A DNA stretch of 64,000 nucleotides from Pseudomonas phage vB_PaeM_RyC23_M4LORT. The position numbers and the translations under genes were made by a program. Each line of letters begins with the position of its first letter. Positions within the stretch are counted from its first letter, which is position 1. Shown here in pieces: positions 1 to 64,000 of this stretch. The stretch lies in sequence record PP781973.1; one strand, 5' to 3'. The notes under the pieces were generated by a model. It did not search any database and was not told the DNA's origin. It saw only the letters and a list, made by a program, of their open reading frames with translations.

Positions 1-126
1 GTCGGCCTTCGACCCCAGCGCCGTCGCGACGATAGCGCCCACGGCGGCGCCTGCAGGCCCACCCAGGAGCGACCCAAGAGCCGGGGCAGCCGCGCCGATC
101 TTACTACCTATGTCCTTCCAGTCCAT
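1..126 (-). CDS. Partial CDS (N-terminus only); Gly/Ala-rich glycine-zipper small membrane protein. Start at 126, continues beyond the window start.
   Basis: Reverse complement reads MDWKDIGSKIGAAAPALGSLLGGPAGAAVGAIVATALGSKAD... with a GAGGAG Shine-Dalgarno 8 nt upstream; GxxxG-type repeats. Confidence 0.4.
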   Translation of the reverse strand, partial: MDWKDIGSKIGAAAPALGSLLGGPAGAAVGAIVATALGSKAD

Positions 127-141
127 TTTCGACTCCTCAGA

Positions 142-168
142 AGAAAGGCGCCATTACAGCGCCTTTCT
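142..168 (-). terminator. Rho-independent terminator-like hairpin downstream of the gene 183-1079
   Basis: AGAAAGGCGC-CATTACA-GCGCCTTTCT perfect 10-bp stem, followed on the minus strand by a U-rich CUUCU stretch. Confidence 0.4.
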
Positions 169-182
169 CCGGCCGGTGATTT

Positions 183-1079
183 TTAGAACTCTTCGGCTTC
201 GGTCGCATCGCCGACGCCACCGGCGTCACTGCGAGGCTGTTCCTGCTTGCTGTAATCCACCTTCACCTCGCCGCCGACGAACGACTTGTACAGGTCGGCC
301 GCAGCCTTGAAGTGATCCGGGTTCTTCACCAGGCCTTCCAGCTCGAACTGGACGCCGGACCAGCTCCCCTTGTCGTTCGACATGCCTACGGTGGTCATAC
401 GGACCAGGTTGGCGAAAGTCGGCGGGGTGCGCAGGCCCTGCGGGGTCTGAACCTTTTTCTGGGACAGCGCGGTCATGAGCTTCTTCGAGGCCTTGATCTG
501 CGAAGACGACAGGGAGATCAGAGCCTGGCCGAAATCGCCGGTGTCCGGATCGATGACGATGACGTAATGACCACGGGTGTCGGCGAAGTAGTCAGACTTC
601 TTGTCGCTGACCGAACCGTCTTCGTTCGGCGCGTACAGGCGTCCTTCGACTTCCTTCACCTTGGTCGGGTCTTTCATCATTTCCTTGAAGTCTTCGACGC
701 TGATGGCGCCCTTGAAACCGCCCTCGGCCTCGCGACCGGCCCAGCGGATGAACTCGCGGCGGTACGCGGCCGGAATGATCAGCAGGCCGGTCTTGCCGTC
801 GTAAACCTTGCCGGTGACGGTGTTCAGGAACATGCCGGCCTTCGCGCCTTCGATGTACTTCGGGTCATCTTCATCGACCTGGGGAGACATCTTCTGCAAA
901 ACCTGGATGAAGGGGATGGCATAGGACTCGGCATCGGCGCCTTCGAAGCCTGCGCCGTCATACGATCCCAAATCCATGAAGTCGGGAACTTCGGTAGTCG
1001 CGACGGCGCCGCCGGTGGCAACTGCTACGGCCTTGGTTTCTTCGGTTGCTTCGGAAGTTTCGGTTTTCTTACCAGCCAT
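183..1079 (-). CDS. Hypothetical replication/recombination-module protein, possibly ssDNA-binding (DUF669-like?), 298 aa
   Basis: Long ORF with a Shine-Dalgarno site; sits in a SNF2 / VRR-NUC / Gp157 neighbourhood; no Walker motifs. Confidence 0.55.
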   Translation of the reverse strand: MAGKKTETSEATEETKAVAVATGGAVATTEVPDFMDLGSYDGAGFEGADAESYAIPFIQVLQKMSPQVDEDDPKYIEGAKAGMFLNTVTGKVYDGKTGLLIIPAAYRREFIRWAGREAEGGFKGAISVEDFKEMMKDPTKVKEVEGRLYAPNEDGSVSDKKSDYFADTRGHYVIVIDPDTGDFGQALISLSSSQIKASKKLMTALSQKKVQTPQGLRTPPTFANLVRMTTVGMSNDKGSWSGVQFELEGLVKNPDHFKAAADLYKSFVGGEVKVDYSKQEQPRSDAGGVGDATEAEEF

Positions 1080-1119
1080 GTTAGGCTCCTTGTTTGTCGA
1101 ATTTCAGTTATCGCTAACT

Positions 1120-1156
1120 GTGGGTTTATAATAACGGAAGTTGCAACTAAGTAAAG
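1120..1156 (-). promoter_or_regulatory. Sigma70-like promoter on the minus strand (TTTACT -35, TATTAT -10) upstream of gene 183-1079
   Basis: Shares the GCTTTACT -35 motif with the early-promoter family described in the findings. Confidence 0.4.
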
Positions 1157-1167
1157 CAAATTACATA

Positions 1168-1800
1168 TCAAGATTTGCTCTTTTTCACCTTCGGTTTCGT
1201 GATCTTGGCCTCTTTGTATTCGTGTACGCCGATGAAATCTGGCAGCTCTTCGCCCTTCTCCAGGTACTCGCGACCGAACGCCTGGAGGGTCTGGTAATGG
1301 ACATCGCGGTTGATGGTGGCGTCATAGCCGGCTTCGATGATGGCCTCGGCCGCCTTCTTCGCATCTTCCATTTCGCCGCGACCGAATTCGGCCAGAACCT
1401 TTGTCTTGATGATGCCATCGTTGTCGGTATCTTCCAGCCACTTCCAGAACTTCGGTTTGTTCTCTTCCTTGACGGAAATGATGGCCTTCGGCTCTACTTT
1501 TACCGTGCGACCGTCCGCCAGAGTAGTGGTCTTCTGACCAAGCTCCTCCAACAGCTCCGGAATGGTGTTGCGCTTGAGGGTTTTCAGCTCCTCTTCCTTT
1601 TCGGCCAGCGCCTTTTGAAGATCGAGGATTTCGACGTCCAGCTGCGAAGCCTTGTCCACCAGGTTCAGCAGTCGATGGCCGATGTCGGTGGCTTCGACCG
1701 CCATTTCATCCATGACGCCAAAATAGTCGATTTCGCCCGGTGCGTTCTCTTTCAGGTATTCCGGGATTTCAAGCTCTTGCTCTTTCATGTCCGCCTCCAA
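1168..1800 (-). CDS. Gp157-like (Sipho_Gp157 family) coiled-coil protein
   Basis: 210 aa, Glu/Lys-rich coiled coil, sits next to an SNF2 helicase as is typical for Gp157. Confidence 0.45.
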   Translation of the reverse strand: MEADMKEQELEIPEYLKENAPGEIDYFGVMDEMAVEATDIGHRLLNLVDKASQLDVEILDLQKALAEKEEELKTLKRNTIPELLEELGQKTTTLADGRTVKVEPKAIISVKEENKPKFWKWLEDTDNDGIIKTKVLAEFGRGEMEDAKKAAEAIIEAGYDATINRDVHYQTLQAFGREYLEKGEELPDFIGVHEYKEAKITKPKVKKSKS

Positions 1801-1882
1801 CTTAGTGATGTTCCCTTACTTGAACTAAGTATTGAGTAGATATTATGCCGCATCTTCCTTGATACGGCTACTGATTTACATA

Positions 1883-3442
1883 TTAAATTTCGTCGCGAGT
1901 GCTAACGTCAGCCTCAAACACTCCATCAACGACATAACTTGCCAGGTTGCGCTTCCACTCCAAGCTGACCTGGATTTTCTCGTCGATGGAATCCAGACAG
2001 ATCAGGTCGAAGTACAAAACCGAGTTGACGGTGCCGATTCGGTGATTTCGGTCTTCGGACTGCATCCGCAACTCGTTGTCTTCGTCGGTCGTGTAGTAAA
2101 TGGCCACGTCTGCGGCGGTGAGCGTGATCCCGATCCCTGCTGCGGCCGGGTTGCCCAGGAACACCTGGACGCGCTTGGCCTGGAAATCGTCGATCAATTT
2201 TTCCCGCTCGGCCTCTTTGGTCTCGCCGTAGTATGTGCCAAACGAAATTCCTTGGGCCTCCAGATACGCCTTGATCTGGTCGATTTCCTGAATGCGCATG
2301 GCCCAGATGATGATGGAGCGCTCCGGGTCTTCCTCCAGCAGACCCTCCAGAAGATCAGTAAACACGGCGAATCGCGGGTTGTCTTCGGGCGGCAGGATCA
2401 CCGGCTCGCCATAGACGTTGATATAGCCGGATGCAACTTGCTTGAGCTTCGAACGCGCTGCCGCAGCATCGAAAGATACGTCCAGCATGAAGTCTTCGTT
2501 CTTGAGAACGAAGTGGTAGTCTTCTTCCACGCGCTGGTAAACTTTTCGTTGCTCCGGCGACATTTCGAAGTATATGCGCTTGTACACCTTGTCCGGCAGG
2601 AATGGGAGTGCTTCCTTCTTCGTGACCCGGAAACTGTGCGGCTCGATCAGGGACCGCAGCTTGTCCAGGTTCCGGAATACCGGGCGCCCACGCTCGTCTT
2701 TTTCGACCAGTTGCGGCGGCATGGTTTGCTTCCCTTCCAGCTTGCGCATGATAGCGATCATTCGAGGATCGTCACTGGGAACCAAAACGGAAAATTCGGC
2801 CACGAACGCCCGATAGGATTTAGTCCCCAGAATTCCATTCCGCAAGAATTGGAACTGCATGAACAAATCGGTCGGTGCCCGCGTCAGAGGAGTTCCGGAA
2901 AGGATGCGACGGGCCACGGCCTTCTCACCCAGCTTTACGATCTTTTTCGCACGCTTGGCTTGTGGGTTTTTGATCCTCGTTGACTCGTCCACAATTGCGC
3001 AAACTTTGAATGTATCAAGGAATCGCTCGACCTCATCATAGCCAGCCTGGTGGTTGATTGCGTCAACGTTTATGGCGAAGACGCGAAGAACTTTTTCATC
3101 TGCGAACGTCTCGGCATACAGACGATCCAAGCGCGCTCTGGCCTTTTTGGAAGTCGGTCGGCCGCGCCAATCCACGCTCAAAGTCTTGATCGCGACGTGG
3201 GTGGGAATCTCGCGCAGAATCCAGTTGGTGTGGACGCCTTTGGGGGCGACGATGAGCAGCGCGTCCACGCGCCCCTGTAGGAAGAGGCGAACGGCATCGG
3301 CCAAAGTCGTCCAAGTCTTCCCGGTGCCCTGCTCCATCAGGTATGCGAAATTCCGTTTGTTCAGGGACGCGGCCAGGGCATTGAACTGGTGCTGCATGGC
3401 CTCGGTCTTCATGCCCTTGACGGGATATGTTTTGGCTTTCAT
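1883..3442 (-). CDS. SNF2-family (DEAD/DEAH-box) helicase
   Basis: Motif I LMEQGTGKT, motif II IVDEST, helicase-C motifs (FLGNPAAAGIGITLTAAD); 519 aa. Confidence 0.85.
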   Translation of the reverse strand: MKAKTYPVKGMKTEAMQHQFNALAASLNKRNFAYLMEQGTGKTWTTLADAVRLFLQGRVDALLIVAPKGVHTNWILREIPTHVAIKTLSVDWRGRPTSKKARARLDRLYAETFADEKVLRVFAINVDAINHQAGYDEVERFLDTFKVCAIVDESTRIKNPQAKRAKKIVKLGEKAVARRILSGTPLTRAPTDLFMQFQFLRNGILGTKSYRAFVAEFSVLVPSDDPRMIAIMRKLEGKQTMPPQLVEKDERGRPVFRNLDKLRSLIEPHSFRVTKKEALPFLPDKVYKRIYFEMSPEQRKVYQRVEEDYHFVLKNEDFMLDVSFDAAAARSKLKQVASGYINVYGEPVILPPEDNPRFAVFTDLLEGLLEEDPERSIIIWAMRIQEIDQIKAYLEAQGISFGTYYGETKEAEREKLIDDFQAKRVQVFLGNPAAAGIGITLTAADVAIYYTTDEDNELRMQSEDRNHRIGTVNSVLYFDLICLDSIDEKIQVSLEWKRNLASYVVDGVFEADVSTRDEI

Positions 3443-3849
3443 TTGTTCTCCAAATCGGCGAGGAACTGAACAATGTTATCCAGTCCTTCTGCATAGCTCG
3501 CAACTTCCACCAAGTCGCGGCTGTTAAGCTCGAACAAATCGAGCATGGGATTCAGCAGCAGCCAATCGGTCCCGATCTTGGCCAGGACGAAGCCACGGCC
3601 GCCCCAGCCGATCCGTTCCCGAAGGAAAGGGATTTGCCCAGGCTCGAAACATCTGGCCATTGGGCAGGTGGAGGCGCGTTTCGGCCACTCCTCCAACGCC
3701 TTGAACTCGACCCAGAACTGGACACCTCGACGATTCAGGCAAATCGAATCGGACATACCAGACCGCCGCGTCTCCAGAAAGTCGATCAGGATTCGGCCGA
3801 GTGAGCGTTGCTTAAACGCATTCGCCGCTTTCGTTTCGCGATCATTCAT
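3439..3849 (-). CDS. VRR-NUC-like (PD-(D/E)xK) nuclease
   Basis: 136 aa; VQFWVEFKALEE...Q..FL motif spacing; frequent partner of phage SNF2 helicases; ATGA overlap with neighbouring genes. Confidence 0.45.
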   Translation of the reverse strand: MNDRETKAANAFKQRSLGRILIDFLETRRSGMSDSICLNRRGVQFWVEFKALEEWPKRASTCPMARCFEPGQIPFLRERIGWGGRGFVLAKIGTDWLLLNPMLDLFELNSRDLVEVASYAEGLDNIVQFLADLENK

Positions 3850-6800
3850 CGCCTTCGCCCTCTTTGGAAACTTTCTCTGCTTGCGCTGCCAGCTTTGCTT
3901 TTTCGCGTTCGGTCAAAATCCTCTTGACGGCCTTCACGATGAACATATCGATTCCGCTGAGCTTCCAGCCTTTGATGAGGAACCAAGAGCCTGTCGGCGT
4001 TCCTTCAGCAATCTGCTTTCCGTATTGCAGATATTTTTCAGGCCTAATTCTGAAACGTATCGGCTGATCAACCGAGTCGTCAACACACATGATGTCGAGA
4101 AACTGCGACTGGCCCTTGTACACCGGGTTTTTCCCTTGATCTGCCCTCTTCTTCTGGCGAATCGGTTCGTTCTCATCAGACAGAACTTTTTTCACCATCT
4201 TGACAATGACCAGACCATCATCTCCATCGCGGATATCCCGAATGTTCTGAATGGGGTTTCCGGAAGTTACTCCAACCAGCTCCGGATTGTCATAAGCATG
4301 ACCCCAGAGCGTGTGAGCTTCGTTCAAATCTGCGAATTGAACTTCAGAATTCGACAGACTCGCGGCGACTTTCTCCCAATCCTGAAGCGTCTTCAGGTGG
4401 GTGCCTGCCAGCTCTTTATATTGAGCCTTCAGCTCCTTAAGATCGGCCTTCAACTCCTTCAGATCGGCCTTCAACAGTTTCTCCAGTTCTTTGTCTTGGC
4501 TGATTTTCGCCGAAAGAATCTGGGCTTCCAGAGCTGCTACATCAGCAGCCTTGTCCTCAACATCCTGTGCCGATATCGGGCAATTGGCCAGGGCGATCCT
4601 CGCGGCCTTGACTTCCTCACGAAGACGCAGGAACCGCTCGGCCTTCGCCGGGCCGAAGCCTTTGGCGTTCATGATGCCGCCGATCAGGCGCCCGTCCGCC
4701 ACCACCCAGTTGAGTTCGGAATGCTCCGGGTCCAGGGCCGTATATTCTACGCCTTCTTTGGCCAATTCGCGAAGGATAGACACAGTTTGCTGGTCGTCCT
4801 TCGCCGCCCGAAGGCACGCGGCCGCGTATTCCAGGCGATGATACCGCTTCATGTAGCAAGTCCAGTATGTCACCACGGCATAGCTTACCGAGTGGGAGCG
4901 GTTGAATCCCCAGGCGCCGAATGTCACCATTTCCTGCCAAACTCGGTGAGCGTCTTCCGGGGCGACGCCTATGGTCTTGGCGCCCTCGATGAACAATTCC
5001 CGGCGCTTGTTGAAAAATTCTTCGCCCTTTCGCGCCGACATCGCTTTCCGGATCGCCGACGTTTGTTCCCAGTCGAACTGACCAATGTCCTTAACAATTG
5101 ACATGATCTGTTCTTGGTACAGGAACACGCCATACGTCCCCGACAAATACTGCTCGACCTGCGGAATGGTATAGGTCACAGGCTCGCGGCCGGCCACGCG
5201 CTCGATATACTTGGTTGCCATACCAGAAGACAACGGACCCGGACGGGCGAGCGCCGTGATGTGGTCGATGTTCTCGAACGCGGTGATGTTGATCGCGTTT
5301 GCTACCGAGCGAACGGCCTGCCCTTCGAACTGGAAGATGCCGGACATTTTGTCTTCATTGAGAATGTCCAGAACCGCCTTGTCGTTCAAAGGCAAGTCGT
5401 ACAACTCTTGCGCGGTCACGCAGTTCGCGTCCTGGATGACTCCCAAAGTTCGAAGTCCAAGCGCGTCAATTTTGAGGAGATTCAGATATTCCGAATCGGG
5501 CTTGTCGAGCTGCGCAACGCCTTCGGAAGTCACCGTACAGAAGTCGATGACTTCATCGTTGCAGACCAGGATGCCTGCCGCGTGGACGCCAGAGTGGGAT
5601 GGGTGAATTTCGAGGTCGCCCATGCAGGCGGACGCGATCTCATACTTTTCGCGGAAGTCGCGGCCGGGCTGAGTTTTTTCGAAAGTATCCTCCAATCCTT
5701 TTCCATATCGTTCGTCCGCCGATGTATATTCGATGATCGAGTTTTTGATGTTGTCGGTGTCGTGGAATGGAATGCCGAAGCGTTTTCCGACGTGAGCGAT
5801 AACCGACGCGGCCTTGAGTGTGTTGATGTTACCCAACTTCACAACGTTCCAAGTGCCATACTTCTGCTGGAGATATTCGAACACTAGATAGCGATGGGTA
5901 TCGGCGAAGTCGATATCTATATCGGGAAGATCGGACCGGGAAATGTCGATAAAGCGCTGAAAGAGGAGGCGATGCGGGAGCGGGTCAACCTCTGTAATGC
6001 CAAGGAGATAGCAGACCAAAGAGCCGGCCGAAGAGCCGCGAGCTGGACCGACCAGCATGTGCTTCTTGGCAAACGCGACCAGATCTGCCACGACCAGGAA
6101 GTAGCTGTCGAAATCTTTCAGCTGAATCTGCTTGATCTCTTCTTGGAATCGATCCTCATACTCCTGGGTCCATTCCTTGATGTGGCCGCGACTGAGGCGG
6201 TAGGCTTGCCCCTCGCGAGCCAGAGCGACGATATCACCATCCAAGTGGATCATCGGCGCCTTCGCCAGTTTCACATCCGCCAACCGCTCGACTACCGCAC
6301 GAGTATTGGCTGCGGCAGTATCGAACTCTTCGCGAGTCATGATGTGGCGTAAACGGCTCCACAGCTCCTCTTCGGTGGCGATGTGGCGAAGGCCGACCGA
6401 TTCCCGCACCTTCCAGGCCGACGCGAAATCAGCATGGTCGATGGACGGCATGTCGTTGTAAGAGGTAATTACCACCGGCTTTCCGAATGCCCTGGCCGTC
6501 TCCATAGCGCCGTGCGCGGCGACCATCGACGCGGGATTGATGTCAATGTAGTCGATTCCGGCCAGATCCAGATGGGCATAGGCCTCGCCAGCGAATTTGA
6601 TGACGCCGTCAGCTTCCTGGAATTCTTGCGGAGTCAATCCTTGATTCTGGACCGACTTGGAAGTCAAGCGGTAGAACTTCTTGGTGTCCTTGGCGAGCAC
6701 CCAGGCTTTGAGCTTCAGCTCTTTCTCGCCATCGTCGGCGCATTTGATCGGGATTTCCATGCCGAATCCGCGAGGCAGTTCTGCCTTGGCAGCGGCTTGT

Positions 6801-6952
6801 TCCCAACGGACGTGGCCCCATGTTCCATCATCGACGATGGCGACGAATGGGGATTCGATCTCTTTGGCGCGCTCGATGATCTCCGGGAATCGACCATATG
6901 CGGCGCCGTAGGAGTAACCAGAGCGAACGCGGAGCTGAGGGAAAGACATCAT
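3842..6952 (-). CDS. dnaE: DNA polymerase III alpha subunit (DnaE-type, PHP domain), 1036 aa
   Basis: PHP N-terminus; hallmark LPDIDIDFADTHRYLVFEYLQQKYG; GLLKIDALGL; FNRSHSVSYA finger motif; C-terminal coiled-coil insertion (DLKELKADLKELKAQYKEL). Confidence 0.9.
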   Translation of the reverse strand: MMSFPQLRVRSGYSYGAAYGRFPEIIERAKEIESPFVAIVDDGTWGHVRWEQAAAKAELPRGFGMEIPIKCADDGEKELKLKAWVLAKDTKKFYRLTSKSVQNQGLTPQEFQEADGVIKFAGEAYAHLDLAGIDYIDINPASMVAAHGAMETARAFGKPVVITSYNDMPSIDHADFASAWKVRESVGLRHIATEEELWSRLRHIMTREEFDTAAANTRAVVERLADVKLAKAPMIHLDGDIVALAREGQAYRLSRGHIKEWTQEYEDRFQEEIKQIQLKDFDSYFLVVADLVAFAKKHMLVGPARGSSAGSLVCYLLGITEVDPLPHRLLFQRFIDISRSDLPDIDIDFADTHRYLVFEYLQQKYGTWNVVKLGNINTLKAASVIAHVGKRFGIPFHDTDNIKNSIIEYTSADERYGKGLEDTFEKTQPGRDFREKYEIASACMGDLEIHPSHSGVHAAGILVCNDEVIDFCTVTSEGVAQLDKPDSEYLNLLKIDALGLRTLGVIQDANCVTAQELYDLPLNDKAVLDILNEDKMSGIFQFEGQAVRSVANAINITAFENIDHITALARPGPLSSGMATKYIERVAGREPVTYTIPQVEQYLSGTYGVFLYQEQIMSIVKDIGQFDWEQTSAIRKAMSARKGEEFFNKRRELFIEGAKTIGVAPEDAHRVWQEMVTFGAWGFNRSHSVSYAVVTYWTCYMKRYHRLEYAAACLRAAKDDQQTVSILRELAKEGVEYTALDPEHSELNWVVADGRLIGGIMNAKGFGPAKAERFLRLREEVKAARIALANCPISAQDVEDKAADVAALEAQILSAKISQDKELEKLLKADLKELKADLKELKAQYKELAGTHLKTLQDWEKVAASLSNSEVQFADLNEAHTLWGHAYDNPELVGVTSGNPIQNIRDIRDGDDGLVIVKMVKKVLSDENEPIRQKKRADQGKNPVYKGQSQFLDIMCVDDSVDQPIRFRIRPEKYLQYGKQIAEGTPTGSWFLIKGWKLSGIDMFIVKAVKRILTEREKAKLAAQAEKVSKEGEGDE

Positions 6953-7503
6953 GCGGCCTCCATTGCTTGATACGCCCGATACACTCCCATGCGCTTGCAG
7001 ACTTCGTGGAGCAGCCGCACGTCGTCGAGCGCCCGGTGTTTCTGTACATATGGGCCGCAGTAGTGCTCATAAAGATGTTGCAACCGCATGCGGTGGCCGA
7101 ACAACGGCGCCGACTCTTCCACAGTACAGATATCGAGTGATGGGAAATTGACTTCTTCCAGGCCGAGCTTTCCGCGAGCCAAATCGCAGGTAAGCATGAA
7201 CTTATCGAATGGCAGGTTGTGGGCAATATTCGCGTCGGCTCTGGAAAAGAAGTCGCGAACTTTCTGGCGCTGATCGAGGAAAGATGGGTGCTTGACCAGG
7301 TCTTCGTTCTTCAACCCGGTGATCTTGGTGATGATTTCCTCGATAACGATTCCAGGATTGCAGATGAACTCTACTTCATCCAAAATCTTTTCGCCATCAG
7401 TTATCACGCCGGCGAATTCGATGATTCTCGGCTGCTTTCTCAGACTCACCCTTTGGTGGAACGGGAGTCCTGTGGTCTCAGTATCCCATACAGCGAATAT
7501 CAT
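6949..7503 (-). CDS. dnaQ: DnaQ-like DEDDh 3'-5' exonuclease (Pol III epsilon-like)
   Basis: Exo I FAVWDTETTGL, Exo II IAHNLPFD, Exo III HRALDDVRLL; 4-nt overlap with dnaE. Confidence 0.85.
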   Translation of the reverse strand: MIFAVWDTETTGLPFHQRVSLRKQPRIIEFAGVITDGEKILDEVEFICNPGIVIEEIITKITGLKNEDLVKHPSFLDQRQKVRDFFSRADANIAHNLPFDKFMLTCDLARGKLGLEEVNFPSLDICTVEESAPLFGHRMRLQHLYEHYCGPYVQKHRALDDVRLLHEVCKRMGVYRAYQAMEAA

Positions 7504-7578
7504 GTTTGTTCCCTCTTATGTCGAAAGGCCGGCTGCTTTCGCGACCGGCCTGAGGAGTATATCGCGACGGCTGAAGAT

Positions 7579-8595
7579 TTACGCCTTCTGTCCGTCTTTC
7601 GGCGTGATGCGGCTGGAGCGCATGGTGGCGTGAACAAACGCCGAATAGTTGATCAAGTCCAAGGCCGAATCGGCATCCTTGAACCCGCTATTCGCCAGGC
7701 GAGTGAGTTTGCCCACCATATGCATCACGAACAGGGCGAGCCGATGGTCATCTGCGGTCTTCGCCACCAGGCCGTTCGGGAAGAGGATTTCCATGATCTT
7801 TCCGTACATCAGGTCATTGCGACCATAGGTGCTCTGGCGGGCGCGGAAGACTTCTTCTGCGGCGTACAGATTGTTGAGAACATCTTCCGCGAAATCATCG
7901 GAATGAGCGTCATCTTCGCCAGGCCAGACGGATGCCATGGCGAACGGCGCGGCGTCTTCGGTCGGGTCTTCGGACTGAGCCGTTTCAGCGAGCGGAGACG
8001 GGGCTTTCGCAAACGCCTCGTCGAGGGTAGGGGCGGAGTTCGGGGCGGCCGGGAACGGCTCGCCTGCCATGTCGTTGGGCGCGCTATCGGGGTCGCTATC
8101 GGCCGCGACGGCGAAGAACGGCGCATCGCAACCTTCCAGGTTCAGGATGTAGGAGTCGATCCCCAGGCTATTGTAGGCATCGATGATGTCCTGGCGATCA
8201 TCGAACGCCGCGACGATCTTGGTGACGCCTTCGATTTTCTTCAGGATATCGAGCACAACTGCCCGCTTGAACTGAGGCGCCGGCTCGGTGTTACCATACG
8301 GTCGCATGATGAGTTCATACTCGCGATGTTCGGCGATGCCGAGTTCGCGGTGGAGCTTGGCCCTGGTCTGGAAAAAGTGGTTGTCGGTTCGGCCGGTGAC
8401 GAAGAAAATCATGAGGTCGGCGTCGATGGCATTCCTGATGCGACCTACAGCGTGCGGGTTGAGAGTGTCCTTGTCGAGACGAGAATGATACTCGTCCCAT
8501 TGCCGTTCCAAGGCGAAGCTCTTGCGGTGGCTATCATCGAATACGCAGCCGTCCAGGTCGAAGATGATGATGCCATTCTTTGGTTTGCGTTCCAT
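7579..8595 (-). CDS. HAD-superfamily phosphatase (nucleotidase or polynucleotide 3'-phosphatase-like) with an unknown C-terminal domain
   Basis: Motif I IIFDLDGCVFDD (DxDG), motif II FFVTGR, motif III K...FDDR; acidic Pro/Ala linker, then a helical C-terminal domain. Confidence 0.65.
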   Translation of the reverse strand: MERKPKNGIIIFDLDGCVFDDSHRKSFALERQWDEYHSRLDKDTLNPHAVGRIRNAIDADLMIFFVTGRTDNHFFQTRAKLHRELGIAEHREYELIMRPYGNTEPAPQFKRAVVLDILKKIEGVTKIVAAFDDRQDIIDAYNSLGIDSYILNLEGCDAPFFAVAADSDPDSAPNDMAGEPFPAAPNSAPTLDEAFAKAPSPLAETAQSEDPTEDAAPFAMASVWPGEDDAHSDDFAEDVLNNLYAAEEVFRARQSTYGRNDLMYGKIMEILFPNGLVAKTADDHRLALFVMHMVGKLTRLANSGFKDADSALDLINYSAFVHATMRSSRITPKDGQKA

Positions 8596-8597
8596 AT

Positions 8598-8789
8598 TCA
8601 GATTTCCTTACTGGTTGCTTTCTGGGTGACGGTTTTATCGATGAACGTCCCATCAGAAGTGAGGCGGAAAACTTCGCCATTCTGGATGAAATCGAACGAT
8701 TGCACGTTCATCGTGATGCGAATGGATTCGCTGCCGTTGGTCACTTCGACTTGTGCGATGTCGCCAACTTTCTCGACAATGATCTTCAT
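8598..8789 (-). CDS. Small hypothetical protein (64 aa)
   Basis: Internal start MKIIVEK lies 2 nt after the thyX stop; the longer 139-aa listed ORF overlaps thyX in another frame. Confidence 0.35.
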   Translation of the reverse strand: MKIIVEKVGDIAQVEVTNGSESIRITMNVQSFDFIQNGEVFRLTSDGTFIDKTVTQKATSKEI

Positions 8790-8790
8790 G

Positions 8791-9708
8791 TTACATGGAC
8801 TTCCCATTGACGGCCACAGGGTTGGCCTCTTGTTTTTCCGATCCCCAGAAATCGCGGCGCAGTTCTTCCTGCTCGGCCGAGCGATCCATCCAGGGGCGAT
8901 AGAACTTGCACTGGTAGATAGGTTCCAACGGAACATCAACCACAGGAATCTGGCCGGGCTTCGTCTCCAGAGCTGCCATGAACCGGTCATAGGATTTCTG
9001 CTGGATTTCCTCTTCATTCATCACCTTCGACCCATAGCGCGGGAAGGCGCAGGAGCCGGTGGCGACGCAGTGCGGCTGGAGTAGGCTGTCGAACATCGGA
9101 TAGACTTCCAGAACCAGCCGGCGCATCTCGCGGAACACTTCCTGGTATTCGCCCTGGGTCCGAACGCACAGGCGAACCTTCGCCATGTCGCTGAGAGTCC
9201 GCAGATTGAACTTGGCCGCGATCTTCGTTTCCATGTTGGAAGGGATGATGGCACGAGCGTCCTGGAGCGACGCGCCGGCCTCCAGAAGCTTCTGGTAGCT
9301 GGTTTGCGCGTCGGCAATGGCGTCATGCCACAGGCGGTTCAGCTCTTCGCGGACGTGGTAGGTCGGGTCATGCTCGCCATTGACCGTAGCCGGTTCGTCG
9401 AATTCCCAGCGGAAGGCTTCCGGCTGAACGACGGCGCTGATTTCCAGAGCGCGACTGGTTTCCTGCTGGTAAGCCCCGGTACGAGTCCGAACGAGTTGAT
9501 GGGTGAAGTTCTTGCTGACACCCTCGATCTGGAAAATGAAGTCCACGAACTCGAACGGCGAGCGGATGGTGTCCAGCATGTACTTCCAGTGGTCGAGCTT
9601 TTCGGCCTCGGTCATGGTCGCCGGGTCTTGGCCGCGCATGCGGGTGGACTTCGTTCCCAAGAGCAATTCCCAGGCGTTCTGGGTGTAACTGATCAGAGAA
9701 ATTTTCAT
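8791..9708 (-). CDS. thyX: Flavin-dependent thymidylate synthase ThyX
   Basis: ThyX signature IEGVSKNFTHQLVRTRTGAYQQETSRA (RHR-x7-S-like); 305 aa. Confidence 0.85.
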   Translation of the reverse strand: MKISLISYTQNAWELLLGTKSTRMRGQDPATMTEAEKLDHWKYMLDTIRSPFEFVDFIFQIEGVSKNFTHQLVRTRTGAYQQETSRALEISAVVQPEAFRWEFDEPATVNGEHDPTYHVREELNRLWHDAIADAQTSYQKLLEAGASLQDARAIIPSNMETKIAAKFNLRTLSDMAKVRLCVRTQGEYQEVFREMRRLVLEVYPMFDSLLQPHCVATGSCAFPRYGSKVMNEEEIQQKSYDRFMAALETKPGQIPVVDVPLEPIYQCKFYRPWMDRSAEQEELRRDFWGSEKQEANPVAVNGKSM

Positions 9709-9914
9709 CAGAAATCTTCCGGAATTGGCGTGAAGTGGAATTTTTTGGTTAGAGCCAGGGCCAGGCCTTGGGCTTGCTCTTTACGAAGGCCATACTGCTC
9801 TATCTCTTCCTTGAGCAGTTCGCAGGCATCCAGACGCGACTCATACTCTTCAGCCTCCTGAACGGATGAGAAAACGGTTCCATCAGAGGTTCGGTACACA
9901 AGTTCAATCGACAT
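9708..9914 (-). CDS. Small hypothetical protein
   Basis: Preferred start MSIELVY with a GAGG Shine-Dalgarno site, 7 nt after the upstream gene's stop. Confidence 0.4.
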   Translation of the reverse strand: MSIELVYRTSDGTVFSSVQEAEEYESRLDACELLKEEIEQYGLRKEQAQGLALALTKKFHFTPIPEDF

Positions 9915-9921
9915 GATGACC

Positions 9922-10152
9922 TCAGTAGCAGCGGATGATTTCGGCGCGGATATCTCGACGGTCGAGGTAGTGCTCACGAATCTTATCGCGGGCGCGCTCG
10001 GCCTCTTCTCGACTGCCGAACGACAGGTTGAACGAAGTGAAAGGCTTATCGTCCAGTTCAGCGCCGGTTTGATACAGGATGCCTACCAGAACGAAAGACG
10101 GCGCGGTCTTCGGCTGCTGGTCGGCTTGCATTTCGAGTTCGAGGAAGGACAT
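9922..10152 (-). CDS. Small hypothetical protein (76 aa)
   Basis: ORF in an operon of tightly packed early genes. Confidence 0.4.
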   Translation of the reverse strand: MSFLELEMQADQQPKTAPSFVLVGILYQTGAELDDKPFTSFNLSFGSREEAERARDKIREHYLDRRDIRAEIIRCY

Positions 10153-10184
10153 AGGAACCTCTTCAGGATGATCTGGTGCGTAAA

Positions 10185-10403
10185 TTAATAGCGCTCCTGC
10201 TGAGCAGCTACGGTTTCCGGCTCGTAGATGAGCATGTCAACGATTTCCGGGCACTGGCCTTTCACCCAGTCGATGGCCGCGACCAGTGTGGTGGAAGCGG
10301 AGAAAGAGAAAGTGCGGTAAGACTCATGGATGTACGGCGACCCCATCGAATCGCGCTCGGTCGTGCGAGAAATGACTGCTTTGATATTAACGATCCGGCC
10401 CAT
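10185..10403 (-). CDS. Small hypothetical protein (72 aa)
   Basis: ORF; 17-nt overlap with the upstream gene. Confidence 0.4.
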   Translation of the reverse strand: MGRIVNIKAVISRTTERDSMGSPYIHESYRTFSFSASTTLVAAIDWVKGQCPEIVDMLIYEPETVAAQQERY

Positions 10404-10641
10404 CTTCGGCCTCCACTTTAGCGATTATATCTGACAGGCTCAGCTTCTCGCCATTCAGGAAATAACTGGCGCGAAACTTCCTGTCACCCTCTGGCCCGAC
10501 GATCCGGGCCGTTATGGTGAGACTCCCGCCGCCAAGGGCATCGGTGTCCCTGAAGAAAGCCAGCAGCGCCCGCTTGAGCGCTGCCTCGCGAGGATCGACG
10601 GCCATTAACCTACCACGTTCCAGCCGTGCTGAGCGCACCAA
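10387..10641 (-). CDS. Small hypothetical protein (84 aa)
   Basis: ORF in the operon. Confidence 0.35.
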   Translation of the reverse strand: MVRSARLERGRLMAVDPREAALKRALLAFFRDTDALGGGSLTITARIVGPEGDRKFRASYFLNGEKLSLSDIIAKVEAEDGPDR

Positions 10642-10835
10642 ACCGCACCGGCCCCTGCAGGAAGGCTATTCAGAAGGAACACAGGAGTCAGGCGGCCATC
10701 CTCGGTCATATGGATGAAGTAGCGGGTGCCTTCACCGAGCCATTCGGCCTTGGCGATAGCGCGTTCGAGATTGGCCTTGGTGGCATAGGTCTTGGTGTGG
10801 TTCTTGTCGGTGGAGAAGGTTACTTCGCGGGCCAT
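10605..10835 (-). CDS. Small hypothetical protein (76 aa); first gene downstream of an early promoter
   Basis: ORF directly downstream of a promoter/leader cassette. Confidence 0.45.
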   Translation of the reverse strand: MAREVTFSTDKNHTKTYATKANLERAIAKAEWLGEGTRYFIHMTEDGRLTPVFLLNSLPAGAGAVWCAQHGWNVVG

Positions 10836-10860
10836 TTGTCGATTCCTTTTGGTTGAAGGG

Positions 10861-10915
10861 TTTCGCGTTTCGATGAGGGAATATTACGCCCACCTGATCC
10901 AGAAGTAAAGCACTT
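10861..10915 (-). promoter_or_regulatory. Early sigma70-like promoter/leader cassette (TTTACT -35, 17 nt, TAATAT -10, leader CCTCATCGAAACGCGAAAC)
   Basis: Member of the repeated promoter family listed in the findings. Confidence 0.55.
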
Positions 10916-10922
10916 TTGTAAA

Positions 10923-11924
10923 TTACTTCACGAACATCTTCTTGGCCTTCTGATAAGACGAAGAAGTCATCAGGCGCTCGATGACGTCCATGTCCGAAAC
11001 CAGATCATCCAGAAGGACATTGCGCCAGGTAGCGAACCGGCCGAGCGAGAAGATGCCAGCCTCATGGGTGAGATTCCAGATCATGGATTCGCGCTCGTCG
11101 CGACCGAGCGGAATGATTTTGCCTTTGGTCTGGATGGTCGGCTCGCCATCTTCGATGAGCTGTTTCCTTCTGATGCCGAAGGCCGCGCAGACTTCATCCA
11201 GATCCCAGGCCGGATTCCATTCGATCTTTTTGATCTCACCATCTGCATTCTCCACGACACCATTCGCGATGGATTCCACGATCAAGGTATCGCCGGTGAT
11301 GGACGCACGAAATGTTCCGAAATCGGGACTGGGGAAATACACGGTCTGGAAGACGTCACAAGGGATGGAAAGCTTGTATCGACTCACGATGATGGAAGTG
11401 CCTTTACCGAAGGACGGGTCGATTCCCAGGTCCAGTCCTGCCGCAGCCAGGTTGGCGCGGAATGGCGCGGTGCTGATGACATTCACATGGTCATCTTGCC
11501 GGCGAATATACTGGAAGAAAGAGGCATCGAAAGGACGGCTCCAGGTGATACGGTTCGCGAGCTTAGCCACCAGCTGCTCATAGTAGTCGGCCGGTGCGAT
11601 CCAACGCTTTTCAGTCGCCAGATTCCAGATGGACCGGTCCGACAGGCCTCCTGTTACTTTCCGGGAGTACAGGTTGCAGTAGTCGATGCGCGGCTGGGAA
11701 ATCAGCTCGTCATCCATGTAGATGGCCTTGTGTACAGTGACTTCGCGGAACGGGATGCCGGTGAGTTGGCCAATTACTGGCGAGCGGAATCGCAAGAGTG
11801 CGTTGTGACGCTCCTTGTTCTCCGGCGTTGCCGCGTCGATGATTTGAGCTTGAGGAAAGCGATGCGCGGCGATCAGTCCGGCTAGCCCGGCGCCTACGAT
11901 GATGACTTTCTGATCAGGAATCAT
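10923..11924 (-). CDS. FAD/NAD(P)-binding Rossmann-fold oxidoreductase (function unknown)
   Basis: N-terminal dinucleotide-binding motif VIIVGAGLAGLIAA (GxGxxG); AAGGAA Shine-Dalgarno site 8 nt before the MIPDQK start; 333 aa. Confidence 0.65.
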   Translation of the reverse strand: MIPDQKVIIVGAGLAGLIAAHRFPQAQIIDAATPENKERHNALLRFRSPVIGQLTGIPFREVTVHKAIYMDDELISQPRIDYCNLYSRKVTGGLSDRSIWNLATEKRWIAPADYYEQLVAKLANRITWSRPFDASFFQYIRRQDDHVNVISTAPFRANLAAAGLDLGIDPSFGKGTSIIVSRYKLSIPCDVFQTVYFPSPDFGTFRASITGDTLIVESIANGVVENADGEIKKIEWNPAWDLDEVCAAFGIRRKQLIEDGEPTIQTKGKIIPLGRDERESMIWNLTHEAGIFSLGRFATWRNVLLDDLVSDMDVIERLMTSSSYQKAKKMFVK

Positions 11925-11960
11925 GATATGTTCCTTATGAGTGTACAAAACTTGAGAGGA

Positions 11961-11995
11961 TAAAAAAGGGACCCATTTTCATGAGTCCCTTGAAG
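11961..11995 (-). terminator. Rho-independent terminator (AAGGGAC..GTCCCTT stem followed by a T-tract on the minus strand)
   Basis: Hairpin followed by TTTTTTATCC on the transcribed strand. Confidence 0.5.
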
Positions 11996-12028
11996 AGCTA
12001 GACGATTCGGTCTCAGAAGAGCGGCGGC

Positions 12029-12919
12029 TTACTCTTCTTCACCATCGGAACCGTCGGCGCCCTGACCTTCACCGTCGTGCTCCTGGCCTTCATCGGCCTT
12101 CTCGTCATCGCCCTGGCCAGCTTCGTCTTCCTTCGAAGCGATGGCAACCAGATCGACCCAGCCCATGATTTCCAGCTTGCTCAGATAGCTGCGGACAGAG
12201 GTGCCATAGAGCAGATGGGCCACCTTCTCGCCGAAGGCTTCGATTTCGACCGGCTCACCAACGGTGCAGTGCTCGTTGATGTAAGCAAACACCTTGCCGC
12301 GAGTCGAGAAGGCCTGCGGGGTTCCATGGCCGTCGCCGGTCGGGATGAAGTGAGTGGCGCGGGGGCGACGCGAGCCGTTGGACTTCAGGTCTTCGCGGCG
12401 GGCTTCGGCCTTCGCGCGGCGCTCTTCCTGCTCTTCCTTGCGGCGCTGCTTCTCGGCTTCGCGCTCTGCCTTCTTCTGCTCGGCCAGGCGCTTGCGCTCT
12501 TCTTCGCGTGCGGCTTTCTGGGCTTCCTGCGCGGCCTTCTTCTCTTCGGCCTTCTTGGCGCGCTCGGCTTCCTTCTCGGCCTTCTTCTGCTCGCGCTCGG
12601 CTTCCTTCGCCTTCGCCTTCTCGGCCAGCTCGGCTTCCTTCGCCTTCGCCTTTTCAGCACGCTCGGCTTCCTTGGCGGCGGCCTTTTCCTTCGCCTTCTC
12701 GGCGCGCTCGGCTTCCTTCTTCTCGCGCTCGGCCTGGCGCTTCGCTTCTCGCTCGGCTTTCTTCTGCTCGGCTTCCTTGGCCTTGGCTTCGGCCTTCTCG
12801 GCGCGCTCGCGCTCTTTACGTTGACGCTCGGCGGCCTTCTCGGCTTTGCGCAGGGCTGCTGCTTGTTCCTTGGTCAGCTCTTCGCCTTGGGCCTGTTCGT
12901 TCTGGTCTTTCTGTTCCAT
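12029..12919 (-). CDS. Lys/Ala/Glu-repeat charged single-alpha-helix (ER/K-type) protein with a globular C-terminal domain and an acidic tail
   Basis: About 180 aa of AEKAKAKEAE / EREKKEAERAEKAKEK repeats; C-terminal domain ~80 aa; then D/E/G-rich tail; imperfect DNA repeats at 12380-12880. Confidence 0.55.
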   Translation of the reverse strand: MEQKDQNEQAQGEELTKEQAAALRKAEKAAERQRKERERAEKAEAKAKEAEQKKAEREAKRQAEREKKEAERAEKAKEKAAAKEAERAEKAKAKEAELAEKAKAKEAEREQKKAEKEAERAKKAEEKKAAQEAQKAAREEERKRLAEQKKAEREAEKQRRKEEQEERRAKAEARREDLKSNGSRRPRATHFIPTGDGHGTPQAFSTRGKVFAYINEHCTVGEPVEIEAFGEKVAHLLYGTSVRSYLSKLEIMGWVDLVAIASKEDEAGQGDDEKADEGQEHDGEGQGADGSDGEEE

Positions 12920-13079
12920 GTTCTTACTCCGGGAATGTTTAAAAGGATGGCTTATTGGCCTGTGAGGGGATTATCTCTAAACTAATTGAAGAAGGGAATA
13001 CCCTTAGCCTGAACTTTCCTAAATATTTTCTTTCGGGAAAGTCCAGACTCTAGGGAACTTATTTATGTTCGAGAAGTTC

Positions 13080-14267
13080 CTAGCTTTTACGCAAAAACAG
13101 CAAGTATTCAATTGCGCGAGTTATCCCAGTATACATCAACTGACTGTAAGGAATGGACGGCAAGTTTTCTTCCAGCATTGCCACACGCTTCCATTCCGAT
13201 CCCTGCGACTTATGGAACGTCATCGCCCAACCGAAGTCGAATCCGCCAATGGCCTTCTGCGCCTCCAGCCGCACATCTTCCTCGGCCGAAAAGCTCAAAG
13301 GATTGAACTTCACCCATCGCTCATAGTTCGTTCCGATAATGCGAACTTTGGCGAACAACATTTCATCCGGCTCGTCATCATCTTCTTGGCCTTCGGGGAC
13401 CGGCTTGAAGTCCAGCAGAATTGCTTGCTCGCCGTTCATGATGCCATATTCGTGCTGGTTCCCGGTGCACACCAGCTTCTCACCGATTCCTGGCTGCACG
13501 CCTTTGTAGCCGAGGATTCGGCGAGCGCGTGCGTTCAAGCGACGGCGAGTATTGTTGTAAGCGCAAAGAATCACACCATCGTTGTCCAGGAACGTCCGCA
13601 TTTCATCATCCGACATATCGAAGCCGGCCCGGACCACTATGTCATCATACTCGCGGCAGGGCAGGCGCTTTCCCTGGCGGACGAACATCGACGCCCGAAC
13701 GATATTGCCGGCGTTGCGCTCGATTTCGGTCATGATGGTGTCACAGCTGTTCTCATGGAAAATCTGGACGCCGCGCACAGGAGGAACTTGGCCAAAGTCA
13801 CCAATCTCCAGAACCGGAATCCGGTGCGACAGCAAGCGCTCTTCATCCCACTCGCCGATCATGGACGACTCGTCGAGCACGACCAACTTCGGCTTCTCGT
13901 CGAGCGAGTCTTTGTTGGCAAACATTATTTCGCCGTCTTCATCTTCACCAATCGGCCGATAGATGAAGCTGTGGAGGGTCCGGGCATTGGTGCAACCCTT
14001 CTCGCGAAGCCGCGCTGCTGCTTTCCCGGTTGGCGCGACGAAGACTGTCCAGTCCATCGAGCAGCAAAGTTCGGCGATTATCTTCGCGATGGAAGTCTTA
14101 CCAGTTCCGGCGAAACCAGCGAGTCGATAGACCTGGCGGCGGTGCGCTCGATCACACCAACCGCGATACCAGTCCACAACGGAATTGATCGCGTCGATCT
14201 GCTGACTGTTTGGTCGAAAGCCGAATCGCTCTTCGATCTGATCGACGGTGAAGTTAGATGCTGACAT
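13080..14267 (-). CDS. Dda/RecD-like SF1 DNA helicase
   Basis: Walker A GFAGTGKTS, Walker B VVLDESSM, TFHKSQGSEW motif; GGAGAA Shine-Dalgarno site before the MSASNF start. Confidence 0.8.
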   Translation of the reverse strand: MSASNFTVDQIEERFGFRPNSQQIDAINSVVDWYRGWCDRAHRRQVYRLAGFAGTGKTSIAKIIAELCCSMDWTVFVAPTGKAAARLREKGCTNARTLHSFIYRPIGEDEDGEIMFANKDSLDEKPKLVVLDESSMIGEWDEERLLSHRIPVLEIGDFGQVPPVRGVQIFHENSCDTIMTEIERNAGNIVRASMFVRQGKRLPCREYDDIVVRAGFDMSDDEMRTFLDNDGVILCAYNNTRRRLNARARRILGYKGVQPGIGEKLVCTGNQHEYGIMNGEQAILLDFKPVPEGQEDDDEPDEMLFAKVRIIGTNYERWVKFNPLSFSAEEDVRLEAQKAIGGFDFGWAMTFHKSQGSEWKRVAMLEENLPSIPYSQLMYTGITRAIEYLLFLRKS

Positions 14268-14676
14268 ATTTGCGTTCTCCAACGCTAGGTTTAATGGAAT
14301 CGAGACTCAGTTTAAGCACGCCGTCCACAGACCATCCAGTATCACGACGATACTTGCGGCCTTGCGGATCGACATAGAAGTTCTTCGTGCGCCGCAGCAG
14401 AACATAATGCCAAGCAGCTCCAAGCGCGTGGACCCTTCCTTTATACGGGAAAGCCTTCGCCTGCTCTGCGGCCTCTTTGGCCCCAGGGAGCCAGCGGACG
14501 GTCGAAAGGACCAGGACCGCCCCCTTAATAGCCTGGGAAGCGGCGCGGCCGTCCTGTGGGCTATAGCGATGTCTATCGAAGTCTACCCAGTGGTGGTTGC
14601 CGCGCCGGAGCTTGACCGTTCGGGATCGCCCCTCGAACACCACCGTGCCTTCATGAGTAAAAATATGTTCCGCCAT
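14254..14676 (-). CDS. Hypothetical protein (140 aa); first gene of the leftward operon
   Basis: ORF downstream of a divergent promoter region. Confidence 0.45.
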   Translation of the reverse strand: MAEHIFTHEGTVVFEGRSRTVKLRRGNHHWVDFDRHRYSPQDGRAASQAIKGAVLVLSTVRWLPGAKEAAEQAKAFPYKGRVHALGAAWHYVLLRRTKNFYVDPQGRKYRRDTGWSVDGVLKLSLDSIKPSVGERKYVSI

Positions 14677-14770
14677 CTAATGTTCCTTTATAACGTACAG
14701 TTATGCTTTACCTCTGCGCAGGAAGAGTATACTATCAGCTGACTCGCCAAAGCGAGCGAATTTAATCCAA

Positions 14771-14800
14771 CTTTACTTCGGCAGGAAAGTGGCCGATACT
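14771..14800 (+). promoter_or_regulatory. Rightward sigma70-like promoter (CTTTACT -35, 17 nt, GATACT -10)
   Basis: Same -35 motif as the early-promoter family; followed by an AGAGGA Shine-Dalgarno site and the ATG at 14845. Confidence 0.45.
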
Positions 14801-14844
14801 AGCGCCGCCGCCTGTACTGCCCTCCAAAACAGAGGATACATTAA

Positions 14845-15630
14845 ATGCAAGAATGCAAGATTTCCCGCGACCAACTCCCGGTCGGTAATCCGAATCCCAA
14901 TGTCGACAAGACCCGCGACCCGAACCTGAAGCCCGGTTTCCTGCGTCGCAGCCGCGAGCTGGACCCGGCGCTGGCCGTTCGCATTCGTCGCGAGCTGATC
15001 CACGCCGAAGCGTCCGATCTGGCCAAGGCCGGATGGGTCAATTCACAGTCCAGCCTTTATGGATCGAAAGCCTTCCCGCGCCATTCCGTCGTTCGCGTGA
15101 CCGGAGTTCCGGAAGATGGAGCTTTCATCGGCATGCTGATCGGCTTCATCGAGCATCGCGAGCATGGCGAATGGGCGGTCATGGAAGCCGGAACGAAAGA
15201 AGGCGGCGCCGTCATTATTCCAGTCGATCACATCATGCGAGCGTCATTCGCCGAAGCCGAAGAGTTCGCCGAAAAGTGGGAGCGGAACTTGGGGTGGCGT
15301 CTCCTGCGCCAACTCCGCGAGTGCGGCGCCCTGGCCGGGACTGAAGACGAGTTCCTGCGGCGGATCATCAATCGATACGTTCGTGATCGCACGATCCTCG
15401 ATCACCACAAAGTCGGCGCGGACAAAACCTATACTGATGCAGTACTCAAAAGCATCGGCGAAACATGGCCGAAGATTCCTTCGGGGAAATTCGTCGGACA
15501 CCGAGTCGCGCAGCTCCTGATCGGCCACAAGCTAGGTCGAGCGGGGACCATCCTGAATGACCTGGTGGACTTCCTGGAGAAGTTCGCGGCCGGGCGCGAT
15601 AAAATTCTCAACATCGCCATCTGTAATTGA
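14845..15630 (+). CDS. Hypothetical protein (261 aa)
   Basis: ORF with a Shine-Dalgarno site; first gene of the rightward operon. Confidence 0.5.
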   Translation: MQECKISRDQLPVGNPNPNVDKTRDPNLKPGFLRRSRELDPALAVRIRRELIHAEASDLAKAGWVNSQSSLYGSKAFPRHSVVRVTGVPEDGAFIGMLIGFIEHREHGEWAVMEAGTKEGGAVIIPVDHIMRASFAEAEEFAEKWERNLGWRLLRQLRECGALAGTEDEFLRRIINRYVRDRTILDHHKVGADKTYTDAVLKSIGETWPKIPSGKFVGHRVAQLLIGHKLGRAGTILNDLVDFLEKFAAGRDKILNIAICN

Positions 15631-15640
15631 GGTGAATGAA

Positions 15641-15892
15641 ATGGTTGACTTGGAAAAGCTGAGTCCAAAGCTGAGTCCTCGGCAGCATGCCGTTCTACTG
15701 GAGATGTACAGGCATCCTGAGCATCCAGTTCACAGATCGCCAACGAATTTAACTCTTAAGGCTTTGAGACGAAGGGGGCTTGTCGAGCTATCCTGGAAGG
15801 ATTCCGTGGCTGGATATATGTTCGGTCGCCAACCTTGCTGGAAAATAACTGATGCCGGCATAAGGCGAATCCTGGGAGTGCTGGGGGAATAA
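15641..15892 (+). CDS. Small winged-helix-like DNA-binding protein (putative)
   Basis: MVDLEKLSPK start with a GGTGA Shine-Dalgarno site; segment HAVLLEMY...LKALRRRGLVE resembles a MarR-type recognition helix and wing. Confidence 0.4.
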   Translation: MVDLEKLSPKLSPRQHAVLLEMYRHPEHPVHRSPTNLTLKALRRRGLVELSWKDSVAGYMFGRQPCWKITDAGIRRILGVLGE

Positions 15893-15893
15893 T

Positions 15894-16985
15894 ATGGAAA
15901 AAGAACAAAGCGAAGATCGCCCAAGCATCCCTGAGTTTGAGAAGACCGACGCCAACAAACTCTATGATGCTCTGGAGACGATTTCACTGCTGGAGAAGAA
16001 GTTGGACGAATCCGAAAAGCGCGGGAGCGAGCTGGCCGCGAGCTATTGTGACGGCGTAGTCGGCGATGAATACGGCCATCCTTATTGTCGTTATAAAGTG
16101 GAACGCGACGCCGCCTTGGCCGAAGTCGAGCGCCTGCGAGAATCAAAAGGCGATCCCTCTGGCAGCTTCGACAGATGTATGAAGATGATGTACGAGCGCG
16201 ACGAGAATGCAAAACAACTCGACGCCGCCTTGGCCAGGGTCGCGGAGCTGGAAGGGAAGTTGACGGACTGGGTGCACGAAGGGTTCCGGCTCAACGAGGC
16301 GCTAGCGGTCGCCAAGGCTCAACCCAGCGTGCCGGAAATATCTGGCATCGGTCGCGATGCCGAACATCCCAGAGCTGTAGTGCTGTATCTGCGTAACGAA
16401 CCCAGCGATGAAGATATGCGAGCAATTCAGAACTTTTTGCGCGCCATGGCCGCCCTCGCTCAGCACAGCGTGCCGAAAGCATGGCTCGACGTTCAGGCAG
16501 AGCGCCGCCGGCAGGTCGAGGCCCAGGCGCTAAGGCAGGAAGTCGCAGCACTGCGCGCAAGGGCGGATGTTGTGCCGGAGGTGTTCGGGCTTGAGCGGTA
16601 CCGCGTAGAAAAAACTGGGAAGGGTTTCTGGCCATACTGCGTGCGTGCGGGGGATGGAACGCGTGAACTGTTCGTCGGCCACTTGAAGCAGTGTCAGCGG
16701 GTAGCGACCGAATTGGCTACGGCGTTTGAAGATGGGAAGTTTATCGCCGCGCCCGGCAGCTCGGCTCAGCACAGCATGCCGGAGGGGTGGAAGCTCGTAC
16801 CGATGGACCCGACATCGCAGATGACCTATGTCGGTCAGTCCCTGCGTTATGACGCGGTAAACAGCATCGGCGAGATTTACCGGCAAATGCTCGCCGTAGC
16901 TCCCTCACCCATCGATCCGGCCGCGCATCCTCAGCCGTGCCAGCAACCACAGGCCCATCCTGCCCGCTGCGGGTGCGAGCGGTAA
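15894..16985 (+). CDS. Hypothetical coiled-coil protein (363 aa)
   Basis: ORF; start 2 nt after the upstream gene's stop. Confidence 0.5.
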   Translation: MEKEQSEDRPSIPEFEKTDANKLYDALETISLLEKKLDESEKRGSELAASYCDGVVGDEYGHPYCRYKVERDAALAEVERLRESKGDPSGSFDRCMKMMYERDENAKQLDAALARVAELEGKLTDWVHEGFRLNEALAVAKAQPSVPEISGIGRDAEHPRAVVLYLRNEPSDEDMRAIQNFLRAMAALAQHSVPKAWLDVQAERRRQVEAQALRQEVAALRARADVVPEVFGLERYRVEKTGKGFWPYCVRAGDGTRELFVGHLKQCQRVATELATAFEDGKFIAAPGSSAQHSMPEGWKLVPMDPTSQMTYVGQSLRYDAVNSIGEIYRQMLAVAPSPIDPAAHPQPCQQPQAHPARCGCER

Positions 16986-17008
16986 GTGCCAAGTAAGGAA
17001 TTCATGTA

Positions 17009-17458
17009 ATGGAACCGAAGAAACCTTCACCAGTAGATGGAGTCATCATGACCAGCCTCGACGTTCTCAGGAAGGCAAAGCCTGAAGCCCAGGACGAGTA
17101 TGCCCTGTCCATGTTCGCAACGGCGATCCGCCAGAAACTGCAGCGCTCCCGCGATAAAGGTCGAGGCGGCTGGATCGACTGCGACGAAGATGTTCTGATC
17201 AACGGATTCGCCGAACATGCGCTGAAGGGAAATGAGAACAACCTCTTGGACCTGGCGACGTTCCTGATGTTCATGTGGGTGCGCGGCATCGACGATGCGA
17301 AGATTCCCCCGGCGCTCGAAAAGGCGCGGCAGCACAAGATCATGGAAGCATGGAGTCGGGTCCACGAAGATGGACTAAACTCCGCCAGAAAGGCGAGTGC
17401 TGCGCGACAGTTCGTGGAAGTGCCTCGACGCAAGGGGCGCCCGGAGCGACTTGCATGA
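17009..17458 (+). CDS. Hypothetical protein (149 aa)
   Basis: ORF; ATGA overlap with the following primase gene. Confidence 0.45.
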   Translation: MEPKKPSPVDGVIMTSLDVLRKAKPEAQDEYALSMFATAIRQKLQRSRDKGRGGWIDCDEDVLINGFAEHALKGNENNLLDLATFLMFMWVRGIDDAKIPPALEKARQHKIMEAWSRVHEDGLNSARKASAARQFVEVPRRKGRPERLA

Positions 17459-18531
17459 AGCCTCACGAAATAAGACTGGCACAGGCCGAAGAGTTCCTGC
17501 GCGAACTCGGCAGAGGGATTCCGGACGACGAACGGGTAATGGTCGGCTACGCTGAAGAGGCCACAGTCCAAACCGACGAGAACGGCCGCAAGCTCAACGC
17601 CGGCTGGTGGCCTGTGCCCTGGAAGGAAGGTAAGTACATCAATTCCAGGTCCAACGCCTATGCCTGTATCTCGTCGTCCATCAAGACGCCTAACCCGAAG
17701 ACCGGCCAGATGCGATACTGGCGCGGCGAAGCCTCTTTCGGCCACGGCCTGGCGTTGATGGTCGATGACATCGGCTCCGGCAAAGGGTCCAAAGGCGACT
17801 TCGACCGCGACGAGTTCCGCGAGCGACTAGAGCCGACCGCGATTGTGGAGACTTCGCCGAACAACTACCAGTTCTGGTATTTCTTCAAAGAGCCGATGTC
17901 CCACATGCTCCAGTTCAAGGCGCTGCTCTATTCGTTCGTGGACCAGGTGCTAAAGAAAGGCGGCGACAACACAGTCAAGGATGTCAGCCGTTATGGTCGC
18001 ATGCCATTCGGCTTCAACAACAAGCGCGGGAAAGACGGCAACTTCAAGTATGCCGACGAAAACGGCAAACCCGAACTGGTGCGCCTGTACAGCGCCGACT
18101 ATTCCAAGCGATACTCACCGGAAGAGATCGCCCAGGCCTTCGGAGTCCGCATCATTATGCCACAGATGAAGAAGGTGGAGATAAATCGCGACGATTGGGT
18201 TTATGACCAAGTATGGCTGAAGTATGCCGAGCACATCTGCACGAAGTACAAGATGGGCGAAGCGGCAGGCGGCCAGGTCCAGCAGAATATGTCCGGCAAA
18301 TACCGCATCCGCTGTCCATGGGGCGACGAGCACACCAACGGCGATCCTTTCGGAGCGTACTTTCGCGGACCGATACCTGGCGCCGAGCACGAATATGTGT
18401 TCGGTTGCGGGCACGATACTTGCCGCAAAGAGCATCGCCGGACTTGGGCGGCCTTCACGGATGAAGTCGTGCTACCCTATATCGTCGAACAATTGGAAAG
18501 AATCAACCGCCGTCATATCGGTGAGGAGTAG
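17455..18531 (+). CDS. PrimPol-type DNA primase (P4 alpha / pRN1 ORF904 N-terminal-like) with a C-terminal Cys/His zinc-binding motif
   Basis: Motifs LMVDDIGSG, TSPNNYQFWYFF, YGRMPFGFNNKRG; C-terminal RCPWGDEH...CGHDTC. Confidence 0.6.
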   Translation: MKPHEIRLAQAEEFLRELGRGIPDDERVMVGYAEEATVQTDENGRKLNAGWWPVPWKEGKYINSRSNAYACISSSIKTPNPKTGQMRYWRGEASFGHGLALMVDDIGSGKGSKGDFDRDEFRERLEPTAIVETSPNNYQFWYFFKEPMSHMLQFKALLYSFVDQVLKKGGDNTVKDVSRYGRMPFGFNNKRGKDGNFKYADENGKPELVRLYSADYSKRYSPEEIAQAFGVRIIMPQMKKVEINRDDWVYDQVWLKYAEHICTKYKMGEAAGGQVQQNMSGKYRIRCPWGDEHTNGDPFGAYFRGPIPGAEHEYVFGCGHDTCRKEHRRTWAAFTDEVVLPYIVEQLERINRRHIGEE

Positions 18532-18536
18532 ACAAT

Positions 18537-18722
18537 ATGCAAAACGATCCTGGAATCCTGATTACCGCCATCGGCTTGCTGTTCCTCGGCCTTATCATCT
18601 TCTTCGAAGGCCTAAAGGGGTGGAAAATACAAGTCGCAAACTTCCTCGCGTCGCTTCTGTGCTTCTTCTTCGGCCTTTCTGCTTTGACGTTCTGGTTCGT
18701 CGTTGCGTTTGATGTATTTTAA
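18537..18722 (+). CDS. Small two-transmembrane-helix membrane protein (61 aa)
   Basis: Two hydrophobic helices; sits between the primase and helicase genes. Confidence 0.4.
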   Translation: MQNDPGILITAIGLLFLGLIIFFEGLKGWKIQVANFLASLLCFFFGLSALTFWFVVAFDVF

Positions 18723-18869
18723 TCGACGAACGGTACAGAAATTTTCGGATGGGGACGGAACTTATTAGCTATGCCGGTTTAGGTAGGAGATAATAGCCGT
18801 CCCTTTCGCCTCAATGTGTAGAGGCAATGTTGAATCCGATCATGTAAAGCAGAAGGCGGCAAACCTAAC

Positions 18870-20609
18870 ATGATTATCGACGACGATAACATTCTTGATG
18901 ATGACGAATCGGGGTCCAGTGAGTTCGATCTCACACAGATAGAAGATGCTGGAATGGACCCTTTGATGACCGCCGCAAGTAAAGCGGCCGACGATGCGAT
19001 TGCGAGGAATGAGACTTACCGAGCGCAAAAGGCAGCAAAGTATGCAGAGGCGTATGCGGAACCAGATTTGAAGAAGCGAGCGCGATTGTTGATGCTCGAT
19101 CAGGCCTTTGATCTTCCGGTCAGCCGGCTGGTGAAAGGACCGTTCGACGACTTCATCACCAAGTACAGCTCGACTTCAGACAGCAACTACCTCGCGGTCT
19201 ATGATACGTTGTTCTGTAAGGGCGACGGAACTGTCCCACACCCGCACTTCGACGAGTTTCGCGGCCGGCTGGTGGACCACCGAGGCGTGGCGTTCAACAA
19301 CAAAACCCTCGATCCGATTGACCTGATGGGCGCCCTCGCGGCTGCGGCCTTGGACGATCCCTCGATTAAGAAGACGATTGAGACTTGCTGCGTTTGGGCG
19401 CGTCGATATCGCCGCAACTCGCTGATCGAGACGTTTGAGAAGAAGATACCGGATTGGGACGGCGAAGAGCGGATCGAAACGCTGCTGATCGACTTGTTCA
19501 AACCGTTCGACACCGAGCTTAACCGGATGGTGAGCAAGTATTTCTGGCTGAGCTTGTACTGCCGCATCAACTACCCTGGAATCTCGGCGCCGATCTCGTT
19601 GGCGTTGATTGGTGGGCAGGATGCGGGGAAATCATATTTCGGCTTGCTGATCTGTAAGGAACTGTCCGGTGGGCGCGATCTGGCTCCAGTTCAGCTCGAC
19701 CTGAGCCGACACGACCAGACGCCGTTCCTGCGCAACATCACCGGCAACTCGGTTATTGCGAACGTCGGCGAAATGTCCGGCTTCAAAAAGGGCGACATGG
19801 AACGCATCAAAGAATTCCTGGTGCGATCTTCGGATACATTCGATCAGAAATTCGAGCCTGGCGAAACGATCAAGCGACAATGGATCACCATCATGGACGG
19901 CAACGGATACGATGGACTCCAGCGGGACGACTCCGGCAACCGTCGATTCTATCCGATGTTCGTGGCACAACTTCCCGACGAAGATGGAAAGCCGAACTGG
20001 GTTAAGCCGGGCGATGGTAATGAACCGTTCAAGGTGGACTTCACCGACTTCGGTCGCAAATTCTGGCAAGCGATGGCTGAATGCCGCGCATGGATCGAAG
20101 AGCATGGTGTCGATGGATACCTGGATATGGTGTCGGAAGCGAACCGCGAAGTGCAGAAGTTCTCTATTTCGGAAATGGAGAATGCGCGTGGCGTGGTTCG
20201 TGATGACACGATTGATATGTATCTGATCAACGTGCTGATCAGTTGCGAGTTCGAAGAGATCAAGCCTGGCAGGAATTCAAAGAATCCTGGATGGAGAGTC
20301 AACACCATCGAAATCCTGAAATGGTTCGATGTTCTCGCCAGAAAGAAGCCGATTTCTCGCCACTTAACTCCGCACCTGAAGGCTCTGGGATTTGTTCCGA
20401 ATAAGAATGGCTTGAATGGATGGTGCCTGCCTGTAGATAAGGTTGCACCTGGATGGACCAGAGATATGCACACGACGTTGCCGCCGTTCAATGATGTGCT
20501 TGTATACTTGCTGAGGAAGGTGGATTCTGAGGTGACTGATGAAGAGGCAATGATTCAAATCCGCAAAGTTAAGGCCGAGCGCGCAAGGATATTGGGCGAG
20601 GATTTCTGA
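18870..20609 (+). CDS. VirE/D5-type primase-associated helicase (P-loop NTPase; P4 alpha C-terminal-like)
   Basis: P-loop ALIGGQDAGKSYF, RFYPMFV motif; 579 aa. Confidence 0.75.
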   Translation: MIIDDDNILDDDESGSSEFDLTQIEDAGMDPLMTAASKAADDAIARNETYRAQKAAKYAEAYAEPDLKKRARLLMLDQAFDLPVSRLVKGPFDDFITKYSSTSDSNYLAVYDTLFCKGDGTVPHPHFDEFRGRLVDHRGVAFNNKTLDPIDLMGALAAAALDDPSIKKTIETCCVWARRYRRNSLIETFEKKIPDWDGEERIETLLIDLFKPFDTELNRMVSKYFWLSLYCRINYPGISAPISLALIGGQDAGKSYFGLLICKELSGGRDLAPVQLDLSRHDQTPFLRNITGNSVIANVGEMSGFKKGDMERIKEFLVRSSDTFDQKFEPGETIKRQWITIMDGNGYDGLQRDDSGNRRFYPMFVAQLPDEDGKPNWVKPGDGNEPFKVDFTDFGRKFWQAMAECRAWIEEHGVDGYLDMVSEANREVQKFSISEMENARGVVRDDTIDMYLINVLISCEFEEIKPGRNSKNPGWRVNTIEILKWFDVLARKKPISRHLTPHLKALGFVPNKNGLNGWCLPVDKVAPGWTRDMHTTLPPFNDVLVYLLRKVDSEVTDEEAMIQIRKVKAERARILGEDF

Positions 20610-20634
20610 TGTAGTGATGGAGTGTACTTGGACT

Positions 20635-20660
20635 AGGCCGCCTTCGGGCGGTCTTTTCTT
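20635..20660 (+). terminator. Rho-independent terminator (GGCCGCC-TTCG-GGCGGTC followed by TTTTCTTT)
   Basis: GC stem plus T-tract immediately after the helicase gene. Confidence 0.6.
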
Positions 20661-20699
20661 TGGTGAGGCGTACATTCTATTAGGTTGTGGCCGAGTGAG

Positions 20700-21125
20700 A
20701 TTCGGAAGCTATCTGGTAATTAGGATGGGGTGGCGATGGTGTATTATGGAAAGTTCGTGGACGGTGGATCGAGGATTTTGTGTGGTGAGTGGGTGGATTA
20801 TGGAAAATCGACGATTCTGACTGGATTTTTGGGGTCGGCCGCGCCGGTCTTACTGGTAATTACCGAAACCGGGAATTTGGGTCGAGCCTTAGTGCCGCGT
20901 GGGCTTGAAGCGCTTATTCGGATACTTCCCGGTTTCGGATGCAGCCGCAAAAGTATACTACAGCGAAAATCGATTGCACAATCCTAATAGAAAAAATCTA
21001 TCACGGACGTTACCTATCTTTAAAATTAATAAAATTAATAGTAATTTGGTAATTTGGTAAACTTTAGTATTTGAAAGCCTCGCGGCACTAAGCTTGTACA
21101 TATCCCGTCAAGTTTCCGATTCCAG
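20700..21125. repeat. Iteron-bearing intergenic region 1: GGTG(T/G)ATTATGGAAA x2, CTGGTAATTA x2, GGTAATTTGG x2, a 13-bp inverted repeat (20863-20875 / 20926-20938), and inverted plus direct copies of a conserved box
   Basis: Seen directly in the sequence; the box 21073-21125 matches 40913-40965 at about 85% identity. Confidence 0.7.
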
Positions 21126-21409
21126 CCAGCTCGCGGCAGGGTCGCCGGAAACTTCCGGACTTCCAATCCATGGGTCGCGGCAACACCACGGCGGACTAAG
21201 CGGCAGGCACCAAAACTCGACGAACGGAACCGGAAATTTGGGAGCGCGACAGAATCGCTCAGCTGGACATATTTCTAACATTCTATTTAACACTCAATCC
21301 AAACACTCACCACCATCGTCTCCCGCCAACCGCCGACTCGATCCTCACCCACCAGCGGATCGCCCGTATAACATCCTATAACACCACCTAACACTCATTC
21401 ATCATCAAA

Positions 21410-21433
21410 CCCACCCAGACCTACAGCCCACCC
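21410..21433 (-). other. G-quadruplex motif on the minus strand (GGGTGGG-N10-GGGTGGG) inside a CA-rich non-coding tract spanning 21120-21570
   Basis: Plus strand reads CCCACCCAGACCTACAGCCCACCC; strong strand asymmetry and no ORF. Confidence 0.5.
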
Positions 21434-21570
21434 ACAAGCAGCCCATAGACGCGATCCCTGGCCCCATAGTACAATCGCGCCATACTCAGTGTCGCGGCAG
21501 AGCACCAGGCCCATCCACCACCAACGCCACCGCGACGACTCCAGAATCGAACTCAGGGACGCAGCACCAA

Positions 21571-22140
21571 ATGACCAAACACTACAGCCCCGACGATCTA
21601 GTCACGCCACAGGAATTCGCAGACCCGCATTTCGCGGCGATCAACCAAAAGCGATTCGACCTGTACATCGACCTGCGCGTCCAAGGCTACAGCTCCTGGC
21701 GGGTCTTCCGGGCCATCTGGGGTGAGGAGCACATGGACGGTCCCGCCCAGGCTCGCATCTTCGCGATGGAGTCCAACCCGTACTATCGCAAGCAGTTCAA
21801 GGCCAAGTTGAACGCGACCAAAACGTCCGACTTGTGGAATCCAAAGACGGCGCTCCACGAACTCCTCCAAATGGTTCGTGACCCCACCGTCAAGGACTCC
21901 AGTCGTCTGTCGGCCATCAAGGAATTGAACGTTCTGGCTGAAATCACGTTCGTGGACGAGTCTGGCAAGACCAGGATCGGTCGCGGTTTGGCCGACTTCT
22001 ACGCATCAGAAGCCGAGGCTCAGACCGCGACCGTCGCTGCTGCGGCCGAAGCCAATGGCTATGTGCCGGAAGGCGAAGAGGGCGATTTCCCGTCCCCGAC
22101 GCCGGAACCGACCGAGGAAGACCGCGCCAACCCCATTTAG
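21571..22140 (+). CDS. Hypothetical protein (189 aa) with an acidic C-terminus; small-terminase role possible but not supported
   Basis: ORF starting a plus-strand transcription unit after the non-coding tract; no recognisable motif. Confidence 0.45.
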   Translation: MTKHYSPDDLVTPQEFADPHFAAINQKRFDLYIDLRVQGYSSWRVFRAIWGEEHMDGPAQARIFAMESNPYYRKQFKAKLNATKTSDLWNPKTALHELLQMVRDPTVKDSSRLSAIKELNVLAEITFVDESGKTRIGRGLADFYASEAEAQTATVAAAAEANGYVPEGEEGDFPSPTPEPTEEDRANPI

Positions 22141-22260
22141 ACATAAAATAACATCGTTCTAGGCCCGAATCGGACCGAACTAAGGCGACGGTAGCGGGAA
22201 GGGACGAAAAACGATTCTAGGGCGGTTCTAGGAAGTCGGAGCCTAACCCTCAGAAACGAC

Positions 22261-22300
22261 AAAGCCCCGGACTCTAGCTCAGAATCCGGGGCTTTCTTTT
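22261..22300. terminator. Bidirectional rho-independent terminator (AAAGCCCCGG...CCGGGGCTTT followed by CTTTT)
   Basis: 10-bp GC-rich stem between two convergent genes. Confidence 0.7.
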
Positions 22301-22307
22301 GGGCGCC

Positions 22308-22922
22308 TTATTCGCCAGCTTCGATGATTTCGAAGTTGTATTTGACGCCTTCGTGCTCGAAAGTCATTTTGCCAGCCGCCTTCAGCTGCATGCGGAAGCG
22401 GATGTGTTTCGAAGAAGGCAGGCCGAACTCGATGAATGCTGCGTTGGTGGACCGGAACTCGCCGCGCTTGCCTTTGACAGTCACAGCCACGCCATGGCGC
22501 TGAGTGCGTTTCTTGGAAACTTCCGGGTCTTTCCAGGAGTTGGCGATGGCTGCCGACAGGTCTTTGGACTCTTTGGCTTTCTCCGGAGCGTTCTTGGCCT
22601 CTTCGCGCATCTTCCGGATTTCTTCCAGCGCTTCCTCTTCGGTGATCTCTTCTTCAGGCTTCAGATTCTCTTCCTCGGCCTTCTCTTCTTCCTTCTTCTT
22701 GGAAGTGCGGGTTTTGTAGACTTTGGCCGGGGCTTCCTCTTCCTGGAAGGCTTCTTCCTCGGCCGGCAGAGCATTCAGGATGGCGAGGCAGCGACGCTCA
22801 GCAGTCTTGCGGTCAGAGAAACGCTTGACAGTCGCATCGGCGTTGTGGGCGTTGTAGAAGGCGACCAGTTCTTTCATTTCTGCGTTCTGGATGTCGCCGA
22901 AGGTTTTGATGGAGTTGGTCAT
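22308..22922 (-). CDS. Hypothetical early protein (204 aa) with an acidic Glu/Lys central segment
   Basis: ORF downstream of an early promoter; conserved 5'UTR. Confidence 0.5.
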   Translation of the reverse strand: MTNSIKTFGDIQNAEMKELVAFYNAHNADATVKRFSDRKTAERRCLAILNALPAEEEAFQEEEAPAKVYKTRTSKKKEEEKAEEENLKPEEEITEEEALEEIRKMREEAKNAPEKAKESKDLSAAIANSWKDPEVSKKRTQRHGVAVTVKGKRGEFRSTNAAFIEFGLPSSKHIRFRMQLKAAGKMTFEHEGVKYNFEIIEAGE

Positions 22923-22940
22923 TTTGCGATCCTCTGTTTT

Positions 22941-23015
22941 GGAAGATTTCGTTCGGGCTTCGGTTTGTCGCCCCGTTGAAAGAGATTATGCCTAGGTCGA
23001 TGCTGCGTGTCTACA
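22941..23015 (-). promoter_or_regulatory. Early promoter (TAGACA -35, 17 nt, CATAAT -10) with a conserved leader and Shine-Dalgarno site
   Basis: Member of the repeated promoter family. Confidence 0.5.
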
Positions 23016-23111
23016 TTTATTTCATCAGATTGATCGCAAAGCCGACGAACGGTTGTCGGATGTGAAAACACCGCAGAGCAGGCTGCGGTGTTTGGTGGGC
23101 GAGGGCGATGG

Positions 23112-23822
23112 TCAAGCGAACGGATCGCCCAGCATATCTTCAGACGGGGCACGTTGCATATCGCCCAGCTTGTCTTCGTCAGTTGCCGGACTGGACGGGA
23201 TCGCGCCGGACCGAAGCGACAGAGATTCCGACTGCCTGCTCACCTGCGGAGCCGGAGGAGCCGGAGGAGCTTTTGGCGCAGTAGGGGCAGGCGGGACCGG
23301 CAGGCCTGGAGGAGCCATCGGCGCCATGGGCGGCTCCGGAAGATCGGGCAGGTCAGGAAGACTCGGCGCTATGCCGCCAAAGGACCGCTGCGACTGCTGC
23401 GCCGGATTGTCGCCGAACATTTCGGCGGATCGGTTGTCCTTGATGACTTGACCTATGGCCGTCTTGTCGCCGCCCGGCTCTGCCGGATCGAAGCCCGTGA
23501 CTGGCCTGGTTACGCAGCGCATGTTCGGATGGGTAGGCAGATTTTTCAGAACTATGGAATCTGCCCAGACATACGGATTCTTGTGGTTGCCGGGTCCGTG
23601 GCTGATGATCTCGGCAGGAATATGGCCGTTCATGGTGAGCCATTCCGCCATCCCTTGCCGAGTCAGCGGGCTTACCACGATCTGGCCAGTAGACTCTTCG
23701 GCGACGGCGAACAGATCACCGAGCTTGAACCCGATGATTATGTAGTTGGACCTGGACTCGCCGACGAAAGCCAGGGTTTCGATGTTGTGGTGGATATCTT
23801 GGTCTTCCCAGATGTAAAGCAT
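23112..23822 (-). CDS. Hypothetical protein with a Pro-rich C-terminus (236 aa)
   Basis: ORF. Confidence 0.45.
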   Translation of the reverse strand: MLYIWEDQDIHHNIETLAFVGESRSNYIIIGFKLGDLFAVAEESTGQIVVSPLTRQGMAEWLTMNGHIPAEIISHGPGNHKNPYVWADSIVLKNLPTHPNMRCVTRPVTGFDPAEPGGDKTAIGQVIKDNRSAEMFGDNPAQQSQRSFGGIAPSLPDLPDLPEPPMAPMAPPGLPVPPAPTAPKAPPAPPAPQVSRQSESLSLRSGAIPSSPATDEDKLGDMQRAPSEDMLGDPFA

Positions 23823-23832
23823 GATGCGCTCC

Positions 23833-24144
23833 TCAATAAGGCTGCTTGTTGTATTCGACCAGAGACATACCGGCCGGAACTTTGAAGCGGACGTATTCGA
23901 TCATCATCGCCGTTCGACGCCGATTCTTGCCAGACTCGTCATTAACGAAGAGTTCGCACTGATGCGGAATGACTCGCGTCACCAGGTCTTCGCCTTTCGA
24001 ACCGTAGAACTTGATGTAGGCTGCGACGCCTCGCGTCATGTTCAGATGGACCGTTTCGCAGAGTCGCTGCGCGGCCGACGCGCTGGACAGATCGTTTGGA
24101 CTGACCGTCACCCAGTAATGGCCACTTTGTTCTTTATCGGACAT
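23833..24144 (-). CDS. Hypothetical protein (103 aa)
   Basis: ORF. Confidence 0.4.
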   Translation of the reverse strand: MSDKEQSGHYWVTVSPNDLSSASAAQRLCETVHLNMTRGVAAYIKFYGSKGEDLVTRVIPHQCELFVNDESGKNRRRTAMMIEYVRFKVPAGMSLVEYNKQPY

Positions 24145-24196
24145 AAAATGTCCTCCAATGAGAAAGCCTCTGCCGAGTCGCAGAGGCTGGTTGTTG

Positions 24197-24427
24197 TTAG
24201 TCGCGCTTCAACAGAACGACTTTGTCATATGCGCGATATTTACCGCGCCAGTCTTCCCAGTAGTCGCCGGCCGGGCAGGTAAGCTCCAGGGTGATTTCGT
24301 CGCGCCAGCATTCGACAGAAAGTACAATCGCCTTGTTCCTGGCTGCACCCTCTGCGGCATCTGCTCTGAGCTTAATCAGAATTTCGTCGCCAGTTTTCAG
24401 CTCATCAACTCTTACAACTTTGGCCAT
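24197..24427 (-). CDS. Small hypothetical protein (76 aa)
   Basis: Internal start MAKVVRVD with an AGGAGTG Shine-Dalgarno site. Confidence 0.4.
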   Translation of the reverse strand: MAKVVRVDELKTGDEILIKLRADAAEGAARNKAIVLSVECWRDEITLELTCPAGDYWEDWRGKYRAYDKVVLLKRD

Positions 24428-24482
24428 GACACACTCCTGTTTGAAGAGGCGAGGCCGGAACCAACCCAGCCGCGCCGATGGA

Positions 24483-24707
24483 TTAACGTTTGTGAAGGAT
24501 GGACACTGCGTCCACGTCGAGGATGCTAATGGTACGGCGACGGCGCGGATTGCTGCGTTCATGGATGCGAATCAGGTTCGCAGCTGGAGCTTTGTCCACC
24601 ACCCATATATCTTCCGGCTTCTGCTTCCGGAGCAGGACCGTCACTTCTGCGTTCTGGGCGAGGCCGTTGCAGATGAACGTGAACTTGGACGAGGGAGTTC
24701 TGTACAT
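24483..24707 (-). CDS. Small hypothetical protein (74 aa)
   Basis: ORF downstream of the promoter at 24758-24786. Confidence 0.4.
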   Translation of the reverse strand: MYRTPSSKFTFICNGLAQNAEVTVLLRKQKPEDIWVVDKAPAANLIRIHERSNPRRRRTISILDVDAVSILHKR

Positions 24708-24757
24708 GTCGAGATTCCTTTTTGGACTTCGGGTCCGGCTTTTCAGTCGGTGAAGAG

Positions 24758-24786
24758 ATTATGCCTGATCATCACCGTCGAGTAAA
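24758..24786 (-). promoter_or_regulatory. Early promoter (TTTACT -35, 17 nt, CATAAT -10)
   Basis: Member of the promoter family (plus-strand consensus GAAGAGATTATGCC...GAGTAAAGCAC). Confidence 0.5.
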
Positions 24787-25098
24787 GCACTTATGGACCA
24801 ATTCTCCAGTTAAATGGAACCACAGCGCGGTATCGCTGATCGCTACGCTTCCGCGCCATGGCCCTTCTTGCTCACAGACTTCGAACCACAAGCTGATTTC
24901 CATCCTTGCCAGGACTCGGCCGAAGGATTCGAGCCGGCGCCGACTGGACAGGATGTCGACATTCACTCGTCGATTGACCTCGTACCGGCGACCGTTGATG
25001 GCGAAGACCAGCCGCAGGGTTTGTCCGTCAAGACACTCCCAGTATCTGGTTTCACACCGAAGCCAATAGCGCTTGCCAGCCGGGCCTACCATGGTCAT
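24772..25098 (-). CDS. Hypothetical protein (109 aa)
   Basis: Start MTMVGP lies 2 nt after the upstream gene's stop; overlaps the promoter at 24758-24786, which weakens the call. Confidence 0.3.
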   Translation of the reverse strand: MTMVGPAGKRYWLRCETRYWECLDGQTLRLVFAINGRRYEVNRRVNVDILSSRRRLESFGRVLARMEISLWFEVCEQEGPWRGSVAISDTALWFHLTGELVHKCFTRR

Positions 25099-25099
25099 T

Positions 25100-25744
25100 T
25101 TAATCGATGCTCCTGGCCGCGCCACGCGGTCCGGTCGGCGGGACGGGATCGAACCGACCCAGGATGTAGTCGGGCCGGCGCGCTTCCTGAGGACACACGG
25201 CGAGAAGGCGCCATCCTGCGTCCAGGGCAGACTGGAGTTCGTCCGTGCAGCAGTCTTCCTTGAGCAGCAGACGGTTGACGTTCTGGAGATTCGGACCAGG
25301 TATGGCCGATCCTGTGAGTGAGTTCCAACCCTCGATTCCACTCACCATCTCCGGTTGGTTGATGTAGCTTACGGACATACCGGCCAACCGGCTCGCGGCC
25401 AGCTCCAGACGCTCCAGCATGGGTCGCAGAGCAGCTTCCGGGTCAATGTCGTCCCAGAGAAGGACCAGGCTGATGATGGTATACGGATAGTCCTTGTCCA
25501 GATCCCAGGCTGAAGCGGTCAGACGGCCCAGGCCGATTTCATTACACATCACGGGAACGTCGTTGCTCCAGATGGACGGCTCCCAGTTCCGCTCACCAGG
25601 ATTCCCGATTGTTACGCCTTCCAGGTTCCCCAGGAGAACGTGGAGCTTGCTGACATATTCCGACTCCAAGACTTTCCGCTCTTCGTCGGTCTGGTTGTGG
25701 CGATAGAAGGATGGAGGGCTGACTTTGGCATGGTAGAGTTTCAT
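25100..25744 (-). CDS. Hypothetical protein (214 aa)
   Basis: Start MKLYHAK with the conserved upstream UTR TCTTCCAAAACCGAGGA. Confidence 0.5.
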   Translation of the reverse strand: MKLYHAKVSPPSFYRHNQTDEERKVLESEYVSKLHVLLGNLEGVTIGNPGERNWEPSIWSNDVPVMCNEIGLGRLTASAWDLDKDYPYTIISLVLLWDDIDPEAALRPMLERLELAASRLAGMSVSYINQPEMVSGIEGWNSLTGSAIPGPNLQNVNRLLLKEDCCTDELQSALDAGWRLLAVCPQEARRPDYILGRFDPVPPTGPRGAARSID

Positions 25745-25981
25745 AACTGTTCCTCGGTTTTGGAAGATTTGAAAGTTAGAGAATGGTGTCGCAGTATTTC
25801 TCGAAAGGACTCTGGCGCTTCTTCTCGCAGATCGCGCAGGTGATTTACAGGTCGGGCAGCTCGCTGTAAGTCTTGCCGAGATACAACCAGCGCTTGCACA
25901 GACTGCGGCCGTCCGACGTGAAGAAGTGGACTTTGCGAGCATTGCCGGGTTGCGCCCAGCCGCTTGGTGCCGGCTTCCTGC

Positions 25982-26197
25982 TCATACCATCACCACGTCA
26001 ATTTCGTCGGCGAAGAAGCTAAAGCCAACTCCATCTGCGTAGCCAGTGTAACGCAGACGAGTCGTCCCATCAATGTGGGCTTCCTCGACGCCGATGACTT
26101 CCAGGGTGGTATCGTTGCAGTACAGCTTGACGAACATCTTGATGCCGGAGCCAATCGCCGCGAAGGCGATCTGCTTGTACAGGTCTTGCTTGATCAT
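25982..26197 (-). CDS. Small hypothetical protein (71 aa)
   Basis: ORF. Confidence 0.35.
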   Translation of the reverse strand: MIKQDLYKQIAFAAIGSGIKMFVKLYCNDTTLEVIGVEEAHIDGTTRLRYTGYADGVGFSFFADEIDVVMV

Positions 26198-26394
26198 GCT
26201 TTACGCTCCTGTTTGCGGATGTATTCTGCCCTGACTTCGGCTTCGTACTTCGCCCAGAGCGCGTTGTCTACTGGACCCCAGGGACCGGTCTGAGTTCCGT
26301 CCACCGGCGCGAACTTGCCACCGGCGCGACGATACTTGGACAGCGTTCTCAGGCTGATGATTTTCTCTTCTTGGGAATCGAATTGATCGATCAT
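26194..26394 (-). CDS. Small hypothetical protein (66 aa)
   Basis: Start MIDQFDSQ; ATGA overlap with the upstream gene. Confidence 0.35.
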   Translation of the reverse strand: MIDQFDSQEEKIISLRTLSKYRRAGGKFAPVDGTQTGPWGPVDNALWAKYEAEVRAEYIRKQERKA

Positions 26395-26642
26395 TTGACG
26401 TACTTCCCGAAATAGGAGGTGTGGAGGATTTCGCGACCTTTGGTGATGGCCTTGAGCTTGATTCCGAAATTCTTGATCGCCCAGTCCAGATCGTGGTGAT
26501 AGAACTCGATGATGTTGACGATTTGACCGGCGCTGTAGTGGATGACGCGAACCTTGCCGTTCCAGCGGAAGTCTTCGCGGCTGTTTACGGCCTCGACTGC
26601 GATGGTGTCGTTTCTGCCGATGGTCCATTTTGAGCTAGTCAT
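26391..26642 (-). CDS. Small hypothetical protein (83 aa)
   Basis: ORF downstream of a promoter cassette; AAGAGGA Shine-Dalgarno site. Confidence 0.5.
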   Translation of the reverse strand: MTSSKWTIGRNDTIAVEAVNSREDFRWNGKVRVIHYSAGQIVNIIEFYHHDLDWAIKNFGIKLKAITKGREILHTSYFGKYVK

Positions 26643-26664
26643 GTCGCAATCCTCTTTTTGGAGT

Positions 26665-26720
26665 GTTTCGCGTTTCGATGAGGTAACTATACCTCAGTCA
26701 CATCATCGAGTAAAGCACTT
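26665..26720 (-). promoter_or_regulatory. Early promoter/leader cassette (TTTACT -35, 17 nt, TATAGT -10, leader CTCATCGAAACGCGAAACAC)
   Basis: Best match to the family consensus. Confidence 0.6.
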
Positions 26721-26754
26721 TTGAACAGATTGTCTAAAATTTCTGGAAGACAAA

Positions 26755-26967
26755 TCAATCGGCCGCGTCATCGATAGCGAACGCCGATCGCGCCAGGTCG
26801 ATGATCTCTGGCCATGTCAAAGTAAAGGTTTTGCCGTCATCACGAATGATAATTGGAGTCTGCAGCGGCTCGCCCACCAGCATTGTGTAGGTATGTTTCT
26901 CGCCGGATGCGGAGCCGATGCGGGTGCTTAAGGTGAGCGGGGATTCTTTGTGTACGGTGCCGATCAT
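26755..26967 (-). CDS. Small hypothetical protein (70 aa)
   Basis: ORF. Confidence 0.4.
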   Translation of the reverse strand: MIGTVHKESPLTLSTRIGSASGEKHTYTMLVGEPLQTPIIIRDDGKTFTLTWPEIIDLARSAFAIDDAAD

Positions 26968-27010
26968 TGTTTCGTTCCTCGGTAATACCCGGAGAATCGG
27001 GCGCGTTGGA

Positions 27011-27241
27011 TTAGGCTTTGCCGCGACGGATTGTTACGCCGCATTCAGTAGTCACTTCCTTAGCGGCAGGATCGCGAACAAGATAAGCACAGGCGGCTTT
27101 GACATTCAAAGCTCGGGTTGCGCCGAGTTTGCAGGAAAGATCATTCCCCTCTTCGTCCCACAGATGGGCAATGCGAGAGATACAGCCCTTTTCTACTTCA
27201 GCTTCTACAGTTACGGACTGGTCAATGTTAAATACCGGCAT
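27011..27241 (-). CDS. Small Cys-containing hypothetical protein (76 aa)
   Basis: Start MPVFNID with a GGAGAG Shine-Dalgarno site; downstream of the promoter at 27260-27312. Confidence 0.45.
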   Translation of the reverse strand: MPVFNIDQSVTVEAEVEKGCISRIAHLWDEEGNDLSCKLGATRALNVKAACAYLVRDPAAKEVTTECGVTIRRGKA

Positions 27242-27259
27242 CGCTTTCTCTCCGAGATT

Positions 27260-27312
27260 GTTCCGTTTCAATGAGGTGACTATACCTCAGCAACCTCATT
27301 GAGTAAAGCATT
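27260..27312 (-). promoter_or_regulatory. Early promoter/leader cassette (TTTACT -35, 17 nt, TATAGT -10)
   Basis: Family member. Confidence 0.55.
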
Positions 27313-27321
27313 TTCTTCAGA

Positions 27322-27510
27322 TTATCTGAAACCTTTTGAAGCCAGGAATTGTCGCCAGAGCCAGTCAACGTGATCGTTGAGGTAGCGCTCGCCATCGGAA
27401 GACAGAGCCAGGCAGCCATCCTTTATGCCGAGCTTGGAGCCTGCAATCCATTCGAATTCGAACTGGAGCGTTCCGGGCCTAGGGATATGGGACATGGCGT
27501 ATTTCTGCAC
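27322..27510 (-). CDS. Small hypothetical protein (62 aa)
   Basis: ORF. Confidence 0.35.
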   Translation of the reverse strand: MQKYAMSHIPRPGTLQFEFEWIAGSKLGIKDGCLALSSDGERYLNDHVDWLWRQFLASKGFR

Positions 27511-27512
27511 GG

Positions 27513-28199
27513 TCAGTGATCCTCAGAAGGTTTCGCGTTTGCGATAGCCGCTACTTTCTGCATACCGAGGCGATAGAAATCGGCTTCTTTCCTGGCTTTG
27601 GTAAGCTGCTCCATGGCGTCGCACGCCGTCTTGTGCTGGGAATTGGCGTTCTTGATGCTGCCGTCCAGGCTCTTGTCTAACTCTTCCCGAAGAGCCTTCT
27701 GCGATGCTAGCTCGGCCTCCAAATCCTGGATTCTGAGTTGAAGCTGGCGGTTCTGCTCGGCGACCTTGTCTTCGCGGGCTACGAAGTTCTGCAGGCGGTC
27801 GACAAGACGAGTATTTTCGCGCACCAGCTGCTGTTTGGCGACTTTGGTCCTTCGCAGTTCTGCTCGCAATGCGGACAACTCCAGCGCATGCAGATCGGCG
27901 TCCGATTCTTGCGACTCTGCGGCCTGCTTATTGCGCAGATAGTATTGCCCAGCCGCGAAGGCGAGCAGTGCTCGGTCTGTATCCTTAACTGTCTTGGCCA
28001 TGAAGTGGGCTCGATACAGAGGCGCGAACTTGCAGGCGTCTGGGTCCCAGGCCAGATTATCGGCCACAGGCCAGAATGCGCGAAAGCTTTTCGCATCGAC
28101 ATGCGCCTTGACCGTCTGCGATGCGCCCGACTCTTCGCAGATGATTTCCAGAGGGACATAAATGGCGTTCTTGATGCTTCGGAAAGAAATGGTGGACAT
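27513..28199 (-). CDS. Hypothetical coiled-coil protein (about 228 aa)
   Basis: Start MSTISFRS; the C-terminal half is a heptad-rich coiled coil. Confidence 0.45.
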   Translation of the reverse strand: MSTISFRSIKNAIYVPLEIICEESGASQTVKAHVDAKSFRAFWPVADNLAWDPDACKFAPLYRAHFMAKTVKDTDRALLAFAAGQYYLRNKQAAESQESDADLHALELSALRAELRRTKVAKQQLVRENTRLVDRLQNFVAREDKVAEQNRQLQLRIQDLEAELASQKALREELDKSLDGSIKNANSQHKTACDAMEQLTKARKEADFYRLGMQKVAAIANAKPSEDH

Positions 28200-28253
28200 A
28201 ACACAATCCTCATAAGAAGTCGCGGCCGGGACCATCCTGGCCGCGCATCGTAA

Positions 28254-28556
28254 TCACTCTTCGCCTTCGTCCGCGCTCAGCCACTCTTCGAAGGCGAAAT
28301 TCACCTTCGACTCGACCCAATCCTGCAGCTCATCGGCGAACTCGTCACTGTCGATGTCCATCGGAATGCCCAGAGTCTCTTCGTTCCACAGTTCGGCATT
28401 CAGTTCGAACTGGATAGCCGGTTCGCCATCCACATTCAGCAGGGTGCGGTCTGCGACTTCATATTCGTCGACATCGAAGAGGAAACCGCCGCTGATGATG
28501 TGCTGGATGAAAGCTTCGTCGAAGTTGCTGACGCCGATATTGATCTGCTTAGTCAT
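28254..28556 (-). CDS. Small highly acidic protein (100 aa, about 30% Asp/Glu)
   Basis: ORF; composition resembles DNA-mimic-type anti-restriction or anti-defence proteins, by analogy only. Confidence 0.5.
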   Translation of the reverse strand: MTKQINIGVSNFDEAFIQHIISGGFLFDVDEYEVADRTLLNVDGEPAIQFELNAELWNEETLGIPMDIDSDEFADELQDWVESKVNFAFEEWLSADEGEE

Positions 28557-28569
28557 TTTTTCTGGCCCC

Positions 28570-28716
28570 TTATTTGGCGAGTTTGTACTGAGCTTTGAGG
28601 GTGGTCAGCTTAGCTTTCAGGGCGATCATAGCCTGGCCGCGCAGGCCTTCCATTTCTGCCTCGCTGATGGCGATCTTGGCGGAGCGGATTTGATCGTTGA
28701 TCTGGGATTTGGTCAT
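28570..28716 (-). CDS. Small protein (48 aa) MTKSQINDQIRSAKIAISEAEMEGLRGQAMIALKAKLTTLKAQYKLAK
   Basis: Not in the ORF track (shorter than 60 aa); AGAGGA Shine-Dalgarno site; downstream of the promoter cassette at 28741-28796. Confidence 0.35.
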   Translation of the reverse strand: MTKSQINDQIRSAKIAISEAEMEGLRGQAMIALKAKLTTLKAQYKLAK

Positions 28717-28740
28717 TTCTGCGTTCCTCTGTTTTGGAGT

Positions 28741-28796
28741 GTTTCGCGTTCGATGAAGAGATTATGACGCTATTCAGAATGGAAGTAAAGCAGAAT
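28741..28796 (-). promoter_or_regulatory. Early promoter/leader cassette (TTTACT -35, 17 nt, CATAAT -10)
   Basis: Family member; the flanking sequence cagaatggaagtaaag is shared with the cassettes at 29060 and 32826. Confidence 0.55.
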
Positions 28797-28882
28797 TGTG
28801 AAATATTTCTCAAAGTGGACGAACGGTATGCCCCGTCAGGAATATTTCCTCCCATGGAAGGCATTTCCGCATCCGAATGTTG

Positions 28883-29042
28883 ATTAGGTATCCCAAAGCG
28901 CGCAGTGGCGAATGTGAGTCCGCACGTACATAGGGTTGTATTGTGCGAAGTGCTCGACGGTCGCATCCAAGGCTCTGCTATTGCCGCACCCTTCCGCTTT
29001 GCGAGCCAGGAAGAATGCTTCTATTTGCTGGTTTGCGTTCAT
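28883..29042 (-). CDS. Small protein (52 aa) MNANQQIEAFFLARKAEGCGNSRALDATVEHFAQYNPMYVRTHIRHCALWDT
   Basis: GGAGGG Shine-Dalgarno site; downstream of the promoter at 29060-29116. Confidence 0.35.
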
Positions 29043-29059
29043 CGTCTTACCCTCCAGGT

Positions 29060-29116
29060 GTTTGTTCGTTTCGATGAAGAGATTATGCCGTTGGTCAGAA
29101 TGGAAGTAAAGTGTAT
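29060..29116 (-). promoter_or_regulatory. Early promoter/leader cassette (TTTACT -35, 17 nt, CATAAT -10)
   Basis: Family member. Confidence 0.55.
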
Positions 29117-29149
29117 TAACAATAAAATTATGTTCACCGACGAACGGTT

Positions 29150-30595
29150 GTGCTCGACCGTCTGTTGCGGCGTCGATATACTCGACCTATTGCTGACACC
29201 GGATTGATTAGAATGTACAAACTCAACCCTGCACTGCGAGCGGTCTGGCGAACTCGCGCCCGTTACAAAGTCATTTATGGCGGCCGGGCGTCTTCGAAGT
29301 CACACGACGCAGGCGGTATCGCCGTTTACCTCGCGGCCAACTATAGACTCAAGTTCCTCTGTGCTCGCCAGTTTCAGAACCGCATCAGCGAATCGGTCTA
29401 CACGTTGATCAAGGACAAGATTGAGAATTCTGAGTACAACGGCGAGTTCATTTTCACGAAGAACTCGATCAAGCACAAGATGACCGGATCAGAATTCCTA
29501 TTCTATGGGATCGCCCGTAACCTGTCGGAAATCAAGTCTACCGAAGGCATCGACATTCTCTGGCTTGAGGAAGCTCACTACCTGACCCAGGAGCAGTGGG
29601 AAGTCATCGAGCCGACCATCCGGAAAGAGAACTCAGAAATCTGGATCATCTTCAATCCGAACGAAGTGACAGACTTCGTGTATCAGAACTTCGTGGTGAA
29701 GCCACCCAAAGACGCCTTCGTCAAGATGATCAACTGGAACGAAAATCCGTTTCTCAGTGAGACGATGCTCAAGGTCATCCACGAAGCTTATGAGCGCGAC
29801 AAGGACCAGGCCGAGCACATTTATGGCGGGATTCCGAAGACTGGTGGCGACAAATCCGTCATCAATCTCAAGTTCATTCTTGCGGCCATCGACGCCCACA
29901 AGAAACTCGGCTGGGAGCCGGCCGGATCGAAGCGCATCGGCTTCGACGTTGCGGACGACGGCGAGGATGCGAACGCAACTACGCTCATGCACGGCAACGT
30001 CATTATGGAAGTGGACGAATGGGACGGCCTGGAAGATGAACTGCTCAAGTCGTCCAGCCGCGTTTACAACCTGGCGAAGATGAAAGGCGCCTCGGTCACT
30101 TATGACTCCATCGGTGTCGGCGCTCACGTCGGATCGAAGTTCGCCGAGTTGAACGATGCCAGTCCCGACTTCAAACTGATCTATGATCCATTCAACGCGG
30201 GCGGCGCTGTCGATAAGCCTGATGATATCTACATGAAGCTGCCGCACACGACGATCAAGAACAAAGACCACTTCAGCAACATCAAGGCGCAGAAGTGGGA
30301 AGAAGTCGCGACCCGATTCCGGAAGACTTATGAAGCGGTTGAGCATGGAAAGGTTTATCCCTTCGACGAATTGATTTCGATCAACTCTGAAACGATTCAC
30401 CCGGACAAACTAAATCAACTGTGTATCGAACTTTCGTCGCCGCGCAAAGACCTGGACATGAACGGCCGGTTCAAAGTCGAGTCCAAGAAGGATATGCGCG
30501 AGAAACGCAAGATCAAGTCGCCGAACATCGCTGACTCGGTGATTATGTCGGCCATTCTGCCGATCCGGAAGCCCAAAGGTTTCTTCGACTTCTAA
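29150..30595 (+). CDS. terL: Terminase large subunit (PBSX/XtmB-type); start uncertain between 29150 and 29212
   Basis: Walker A YGGRASSKSH, Walker B ILWLEEAH, C-terminal RNase H-like nuclease (IGFDVADDGED...). Confidence 0.85.
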   Translation: MLDRLLRRRYTRPIADTGLIRMYKLNPALRAVWRTRARYKVIYGGRASSKSHDAGGIAVYLAANYRLKFLCARQFQNRISESVYTLIKDKIENSEYNGEFIFTKNSIKHKMTGSEFLFYGIARNLSEIKSTEGIDILWLEEAHYLTQEQWEVIEPTIRKENSEIWIIFNPNEVTDFVYQNFVVKPPKDAFVKMINWNENPFLSETMLKVIHEAYERDKDQAEHIYGGIPKTGGDKSVINLKFILAAIDAHKKLGWEPAGSKRIGFDVADDGEDANATTLMHGNVIMEVDEWDGLEDELLKSSSRVYNLAKMKGASVTYDSIGVGAHVGSKFAELNDASPDFKLIYDPFNAGGAVDKPDDIYMKLPHTTIKNKDHFSNIKAQKWEEVATRFRKTYEAVEHGKVYPFDELISINSETIHPDKLNQLCIELSSPRKDLDMNGRFKVESKKDMREKRKIKSPNIADSVIMSAILPIRKPKGFFDF

Positions 30596-30600
30596 ACACA

Positions 30601-30630
30601 GAAAGCCCGGATCGCTCCGGGCTTCGGGTC
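30601..30630. terminator. Hairpin terminator (AAGCCCGGA-TCGC-TCCGGGCTT) between the convergent terL and the minus-strand gene
   Basis: Stem-loop; the U-tract is better on the minus strand. Confidence 0.5.
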
Positions 30631-31014
30631 TTACTCGGTGTGGTTCCTGGCGCTGAGTGTCGACGCAACGGCCTCGCCGACTCCCAGGGCTTCCTGGCCG
30701 GCCGCGAGCGCTTCGGCTTCCGACTCGACGATGAAATCATCACCTTGGCCATCGCCTGGCGGAACCTCGACCAGCACGGCTTCTTCGCCTTCGAACCGCA
30801 GGTCATAGGTCTTTTCGACGGACAGACCGTAACGAGCGTTGAGCGCGTCCCAGAGCTGGGCCTCATAGGTCCGCAGGTCTTGCAGAGCTTTCTGGTGGCT
30901 GAGCATGGCCATGTCAACGGCCCGTTGCAGGGTTTCGTCCAGGACGTTGAATCGCATGCGAAGAGAACGAATCCGCTCGACCACTTCCGCATCCACTACA
31001 TGCCTTTCGATCAT
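30631..31014 (-). CDS. Hypothetical protein (127 aa)
   Basis: ORF. Confidence 0.45.
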   Translation of the reverse strand: MIERHVVDAEVVERIRSLRMRFNVLDETLQRAVDMAMLSHQKALQDLRTYEAQLWDALNARYGLSVEKTYDLRFEGEEAVLVEVPPGDGQGDDFIVESEAEALAAGQEALGVGEAVASTLSARNHTE

Positions 31015-31226
31015 CGCTTTTCACCTTTGCTGAATGTAACGTTGTAGCCGTTGTCGGCCAGGTAGGTCAGGGCGCCTTCGAAGGAAGTTCCGACGAGGTG
31101 CTTTAGCTTCATTTCGCGTTGCGCGGCCAGCCAGAATGCAGTTCCGGAGAACTCGGCGCGGCCTTCGGCCAAGACCCTGCCATCAGGCCCGGCGATACGT
31201 ACATGGACGGAAGATAGCTTGATCGG
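31011..31226 (-). CDS. Small hypothetical protein (71 aa)
   Basis: Start MPIKLSS. Confidence 0.4.
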   Translation of the reverse strand, partial: PIKLSSVHVRIAGPDGRVLAEGRAEFSGTAFWLAAQREMKLKHLVGTSFEGALTYLADNGYNVTFSKGEKR

Positions 31227-31228
31227 CA

Positions 31229-31579
31229 TCAGTGAATACCTCCACTGGCTTGCGACGGCATACTTTCGGCGCGCGCGGCTTCGCAGTCCGGGCAGGGACA
31301 TGCTTGGCGGACGCGCTCCAGCTCGTCGGCATCCATGACATAGAGCTTCCCATCGGCAGTGTCGTGCGCCATGGCGATGTTCGGGAAGTCGGTGGCGCTC
31401 AGGCCGGCGACAGCGCGGATTTCGTCCCAAAGCACCAGATGCTCGGCATTCAGTCGGGCGGCGAGCGCTTCGTGCTCTTTAGCGACGCGCGCCATGAACT
31501 CGTCCATCCGGAATGCGAATTCCGCATCGATGGCACGGGCCGAGGCCATGGAGCTGAGTCGAATCGGTTCTTTCTTCAT
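31229..31579 (-). CDS. Hypothetical protein with a CPCPDC motif (116 aa)
   Basis: Start MKKEPIRL. Confidence 0.4.
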   Translation of the reverse strand: MKKEPIRLSSMASARAIDAEFAFRMDEFMARVAKEHEALAARLNAEHLVLWDEIRAVAGLSATDFPNIAMAHDTADGKLYVMDADELERVRQACPCPDCEAARAESMPSQASGGIH

Positions 31580-31622
31580 GATGATTCTCTTTTGGTTGGT
31601 GGTTGTTCGCTGCTCAGGCCTA

Positions 31623-32021
31623 TTACAGTCTGAGAAGCATGATGAAGATGAACGCAAGGAACGCAAACGGCACAAGTATGCCGGACATCAGCTTTGACAG
31701 GCGCTGCATCTCAGCGTATTTCTCGGTTGACATTCCGTGCTGCGCCGCCTCAGCCGCGAAGCGGGCTTTCGCCTCGATAACTTCCGGGCGCAGCGACAGG
31801 ACATATTCTAAGGCCTCTTCCCGCGCTTTTTCGGCCTCGACCAGCCTAGGGTCGCGGGCCGAGACTTCGCTGTACCCTGGCCTTGCGGGATGGGCCTGCA
31901 GCGATGGAGGAAGTTCGGCGGCCACGACTCCATAGTCGGCGCAGGCCCAAGCGATCCCGATGAGGATCGCGAGGATGGACTGGACGATTCGCAGCATCAC
32001 TTTGTCGCTAGGAAAGCCCAT
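31623..32021 (-). CDS. Membrane protein (N- and C-terminal transmembrane helices)
   Basis: Hydrophobic segments VMLRIVQSILAILIGIAWA and GILVPFAFLAFIFIMLL. Confidence 0.45.
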   Translation of the reverse strand: MGFPSDKVMLRIVQSILAILIGIAWACADYGVVAAELPPSLQAHPARPGYSEVSARDPRLVEAEKAREEALEYVLSLRPEVIEAKARFAAEAAQHGMSTEKYAEMQRLSKLMSGILVPFAFLAFIFIMLLRL

Positions 32022-32023
32022 GG

Positions 32024-32803
32024 TTAATCCTCCACCGACCGAATGATTTCCATGTTGCGACCGGCATTGGCCCCGGCAGTGTAGGCGCGCCGACCGTCAC
32101 TGTCGTCCAGACGCAGGAGTTTGGTAACATTCGACTTCTTGTAACCCGGATCGCCGAAATGTTCGTGGACCGCAGCTTCCTTAACCACCACCAGAGACGT
32201 TCCGGCAGAAGATACCAGCTCCATACGCTTCCTGGTTATGGACTGAAGGCGATAGCTGATTTCCTGGGTCGCGGCCAGTTTGAATTGCGCGGCAACCTTT
32301 ACGTTGAAACGTTCGTACCCTTGCGCCTTCTGATACTCCCGACACAGACGATCAATGGCCTCGACCAGGGAGTTGAACATGTTCACCGCCAGCTCAACGT
32401 CCGACTTGTAGCCTTTGAAGCGTACGGCATGACCCCAGCGCTTGGTAGTGCTTCCGTCGCGGGCGCTCCTGGATGCCTTAGCCGATGCTCTGTGGTTGTT
32501 GATGCCACCGGCGAAATCCATGATGCAGTCATTGTACGTCGCCACGGCCACTGAGAAAAACTTCATCCAGTTCGGGATTGCGGAATAGTAACGAGTGGCA
32601 ATTTGCTCATCGAACTCTTCGCGAATCTCGCCGGTAGCTTCGAAGTCGTGAAGGTCATATTTGTCCTTCAACTTCTTCACACGCTCGGCTGCGATGGCCG
32701 CTTCGTGCGGACTGGAAGAGTCGGCTGCCATGGCGGTCAGTTTGCGGATGCGGTCTTTCGCCTTCTCGATGGCTTCAGGGGTGAATTCGTTCTGGTCGGT
32801 CAT
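32024..32803 (-). CDS. DUF2786-like hypothetical protein (259 aa)
   Basis: N-terminal IRKLTAMAADSSSPHEAAIAAERVKKL resembles the DUF2786 motif. Confidence 0.5.
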   Translation of the reverse strand: MTDQNEFTPEAIEKAKDRIRKLTAMAADSSSPHEAAIAAERVKKLKDKYDLHDFEATGEIREEFDEQIATRYYSAIPNWMKFFSVAVATYNDCIMDFAGGINNHRASAKASRSARDGSTTKRWGHAVRFKGYKSDVELAVNMFNSLVEAIDRLCREYQKAQGYERFNVKVAAQFKLAATQEISYRLQSITRKRMELVSSAGTSLVVVKEAAVHEHFGDPGYKKSNVTKLLRLDDSDGRRAYTAGANAGRNMEIIRSVED

Positions 32804-32825
32804 GGTCGGTTCCTTTTGTCTGAAG

Positions 32826-32882
32826 GGTTTCGCATTTCAATGGAGCTATTCTGCCTTCATTCAGAATGGAAGTAAAGCACTT
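32826..32882 (-). promoter_or_regulatory. Early promoter/leader cassette (TTTACT -35, 17 nt, CAGAAT -10)
   Basis: Family member. Confidence 0.5.
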
Positions 32883-32889
32883 TCTTCCA

Positions 32890-33327
32890 CTATTTCGGCA
32901 TCGACTGGAAGAAATTCCAGATCCAATCACCTGCTACCAGCAAGAGGATGAGGGCGGCAAAGAACAAGACAGCGGCCGCGAGCTGTGCGCCCGGCTTCAG
33001 TTTGGGATGGCTGAGCTTGGGCTCTACGGGAACGGCCGGAGCGCTAGCGCTGCAACCGGCGTCTCCTGGGCCGTAGCCGATGCCGCGTTCACACGCCTGG
33101 AACGACACCAGGGATTTAAGATACTCGGTCTGCTTTTGCGACTCTTCGTAGATGCCGGCGACGGCGAACCAGAGGGCGAACACTACTGACGTACACACAA
33201 CCCAGGCGCCGGTCAGCAGGAGGGCCAGCGGGCCGATGACGAAGACGGTAGCAGCCAGGACGATTGCGCCGCCCCAGATGATGAAGCCGGCCAGACCATT
33301 AGTGATGTCGACACAGAACTTTTTCAT
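32890..33327 (-). CDS. Polytopic membrane protein (3-4 transmembrane helices; holin- or superinfection-exclusion-like)
   Basis: Start MKKFCVD; multiple hydrophobic helices. Confidence 0.45.
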   Translation of the reverse strand: MKKFCVDITNGLAGFIIWGGAIVLAATVFVIGPLALLLTGAWVVCTSVVFALWFAVAGIYEESQKQTEYLKSLVSFQACERGIGYGPGDAGCSASAPAVPVEPKLSHPKLKPGAQLAAAVLFFAALILLLVAGDWIWNFFQSMPK

Positions 33328-33343
33328 TTTCAGATTCCTTCGG

Positions 33344-33931
33344 TTACGGGATGGAGGGGATTTGAAACTCTGCGCCGCCGAGAACATCAATGACGACTTC
33401 CCAGAGCGTCGGAACAGACCACTGGTAACGGTCGAAGTCGGTTTCAGGATCGACGCCCAGCGTCACATAGGAAGTGGCAGGCCATTTATGAACACTGCCT
33501 TTCCGCATGAGAGTCGCCACGCGGCCGTCACCGAGCGGATTCGTCCTGTGCGGAACGTACGCAGACATCGAATATTGCTGCCCGGCGTCGATAACAAATC
33601 TTTGCCTCTGGCGCAGACATACAGAGCCCACAGGATTCCAGCCGCGACCGCCGCAAGCCTGGCGAGCCGAAGAATGCTCATAACCTTCGTGAGTCATTTC
33701 GCCGAGGCAAGCCGAGCGATCCTCGTAATAGTTGATGTTCTCCATCGATCCAACCAGCACCAGAGACTCGAAATCGAATCGATGATCGTGGATGGCCGAG
33801 TGATTGAAGCAAAGCCGACGCGGCAGCTCCGGGTGCCAAACATGGAGGCGACCGGCCGGAAGTTGGACCTGAATGAACCCCAGGCCGTGCAGAGTGATCT
33901 TGTCCTTCATCGGGTCATGGACGGTGCTCAT
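33344..33931 (-). CDS. Hypothetical protein with a His-rich cupin/2OG-oxygenase-like motif (HSAIHDHRFD)
   Basis: 195 aa; HxxHDH plus a later His suggest a metal-binding site. Weak call. Confidence 0.4.
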   Translation of the reverse strand: MSTVHDPMKDKITLHGLGFIQVQLPAGRLHVWHPELPRRLCFNHSAIHDHRFDFESLVLVGSMENINYYEDRSACLGEMTHEGYEHSSARQACGGRGWNPVGSVCLRQRQRFVIDAGQQYSMSAYVPHRTNPLGDGRVATLMRKGSVHKWPATSYVTLGVDPETDFDRYQWSVPTLWEVVIDVLGGAEFQIPSIP

Positions 33932-34032
33932 GGATAATCCTCAGTAGCAGAAATGTATTGTGAGAGTTACGATTGATAAGCCGGTCGCCCATAGAAGGGC
34001 GAACCAGGCCATGGCTTTGATGGTCGTGTAGA

Positions 34033-34965
34033 TCATCCGAAGAATTTTCCGGCACAGATCGGGCCAATGCCCATTTCGATGGATGCGTGGTTGGTCAACT
34101 CGCGACCGCAGCAGGAGCACTGACCAGTCTTCCGACCGTAGGCGACTGCCGATTCCATCGGCTTTTCGAACATCTTCAGAACGTCGTCGTGCTCAGTATC
34201 GGTGCAGTCGCGACTCTTGATGAATTTGCCATTGGTGATCCGGCCGAGGTAGATGTCGCCCAGGACGTACAGGCTACCGGCGTTCCGGCTGTGAGCGCTA
34301 GCCTCTTTCACAACAACGATGAGCGGCTCCTCGCCTTCGCCAGCTAGGCGGATTTTCGGGCGCTTGATACCAGACTCTTTCGCCTTCTCAAACGCTTTCT
34401 CGATGCAGGAAATGTCCAGAGTCGGCGCAGCAGCTTCCTGCGCGGCCACTTTCTCGCGATACTTGGCGAGGTTTTCGATGGCGCGCTTCGCAGCAGCGAT
34501 CTGATTTTCCGTCAAGGAGCCGTATTTATACAACGACTCCTGAAGGCTCTGAGCGAAGCTGAAGGAATTTCCAGTCCACCACTCGATGATATCCGGGTGC
34601 GCGGCTTCGAAAGCCTTAATTTTGAGGTCGCGTTCTTGCGCAGCGCTACAGATTTTCTCGGCGCGCTTTTCTGCCGCCTTGGCACGGCTCTTGGCGCGCT
34701 GCTCCGGGCTGGTTTTGTACTCTTTGTATCCGACACCGCCGCAGGCAAAGCAGGCGCGACCATAAGATGAAGGGCCACGGTACAGGCCGGTGCCTGCGCA
34801 TTTGGTGCACTTGTCGCGATACAGCTTCACTTCCTTCCGGGAGTTCGGGCGGGCGCCCATGGACACATCTTCCAGCGTCTTCGGAGCTTCGTCAGTGATC
34901 GCTACGGTAGCGAAGTCATCGCCCAGGTCTTCGAAGCCGGTGAACAGATTCTCTGCTGCGTTCAT
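34033..34965 (-). CDS. Zinc-ribbon protein with a C-terminal DUF6011-like motif
   Basis: CTKCAGTG...CFACGGVG and the C-terminal CSCCGRELTNHASIEMGIGPICAGKF. Confidence 0.5.
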   Translation of the reverse strand: MNAAENLFTGFEDLGDDFATVAITDEAPKTLEDVSMGARPNSRKEVKLYRDKCTKCAGTGLYRGPSSYGRACFACGGVGYKEYKTSPEQRAKSRAKAAEKRAEKICSAAQERDLKIKAFEAAHPDIIEWWTGNSFSFAQSLQESLYKYGSLTENQIAAAKRAIENLAKYREKVAAQEAAAPTLDISCIEKAFEKAKESGIKRPKIRLAGEGEEPLIVVVKEASAHSRNAGSLYVLGDIYLGRITNGKFIKSRDCTDTEHDDVLKMFEKPMESAVAYGRKTGQCSCCGRELTNHASIEMGIGPICAGKFFG

Positions 34966-34989
34966 GTCGATTCTCCTGTTTGGAAAGTT

Positions 34990-35040
34990 CGTTTCGATGA
35001 GTTGACTATACGCCAGAAATGGAAAAACGGTAGCGTTTTC
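34990..35040 (-). promoter_or_regulatory. Early promoter-like cassette (TATAGT -10, leader CTCATCGAAACGAAC); -35 poorly matched
   Basis: Partial family member. Confidence 0.35.
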
Positions 35041-35068
35041 TCACTACCGTTCGTCGGGTCGAAGACAA

Positions 35069-35422
35069 TCAATAAATGTCGCTATTGATCTTGAACCCAT
35101 GCTCAGCGCCGTCGTTGTAGTCGTACTCAACATAACTGTCGCAGTAGTCGTTCAAATGCTGAATGATGCCTAGAACGTCGTTCGCGGCCTTGTGCCTTTT
35201 CGCGGCGATGGTCTTGGCGATGCTGTCGCCGACTTCCAGGGCTTCGGCCGTCCGGCGATGGATCAGCAGGCGACTCCAAAGATAGAGCCGGACGCGACGA
35301 ATGATGTCGCGATGGCGCTCCAGTCGTCCGTGCAACTCTTCAATTTCGTGCTCGCGAGATTTTAATACTCGTCGAAGCTGTTGAACTTCCAACTCCAAAT
35401 CGGCCTTAGTAGCCATGTTCAC
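35069..35422 (-). CDS. Hypothetical protein (117 aa)
   Basis: ORF. Confidence 0.4.
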   Translation of the reverse strand: MNMATKADLELEVQQLRRVLKSREHEIEELHGRLERHRDIIRRVRLYLWSRLLIHRRTAEALEVGDSIAKTIAAKRHKAANDVLGIIQHLNDYCDSYVEYDYNDGAEHGFKINSDIY

Positions 35423-35664
35423 CTCAGAAAGGAAAATCGTCTGAGACTCCAGGAAGCTCGACGATTATTGTTGAGCCTGATCGGTCTAGAATGCATCCGA
35501 CCGAGCCAGCCCTGTGTGGATAGGGTCTACACGAACTATAACAGGTGACTTCCCTGACTATTCGCCAGGTCGATCCTCCACACCATCTGCAAATTGGCGG
35601 GCGCTTCGACTTCAGTTTTCGTTCGTCCAGGACGGCGCGTCTGTCGCAGGAAAGGCAGCGTGCC

Positions 35665-35976
35665 TTAACCGACGTAACCATTGGTATAGTCGATCATTCG
35701 GATGAGCTCATCATCCTCTGATTCTCTCGACTTCAGACCGCCCAAAGAGTCCGACTGGCCGTCGCATTTCGCATCGATATCCATCGAAGACAGGAATCCT
35801 GCCGATACTGCGGTGATATCAACTTTGTCGCCGGCCTTCTTGAAGCCTTCGCACTCAGCATCGAGGGCCACAATTGCACTCGCGGCCATGTTCACATGAC
35901 TGATGAGGTCGGGGAAGATCACAGGAACTTCACGCGACATGCCACGGACCGTCAGCTTCAGGACTACATACTTCAT
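35665..35976 (-). CDS. Hypothetical protein (103 aa)
   Basis: Start MKYVVLK with an AAGGGA Shine-Dalgarno site. Confidence 0.4.
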   Translation of the reverse strand: MKYVVLKLTVRGMSREVPVIFPDLISHVNMAASAIVALDAECEGFKKAGDKVDITAVSAGFLSSMDIDAKCDGQSDSLGGLKSRESEDDELIRMIDYTNGYVG

Positions 35977-36181
35977 ACTCACTATCCCTTTTGTATGTGA
36001 GGAAAGAACTTGCTGTTTTCCGGATGGTGAAAACGCTCGGTCGCAGGCGGTCTTTCTTCCGGACATTGAATCGTCGAAGGCGGGAAAACCGCGCCGGCGA
36101 TAATCGCCGCGAGGAGTGCAGCGGATGTCGACATCCAGAGGGCGGTTTCCAGGCTCACCCGAACTTCCGGACGGCGCGGCT

Positions 36182-36505
36182 TCATTCGCTCCACCCTCTT
36201 CCTGGCTCATAGGATGGCAGACCGCCGCCGCGAATCCAATTGTCCCACATACGGTTCAGACCAGTCGGCGGCTGGGGCGGCGGACTGTAGAATCCGGGAG
36301 TCTCAGTGCTGCTCAGGAAATAAGGCGTGCAAACGGCCTGGACGACCAATTGGTGCCGCTCCCACATCTTATCAATCGCTCTTAGCATGACGTCTTCGCA
36401 CTGAGCCTTACTGTCGAACCGTCTGCTAGTATGGTCCGGCATCTGGACGCAGCCGTCTCCAGTGCAAAGGAAAGCAGTAGCAATCCATACGGTGATACTC
36501 GCCAT
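36182..36505 (-). CDS. Secreted or lipoprotein-like small protein with a Pro-rich segment (107 aa)
   Basis: N-terminal MASITVWIATAFLCTGDGC (signal or lipobox-like), PPPQPPTG; AAAGAGGG Shine-Dalgarno site. Confidence 0.4.
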   Translation of the reverse strand: MASITVWIATAFLCTGDGCVQMPDHTSRRFDSKAQCEDVMLRAIDKMWERHQLVVQAVCTPYFLSSTETPGFYSPPPQPPTGLNRMWDNWIRGGGLPSYEPGRGWSE

Positions 36506-36536
36506 TTCGTCACCCTCTTTAGTTGATGAGCAGAGT

Positions 36537-36938
36537 CTATTCCATCTGCTCGCCAGGAGTAAAGCGCTTTTCGTCGGGATAAATGCCGATGATGTCTGCG
36601 TCGAGCATCCAAATCTCCACGGACGGATCGTCGCTGCTGATTTGGTACAGGTTGTACAGCTCCCGTCCGCCGACAGCGCGCTCGCCTCGCGGCTCAACCG
36701 CCAGAACCTTGCCGTGCCCTTCTCCGTGCTCGTCCAGGTATATGACGTGATCGCCGACTTCATAGCTTTCTTTCGTGACGAGGCGTGAACGCGAGCTGTT
36801 CTGCGATTCCACTACCCAGGAATCCAGCATGCCGCCTTTCATGTCGCGAAACAATCTTGCCGATTTGTCGCAATCGAATACGCCCAGAACTTCGCCGTCT
36901 TTCAACACGATATGTACGATTGGCAAAAGAGTATTCAT
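36537..36938 (-). CDS. Hypothetical protein (133 aa)
   Basis: ORF; first gene of the leftward block from the divergent region at 36.94-37.12 kb. Confidence 0.45.
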   Translation of the reverse strand: MNTLLPIVHIVLKDGEVLGVFDCDKSARLFRDMKGGMLDSWVVESQNSSRSRLVTKESYEVGDHVIYLDEHGEGHGKVLAVEPRGERAVGGRELYNLYQISSDDPSVEIWMLDADIIGIYPDEKRFTPGEQME

Positions 36939-37039
36939 GTTTAATCTCCATTGGTTGATAATTAGAGTCTAATCTGCCGAAAAGTTCCCGTAAAGAATTA
37001 TTTTCTCATAACTGATTAGTTGCAACTGTTAATCTGATG

Positions 37040-37118
37040 TATATGTTTGAATCTCTTTTGAACGTTTGATGTTTCCCCTATAATAAGCGCACACAGCCAA
37101 CAACCACGTGGAACTACA
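37040..37118 (+). promoter_or_regulatory. Rightward promoter for the structural operon (TTGAAC...TATAAT) in an AT-rich divergent region
   Basis: tcttttgaacgtttgatgtttcccctataataagcg, about 40 nt upstream of the portal ATG. Confidence 0.5.
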
Positions 37119-39416
37119 ATGTTTAAACTTTCCTGGATATTCGGGCGCAAAAAGGATAATGCTGCCTGTTCTGAATCGGCGCCGGAGAAAGTCGCAAAAA
37201 TCCCTCAACACGATCCGCTCGACCCAATGATCAAGCTGGGAAGGATTCGCGGCTGGAACGTCGAGCCGGAGAAAGCCCCGGTAATTCGTAGCGTGAAAGA
37301 TTTCCTGGAGCCGGGCCTATCTGTAGCAATGGATAGTGCGTATGGTGATGGACCAACTCCGGCCGCGAAGGCTGCTGCGGGCGGCCAGAATCCCTATGTC
37401 GTCCCGACTATGTTGCAGGACTGGTACAATTCCCAAGGGTTCATCGGATACCAAGCTTGCGCAATCATTTCCCAACACTGGTTGGTGGACAAAGCTTGTT
37501 CCATGTCTGGGGAAGACGCAGCACGGAACGGATGGGAACTCAAATCGGACGGCAGGAAGCTATCCGATGAACAAAGCGCGCTGATCGCCCGGCGCGACAT
37601 GGAGTTTCGCGTCAAAGACAACCTTGTCGAACTCAACAGATTCAAGAACGTTTTCGGCGTTCGTATCGCGCTGTTCGTTGTGGAGTCTGACGATCCGGAC
37701 TACTACGAAAAGCCGTTCAATCCGGATGGAATCACGCCCGGCTCCTACAAGGGAATCTCCCAGATCGATCCATACTGGGCAATGCCGCAGCTCACTGCTG
37801 GCTCGACGGCAGATCCGTCTTCCGAACATTTCTATGAGCCGGATTTCTGGATTATCAGCGGTAAAAAATATCACCGCAGCCACCTAGTGGTGGTTCGTGG
37901 ACCGCAGCCGCCAGATATCCTGAAGCCTACATACATCTTCGGCGGTATCCCGCTCACCCAGAGAATCTATGAGCGCGTGTATGCAGCGGAACGGACGGCG
38001 AACGAAGCCCCGCTGCTTGCCATGTCGAAGCGAACCAGCACCATCCACGTTGACGTGGAGAAGGCCATCGCGAACGAAGAGGCCTTCAACGCTCGCCTGG
38101 CGTTCTGGATCGCCAACCGTGATAACCACGGCGTGAAAGTTCTGGGAATTGACGAAGACATGGAGCAGTTCGACACGAACCTGGCCGACTTCGACAGCAT
38201 CATCATGAACCAATATCAGCTGGTCGCGGCCATCGCCAAGACTCCAGCCACGAAGCTCCTCGGCACTTCTCCAAAAGGATTCAATGCCACTGGTGAGCAC
38301 GAAACGATTTCTTATCACGAAGAACTGGAGTCCATTCAAGAGCACATATTCGACCCACTTCTTGAACGCCACTATTTGCTTCTGGCGAAGTCGGAAGAAA
38401 TTGATGTGCAGCTGGAAATCGTCTGGAATCCTGTGGACTCCACGTCCAGCCAGCAACAAGCCGAATTGAACAATAAGAAAGCCGCGACCGATGAAATCTA
38501 CATCAACTCTGGCGTTGTGTCTCCGGATGAAGTTCGCGAGCGTCTGCGTGACGATCCGCGTTCCGGCTACAACCGACTCACCGACGATCAGGCGGAAACC
38601 GAACCGGGCATGTCTCCGGAAAACCTGGCCGAATTCGAGAAGGCCGGTGCACAGTCGGCCAAGGCGAAAGGCGAAGCCGAGCGAGCCGAAGCCCAGGCGG
38701 GCGCCGTAGAGGGCGCAGGCGGCCCGGTTCCCGCCGCTCCACGCGGGACTAAGCCTCTCGCGAAAGCGGCCGAGGAAGGGGCCAGCGAGGCCGCTGAACC
38801 GCCGTCGAGGCCGGACCCCAAGGCCGAGCTGCGGAACTTGTTGGTCGATCTTTTGTCGAAGCTCCAAGACCTGGACGACATTAAGGCGCCGGACGGCGTA
38901 GACATAGAGCACAATGATGCGCCTGGCTTAAAGCGCACATCCAAACCTGGCGTGTCTGGTATGGAGCCTTCGGTGTTTTCGTCCAACCGCATCGTCGGGC
39001 CTCGTGATCATTCGGAACTCCAGAGAATCAAGGTGAATGGAATAACCACCTTGATCGAAAATCCGCGCGGAAGCATTCGACAAGGCAAGGATGGGAGTTG
39101 GCGAGTTCAGATGAAACACCACTACGGGTTCATCAAGGGAACGAAAGGCGCTGATGGGGATGAAGTCGATTGCTTCGTCGGTCCGAATCTGGGATCCAAA
39201 CGGGTCTTCGTCGTCAACCAAGTGAACAAGGAAGGTCAGTTTGACGAGCACAAGTGTATGCTCGGCTTCAACAACATCAACGATGCGAAGTCTGGATATC
39301 TGTCCTGCTTCCGTCCGGGCTGGGATGGTCTCGGCTCCATCCATGAAGTTGACCTGCCCGCTTTCCGTCGCTGGCTGGCGAACGGCGACACCACCAAACC
39401 GTTCGGGGGCGAGTGA
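37119..39416 (+). CDS. Portal protein (DUF1073-like) with a low-complexity linker and a C-terminal inorganic-pyrophosphatase-like domain
   Basis: 765 aa, first structural gene; C-terminus HHYGFIKGTKGADGDEVDCFVGP matches the family I PPase signature D-[SGDN]-D-[PE]-[LIVMF]-D-[LIVMGAC]. Confidence 0.65.
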   Translation: MFKLSWIFGRKKDNAACSESAPEKVAKIPQHDPLDPMIKLGRIRGWNVEPEKAPVIRSVKDFLEPGLSVAMDSAYGDGPTPAAKAAAGGQNPYVVPTMLQDWYNSQGFIGYQACAIISQHWLVDKACSMSGEDAARNGWELKSDGRKLSDEQSALIARRDMEFRVKDNLVELNRFKNVFGVRIALFVVESDDPDYYEKPFNPDGITPGSYKGISQIDPYWAMPQLTAGSTADPSSEHFYEPDFWIISGKKYHRSHLVVVRGPQPPDILKPTYIFGGIPLTQRIYERVYAAERTANEAPLLAMSKRTSTIHVDVEKAIANEEAFNARLAFWIANRDNHGVKVLGIDEDMEQFDTNLADFDSIIMNQYQLVAAIAKTPATKLLGTSPKGFNATGEHETISYHEELESIQEHIFDPLLERHYLLLAKSEEIDVQLEIVWNPVDSTSSQQQAELNNKKAATDEIYINSGVVSPDEVRERLRDDPRSGYNRLTDDQAETEPGMSPENLAEFEKAGAQSAKAKGEAERAEAQAGAVEGAGGPVPAAPRGTKPLAKAAEEGASEAAEPPSRPDPKAELRNLLVDLLSKLQDLDDIKAPDGVDIEHNDAPGLKRTSKPGVSGMEPSVFSSNRIVGPRDHSELQRIKVNGITTLIENPRGSIRQGKDGSWRVQMKHHYGFIKGTKGADGDEVDCFVGPNLGSKRVFVVNQVNKEGQFDEHKCMLGFNNINDAKSGYLSCFRPGWDGLGSIHEVDLPAFRRWLANGDTTKPFGGE

Positions 39417-40252
39417 TGGCATTCAAGGCCTCCAAAAAGCGCGAGCGCCGGGCACCTCTTCCAGTCGGAAGAGGGAAGCCCATAATTCCATCGGCAGGAA
39501 TCGAGGCCTGGTATCGAAAGCAGATGAAGGATATGTCCAAGCTCATGATCTCCGACTATCGAAACGAGATTGAGAAGGCGCTGTCCCAGCCTGCGGCCGA
39601 ACGTTTCTTCGCCAGAGACGAATCCGTTAACGTCCTGTTCAAGATGACCCTTCGAAGCCTACAGCAGCGATGGAGCCGCATTTTTGAAGGTTTCGCGGCC
39701 AAGATCGCCCCGGAGTTCGTCAACCGGACCGAAGAAGCCGCTACCGCCGCGACCCTTCACAGCTTGTCGGTGGCCGGCGTCGATCAGCCACGAGCTGCGT
39801 ATAATGAGAGCGTCAGGAACACCCTGGAGGCCGCAACCACTTACAATCATACTCTCATCACCAAGATCCAAGAGGAAGTCCACGAGAAGATTTACACATC
39901 AGTAATGCTGTCTCTGACTTCCCCGAATCCGGAAGAGCAAGGAACTTCCGGCATAACTAACGCACTTCGCAAAGTCGGGAAGTTTTCTGAAGATCGAATC
40001 GAACTCATCGCAAGAGATCAAACAAGCAAGCTTTACAGTTCTCTGAGCGATGAGAGAATGGCGGAAAATGGAGTCGAGGAGTTCGAGTGGCTACACTCTT
40101 CTGCCGGCAAGACTCCTCGCCACACCCACCTGGAGAAAGATGGGAAGAGGTTCAAGCTGAATGACCCCAGACTTTGGGAGGGTCCGAAAGCAGACCAGGG
40201 GCCGCCAGGATGGGCGATTAACTGTAGATGCAGAAAGATACCAGTCATTTGA
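39413..40252 (+). CDS. Phage Mu F-like (SPP1 gp7) minor head / head-morphogenesis protein
   Basis: C-terminal signature HTHLEKDGKRF...PPGWAINCRCR; ATGA overlap with the portal gene. Confidence 0.85.
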   Translation: MMAFKASKKRERRAPLPVGRGKPIIPSAGIEAWYRKQMKDMSKLMISDYRNEIEKALSQPAAERFFARDESVNVLFKMTLRSLQQRWSRIFEGFAAKIAPEFVNRTEEAATAATLHSLSVAGVDQPRAAYNESVRNTLEAATTYNHTLITKIQEEVHEKIYTSVMLSLTSPNPEEQGTSGITNALRKVGKFSEDRIELIARDQTSKLYSSLSDERMAENGVEEFEWLHSSAGKTPRHTHLEKDGKRFKLNDPRLWEGPKADQGPPGWAINCRCRKIPVI

Positions 40253-40270
40253 CATCGATAGGAGCGCTAT

Positions 40271-40477
40271 ATGCCGTTAGTTCATGGCACTTCCAATGAG
40301 GCTCGTTCTGAAAACATCAAGCGGGAAATCGAAGCCGGTAAAGACCCAAAGCAGGCTGCGGCCATCGCTTATTCCATCCAGCGCAGTGAGGAAGGGAAGA
40401 CGGCGAAAGATTGTTCGCCTGAGCTCGTCGCCGATCTTCGCGCCCTGGTGGACGCTCTGTCGAGGCTCGTGAAATGA
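40271..40477 (+). CDS. Small hypothetical protein (68 aa)
   Basis: ORF. Confidence 0.4.
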
Positions 40478-40614
40478 ACCGCAAGACGTGCCGGCGCCGA
40501 CTCGTGGTCGATGTAATCAGGGCCAATATTCACGGCGGATTCTTCAGCCTGAAGTTTGCCGCCATCGATTTGGCAATCATCGGCGTCGCCATCTTGATGG
40601 CTTTTGGCCGATAA
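40474..40614 (+). CDS. Small single-transmembrane-helix protein (46 aa) [46 protein letters not shown]
   Basis: ATGA overlap with the upstream gene; not in the ORF track. Confidence 0.3.
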
Positions 40615-40639
40615 TGCTGAGAAAAATCTGGATTCTGAC

Positions 40640-40995
40640 TAAAAATTCTAGTCCGGATAGCCGCAAGTTACCGTTTACGGAAAATAGCAGTAATTTGGAA
40701 ATCCTACTGCCGCGAGGCTTTAACAGAGCCAGTTCCTAATTTCCGATTTAGCCGCATGCTTCAAAAGTATATAGCCTGGGAAATTAGAAGTAACGTTCCA
40801 ATAGAATTCATCTATAAGTAACGTTATAATATAACGTCAATCTATATGCTCTAGACGTATTGAAATTCAATTTTTAATCGGTAAATTGGTAATTTGAATT
40901 AGTTTAGGAGTTGAAAGCCTCGCGGCAGTAGGCTTAGACAAATCCCGTCAAGTTTCCGAGACCAAATTACCGGATTTTCGCGGCTGAGGAAACTG
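40640..40995. repeat. Iteron-bearing intergenic region 2: inverted copy (40694-40712) and direct copy (40914-40932) of the 19-bp box AAAGCCTCGCGGCAGTAGG, GGTAA(A)TTTGG repeats, CTGGTAATTA, and the shared element CCCGTCAAGTTTCCGA
   Basis: Same architecture as region 1 (20700-21125); seen directly. Confidence 0.7.
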
Positions 40996-41127
40996 GTAAT
41001 TAGATCACAATACAAATTATAATGTAAGTTAACAGTCACGGCTACATCTAATTATTGTTCCGCTTATTTACCCTTAGATGTACTGCGTATATAATACAGC
41101 CATAGTCCACGACTCTTCGAATTAACG

Positions 41128-42561
41128 ATGGCAAAGTCGAAAAGAAAAATTGACGAAAATGGATATATGACCATAGAGGGCTGCCCGATCAGCTCTTATG
41201 GCGTTTTCCAATATTCTGCTGGTCAACTCGGTCTTCCGGGCGATCCGACGCGGATTGTCAACGTATATCGCCCGGAGTCTGCCGTCAGCGATCCGGAGTA
41301 CATCGAATCTCTGAAGAATCTCCCGTTGATCGACGAGCATGAGATGCTGTCGGGATTCGACGATGATGACGATAGCGTGGCCCCCGAAGACAAAGGGGTG
41401 GAGGGCATCATCACATCCAACGCTTACTACGAAGCCCCATGGGCACGCGGCGATATCCGCATCTATTCCCGCAACATGCAGAATCAGCTGGAAAGGGGCA
41501 AAGAAGACCTGTCCCTAGGCTATAGTTGCCGCTACACTGAGCAACCCGGCATCTGGAACGGGACGCCTTATGAAGTCGTCCAGGACAAGATGCGCGGCAA
41601 CCACATCGCCCTGGTAAAAGAGGGTCGTGTGCCGGGGGCCAGAGTATTGGATGGTCTGTGTTTTGACCATCTCAGTTTTGATTTCAGACCATCCGATGAG
41701 GGTAATGAAATGAGTCTCAAGAAAGCCAAGCGGAAGCCCCCTGTCCAGCGCGTAGGGCAAGCTGCTGACTCGGCGGTCGAAGAGTTGCGCGCCCTGTGGC
41801 CGAAGCTATCTGCGTCTGTCCAGAAGTTCCTGGGCGAAGAAGAGCAGGAGCCGGAGCATCAGGAAGGCGCAGCTCCGGCCGAACCGACCGACAGCGAGCA
41901 CCTGACCGAGCATCCGACTCTGGAAGGTGCTCAGAAGGATGACGAAGAGCAGGAAGAGGAGCCTTCCGTTGTCGATCCGGCCGTGGCCGCCGTCGAGCCG
42001 GAGCATCAAGAAGGTGCCGCATCCGAAATGTCCGGTGAAGGCGAAGTCGCCGAACTGATCTCTCAAGTCAAGGCCATTCTGGCTCGACTGGAGGGCACGG
42101 TAGCCGAAGGGGCGGACGAAGAGCATGGCGAAGGTCAAGATGTCGTCGAGGGCTTGGAAGAGCAGAGCAGCCTCAGCGGCGCGCAAACCGCCAGCGACGA
42201 TGGTGGTGAGGGCAAGGATAACAGCGAGGAACTTCCTGAAATGGCACAGAAGAACGCGCAAGATGCTGCAATTCGCGGTCTCTATCGCGACATTGCTGCT
42301 AAAGATCGCCTCTACAAGCGTCTTAGCTCCGTGGTTGGTGCGTTCGATCACCGAGCTATGGACTCGGCTGAAGTCGCTGTTTACGGCGTGAAAAAGCTGA
42401 ACATCAGCTGTGCGAAGGGCCAGGAAGCTCTGGCGCTCGACATGTACCTGAAAGGCGTCGAAGCCTCGCGCGGCGCGGCCAGCCGTCAATCGAAAGCCCA
42501 GGATTCGGCCGGTTCTGCTCCGCAGTGCGCCGAGCTGGACAGCTACCTGAAGGGGGAGTAA
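41128..42561 (+). CDS. Putative prohead protease / scaffolding fusion (Mu gpI-like N-terminus, acidic C-terminal scaffold-like region)
   Basis: N-terminal about 190 aa with a GNHIALVKEGR-type motif; the following ~250 aa are Glu/Asp-rich low complexity; sits between the Mu F-like gene and the capsid gene. Confidence 0.5.
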   Translation: MAKSKRKIDENGYMTIEGCPISSYGVFQYSAGQLGLPGDPTRIVNVYRPESAVSDPEYIESLKNLPLIDEHEMLSGFDDDDDSVAPEDKGVEGIITSNAYYEAPWARGDIRIYSRNMQNQLERGKEDLSLGYSCRYTEQPGIWNGTPYEVVQDKMRGNHIALVKEGRVPGARVLDGLCFDHLSFDFRPSDEGNEMSLKKAKRKPPVQRVGQAADSAVEELRALWPKLSASVQKFLGEEEQEPEHQEGAAPAEPTDSEHLTEHPTLEGAQKDDEEQEEEPSVVDPAVAAVEPEHQEGAASEMSGEGEVAELISQVKAILARLEGTVAEGADEEHGEGQDVVEGLEEQSSLSGAQTASDDGGEGKDNSEELPEMAQKNAQDAAIRGLYRDIAAKDRLYKRLSSVVGAFDHRAMDSAEVAVYGVKKLNISCAKGQEALALDMYLKGVEASRGAASRQSKAQDSAGSAPQCAELDSYLKGE

Positions 42562-42564
42562 CTC

Positions 42565-43200
42565 ATGTTCCAGAAACAAGTTTACCGCCAGTACACTCCT
42601 GGTTTTCCGGGCGATCTGATCGAGGACGGCCCGAAGCGGGCGCGGCCGGGTCGAATCATGTCTCTGTCTGCCGTAAATCCGGCTGCCACCGCCACCGGCC
42701 CCAACCGCATCAGTCGCGCTTTCGGTTACGCCGGTGACGTCAGCGCCCTCGGCGAAGGTCAGCCGAAGACCATCGCGGCTCGCGCTTCTGAAGTCGTGAT
42801 CGGCGGCGCCAACTTCTTTGGTGTCCTCGGTCATCCGAAGCACTATGCGCTGTTCGGTTCGGCCGGAGACTCCCTGGCTCCCAGCTATGATCTGCCCGAT
42901 GGCGCCGAAGGCGAGTTCTTCGACATGGCCACCGGCCTGGTCGTCGAAATTTTCAACGGCGCCGCAACCGCCCTGGACCTGGACTATGGTGACCTGGTCG
43001 CCTATGTCCCCAACAACCTGGCTACCGCCGACAACGCGCTTGGCCTGCCGGCCGGCGCCCTGGTTGGCTTCAAGGCTGGCTCCATGCCGACCGGCTTGGT
43101 CCAGATTCCCAACGCACGCATCGTTAACGCCATCAGTCTGCCGGCCCAGTCGGCGGGGAATCTGGTTGCTGGCGTTACCATCGTCCAGCTCACGCAGTAA
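42565..43200 (+). CDS. Hypothetical head protein (possibly decoration), 211 aa
   Basis: Gly/Ala-rich; located between the scaffold gene and the major capsid gene. Confidence 0.45.
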   Translation: MFQKQVYRQYTPGFPGDLIEDGPKRARPGRIMSLSAVNPAATATGPNRISRAFGYAGDVSALGEGQPKTIAARASEVVIGGANFFGVLGHPKHYALFGSAGDSLAPSYDLPDGAEGEFFDMATGLVVEIFNGAATALDLDYGDLVAYVPNNLATADNALGLPAGALVGFKAGSMPTGLVQIPNARIVNAISLPAQSAGNLVAGVTIVQLTQ

Positions 43201-43209
43201 GGAGGCGTC

Positions 43210-44358
43210 ATGAGCCAGATCAGCAAGACCCATTCGCGCCTCGCAGGCCGCAATGCGAAACCTTTCGACCTGAAAAACATCACCAATGACGCCGTGGCGT
43301 CTCTGCGCCGCATCGGCCTGGTATTCGATCACGCCGTCGTCCAGGACCAGATCAAGGCCTTGGCGAAGGCCGGCGCGTTCCGCTCCGGCTCGGCCATGGA
43401 CAGCAACTTCACCGCCCCGGTGACCACGCCGTCCATCCCGACTCCCATCCAGTTCCTGCAGACCTGGTTGCCAGGCTTCGTGAAGGTCATGACCGCTGCA
43501 CGGAAGATCGACGAAATCATCGGCATCGATACCGTTGGCTCCTGGGAAGATCAAGAAATCGTCCAGGGCATCGTGGAGCCGGCCGGCACTGCGGTGGAAT
43601 ACGGCGACCATACCAACATCCCGCTGACCAGCTGGAACGCCAACTTCGAACGCCGCACCATCGTTCGTGGCGAGCTGGGTATGATGGTGGGTACCCTGGA
43701 AGAGGGTCGCGCCTCGGCCATCCGTCTGAACAGCGCCGAAACCAAGCGCCAACAGGCGGCCATCGGTCTGGAAATCTTCCGCAACGCCATCGGTTTCTAC
43801 GGCTGGCAGAGCGGCCTGGGCAACCGCACCTATGGTTTCCTGAACGATCCCAACCTGCCGGCATTCCAGACCCCGCCGAGCCAGGGCTGGTCCACTGCCG
43901 ACTGGGCAGGCATCATCGGCGACATCCGCGAGGCCGTTCGCCAGCTGCGTATTCAGAGCCAAGATCAGATCGATCCGAAGGCGGAAAAGATCACCCTGGC
44001 CCTGGCCACCAGCAAGGTGGACTACCTGTCGGTAACCACGCCTTACGGCATTTCGGTTTCGGACTGGATCGAACAGACCTATCCGAAAATGCGGATCGTG
44101 TCGGCTCCGGAATTGTCCGGCGTCCAGATGAAAAACCAAGAGCCGGAAGATGCTCTGGTGCTCTTCGTCGAAGACGTGAACGCGGCCGTCGATGGCAGCA
44201 CCGATGGCGGCAGCGTGTTCAGCCAGCTGGTACAGAGCAAGTTCATCACCCTGGGTGTCGAAAAGCGGGCGAAGTCGTACGTGGAAGACTTCTCCAACGG
44301 CACCGCCGGTGCGCTGTGCAAGCGTCCGTGGGCTGTGGTGCGCTACCTCGGCATCTAA
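43210..44358 (+). CDS. Major capsid protein (Mu T / DUF2184-like)
   Basis: 382 aa, in major-capsid position after scaffold; a terminator follows. Confidence 0.7.
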
Positions 44359-44375
44359 CAGATGCCTATTCACCA

Positions 44376-44400
44376 AAGGCCGGGCTTCCGGCCTTTGTTC
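44376..44400 (+). terminator. Hairpin terminator/attenuator after the capsid gene (AAAGGCCGG-GCTT-CCGGCCTTT)
   Basis: 9-bp stem followed by TTTGTT. Confidence 0.5.
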
Positions 44401-44459
44401 ACTCTGACTCTAACTCGGTTGTAGGGGCCGGTTAGGGCATAATTACTAGGACTACGCCA

Positions 44460-44897
44460 ATGACTGTTTATATCGTTTCCTCCATGACTCAATCGGTGTC
44501 TTACAATGCGTATGACACCTCTGATCCGTCCAATCCTCGCCTCCAGCGAAAGATTCTGATTCGAGGCCGCGCAGGCATCGCATCCGAAACTTCCGGCTTC
44601 GGCGACATGATTTCCGACGAGGCCGGACGTCCGATCTGGACCCCACAGGGCGATTGTACTGCCGTGAGCGATTCGGATTTCGAGCTGCTTCAGGCCAATA
44701 AGATTTTCATGCGTCACATGGAGAAGGGTTATCTGCGAGTCGTGAAGACCGACATCACCAGTGACCACCAGCGGATTTCCAAAGAGACTCGCACCATGGA
44801 GCGCGATGGATTCCAGCCTCTGGATGCTACTCGCCTGCAGCAGAAAATCAAGGTGACCACAGCCAGCGCTTCCCAGGAACAAGAGTTCCGGATTTAA
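44460..44897 (+). CDS. Hypothetical head/neck protein (145 aa)
   Basis: ORF in the structural operon. Confidence 0.45.
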   Translation: MTVYIVSSMTQSVSYNAYDTSDPSNPRLQRKILIRGRAGIASETSGFGDMISDEAGRPIWTPQGDCTAVSDSDFELLQANKIFMRHMEKGYLRVVKTDITSDHQRISKETRTMERDGFQPLDATRLQQKIKVTTASASQEQEFRI

Positions 44898-44911
44898 CCG
44901 AGGGTTTCGGT

Positions 44912-45379
44912 ATGGTGATTTTCGACGAACATAAGTTTCGCACGCTGTTTCCGGAGTTTGCTGATCCAGCCGCTTATCCGGACGTGCGCCTGCAGATGTA
45001 CTTCGACATTGCGTGCGAATTCATTTCTGATCGCGATTCGCCATACCGGATTCTCAATGGTAAAGCCCTGGAAGCCTGTCTGTATCTTCTGACCGCCCAC
45101 CTCCTGTCGCTGTCCACGATGCAAGTTCAGGGCGCGGCTGGAGGTGGCGTCACTGCCGGTGGGACCCAGGGCGGTTTCATCACCAGCGCTACTGTCGGCG
45201 AGGTCAGCGTGACCAAGCTCGCGCCCCCGGCCAAGAATGGTTGGCAGTGGTGGCTTTCCGGGACGCCTTATGGTCAAGAGTTGTGGGCGCTCCTCAGCGT
45301 CAAAGCGGTGGGCGGATTCTACATCGGCGGTCTTCCAGAGCGCCGAGGCTTCCGGAAGGTTGGAGGGACGTTCTGGTGA
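44912..45379 (+). CDS. DUF4054-like head-tail connector protein
   Basis: 155 aa; gene position. Confidence 0.45.
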   Translation: MVIFDEHKFRTLFPEFADPAAYPDVRLQMYFDIACEFISDRDSPYRILNGKALEACLYLLTAHLLSLSTMQVQGAAGGGVTAGGTQGGFITSATVGEVSVTKLAPPAKNGWQWWLSGTPYGQELWALLSVKAVGGFYIGGLPERRGFRKVGGTFW

Positions 45380-45774
45380 TCCCTGGTGCGAATCTTCTGC
45401 GAATGGCCTTCGGGGTCATCGGTACTCAAATTGTGAAATATCGCAAGTTTGAGCAGCGAGTGAAGAATGATCAAGCTCAGTACGTTTCCATGTTCGAGGA
45501 GCCTTTCGACCTGGCAGCGTCTGTTCAGCGAGTCCGACGCGATCAGTATGTCCAGTTTAATCTGGAGTTCCAACGGAATTACGTTATGATCTTCGCCAAC
45601 TTTGAGATGGTTGACTTGGATCGCGATGTGGCCGGTGACCAGTTCCTCTGGACCGGAAGAGTCTTTCAGCTGGAGTCTCAAGGCTCCTGGTTTTATCAGG
45701 ACGGCTGGGGAGTTTGCCTGGCCGTGGATATCGGTGCGGCCAAGCTCACTGATGACGGGAAACCGACCTTCTAG
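45376..45774 (+). CDS. Hypothetical neck/tail-completion protein (GTG start, 133 aa)
   Basis: GTGA overlap with the upstream gene. Confidence 0.4.
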   Translation: MIPGANLLRMAFGVIGTQIVKYRKFEQRVKNDQAQYVSMFEEPFDLAASVQRVRRDQYVQFNLEFQRNYVMIFANFEMVDLDRDVAGDQFLWTGRVFQLESQGSWFYQDGWGVCLAVDIGAAKLTDDGKPTF

Positions 45775-45781
45775 GTGATGT

Positions 45782-46333
45782 ATGTTTGACGGCGAACTGA
45801 TAGCGAAACTGGTTGTCGAGTTGAATGCGGCGATGACATCTGCTCAAGAGGCTTTGCAGTTCCCGGATTTTGAAGTCGTCCAGAAAGCTCAGCCGACCCA
45901 ACAGGGAACGTCAACCAGGCCGACCATCTTTTTCCAGAAACTGTTTGACATTCCTCGCGGCTGGCCTGCCACCGATTGGCACCTGGACAACACGGCCCGC
46001 AAATATGTAGAAATAACTCGACAGCATGTAGAGACGACTTTCCAGATCAGTTCCCTTCATTGGCAGAATCCTGAAATAACTCACGTGGTTACGGCTTCTG
46101 ATATCGCCAACTATGTGAGGGCTTATTTCCAAGCTCGATCCACGATTGAGCGCGTAAAGGAACTGGACTTCCTCATTCTTCGCGTGTCTCAAATTTCCAA
46201 CGAAGCATTCGAGAACGACAATCACCAGTTCGAATTCCACCCAAGTTTTGACATGGTTGTAACTTACAACCAATATATTCGCCTGTACGAAAACGCAGCA
46301 TATTCGGCCGATGGGGTATTAATAGGCATATGA
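45782..46333 (+). CDS. Hypothetical structural protein (183 aa)
   Basis: ORF. Confidence 0.45.
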   Translation: MFDGELIAKLVVELNAAMTSAQEALQFPDFEVVQKAQPTQQGTSTRPTIFFQKLFDIPRGWPATDWHLDNTARKYVEITRQHVETTFQISSLHWQNPEITHVVTASDIANYVRAYFQARSTIERVKELDFLILRVSQISNEAFENDNHQFEFHPSFDMVVTYNQYIRLYENAAYSADGVLIGI

Positions 46334-46911
46334 GTCTGAGGCGCGATTCAGAGCTAATCGCCGCGCACCTCCAGATGTTAAGAGCCATGCGCGGCAGGTC
46401 CGTTTCAGCCGGATGGTATTCCACGGCTCGATATCCTGACAAGGCAGGCGGATCGGTCGGAATACAAGTCGCGAGAATCGCACGTCTCAATGAGTACGGC
46501 GGAACTATCGACCATCCGGGCGGGACCAGGTATATTAGGGACGCCATTGTTCGGGGTCGGTTTGTTGGCGTTCGGTTCGTCAGAAACGACTTTCCGGGAG
46601 AAACCGAGGTAACTAAGCCTCACAGAATTACCATCCCGGCTAGACCGTTTATGCGATATGCTTGGAACTTGTTTTCCGCAGATCGCGCCGCAATCCAGAA
46701 CCGGATAGCCATGAGGCTGGCCAGAGGACAGATCACTCCAGATCAAGCTCTTGCCCAGATCGGCCTGGCGTTGGAAGGATACATAGCCAGAAGCATCAGG
46801 ACCGGGCCATGGGTGGCTAACTCAGCATCTACGGTCAGGAGAAAGGGATTCAACAGACCGCTGGTCGATACGGCGCACATGCTTCAATCGATTAGCAGCA
46901 GAGTAACATAA
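46330..46911 (+). CDS. Hypothetical structural protein (193 aa; tail terminator or neck candidate)
   Basis: ORF immediately upstream of the sheath gene. Confidence 0.45.
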   Translation: MSLRRDSELIAAHLQMLRAMRGRSVSAGWYSTARYPDKAGGSVGIQVARIARLNEYGGTIDHPGGTRYIRDAIVRGRFVGVRFVRNDFPGETEVTKPHRITIPARPFMRYAWNLFSADRAAIQNRIAMRLARGQITPDQALAQIGLALEGYIARSIRTGPWVANSASTVRRKGFNRPLVDTAHMLQSISSRVT

Positions 46912-46926
46912 CCAGGAGATCATCCA

Positions 46927-48441
46927 GTGATCAGTCAGAGCCGTTATATCCGGATCATTTCGGGCGTAGGCGCAGGCGCTCCGGTCGCAGGCCGAAAGCT
47001 GATTCTGCGCGTCATGACTACCAACAACGTCATCCCGCCCGGAATCGTCATCGAGTTCGACAACGCCAACGCAGTCATGTCATACTTCGGCGCGCAGTCG
47101 GAAGAGTATCAGCGGGCTGCGGCTTATTTCAAGTTCATCAGTAAAAGCGTGAATTCGCCGTCCAGCATCAGCTTCGCTCGCTGGGTAAACACCGCCATCG
47201 CGCCGATGGTTGTTGGTGACAATCTGCCGAAGACCATCGCCGATTTCGCCGGCTTCTCAGCAGGGGTTCTGACCATCATGGTCGGCGCGGCCGAACAGAA
47301 CATCACCGCCATCGATACGTCCGCAGCGACTTCTATGGACAACGTGGCGTCGATCATCCAGACCGAAATCCGCAAGAACGCCGACCCGCAGCTGGCCCAG
47401 GCTACCGTTACCTGGAATCAGAACACCAACCAGTTCACCTTGGTCGGCGCCACCATCGGCACCGGCGTCCTGGCTGTGGCGAAATCTGCCGATCCCCAGG
47501 ACATGTCCACTGCCCTCGGCTGGTCCACCTCCAACGTCGTCAACGTCGCCGGCCAGGCTGCCGATCTTCCCGACGCGGCCGTTGCCAAGAGCACCAATGT
47601 CAGCAACAACTTCGGTTCGTTCCTGTTCGCCGGTGCGCCGCTCGACAATGACCAGATCAAGGCCGTGTCGGCCTGGAACGCGGCTCAGAACAACCAGTTC
47701 ATCTACACGGTCGCAACTTCCCTGGCGAACCTCGGCACTCTTTTCACCTTGGTGCATGGAAACGCCGGGACCGCCCTGAACGTGCTGTCGGCGACTGCTG
47801 CCAACGACTTCGTGGAGCAGTGCCCCAGCGAGATTCTGGCCGCCACCAACTACGATGAGCCGGGCGCTTCGCAAAACTACATGTACTACCAATTCCCTGG
47901 CCGCAACATCACCGTTTCCGACGATACCGTTGCGAACACCGTCGACAAGAGCCGGGGCAACTACATCGGCGTCACCCAGGCCAATGGCCAGCAGCTCGCG
48001 TTCTACCAGCGCGGCATTCTGTGCGGCGGTCCGACCGATGCTGTGGACATGAACGTCTATGCCAACGAAATCTGGCTGAAGTCGGCTATCGCTCAAGCGC
48101 TCCTGGACTTGTTCCTGAACGTCAATGCGGTTCCGGCGAGCAGCACTGGCGAGGCGATGACCCTGGCGGTGCTGCAGCCGGTTCTGGACAAGGCGACCGC
48201 CAACGGCACGTTCACCTACGGCAAGGAAATCAGCGCCGTCCAGCAGCAGTACATCACCCAAGTCACCGGTGATCGCCGCGCCTGGCGTCAAGTCCAAACC
48301 CTGGGTTACTGGATCAACATCACCTTCTCCAGCTATACCAACAGCAACACAGGCTTGACCGAGTGGAAGGCCAACTACACGCTGATCTATTCGAAGGGCG
48401 ATGCCATCCGCTTCGTCGAAGGATCGGATGTGATGATCTAA
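46927..48441 (+). CDS. Contractile tail sheath protein (DUF3383-like)
   Basis: 504 aa; followed by tail tube genes. Confidence 0.75.
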   Translation: MISQSRYIRIISGVGAGAPVAGRKLILRVMTTNNVIPPGIVIEFDNANAVMSYFGAQSEEYQRAAAYFKFISKSVNSPSSISFARWVNTAIAPMVVGDNLPKTIADFAGFSAGVLTIMVGAAEQNITAIDTSAATSMDNVASIIQTEIRKNADPQLAQATVTWNQNTNQFTLVGATIGTGVLAVAKSADPQDMSTALGWSTSNVVNVAGQAADLPDAAVAKSTNVSNNFGSFLFAGAPLDNDQIKAVSAWNAAQNNQFIYTVATSLANLGTLFTLVHGNAGTALNVLSATAANDFVEQCPSEILAATNYDEPGASQNYMYYQFPGRNITVSDDTVANTVDKSRGNYIGVTQANGQQLAFYQRGILCGGPTDAVDMNVYANEIWLKSAIAQALLDLFLNVNAVPASSTGEAMTLAVLQPVLDKATANGTFTYGKEISAVQQQYITQVTGDRRAWRQVQTLGYWINITFSSYTNSNTGLTEWKANYTLIYSKGDAIRFVEGSDVMI

Positions 48442-48499
48442 TGGTTTGCGGCGGACTCGATCCGCCGCAACCTTCCATAAATGGAGTGAGGAATAAGCA

Positions 48500-48952
48500 A
48501 TGATCAACATTTCTGCGTTCGGCTCGATCTGCCAGTTCACGGCAAGCAGAACTTTCCCGACCGGATTCACCGTCACCGAGTTTGCCGACGATGCGGACCC
48601 CATCGACAGCCCGCCGTTCACTGCGGCCGATACCGGCGTCGGCCTCAACGGTGACATGGTAGTCTGGAACCGGGCGAACATCCTGGAAGTCGTCGTTAAC
48701 GTCATTCCGAATACCGAGGGCGAGCGCAACCTGGCAGTCCTGCTGGATGCCAACCGCACCGGAAAGGACAAGTCGGGCGCTCGTGATGTCGTCGGCCTGG
48801 TCGTGGCGATGCCGGACGGCAGCAAAATCACCTGCACCAACGGCACCCCAATCGACGGCGTTCTGATCAACGCGGTGGCAAGCGTCGGCCGTCTGAAGAC
48901 CAAGCCGTATCGGTTCCGATTTGAAAAAGTGATCAAAGCCGGTACTAGCTGA
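48500..48952 (+). CDS. Tail tube protein (DUF3277-like)
   Basis: 150 aa; paralogue of gene 50065-50568. Confidence 0.65.
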   Translation: MINISAFGSICQFTASRTFPTGFTVTEFADDADPIDSPPFTAADTGVGLNGDMVVWNRANILEVVVNVIPNTEGERNLAVLLDANRTGKDKSGARDVVGLVVAMPDGSKITCTNGTPIDGVLINAVASVGRLKTKPYRFRFEKVIKAGTS

Positions 48953-49275
48953 TGAAGAAAATTCCGCTGACAGCAGTCCCCAATCAAGCGATCTCATTTA
49001 ACGCCGGTAGCAGCTATTGGAAGATTCGCCTGTACCAGAACATGGACATGATGAATGCCGATATCAGCCGCGACGGCGTGATCGTTTGCCATGGGGTTCG
49101 CTGCTTCGGCGGGATTCCTCTTCTCCAGTACAGCCATCAGTACCGACCTGACTATGGCAATTTCGTCTTCGACCGCGACGCCGATTGGACATTGTTCGGC
49201 GACGGCATCAACCTGTTCTATCTGGACGGCGCCGAATTCGCCGAGTATCAGGCGCTTGCCACGAGGAAAGAATGA
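48952..49275 (+). CDS. Hypothetical tail protein (107 aa)
   Basis: ORF. Confidence 0.4.
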   Translation: MKKIPLTAVPNQAISFNAGSSYWKIRLYQNMDMMNADISRDGVIVCHGVRCFGGIPLLQYSHQYRPDYGNFVFDRDADWTLFGDGINLFYLDGAEFAEYQALATRKE

Positions 49276-49622
49276 GCACATCAACGATCAGAACCGGGAC
49301 GAACAACGATATCCTTTTGGACGACAATGGAAACATGGTTATCCTCAGGGATGTCGAAGCGTGCGCCCAGGACGTTCGGGCGGCGATGCTCATGCGCACC
49401 GGCGAAAACATTTTCGATGTGAACTCCGGCGTGGGATATTTCGAATACATCTTCTCGCCGCAGAAAAGCTATGATGACGCTCGCAAATCCATCGCGGATG
49501 CAATTTTATCCTCGCCGGATGTGACCGGCATCGAGCAGCTTGACATCGACATAACCGGGGAAGTCTTCGGCGTCGATGCGAAAGTCATCACCATCCACGG
49601 GCCTGTTACCACAGGAGTTTGA
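49273..49622 (+). CDS. Hypothetical tail protein (116 aa)
   Basis: Start MSTSTIRT; ATGA overlap with the upstream gene. Confidence 0.4.
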
Positions 49623-49623
49623 A

Positions 49624-50055
49624 ATGAGTACCATCCGCATCCAATACGCCAACGGCACCCAACTGTTCCTGGACGGCAAAAATCCGCCGCCCCTGGACCC
49701 GCTGCCCTCGTTTAACCCGTCTGTCGAAGATCTGGAAGGCCTGGACCGCGAAAAGAACATCGACAAGGGCGACTCCTCGCCGGCCGGTCTTCCCGTTCCC
49801 CCGGTAAACGTCGATTCCAATGTCGACAACGGCGGAACCATCCCGGCTCCGGTATCGACCGACGCTGCTGCGGCCGAATCGGCCCCAGAAGGCGCCCAGG
49901 AAGCTCCTGCAGCAGGCCAAGGCGACGAGAAAGGCGCCGAGGAAGCCCCGACTACAGCCCCGGTAGAAAAGGCCGAGGAAACGGCCTCGCCGGCCGCTGA
50001 AGAGGAAACCCCGGCTCCCGCCAAGGCCACCTCTCGCAAAACCACCAGCAAGTAA
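49624..50055 (+). CDS. Pro/Ala/Glu-rich low-complexity protein (143 aa)
   Basis: Start MSTIRIQYANG. Confidence 0.4.
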   Translation: MSTIRIQYANGTQLFLDGKNPPPLDPLPSFNPSVEDLEGLDREKNIDKGDSSPAGLPVPPVNVDSNVDNGGTIPAPVSTDAAAAESAPEGAQEAPAAGQGDEKGAEEAPTTAPVEKAEETASPAAEEETPAPAKATSRKTTSK

Positions 50056-50064
50056 GGACTCGAC

Positions 50065-50568
50065 ATGATCAACGTCAGCGGCTTCGGCACAGGAATTGTA
50101 ATAGTTTCAGCCTCATCGTTCCCGATGGGGTTTTCCTTGTCGAAGTTCGCTGATGATGAGAGTCCGATATCCTCCAAAGAGCTGGAGCCGTTCGGATATG
50201 AGATGCTTTATGACGGCGGCCTATTCGCCTTTGACAAGGCTGCTCCTCTGGAAGTATCTGTATCCGTCATCGCAGGGAGCGAGGATGATATTAACCTTCG
50301 CATCCTTCTCAATTCCAAAAAGGGATCATTCAGATTTCTTCCGGGCAGCATCCCGGATATGACGACTCTCGTGGCCACTCTTCCTGATGGCGGCCGCACC
50401 GTTCTGTCCAATGGGACTATCATCAAGGGTCCGGCCATCGACACCATACAGAACACCGGACGACGCAAAGGCAACACGTACACTTTTGTTTTCGGTAGCT
50501 ATCTTGGCGCCCAGACTGCGCGTCAAGCCATTTCTAACGTTATCCAATCGGTGCTGGAGGTGGTCTGA
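50065..50568 (+). CDS. Tail tube protein paralogue
   Basis: N-terminus MINVSGFGTG...FPMGFSLSKFADDESPIS parallels MINISAFGS...FPTGFTVTEFADDADPID of gene 48500. Confidence 0.55.
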   Translation: MINVSGFGTGIVIVSASSFPMGFSLSKFADDESPISSKELEPFGYEMLYDGGLFAFDKAAPLEVSVSVIAGSEDDINLRILLNSKKGSFRFLPGSIPDMTTLVATLPDGGRTVLSNGTIIKGPAIDTIQNTGRRKGNTYTFVFGSYLGAQTARQAISNVIQSVLEVV

Positions 50569-51107
50569 TGTTGGGGATTTTCACCAGCCTCCTAAGTTCG
50601 CGATCTTTTTCGATTGTGGACCAAAACACAAACCAGCTAGTTGCTGCGGATTTGAGGATAAGCCGGGTCAACACCCGGTTTTCTTCTGTAGGGCAACGCC
50701 ACATGCTGGAAGATGGCACGACCAAGATGGATTCCAGAACGATCCACCCTATGGAAATCATCGTCGAAGTATTTTGCCCTTCAATTGATGTCGTCGATCA
50801 GATCAATCAATTGCTCCTGGATCGCGACACACTGTACAAAGTCATCACTCGCGGCATGGTATTCGAACGGATGATGTGTACCAGCGAAGCGCTCAATCAG
50901 ACTCCGGATATGATATCGGCGACTCCTGCGCGGCTGACATTCTCCCAAGTTCTCGTCCAGAATCCCAAGCCTATAATGTTCAGAAATGCAGGGGACTCTT
51001 CTATGATCGACCGAGGGCTGGCCCTAGCTGAAGACGTGGTTGGCTCGGCCGGCGATCTGTTCGACTACGCAGTGAACGGCGTCCAGAACGCCGCAGACTT
51101 GTTCTGA
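50568..51107 (+). CDS. Hypothetical tail protein (179 aa)
   Basis: ORF. Confidence 0.45.
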   Translation: MLGIFTSLLSSRSFSIVDQNTNQLVAADLRISRVNTRFSSVGQRHMLEDGTTKMDSRTIHPMEIIVEVFCPSIDVVDQINQLLLDRDTLYKVITRGMVFERMMCTSEALNQTPDMISATPARLTFSQVLVQNPKPIMFRNAGDSSMIDRGLALAEDVVGSAGDLFDYAVNGVQNAADLF

Positions 51108-51115
51108 GGTGCCAA

Positions 51116-51709
51116 TTGAACTCTTTCCTCAAGTCTATTCTCAACACGCCTACTCTCACCATACGCGATGATGTTACCAAACTTCCTGTCTGGAAGAGTC
51201 TTCAAGTCAAGAAAGTGGAAATTTACTCGCCGGCTTCCGTAGTGTCGAAACCTCTGGCGACGAAAGACCAGACGGAAGCTCAAGTGTACACCGAAGCTCT
51301 GGACATTGATGTGAAGAATGGAAAGATCATCCAACCGGTGCGACTCCGCATCAATGCTATCTGTCCGGACCTGTCCACCGTTGAAAGTATCATGAACGCT
51401 TTCAATGATAACACCTCGACTTTCGCTATCACTTCTAAGTCGATATTGGCCGATAAAATGGCCATCATGACGCTCGATGTAGATCAGTCTCCAGACATGT
51501 TGAACGCGGCTGAGATCAATATGGAATTCGAGCAGGTTGAGCCTCCAGTATTGAATAAATTCGATCCTGCGTTCCCTCAAGATAGTCCGACTTATGGGGT
51601 ACAGATTCAATCTCTTTCTGATGCTAATTTGCTGGATTTGGGCGCCATCGGCGATTCGATATCTTCGGCCGCAAAATCGCTATATAATCGCGTGACCAGC
51701 TACTTCTGA
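51116..51709 (+). CDS. Hypothetical tail protein (197 aa)
   Basis: ORF. Confidence 0.45.
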   Translation: MNSFLKSILNTPTLTIRDDVTKLPVWKSLQVKKVEIYSPASVVSKPLATKDQTEAQVYTEALDIDVKNGKIIQPVRLRINAICPDLSTVESIMNAFNDNTSTFAITSKSILADKMAIMTLDVDQSPDMLNAAEINMEFEQVEPPVLNKFDPAFPQDSPTYGVQIQSLSDANLLDLGAIGDSISSAAKSLYNRVTSYF

Positions 51710-51718
51710 GGATGTATC

Positions 51719-52147
51719 ATGCTTGAAATCAATCTTCCCGATGGCCGTCAAACTCGCGTACAAATCGAGGCGTGGTCGGCATTGGATGGCTGGGAACTCC
51801 AGCGCCGTTTCGTCGAATTCGCTGTCAGCCAAGATTCCGACTTCCGCCGCTCTTTCACCATGGAAATCCTGGGCTATGCGAAAGTGCTGCTTGGCGACGA
51901 TGACACCGGCATTCCGCTGACCACCGCGGCAGTCATCAACAACCACCTCGGCCACTGGAAGAACGTGGAACTGGTTTTCAACTCTGTTCTCAAGCACAAT
52001 GGCATCGACCCGGCCACGCACGCCGACCGGCCGGACTATTGGGAACAAGTCGGATCGCAGATGGCCATCGCATTTCTGGCCGAGGCGTCCAAGCTCATTG
52101 GTCCAGCAATGAAGATCGCCGAAGGACTCGCCAACAAGCCGGAGTGA
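51719..52147 (+). CDS. Putative tail assembly chaperone (142 aa)
   Basis: Position immediately upstream of the tape measure gene. Confidence 0.45.
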   Translation: MLEINLPDGRQTRVQIEAWSALDGWELQRRFVEFAVSQDSDFRRSFTMEILGYAKVLLGDDDTGIPLTTAAVINNHLGHWKNVELVFNSVLKHNGIDPATHADRPDYWEQVGSQMAIAFLAEASKLIGPAMKIAEGLANKPE

Positions 52148-52150
52148 TTC

Positions 52151-54727
52151 ATGTCTAGTGATTTGGATGAATTCATACTTCGGTATGAGGCCGATACTGC
52201 CAGAGCCGAGCGCAATCTGGAGCGCCTCCAGAACCAGATCAGGCGCGTGAACAGCGCATCGACGAGTGGCCTTCAGGATTTGCGCCACTTCGCAGACGGC
52301 GCGGCCACTGAACTCGGCCGAGTCGTTCCGCAGATCGATTCTGTGACGAGCGCGATTCGCGGGATGAACGCGCAACTGGCGATAGGCGCCACTGGCGTGG
52401 CCCTGGTCGCGGCCGGCGTCAAGGCGTTCATGAACACCAGGGACCAGTACAATCAGCAGCGCATCCAGGCGATGGACATCGGCATCGCCCCGGCACGCTT
52501 GGAAGAGTACCAGAGAAAATTCGTTCGCCAGTCCGGTGGAACCATCAGCCGCGAGCAGGGCGCGGAGATGACCAAAAATCTGGCAGACACTTTCCGGCGT
52601 GCTTATCGCGATATCGGGCGAGTCGGCCCGGAAGCGCGAATTCTGCGTATGGCCGGCGTTGATGTCGGGAGCTTCCAAAAGGGCATGCGGCCGCTCAACG
52701 ACATCATTACTGATCTGGCCACGAAAATGGCCAAGCTGAAGCCGGACGAAATTTCTGCCTACGCTGATGCCCTTGGCGTCTCGCGAGACTACCTGAGCAC
52801 CCTGGCTAAGATCGGCCCGGCCATGGGAAAAGTCACCGAGATGACGACTGCGGAACTCCAGTCCAGGGTCCAGGGCGAGTCCAACATTCAGAAATTCAAC
52901 GATGCTCTGGCGAATCTCAACCAGACGTTCACCACCCTGGAAAACCGAGTCGGCGAAAAGCTCGCGCCTGCGTTCACCAAGCTGATCGAAATCATCGACA
53001 AGATAGTCCAGGCTATTCCCAATGAAGTGGAAAGCTTCGCGAAGGACACCAAATCCCGTTGGGAAGATGGAGTGCTCGGGAAGGCGACCGTTGGCAGTGA
53101 TATCCTATCCCTCCTCAGCCCCGGCGCCCTGCTCGGTCGCCTGGCAGCGTGGGGGACTCGTCGCGGCATGGAAGAATCAGGGCTCATCGACAAGGACAAG
53201 GTTCCCGGCGCTCAAACCAGCGAAGACCTGGCCAAGAAACAAGAAGACCAGGACAAGGCTACTAAGTCCATGAAAGAGCTAGAGAAGCTGGCTGACCAGA
53301 CCACGAAGTCTACCAATGATTTTGCGGTGGCGATCAACATGTTCAGTGGCGCGGTATCGTCGTTCGCGAATGCCGTTGACGAGCGCCAAGCTTGGGCAGC
53401 CTGGGCGGGGGAAATTGGTCGGGCGGTCGGTATGGGAAGCACCGCGCCGACTTCGCGGGCAACCGGCGTCTATCCGCACGCGATCTATGATCAGTCGAAG
53501 AGTGGCGCGGCCGGACAAGTCTTCGGCGAGCCAATCGGCGCCCAGTCTCTTCGCAATCGCATGTTCTCGCCGCAGCGCAAGGCAGAGCCGGTCACCGTTC
53601 CATCGTACATCAACGATATCATCAAAGATGCTTCGAAGATGTACAACATTCCTGAGCTGGACATCAAGAAACTCATATACACCGAAAGCCGATTCAACGC
53701 CAGGGCCACCAGCGAAGCCGGAGCGAAAGGCCTCATGCAACTGATGCCGGAAATCGCCAAGGCGTATGGTATCACTGACGTATATGACCCTCGCCAGAAC
53801 ATCCTCGGCGGAACGCGCCTACTGCGTGAAAACCTAGATCGAGCAAATGGCGACATGCGGTTGGCCTTGACATACTATCATGGCGGACTCGATCCGAAGA
53901 ACTGGGGCCCAAGGACTCGCGCATATCCGGGTTTGGTAATGAGCGCTCCAATCGAGCTGATGGAAGAGGCTCAGCGCAAGCAGAAGGCTGCGGCCATGAC
54001 CGTCGCCAACGAGACGTTCGCCCCGGAAGGCGGCGACATGGACATTCGTCCCTATGATGGCGGGCGACTGGAAACCCCAGACCAGGGCAAGAAGGAAGAT
54101 GAGCGCCGCGAAGCCCGTCGATATGACGACAGGGTTGTGCGACCGGAAATTCGCATCATCGACCGCATGCCAGACCGCAGCGACGGCGAAATCCTCAAGA
54201 TGTCTAGACGTCAAGAGGCCGACCGGGCAGATTCTGGATTCCGGAAGTTCCCGAATCAAGTTCGCGGCGAGACCAAGCAGAACATCCAGGCTCAACTCAC
54301 TGCAGGAGCCATCGCGCAAGTGATCGGCGTTAACCCCAACCAGATCATGCGCCGCGAAATCAGCCGTTCTGACTTGCTGTTCGGATACAACCAAGCCATC
54401 CTGGGCAAGCAACAGGAGATCAAGGCCGCCGCGACCGAAGCCAACAACGTATTCCTGTCTCCAGCCAAGCTTGCCGAAGCCACGGCCAAGGTGAATGCCG
54501 CATCGCGAGAAATGGATATTCTCAGGACGTACGGCGAGCAACTTCTGAAGAGCGCTCCAGAGCGCGGCCAGGAGCTGACCATCGGTCGGATCGACATGTT
54601 GGTCAACGTCACCGGCGCGAATTCTCCGGAAGAGGCTCGTGAGATATTCAGCAAGCAGACTGCAGACCAGCTGACTACGGCAATCCAGGACGCTCAAAAC
54701 GATTCCGCAACTAAGATACTCTACTGA
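52151..54727 (+). CDS. Tail tape measure protein with an internal soluble lytic transglycosylase domain
   Basis: 858 aa; SLT motif YTESRFNARATSEAGAKGLMQLMPEIAKAYG. Confidence 0.8.
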   Translation: MSSDLDEFILRYEADTARAERNLERLQNQIRRVNSASTSGLQDLRHFADGAATELGRVVPQIDSVTSAIRGMNAQLAIGATGVALVAAGVKAFMNTRDQYNQQRIQAMDIGIAPARLEEYQRKFVRQSGGTISREQGAEMTKNLADTFRRAYRDIGRVGPEARILRMAGVDVGSFQKGMRPLNDIITDLATKMAKLKPDEISAYADALGVSRDYLSTLAKIGPAMGKVTEMTTAELQSRVQGESNIQKFNDALANLNQTFTTLENRVGEKLAPAFTKLIEIIDKIVQAIPNEVESFAKDTKSRWEDGVLGKATVGSDILSLLSPGALLGRLAAWGTRRGMEESGLIDKDKVPGAQTSEDLAKKQEDQDKATKSMKELEKLADQTTKSTNDFAVAINMFSGAVSSFANAVDERQAWAAWAGEIGRAVGMGSTAPTSRATGVYPHAIYDQSKSGAAGQVFGEPIGAQSLRNRMFSPQRKAEPVTVPSYINDIIKDASKMYNIPELDIKKLIYTESRFNARATSEAGAKGLMQLMPEIAKAYGITDVYDPRQNILGGTRLLRENLDRANGDMRLALTYYHGGLDPKNWGPRTRAYPGLVMSAPIELMEEAQRKQKAAAMTVANETFAPEGGDMDIRPYDGGRLETPDQGKKEDERREARRYDDRVVRPEIRIIDRMPDRSDGEILKMSRRQEADRADSGFRKFPNQVRGETKQNIQAQLTAGAIAQVIGVNPNQIMRREISRSDLLFGYNQAILGKQQEIKAAATEANNVFLSPAKLAEATAKVNAASREMDILRTYGEQLLKSAPERGQELTIGRIDMLVNVTGANSPEEAREIFSKQTADQLTTAIQDAQNDSATKILY

Positions 54728-55590
54728 TGAAAAAGAGAATTCTGCGAGTAACATTCAACATGCCTTATGGACCCGAAGTCATCCGCGAAGATCTGGATGT
54801 TCGGGTCCGGATTATGAAGGCTGCGTTGCGGATTCAGAACCGGGCGACGATGGAAATTTTCGGCCTCACCACTCAGCTGCGCGAGTCTCTTCTGTCGCAG
54901 TTCACCGCGTGGAAGCACCGGCAACGTCAAGTGGGCAGGGAAGATGAATTGATGATCAAGGTGTCGGTGGAAGCCGGCTACTCTGACCAGGGGCGCGAGC
55001 AAGTTTCCAGAGTCTTTGTCGGCGAAGTTGCCATTGTCGATATCATTTCTCCGCCACCGGACATTGGAATCCGCATCCAGTGCTATACCAGGCAAATCGA
55101 CAGGACGAAGACCATTCGGAATATGCCGCCCGCCAACACGACGTTTGTCAAGTTCGTCGAGTGGGGCGCGAACGAAATGGGATTGAACTTCATCTGCGAT
55201 ACCAGTTACAACGATCAAGTTCTGAAGAATCCGGGCCGGTCTATCACTGTCGCGTCGGCAATCCTGGCGTCGATTCAGGATATGTACATGCCGGACGTGG
55301 CCGCGTTCGTCGATGACGACATATTGATCGTGAAGGACCGCGATAAAGTCATTCGTCCGGATGAGGTGACCAACGTCAACTCGTTTGTTGGAATTCCATC
55401 TTGGTCTGAATGGGGCGTGGAATTCCAGTGTCTGTTTGAGCCATCGATTCGTGTGGCTGGAGGCGTAGCGGTCGAATCTCTCATGAATCCAAGTGTTAAT
55501 GGTAACTATGTAATAACTGCTCTGGAATACGATTTGGCCAGTCGGGATCGGCCGTTCTATATCAAAGTCATGGGGAGTCCAGCAGCATAA
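54727..55590 (+). CDS. Hypothetical baseplate/tail protein (287 aa)
   Basis: ORF. Confidence 0.5.
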   Translation: MKKRILRVTFNMPYGPEVIREDLDVRVRIMKAALRIQNRATMEIFGLTTQLRESLLSQFTAWKHRQRQVGREDELMIKVSVEAGYSDQGREQVSRVFVGEVAIVDIISPPPDIGIRIQCYTRQIDRTKTIRNMPPANTTFVKFVEWGANEMGLNFICDTSYNDQVLKNPGRSITVASAILASIQDMYMPDVAAFVDDDILIVKDRDKVIRPDEVTNVNSFVGIPSWSEWGVEFQCLFEPSIRVAGGVAVESLMNPSVNGNYVITALEYDLASRDRPFYIKVMGSPAA

Positions 55591-56123
55591 TGGCCAGGGA
55601 AATCAAATCATTCAACATGTTCGGAGTTCACTATACTTCGCGGCAATTCTCTGCCGTCGATGGGCTCAGCATGATGTCGGAAATTCAGAGCGTGCCGCCA
55701 GAAGAATTGCTCAAGGGTACTGATGTATTGGCGCATCCGGAAGACCATCCGGAAGGCATCTGGCTTCCATTGACTGCTGCGAACATCAATCTTTATGTCG
55801 TTGATCGAGCGAAAGTAATAGCTCCCGTACAAGTTCTTGCACTTCTGTCCGAAGTGGTAATCGACTGGAATTTTGGTTTTCTCAAAGACTGGACCGGAGT
55901 CAAGATTCCATCCAGATTTGTCGAAGATATCAAAAGCGTGAAGACGGCACATTCACCTTCTGTAGTTGCGAGTTTGGTGGCGAACGGTTCGGCCTCTATG
56001 CGCGAGTTGGAAGAGTATTATTCGACTCAAGATGCGTTTAAGATGATAGACATCATGACGGCGAAGAGCGTGAACGAGGCCTTGGCGTCCGAAGCATCGC
56101 ACAACAGAATCAAAAAGGGATAA
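55590..56123 (+). CDS. Hypothetical baseplate protein (177 aa)
   Basis: ORF. Confidence 0.45.
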   Translation: MAREIKSFNMFGVHYTSRQFSAVDGLSMMSEIQSVPPEELLKGTDVLAHPEDHPEGIWLPLTAANINLYVVDRAKVIAPVQVLALLSEVVIDWNFGFLKDWTGVKIPSRFVEDIKSVKTAHSPSVVASLVANGSASMRELEEYYSTQDAFKMIDIMTAKSVNEALASEASHNRIKKG

Positions 56124-56154
56124 TTCCTAACCGGGCCTGGGAAGGCTATACTAG

Positions 56155-56844
<690 letters not shown>

Positions 56845-56898
56845 GGAGATTTTCATGGCAAGTTTTGATTTTTCTGATTTAACAGCGGGGGGGTTGTA

Positions 56899-58152
56899 AT
56901 GGCTAACTACAACTACATCGTCGATACTGGTGTGATAGTCGCAGATACCGCCGACGTTCTGAGCGACGTTGAGGCCGAGTTCCGCGCCGCCCTCGGTGCC
57001 AATATCAACTTGGCCGCGAGCACTCCGCAGGGATCGCTTGTCGCGGCCGAGGCCATCGCCCGTTCCAGTGTCATGCGGAATGAAGCGCGAATTGCCAATA
57101 CCATAAACCCGAACGTTTCATTCGGAACGTTCCTGGACGCGATCTGTGCCTTGATGGGGATCGAGCGCGGTTCTGATCTGTCAACCTTCGGCTATGGAGT
57201 TCAAGTCACCGGCCGCAGCCAAACCCGCATTTCCACCGGGTCTAGGGTCCAGACTCCGGCCGGCGCGATCTTCACAGTGATGAGCGATGTCACGATCCCT
57301 GCTGGTGGTGTCGCGACCATCGATATCAAATCGCAGGAGTATGGCAACATTCCTCTGCCGGTCGGGAATCTCATAATCATCGACGGAACAATTGGGTGGT
57401 CCGGAGCAAAAGTCATCGCCTCCACTCGCGTCGATCCGGGCAGCCGCCAAATGAGCGATGCAGAGTTGAAGAATGCCCGCGTTAATCGATTGGCCATCCA
57501 AGGCCGCAACTCGACTATGGCCATCAAGGCGTATGTGAGCGCCGTTCCAAACGTCACGTCGGTGAACGTAATCGAGAACAACACCGGCGCCGTTCAAGTG
57601 GTGAATGGAGTCTCGTTTACCCTTCCGTATGCTGTTTGGGTCTGCGTCGCCGGAAACCCGGATAAACAAGCAGTCGCCGATGCGTTGTGGGCCGCCCATA
57701 ACGGCGGAACTCCATGGGACTATGGTGCGACGAACAACGGCGTCCCGGTGGACGGTCCGAACGGCGTTCCTGTGCGCGATCCGGCGTCCGGTCGAAAGTA
57801 TGTCGTGAAGTGGACCACTCCAATCATGTACGATGGATATGTTAACGTAACAGTCCAGCAAGGTTCCTCCTCTGTAGCTCCGGAAGCCATTCAGAACGCA
57901 GTGGTCAATTACGCCCAGGGGAAAGTGGAAGGGGAAGAGGGGCTGGTGGTGGGCGCGAGCCTGTCGGCATTCGAAGTCGCCGGAGCCATCGCTCGCGAAA
58001 TTCCCGGCATCTACATCAAACTCTGCCAGGTCGCGTGCGTCGCGGCTGGCTCGCCGGCTCCGGCTCCGGGCGATTTCACTTCGGAATACGTCATGAGCGC
58101 ATTCGGCCAGGCTACCATTTCCGTTGGTAACGTTCGGGTGACTTTCGTATGA
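56899..58152 (+). CDS. Baseplate J-like protein (P2 J / Mu gp47 family)
   Basis: 417 aa; typical size, position and sequence character. Confidence 0.65.
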   Translation: MANYNYIVDTGVIVADTADVLSDVEAEFRAALGANINLAASTPQGSLVAAEAIARSSVMRNEARIANTINPNVSFGTFLDAICALMGIERGSDLSTFGYGVQVTGRSQTRISTGSRVQTPAGAIFTVMSDVTIPAGGVATIDIKSQEYGNIPLPVGNLIIIDGTIGWSGAKVIASTRVDPGSRQMSDAELKNARVNRLAIQGRNSTMAIKAYVSAVPNVTSVNVIENNTGAVQVVNGVSFTLPYAVWVCVAGNPDKQAVADALWAAHNGGTPWDYGATNNGVPVDGPNGVPVRDPASGRKYVVKWTTPIMYDGYVNVTVQQGSSSVAPEAIQNAVVNYAQGKVEGEEGLVVGASLSAFEVAGAIAREIPGIYIKLCQVACVAAGSPAPAPGDFTSEYVMSAFGQATISVGNVRVTFV

Positions 58153-59663
58153 CTCTGCCTGCGTACAATTCGGACATCCAACAAGCTCTGAAATGGCTCC
58201 ATAACCAGGCGCCTGGAATCACCGGCCTGATCCAGAGAAAGGCGCAATGGTATGACAGATTCAGCCGCCAATTCTGGGCCAACTGGGAGCGCGACGTTTT
58301 CCACTTGAAAACTGCCAACCCGTTCGGCCTTATGGTTTGGTGCATCATCCTCGGCACGCCTTCGAAAGGGTTCGGCCTTTATCCAAAAAACAGTTCTTGG
58401 GCATTCGGTCGGCTACGCCAGAACTTCATCTATAGCGGTACACAAGTTCCGCCACCGGCAGACGCATCGCCTGGCGGCAACTTCTACGGTGGCGGCAATG
58501 CCGAAATTCTCAACTTGGACGAAATCAGGAAAGTGCTTCAGCTAAGATATGTAGCGCTGATTTCTAACGGCTCGATTGCATATGTCAATCGCATGCTTCG
58601 TTACATATTCAATGATGATGAGCCATGGGACGAGGCGACCGGTCTGTACTTCTATCTCATGGACTCAACCGGCGAGAATGGCCCTGTGGAGAACTTGGCG
58701 ATATATCGGAAAGATTGGGAAGGTATGGTGCTGTTGTCCAGTTCGCCCAGAACGAACCATGTGCTGACATCGACCCCTGCCAGCGACGCCGATTGGCCGG
58801 GAGTCGATCCGGCCGCGAGCGGTATTCCGGTAACGGTCGAAACGGCGTCCGCTACGGCCCCGGACGGCTCCGCTACGGTGTGCAAGCTTACTAAGCCGGC
58901 CGGGAGTACTGCTTACGTCTCCGCGCCGATAGATGGGCCGCTGGGGTCCGGTAGCACTGTAACGTTCTCGTTCTTCGCGAAAGCCGGCTCCACCCGTTTC
59001 ATTGCAATTCAGTCGGCTGCCGATTTCCCCAGTCGAGCCGATGCCGTTTTCGACCTGGATTCCGGGAACGTGATCAGCGATCAGATGTTGGACAGCAGCG
59101 TGGTAAGCGCCCGAATGATTCGTCTGGAAAATGGCTGGTGGCGTTGCGTTCTCACGACCAAGACCGTCAGCTCTTCGTTCCGCGCTGCTTACGTCGCTCC
59201 GGCAGAAACCAACTTCAGCTGGATTGATTCGAATTCCAGCGCGGCGATTGACGTGCTTATATGGGGCGCTCAGATCGAACTGGGTGATACTCCAACTGGA
59301 TACTTGGAGACTACCGGGGCGCCCGTAACCATCACCGATTATGTTTTGCAGAACGCCCAGACCGGAACAGTCAAGTTCACACAGCCCCTTCCGACCGGAG
59401 TAGAAGCGTATTGGACTGGAGACTGGAAAGGCGGGTCTGCGACCGAGCCGGCCAGATTCGCAGTAGGGGATGGGACTCAAGATGCATTCAATTTGTCCAG
59501 CCCTGCATACATCGGCCTACCCACTAGTGGGGCGTTCAAGCTAGAATACAGAGTTGGTCCGGCGCTTAATTTGTCGCCGCAATTGATCAACCTCATGAAT
59601 GACCGGGCGGTCGGTATCATGCCGACTTGCGCCGGTTGCGATGTAAAAGTCATTCAGGAGTAA
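58149..59663 (+). CDS. Baseplate wedge / tail-fibre-proximal protein (P2 I-like, DUF2612-like N-terminus)
   Basis: 504 aa; overlaps the J gene by 4 nt. Confidence 0.55.
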   Translation: MTLPAYNSDIQQALKWLHNQAPGITGLIQRKAQWYDRFSRQFWANWERDVFHLKTANPFGLMVWCIILGTPSKGFGLYPKNSSWAFGRLRQNFIYSGTQVPPPADASPGGNFYGGGNAEILNLDEIRKVLQLRYVALISNGSIAYVNRMLRYIFNDDEPWDEATGLYFYLMDSTGENGPVENLAIYRKDWEGMVLLSSSPRTNHVLTSTPASDADWPGVDPAASGIPVTVETASATAPDGSATVCKLTKPAGSTAYVSAPIDGPLGSGSTVTFSFFAKAGSTRFIAIQSAADFPSRADAVFDLDSGNVISDQMLDSSVVSARMIRLENGWWRCVLTTKTVSSSFRAAYVAPAETNFSWIDSNSSAAIDVLIWGAQIELGDTPTGYLETTGAPVTITDYVLQNAQTGTVKFTQPLPTGVEAYWTGDWKGGSATEPARFAVGDGTQDAFNLSSPAYIGLPTSGAFKLEYRVGPALNLSPQLINLMNDRAVGIMPTCAGCDVKVIQE

Positions 59664-59667
59664 TGAC

Positions 59668-61914
59668 GTGATCACACCCGAACTGATACCCAGTCCGTTT
59701 GCTGCGCAGGGCGACAAAGACCCGATTCCGCAGACCTCTTCCACTGGTTTTGCCAACCTTCGCGACGGCTACACGCCGGACTACGAAATCAGTCTGGCGT
59801 CGAACAACCCGCAGGCCAAAGCGGTCGAGCGGAAAATTCAAAACCAACTCTTCTTCATCGCGACCCAGAACGCACAGGCGTGGCAGCGACAAATGGCACC
59901 GCCGTGGTTTCAGGGCATGCCTGGCGGCTACGAACAGAATGCAGAAGTCGTGCGCGTCGGAAATGACGGCATAATGCGGCGTTATCGTTCCATGGTGAAT
60001 GCCAATGCGAGCGACCCTCTCAGCAGCACGACTTGGGAAGAACAACCCGCATGGTCGGCGATGCGCTCCAACATCCCGATGCCGGCCGGAGGCCCAGGCC
60101 TATCTTCTGGCGGAGAAGTCATCACGACCGGCCGCAACTTCAACGACCTGTTAAATGGGACGTGGGAGTTCTTCTCTGATTCAGTGGTTATCGCTTCTCA
60201 GAATGCCCCCGTATATCCGGCTTCCGCTGGTGCCGCTGCTGGCATGTTGGAGGCGAAATCTTGGGTGTCCGGAGCCAATACGTTCTGCGTCCAACGCTAC
60301 ACTGATCGCGTCGGGAACGTCGCTGTGCGCGGGCTTAATGCCGGAGCGTGGACCAACTGGATGTATGCGGTAAACGTCATGGCCCTTCAACAAGGTCGGG
60401 TCACCTATGGAGTCGCGGCCGGATCGGCGAACGCTTACACGTTGACGCTAGTTCCGCAGCTCCAAGGCGGCCTGGTGGATGGCATGATTCTTCGGGTCAA
60501 GTTCAATACCATGAACACCGGCGCCTCCACCATCAACGTCTCCGGACTCGGCGCCAAAGCCATCGTCGGCGCGGCCAACTTCCCTCTCACCGGCGGCGAA
60601 CTTGGCCAAGGACTCATCGCTGAGCTTGTATTCGACGCAGCAGGCGACCGCTGGAGAATCCTCGCAGGCGCGTCACGCATCCAAGTTGGCAACGCCGATC
60701 AGGACTACCAGGCGCCGAGTTGGAAGCAAGTTAAAGACTATGTCGCGTCCCAAAAGCTCACCGAAGTGGATTGGACGGATGTCGTCAACAAGCCGAACGT
60801 CGCTATCCAAGATACAACGCCGTGGTTCGCCAATCTGGAGCTGTCCGATGCTCGGCCTTTCATCGATTTCCACTTCAACAGCAATCGCGCCAAAGATTTT
60901 GACTATCGGCTGATATCTGAAGCAGACGGATCGCTGGCTTTCTATTCGCGGCAGGGGTCTGCTGGGCCTACCCAGGACATCCTGTTCAACCGAAATTCCG
61001 TGACTTTCTTCCAGCCGCGACTCGATGTGGCGAAAAACCTCGCGTACATCGCGAACTCTGGCCCCCTTTGGCAGAACACCACCGCCGATCAGCCCGGTTG
61101 GAAATTCACCTTTGCACAAGGCGTGGACGCGAACAACAACGCGGTGATCGCAGTCAATACCACCAATCCGGACGGTTCCTATCGTTCACAGGTCATGCGA
61201 TGGGACTGGGCGTCCACGAACGTCATATTCAACAACCGTCCGCTCTTCGCCGGTCAATACACCCCTTGGGATTCTGGGAACTTCGATCCTTCCACCAAGT
61301 TGACGGTGAGCGCCACGAACCAAATCGCCGGCCCAACGGGGATTTGGAATACCAACGGCAACACCGGCAACATGAACACCTGGGGTTCCGGCTCCACGAC
61401 GGCATCCTATGGCAATGCTGCCATTCAAATCTTCGGAAAAGGGGGCGGTGAGCCTGCCGCGATCTATTTCGACAACTCCCAGACCGGATGGTATCTGGGC
61501 ATGGACAAGGATGGACAGCTCAAGCGGGCCGGCTGGTCGCTCGGCAATAACTCCTATGTGATCACCGACGAATCCAACATCCGAACCCATATCAACACAA
61601 TGGCTGCGCGCCCGATTTGGGGGAATGTCGAGTTCTGGGGTCCGTGGAACTTCGATCCGAATCTTAAACTCACTTTGAACGCTTTCAATGATAGCTCATA
61701 CACCAGGATGACCAACAGCGGCGCGAAAGACGTTGGTATCGCGTCCATGACGAGTTATGCTGATGCGGCCATGTCATTCTTCAACTATGAAGCCTCGAAT
61801 CCGACCGGGCCGCGCGCGGCCGTTATTTCGTTCGTGAGAAATGGATCGCGTGGAGTGCTATTCGGCTTGGATTCTGACAACAAGCTGAAGTGGGGCGGAT
61901 ATTTTCGTTCGTGA
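59668..61914 (+). CDS. Tail fibre protein, apparently truncated by a 77-bp tandem duplication
   Basis: 748 aa; the ORF ends ...GGYFRS* inside the second repeat copy. Confidence 0.65.
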   Translation: MITPELIPSPFAAQGDKDPIPQTSSTGFANLRDGYTPDYEISLASNNPQAKAVERKIQNQLFFIATQNAQAWQRQMAPPWFQGMPGGYEQNAEVVRVGNDGIMRRYRSMVNANASDPLSSTTWEEQPAWSAMRSNIPMPAGGPGLSSGGEVITTGRNFNDLLNGTWEFFSDSVVIASQNAPVYPASAGAAAGMLEAKSWVSGANTFCVQRYTDRVGNVAVRGLNAGAWTNWMYAVNVMALQQGRVTYGVAAGSANAYTLTLVPQLQGGLVDGMILRVKFNTMNTGASTINVSGLGAKAIVGAANFPLTGGELGQGLIAELVFDAAGDRWRILAGASRIQVGNADQDYQAPSWKQVKDYVASQKLTEVDWTDVVNKPNVAIQDTTPWFANLELSDARPFIDFHFNSNRAKDFDYRLISEADGSLAFYSRQGSAGPTQDILFNRNSVTFFQPRLDVAKNLAYIANSGPLWQNTTADQPGWKFTFAQGVDANNNAVIAVNTTNPDGSYRSQVMRWDWASTNVIFNNRPLFAGQYTPWDSGNFDPSTKLTVSATNQIAGPTGIWNTNGNTGNMNTWGSGSTTASYGNAAIQIFGKGGGEPAAIYFDNSQTGWYLGMDKDGQLKRAGWSLGNNSYVITDESNIRTHINTMAARPIWGNVEFWGPWNFDPNLKLTLNAFNDSSYTRMTNSGAKDVGIASMTSYADAAMSFFNYEASNPTGPRAAVISFVRNGSRGVLFGLDSDNKLKWGGYFRS

Positions 61915-61979
61915 GAAATGGATCGCGTGGAGTGCTATTCGGCTTGGATTCTGACAACAAGCTGAAGTGGGGCGGATAT
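61826..61979. repeat. Perfect 77-bp direct tandem duplication (2 x 77 bp)
   Basis: ttcgttcgtgagaaatggatcgcgtggagtgctattcggcttggattctgacaacaagctgaagtggggcggatatt appears twice back to back. Confidence 0.85.
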
Positions 61980-62633
61980 TCCCTAGGGGCCGTCGCGTTC
62001 GAGATTGCCGACTCCAACAACCTCATGAGCCTGTGGTCATCCCACGCTGCCGCGCCGAACTGGAACGGGCAGACCATCTGGAGGTCGGGAAACTTCAACC
62101 CAGACACCAAGGCGACTTTGGCAGCTCGCAATACGACGTCATCCCCTACAATATTCAGTTATGGGGCGTCCGGAATCGCATCAACCGGACAGGTCGGTGC
62201 GTTGGTTGTGGAAAACAACAGCGTCACCAATACCGCAGCCGCCATCACGTTCCATTCGCCGCAGAAATATCAGGTCAACTTCGGCCTGGATGCGGACAAC
62301 GTGGTAAAGATCGGTGGCGGCACAATGGGCGGCGTAGCATATCCCATCATCCACTCCGGCAACTACAACAACTACATCAACCAGGCGCTGGTTCAGGTGG
62401 GTCTTGGCGGAGTCGGTTCCTACGCGATCCTTGCCGTGTACGATACTTCCGCACCGGCATCGTCCGTTGGACCTGGTACCATCTTGGACAGTTCCAAGCT
62501 GTTCTATTCGTCCTGCGATTCGACCTATCGCAGCAGCGCCCGTCCGACGGGCACCTGGCGCTGCATGGGGTATGTGTATAACCGAGACTCCACCAACGGC
62601 GACTCGGCATCCCTATTCCAGCGGGTAACGTAA
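61890..62633 (+). CDS. Tail fibre C-terminal segment, separated from 59668-61914 by the duplication-induced frameshift
   Basis: Starts MGRIFSFVRNGSRGVLFGLDSDNKLKWGGY, the same peptide that ends the upstream ORF. Confidence 0.5.
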   Translation: MGRIFSFVRNGSRGVLFGLDSDNKLKWGGYSLGAVAFEIADSNNLMSLWSSHAAAPNWNGQTIWRSGNFNPDTKATLAARNTTSSPTIFSYGASGIASTGQVGALVVENNSVTNTAAAITFHSPQKYQVNFGLDADNVVKIGGGTMGGVAYPIIHSGNYNNYINQALVQVGLGGVGSYAILAVYDTSAPASSVGPGTILDSSKLFYSSCDSTYRSSARPTGTWRCMGYVYNRDSTNGDSASLFQRVT

Positions 62634-62634
62634 C

Positions 62635-63063
62635 ATGAAATGGACGCGGATCAGAAACCCACGTTGGCTGGACGCGGTAAACATCCACGCCATGGTTACT
62701 TTCGAGGGGATCGGGGAAGTTCCTTTCACCGCCAATCCGCACGACGTGGAGGCCCACGGAAGGGCCATCCACGCTGCGATCCTATCCGGGGCGCACGGAC
62801 CTATCGCCCCGGTCGATGCGAAGCGGGAGCAGGCCTTGCAGGACGCTATACGGGCCAGGGAAAAGCGGGCTATCCTTCGTGATACCCGCTGGCCCATAGA
62901 TCGTCACGACGAGCAGAGGCGGCTGGGTATCGAAACCACGGACGAGCCTGGGCTGATAGCAGCCCTTGTTCACTGGAGGCAGCAGATTCGCGATTGGAAT
63001 AGCGGGGATCGGCCGCGACTTCCCATGGCTCTGAAAACGATGTTCAAAAATCAGGAGTATTGA
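62635..63063 (+). CDS. Putative tail fibre assembly/chaperone protein (142 aa)
   Basis: Position immediately after the fibre gene. Confidence 0.4.
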   Translation: MKWTRIRNPRWLDAVNIHAMVTFEGIGEVPFTANPHDVEAHGRAIHAAILSGAHGPIAPVDAKREQALQDAIRAREKRAILRDTRWPIDRHDEQRRLGIETTDEPGLIAALVHWRQQIRDWNSGDRPRLPMALKTMFKNQEY

Positions 63064-63725
63064 TGAAAATCACAAAGGATATTCTTATCACCGGAACCGG
63101 GTGCACCACGGATCGGGCGATCAAGTGGCTGGATGACGTCCAGGCGGCCATGGATAAATTCCACATCGAGTCGCCGCGAGCCATTGCGGCCTACCTCGCC
63201 AACATCGGCGTCGAGTCCGGTGGACTGGTGAGTCTGGTGGAGAATCTCAACTACAGCGCCCAAGGATTGGCCAACACATGGCCGCGCCGGTACGCAGTAG
63301 ACCCGCGAGTCCGCCCATATGTCCCGAATGCTCTGGCTAAACGCCTGGCCCGTAACCCGGTTGCCATCGCTAACAACGTGTACGCGGATCGTATGGGTAA
63401 TGGTTGTGAGCAGGATGGTGACGGTTGGAAGTATCGCGGGCGCGGCCTGATCCAGCTGACCGGGAAGTCGAACTATTCACTGTTCGCCGAAGACTCCGGA
63501 ATGGACGTTCTGGAGAAGCCGGAGCTTCTGGAAACTCCGGCCGGCGCGTCGATGTCTTCGGCCTGGTTCTTCTGGCGCAATCGCTGCATCCCCATGGCGG
63601 AATCCAACAACTTCTCCATGGTCGTGAAAACCATCAACGGCGCCGCGCCGAACGATGCGAACCATGGCCAGCTCCGGATCAACCGTTATATGAAGACCAT
63701 CGCCGCGATCAATCAAGGCTCCTGA
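63060..63725 (+). CDS. Endolysin, glycoside hydrolase family 19 (chitinase-like lysozyme)
   Basis: AYLANIGVESGGL and YRGRGLIQLTGKSNY motifs. Confidence 0.85.
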   Translation: MMKITKDILITGTGCTTDRAIKWLDDVQAAMDKFHIESPRAIAAYLANIGVESGGLVSLVENLNYSAQGLANTWPRRYAVDPRVRPYVPNALAKRLARNPVAIANNVYADRMGNGCEQDGDGWKYRGRGLIQLTGKSNYSLFAEDSGMDVLEKPELLETPAGASMSSAWFFWRNRCIPMAESNNFSMVVKTINGAAPNDANHGQLRINRYMKTIAAINQGS

Positions 63726-63740
63726 TATTCGCCCAAAAGA

Positions 63741-63772
63741 AAAGGCCGCTTATTCAGCGGCCTTTTTGCTTT
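63741..63772 (+). terminator. Rho-independent terminator (AAAGGCCGC-TTATTCA-GCGGCCTTT followed by TTGCTTT)
   Basis: Strong stem plus T-tract after the endolysin gene. Confidence 0.7.
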
Positions 63773-64000
63773 CCGGCTTTGCCTCTTCAACCATCTTGAC
63801 TTCAACCGGCGCGGCGGACTCTTCCTGAGTGACCGAATCCACATAGTTCCCTAGTGAACTCAGAACGCCGATTAACAGCGCTCTTACCACCTTGTCCTTG
63901 ACTGTCTCGCCTATGATCTTGGTCAGAACGGATATTAACTCTTCCCGGAGTCTGGGGCTGATTCTTGGCCGAAAGCGCTTGCGATGCTCTTTGCGTTTCA
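63750..64000 (-). CDS. Possible partial CDS (C-terminus only) on the minus strand, running out of the window
   Basis: Reading ...VTQEESAAPVEVKMVEEAKPESKKAAE*; the stop lies in the terminator loop. Weak. Confidence 0.25.
   Translation of the reverse strand, partial: KRKEHRKRFRPRISPRLREELISVLTKIIGETVKDKVVRALLIGVLSSLGNYVDSVTQEESAAPVEVKMVEEAKPESKKAAE

What the first reader, a model, noticed from the sequence alone, without database searches (positions are those of the whole stretch)
61826..61979. Perfect 77-bp tandem duplication frameshifts the tail-fibre gene into two ORFs
The unit 61826-61902 is repeated exactly at 61903-61979. Because 77 is not a multiple of 3, the fibre ORF (59668-61914) terminates inside copy 2 (...KWGGYFRS*), while a new ORF (61890-62633) begins inside copy 1 and re-encodes the same peptide (FSFVRNGSRGVLFGLDSDNKLKWGGY) before continuing into the presumed receptor-binding C-terminus. 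Removing one copy restores a single ORF of about 960 aa. This could be an assembly or sequencing artefact, a recent spontaneous duplication, or a slippage hot-spot acting as an on/off switch for fibre length or host range.
Basis: seen in the sequence. Interest (0 to 1): 0.65.

Follow-up and report, generated by a model that had tools for sequence, protein, structure and literature searches.

The report
Assembler overlap artefact splitting fibre gene
The exact 77-base doubling that breaks this Pseudomonas phage's tail-fibre gene is almost certainly a leftover genome-assembly overlap (77 is the SPAdes default word size) and not biology, so the real gene is one ordinary 962-residue fibre.

Summary
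Window 61826-61902 is repeated exactly at 61903-61979, and this splits the tail-fibre gene into ORFs of 748 and 247 aa. Deleting one copy restores a 2889-nt, 962-aa ORF.

The window is a PB1-like Pseudomonas phage (Pbunavirus). About 294 related public records match the fibre gene. Every record inspected carries one copy and a single fibre ORF, including two whose fibre gene is 1 nt different. The duplication junction is absent from four public collections.

The biological readings are not supported. 77 nt is the overlap SPAdes leaves at both ends of a contig when a circularly permuted phage genome assembles as a circle, as Pbunaviruses do. Rotating or joining such a contig without trimming gives an exact 77-nt tandem repeat at an arbitrary place.

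The same artefact class is present in sibling GenBank records. Three of seven checked have end-equals-start overlaps: 127 nt in PTLAW2, inside this same gene; 127 nt in Wadjak 8; and 255 nt in Epa22.

The split would detach the receptor-binding end from the baseplate-binding end of an essential trimeric fibre.

Verdict: not a real feature, confidence about 0.88. Only the raw reads or a PCR can settle it.

The parts
61826..61902 (+). Copy 1 of the 77-nt unit. It is the genuine sequence of fibre codons 720-745.
   Evidence: Identical to copy 2. The single-copy segment is identical in P1420, PTLAW1, bmx-p2, USP_1 and phiDCL-PA6.
61903..61979 (+). Copy 2 of the 77-nt unit. This is the redundant copy, interpreted as a retained k=77 assembler overlap. 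Which of the two copies is called 'extra' is arbitrary.
   Evidence: Alignments to P1420 and PTLAW1 break at 61903 with a 78-nt overlap in the subject, so this is a pure 77-nt insertion. The junction is absent from all collections scanned.
59668..61914 (+). Apparent ORF1 (748 aa): fibre residues 1-745 plus the out-of-frame tail FRS and a stop inside copy 2.
   Evidence: The baseplate-docking loops at residues 38-52 lie in this part (PMC11456595).
61890..62633 (+). Apparent ORF2 (247 aa, GTG start), a mechanical ORF. Its real content is fibre residues 721-962, read from copy 2 onward. There is no Shine-Dalgarno-like sequence upstream.
   Evidence: The 20 nt upstream are GATTCTGACAACAAGCTGAA.
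59668..62633 (+). True gene: Pbunavirus long tail fibre. It is 2889 nt / 962 aa once one 77-nt copy is removed, and is the homologue of Pa193 gp47.
   Evidence: The restored ORF differs by 1 nt (R560W) from the P1420 and PTLAW1 fibre CDS. It matches PDB 9b45 chain 2 'gp47 Tail fiber' over residues 1-962, 2114 bits.
58149..59663 (+). Upstream baseplate wedge protein (504 aa, DUF2612). By position it is the Pa193 gp46 homologue that carries the fibre-attachment loop.
   Evidence: Pfam DUF2612, E=1.4e-14. Gene order as in P1420 and PTLAW1. The gp46-gp47 interface is described in PMC11456595. The homology to gp46 is inferred from position.
62635..63063 (+). Small downstream gene (142 aa). It is annotated 'tail fiber protein' or 'hypothetical' in relatives and is a probable fibre assembly factor by position (inference).
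   Evidence: No Pfam hit.
63060..63725 (+). Endolysin (glycoside hydrolase 19 / chitinase class I fold). It gives genomic context only.
   Evidence: Pfam PF00182, E=2.3e-7. Annotated as endolysin or putative chitinase in relatives.

Best explanation
The duplication is a genome-assembly artefact, not a property of the phage. Pbunaviruses package DNA by the headful mechanism and have circularly permuted genomes, so short reads assemble into a circle. A de Bruijn graph assembler writes that circle as a linear contig whose last k bases repeat its first k bases. With SPAdes default settings on reads of about 150 nt, the final k is 77. If the contig is then rotated to a new start, read across the record's origin, or joined to a neighbouring contig that overlaps by k, and the overlap is not trimmed, the two copies end up head to tail. 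The result is an exact 77-nt tandem repeat at an arbitrary position, here codons 720-745 of the tail-fibre gene. Because 77 is not a multiple of 3, gene callers see two ORFs. The real gene is a single 962-aa trimeric tail fibre. Shown: the exact repeat, its length, its absence from every relative inspected, and the same artefact class in sibling records. Inferred: that this particular record was assembled with k=77 and then rotated or joined.
For: (1) The copies are 100% identical and exactly 77 nt long. [quoted passage not shown] A 2026 preprint describes trimming such overlaps before re-ordering genomes, Pbunaviruses included.
(2) Pbunaviruses are headful-packaging and circularly permuted (PMC12390725; PMC12345254).
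(3) The artefact class was found directly in sibling GenBank 'complete genome' records. PTLAW2's last 127 nt equal its first 127 nt, and this overlap maps to window 59781-59907, inside the same fibre gene. Wadjak 8 has 127 nt and Epa22 has 255 nt. That is 3 of 7 records checked.
(4) About 294 phage records match the fibre gene. All 30 best hits span 2889 nt against the 2966-nt query. In a spread of 60 records (100% to ~71% identity), every match that crosses the duplicated segment is consistent with one copy (full-length matches 724 vs 801 nt).
(5) The junction sequence has no hit in the phage collection, IMG/VR, GTDB genomes or JGI metagenomes.
(6) Deleting one copy gives an ORF 1 nt different from the P1420 and PTLAW1 fibres.
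(7) Flanking microhomology is 0 nt on one side and 1 nt on the other, as expected for an arbitrary cut and not for slippage between direct repeats.
(8) The split would separate the baseplate-binding N-terminus from the host-range-determining C-terminus of a fibre that is one continuous 962-aa chain in a trimer. ORF2 has no ribosome-binding site. A phage grown for sequencing should not carry this as its consensus.
(9) The only other split fibre gene in the hit list (phage 6959) is caused by a 1-nt insertion next to an 'N'. P1420 carries a 751-bp chimeric duplication in its head gene. Gene-splitting sequence errors are therefore common in this set of records.
Against: The source record, its assembler and its reads are unknown, so k=77 is inferred from the length alone. 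In the window the repeat is internal, not at the sequence ends, so a further step (rotation, contig joining or wrap-around extraction) has to be assumed. Real tandem duplications with little microhomology do occur. The fibre also carries a unique R560W change, so this isolate's fibre is not simply identical to its relatives.
Confidence: 0.88

Rival explanations
1. A genuine spontaneous 77-bp tandem duplication that reached high frequency in the sequenced lysate. This could be a defective fibre mutant carried along at high multiplicity of infection by complementation from wild-type co-infecting phage. It would revert readily by recombination between the two copies.
For: Tandem duplications do arise in phage genomes (general knowledge). 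This isolate's fibre has another private change, R560W, so its fibre gene has some history of its own. Nothing in the sequence alone can distinguish a real exact duplication from an artefactual one.
Against: The length coincides exactly with the SPAdes default k. The junction has only 0 and 1 nt of microhomology. The change is an out-of-frame disruption of the fibre, which is conserved as one 962-aa ORF in every good record examined. It would uncouple baseplate attachment from receptor binding. No start signal precedes ORF2. A defective genome is unlikely to be the majority consensus of a plaque-purified stock.
Confidence: 0.08
2. A functional arrangement: the duplication acts as a reversible on/off or length switch for the fibre, or the two polypeptides assemble non-covalently into a working fibre with altered host range.
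For: The fibre C-terminus controls host range in Pbunaviruses (PMC13307970). An exact tandem repeat is in principle reversible by recombination. The duplicated segment covers one of three copies of an internal fibre motif (aa 610, 732, 846).
Against: There is no recurrence in the ~85 inspected records out of ~294 matching, and no junction hit in four large collections. There is no copy-number variation in relatives, no ribosome-binding site for ORF2, and no precedent found in the Pbunavirus literature searched. Genuine repeat expansion in fibres would be expected to be in frame.
Confidence: 0.02
3. A different technical origin from the SPAdes k-mer overlap, for example a manual join of two overlapping contigs or amplicons, a polishing or scaffolding error, or a duplication introduced when the window or record was linearised across its origin.
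For: Other artefact types exist in sibling records: a 255-nt overlap in Epa22, which is not a SPAdes default k, and a 751-bp chimeric duplication in P1420.
Against: The length is exactly 77 and the identity is perfect, which the k=77 overlap explains most simply. This rival differs from the best explanation only in the software step involved and leads to the same conclusion, that the feature is not real.
Confidence: 0.02

Closest known systems
De Bruijn-graph terminal k-mer overlap of circular assemblies (SPAdes 77-bp or 127-bp 'artificial direct terminal repeat')
   Same: The copies are exactly identical. The length equals the default final k (77). The genome type is circularly permuted and assembles as a circle. 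The position is arbitrary and ignores gene boundaries. The same phenomenon was seen at the ends of sibling records PTLAW2 and Wadjak 8 (127 nt).
   Different: Here the two copies are adjacent inside the sequence and not at its two ends. That requires a rotation, join or wrap-around step which could not be verified.
Pseudomonas phage Pa193 gp47 / E217 and 14-1 gp45 long tail fibre (Pbunavirus)
   Same: After one copy is removed the protein is 962 aa and matches PDB 9b45 gp47 over its full length. The gene order of baseplate wedge, fibre, small gene and endolysin is the same.
   Different: Apart from the artefactual 77-nt insertion, the only difference is one private substitution, R560W.
Slipped-strand contingency loci / phase-variable repeats
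   Same: A repeat inside a surface-recognition gene whose copy number sets the reading frame.
   Different: Contingency loci have short units in many copies, with copy number varying between relatives. Here there is one 77-nt unit, two copies, a single record, and no variation in any relative inspected.
Genuine phage direct terminal repeats (e.g. T7-like short DTRs)
   Same: An exact direct repeat that looks like a tandem duplication when the genome is circularised.
   Different: Pbunaviruses package by headful and show no DTR signal (PMC12390725). A DTR inside a conserved coding sequence that is contiguous and single-copy in relatives is not plausible.

Membership tests
Assembler k-mer overlap artefact (SPAdes-type) | The two copies are 100% identical. 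| tested here: met
   77/77 identical.
Assembler k-mer overlap artefact (SPAdes-type) | The repeat length equals a k value used by the assembler (SPAdes defaults end at 77 or 127). | tested here: met
   The length is exactly 77. The 77-bp overlaps of default SPAdes are documented in PMC9409062. The assembler actually used for this record is unknown.
Assembler k-mer overlap artefact (SPAdes-type) | The genome assembles as a circle (circular or circularly permuted). | tested here: met
   The literature describes Pbunaviruses as headful-packaging and circularly permuted. Sibling records start at arbitrary positions, and 3 of 7 retain end=start overlaps.
Assembler k-mer overlap artefact (SPAdes-type) | The extra copy is absent from independent assemblies of the same or near-identical genomes. 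| tested here: met
   All ~85 inspected rows are single-copy, including P1420 and PTLAW1 whose fibre gene is 1 nt different. The junction is absent from four collections.
Assembler k-mer overlap artefact (SPAdes-type) | No sequencing read supports the copy1-copy2 junction beyond k-length overlap. | not testable with these tools
   Raw reads and the source accession are not available.
Pbunavirus long tail fibre (Pa193 gp47 family) | Full-length sequence homology to the structurally characterised fibre, as a single chain. | tested here: met
   This holds for the restored ORF: PDB 9b45_2, residues 1-962 to 1-962, 2114 bits. The sequence as written in the window is split into two ORFs.
Pbunavirus long tail fibre (Pa193 gp47 family) | Located between the DUF2612 baseplate wedge gene and the small gene plus endolysin. 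| tested here: met
Phase-variable (slipped-strand) switch | Copy number varies among close relatives or populations. | tested here: not met
   One copy in every relative inspected.
Phase-variable (slipped-strand) switch | Short repeat unit in multiple copies, or flanking direct repeats that promote slippage. | tested here: not met
   A 77-nt unit in two copies, with 0 and 1 nt of flanking microhomology.
Programmed ribosomal frameshift joining two ORFs | The two-ORF arrangement is conserved in relatives. | tested here: not met
   Relatives encode a single 962-aa ORF. The only other split (phage 6959) lies next to an ambiguous base.

The most novel reading that the evidence does not exclude
The 77-bp duplication is real and present in viable phage. 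Either it is a readily reversible tandem duplication that switches the fibre off and on, or it produces a two-piece fibre. Under either reading, out-of-frame tandem duplication would be a way for a strictly lytic phage to modulate adsorption or host range.
Probability: 0.02. Interest if true: 0.6.

Novelty: not a real feature. Interest (0 to 1): 0.06.

Why it matters
As biology it does not matter. The fibre gene is the ordinary, well-characterised Pbunavirus fibre.

As data quality it has some practical value. Pbunaviruses are used in phage therapy, and a record that shows a broken receptor-binding fibre could mislead host-range prediction, pangenome and core-gene counts, or regulatory review.

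The check also showed that untrimmed assembler overlaps are frequent in public 'complete' Pbunavirus genomes (3 of 7 sampled). An exact tandem or terminal repeat of 55, 77, 99 or 127 nt in a phage record should be treated as an artefact until reads say otherwise.

Tried and rejected
- **Identifying the source record.** I tried a junction megablast against 50,697 phage records, exact junction scans of IMG/VR, GTDB genomes and JGI metagenomes, and exact-sequence look-ups of the 748-aa, 247-aa, 202-aa and restored 962-aa proteins. All were negative. The assembler and reads therefore stay unknown, and the first protein look-ups may also have failed because of the GTG-to-V translation.
- **Real slippage.** Rejected as the main explanation because there is no flanking direct repeat.
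- **Programmed frameshift or a conserved two-gene fibre.** Rejected because relatives have one ORF.
- **Genuine direct terminal repeat.** Rejected because Pbunaviruses are headful packagers.
- **ORF2 as an independently translated receptor-binding protein.** No Shine-Dalgarno-like sequence precedes GTG 61890 or the next in-frame starts.
- **Reported fibre frameshifts or duplications in Pbunaviruses.** The literature search found none. The frameshifts mentioned concern host genes or the Bdi2 and gp88 genes.
- **Pfam on the fibre and the downstream 142-aa protein.** No families were found.
- **tRNA and Rfam scans of the window.** Both were empty.
- **Structure prediction.** I did not run it, because a full-length PDB match (9b45) already identifies the protein.

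Full report
**1. Observation**

Window 61826-61902 and 61903-61979 are identical 77-nt units (Tandem Repeats Finder period 77, 2.0 copies, 100% matches, score 310; script check). The identity extends 0 nt to the left and 1 nt to the right. It is the only exact direct repeat of 25 nt or more in the whole 64-kb window, so chance is not an issue.

The ORF list confirms a 748-aa ORF at 59668-61914 that ends ...KWGGYFRS* inside copy 2, and a 247-aa GTG-initiated ORF at 61890-62633 that starts inside copy 1. Deleting one copy gives a 2889-nt ORF of 962 aa with no internal stop.

One small correction applies. The shared peptide is 25 residues (SFVRNGSRGVLFGLDSDNKLKWGGY). The preceding residue is I in ORF1 and F in ORF2.

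**2. What the locus is**

The window is a PB1-like Pseudomonas aeruginosa myophage (genus Pbunavirus). The fibre region matches 294 phage records, almost all of them Pseudomonas phages. The whole window is about 99% identical to vB_PaeM_P1420 (OQ968807) and vB_PaeM-PTLAW1 (PQ879542).

The gene order is:

- baseplate wedge
- DUF2612 baseplate protein (58149-59663)
- fibre
- a 142-aa gene
- GH19 endolysin

This is the same order as in those records.

The restored 962-aa protein matches PDB 9b45 chain 2, 'gp47 Tail fiber', over residues 1-962 (2114 bits, three chains). That entry is the phage Pa193 fibre. There are six trimeric fibres of about 500 Å, and their N-terminal loops (residues 38-52) dock on baseplate gp46 (PMC11456595). 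In Pbunaviruses the C-terminal end contacts the cell. The receptor is L-rhamnose of the LPS core, and swapping fibres that diverge mainly in their C-terminal 69 residues changes host range (PMC13307970).

**3. Comparison with relatives**

Alignments of the window to P1420 and PTLAW1 break exactly at 61903 with a 78-nt overlap in the subject. The only structural difference here is therefore a clean 77-nt insertion.

- All 30 best records span 2889 nt against the 2966-nt query.
- In a spread of 60 records from 100% down to about 71% identity, every full-length match spans 724 nt against the 801-nt query.
- Seven fibre genes translated directly are all 962 aa, with an identical residue 715-750 segment.
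- The restored window gene differs from the P1420 and PTLAW1 genes by one nucleotide (R560W).
- A 50-nt probe across the copy1-copy2 junction finds nothing in 50,697 phage records.
- A 40-nt exact junction pattern finds nothing in IMG/VR, GTDB genomes or JGI metagenomes.
- The only other record in the hit list with a split fibre (phage 6959) owes the split to a 1-nt insertion next to an ambiguous 'N'.

**4. Mechanism**

The length is the key clue. [quoted passage not shown] PMC5923482 describes the 127-bp version as an assembly artefact to be trimmed. A 2026 preprint that includes Pbunaviruses describes trimming these overlaps before re-ordering genomes. Pbunaviruses are headful-packaging and circularly permuted (PMC12390725; PMC12345254), so they assemble as circles.

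If such a contig is rotated to a new start, read across its origin, or joined to a graph neighbour without trimming, the two k-length copies become an exact tandem repeat at an arbitrary place.

I tested whether this artefact class exists in this phage group by comparing the first and last bases of seven GenBank 'complete genome' records.

| Record | Exact end-equals-start overlap |
|---|---|
| PTLAW2 (PQ798946) | 127 nt, mapping to window 59781-59907, inside the same fibre gene |
| Wadjak 8 (OP310974) | 127 nt |
| Epa22 (MT108729) | 255 nt |
| bmx-p2, vB_PaeM_1450, PTLAW1, P1420 | none |

Rotating the PTLAW2 record would create an exact 127-nt tandem duplication in its fibre gene, which is the analogue of the finding. 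P1420 additionally carries a 751-bp near-exact duplication with a 50-nt inverted spacer that splits its major head gene. This shows that gene-splitting assembly errors are common in these records.

**5. Why a real duplication is unlikely**

- The junction has essentially no microhomology (0 and 1 nt). This fits an arbitrary cut better than slippage between direct repeats.
- The change is out of frame in a gene that is conserved as a single 962-aa ORF in every good record examined.
- ORF1 would keep the baseplate-docking end but lose the last 217 residues, including the host-range-determining tip.
- ORF2 has no Shine-Dalgarno-like sequence before GTG 61890 or the next in-frame starts.
- A phage propagated to sequencing titre should not have this as its consensus genotype.
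- Nothing suggests a hot-spot or switch. No other record or metagenome contains the junction, and no relative shows copy-number variation.

**6. What remains unproven**

I could not identify the source record or its reads. The use of SPAdes with k=77 and the rotation or joining step are therefore inferred. The repeat is internal in the window, and about 2277 nt of the genome lie outside the window between its end and its start. A genuine, recent, probably defective duplication stays possible at roughly 8%, and a functional switch at roughly 2%. Read mapping or a simple PCR across 61750-62050 (224 bp versus 301 bp) would settle it.

**7. Verdict**

The feature is not real, the underlying gene is an already known Pbunavirus tail fibre, and interest is low (0.06). 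The useful by-product is a data-quality point: exact repeats of 55, 77, 99 or 127 nt in phage records, whether terminal or tandem, should be presumed assembler overlaps, and several public Pbunavirus 'complete genomes' still contain them.

Noticed in passing
window 61345 (fibre codon 560): The window has T where P1420, PTLAW1, bmx-p2, USP_1, JG024 and phiDCL-PA6 have C, giving R560W in the fibre shaft. It is the only difference from the P1420 and PTLAW1 fibre genes. It could be a real adsorption or host-range variant or a base-call error.
   Followed up: partly
GenBank PQ798946.1 (L007/L008), OP310974.1 (L015/L016), MT108729.1 (L011/L012): Three public Pbunavirus 'complete genome' records retain exact end-equals-start overlaps: PTLAW2 127 nt, Wadjak 8 127 nt, Epa22 255 nt. 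PTLAW2's overlap lies in the fibre gene, and the record annotates a spurious 'tail fiber protein' CDS at 16..258.
   Followed up: yes
OQ968807.1 (L005) 14489-16030; corresponds to window 42730-43480: P1420 contains a 751-bp duplication with 1 mismatch. The copies are separated by a spacer containing a 50-nt inverted copy of adjacent sequence. It splits the major head protein gene into two annotated CDSs and looks like a chimeric or hairpin assembly artefact.
   Followed up: partly
OL362269.1 (L017) about nt 1245 of the fibre gene: Phage 6959's fibre is annotated as two CDSs because of a 1-nt insertion directly next to an ambiguous base 'N'. This is a sequence-quality error.
   Followed up: yes
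window 10853-10918, 24747-24806, 26658-26734, 28749-28809, 29070-29130, 32820-32896: A family of roughly 60-nt repeats (64-74% identity) shares TTCGATGA...AGTAAAGCAC. They may be phage regulatory elements such as promoters or terminators. No Rfam family matches.
   Followed up: no
window 21041-21124 and 40881-40964: An 84-nt direct repeat pair (82% identical) begins GTAATTTGGTAATTTG. The copies lie in stretches where no ORF of 120 aa or more was listed (about 20609-21571 and 40252-41128). Function unknown.
   Followed up: no
window fibre protein aa 610, 732, 846: The fibre contains three copies of the motif [F/L]G[L/M]DxDxx[L/V]K in similar ~35-residue contexts, which suggests an internal structural repeat of the shaft. 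The 77-nt unit happens to cover the middle one.
   Followed up: partly
window 12452-12798: A degenerate array of CTCGGCTTCCTTC-type units (9 overlapping copies of 59 nt, 63-81% identity) lies inside the 296-aa minus-strand ORF 12029-12919. The region is repetitive and low-complexity.
   Followed up: no
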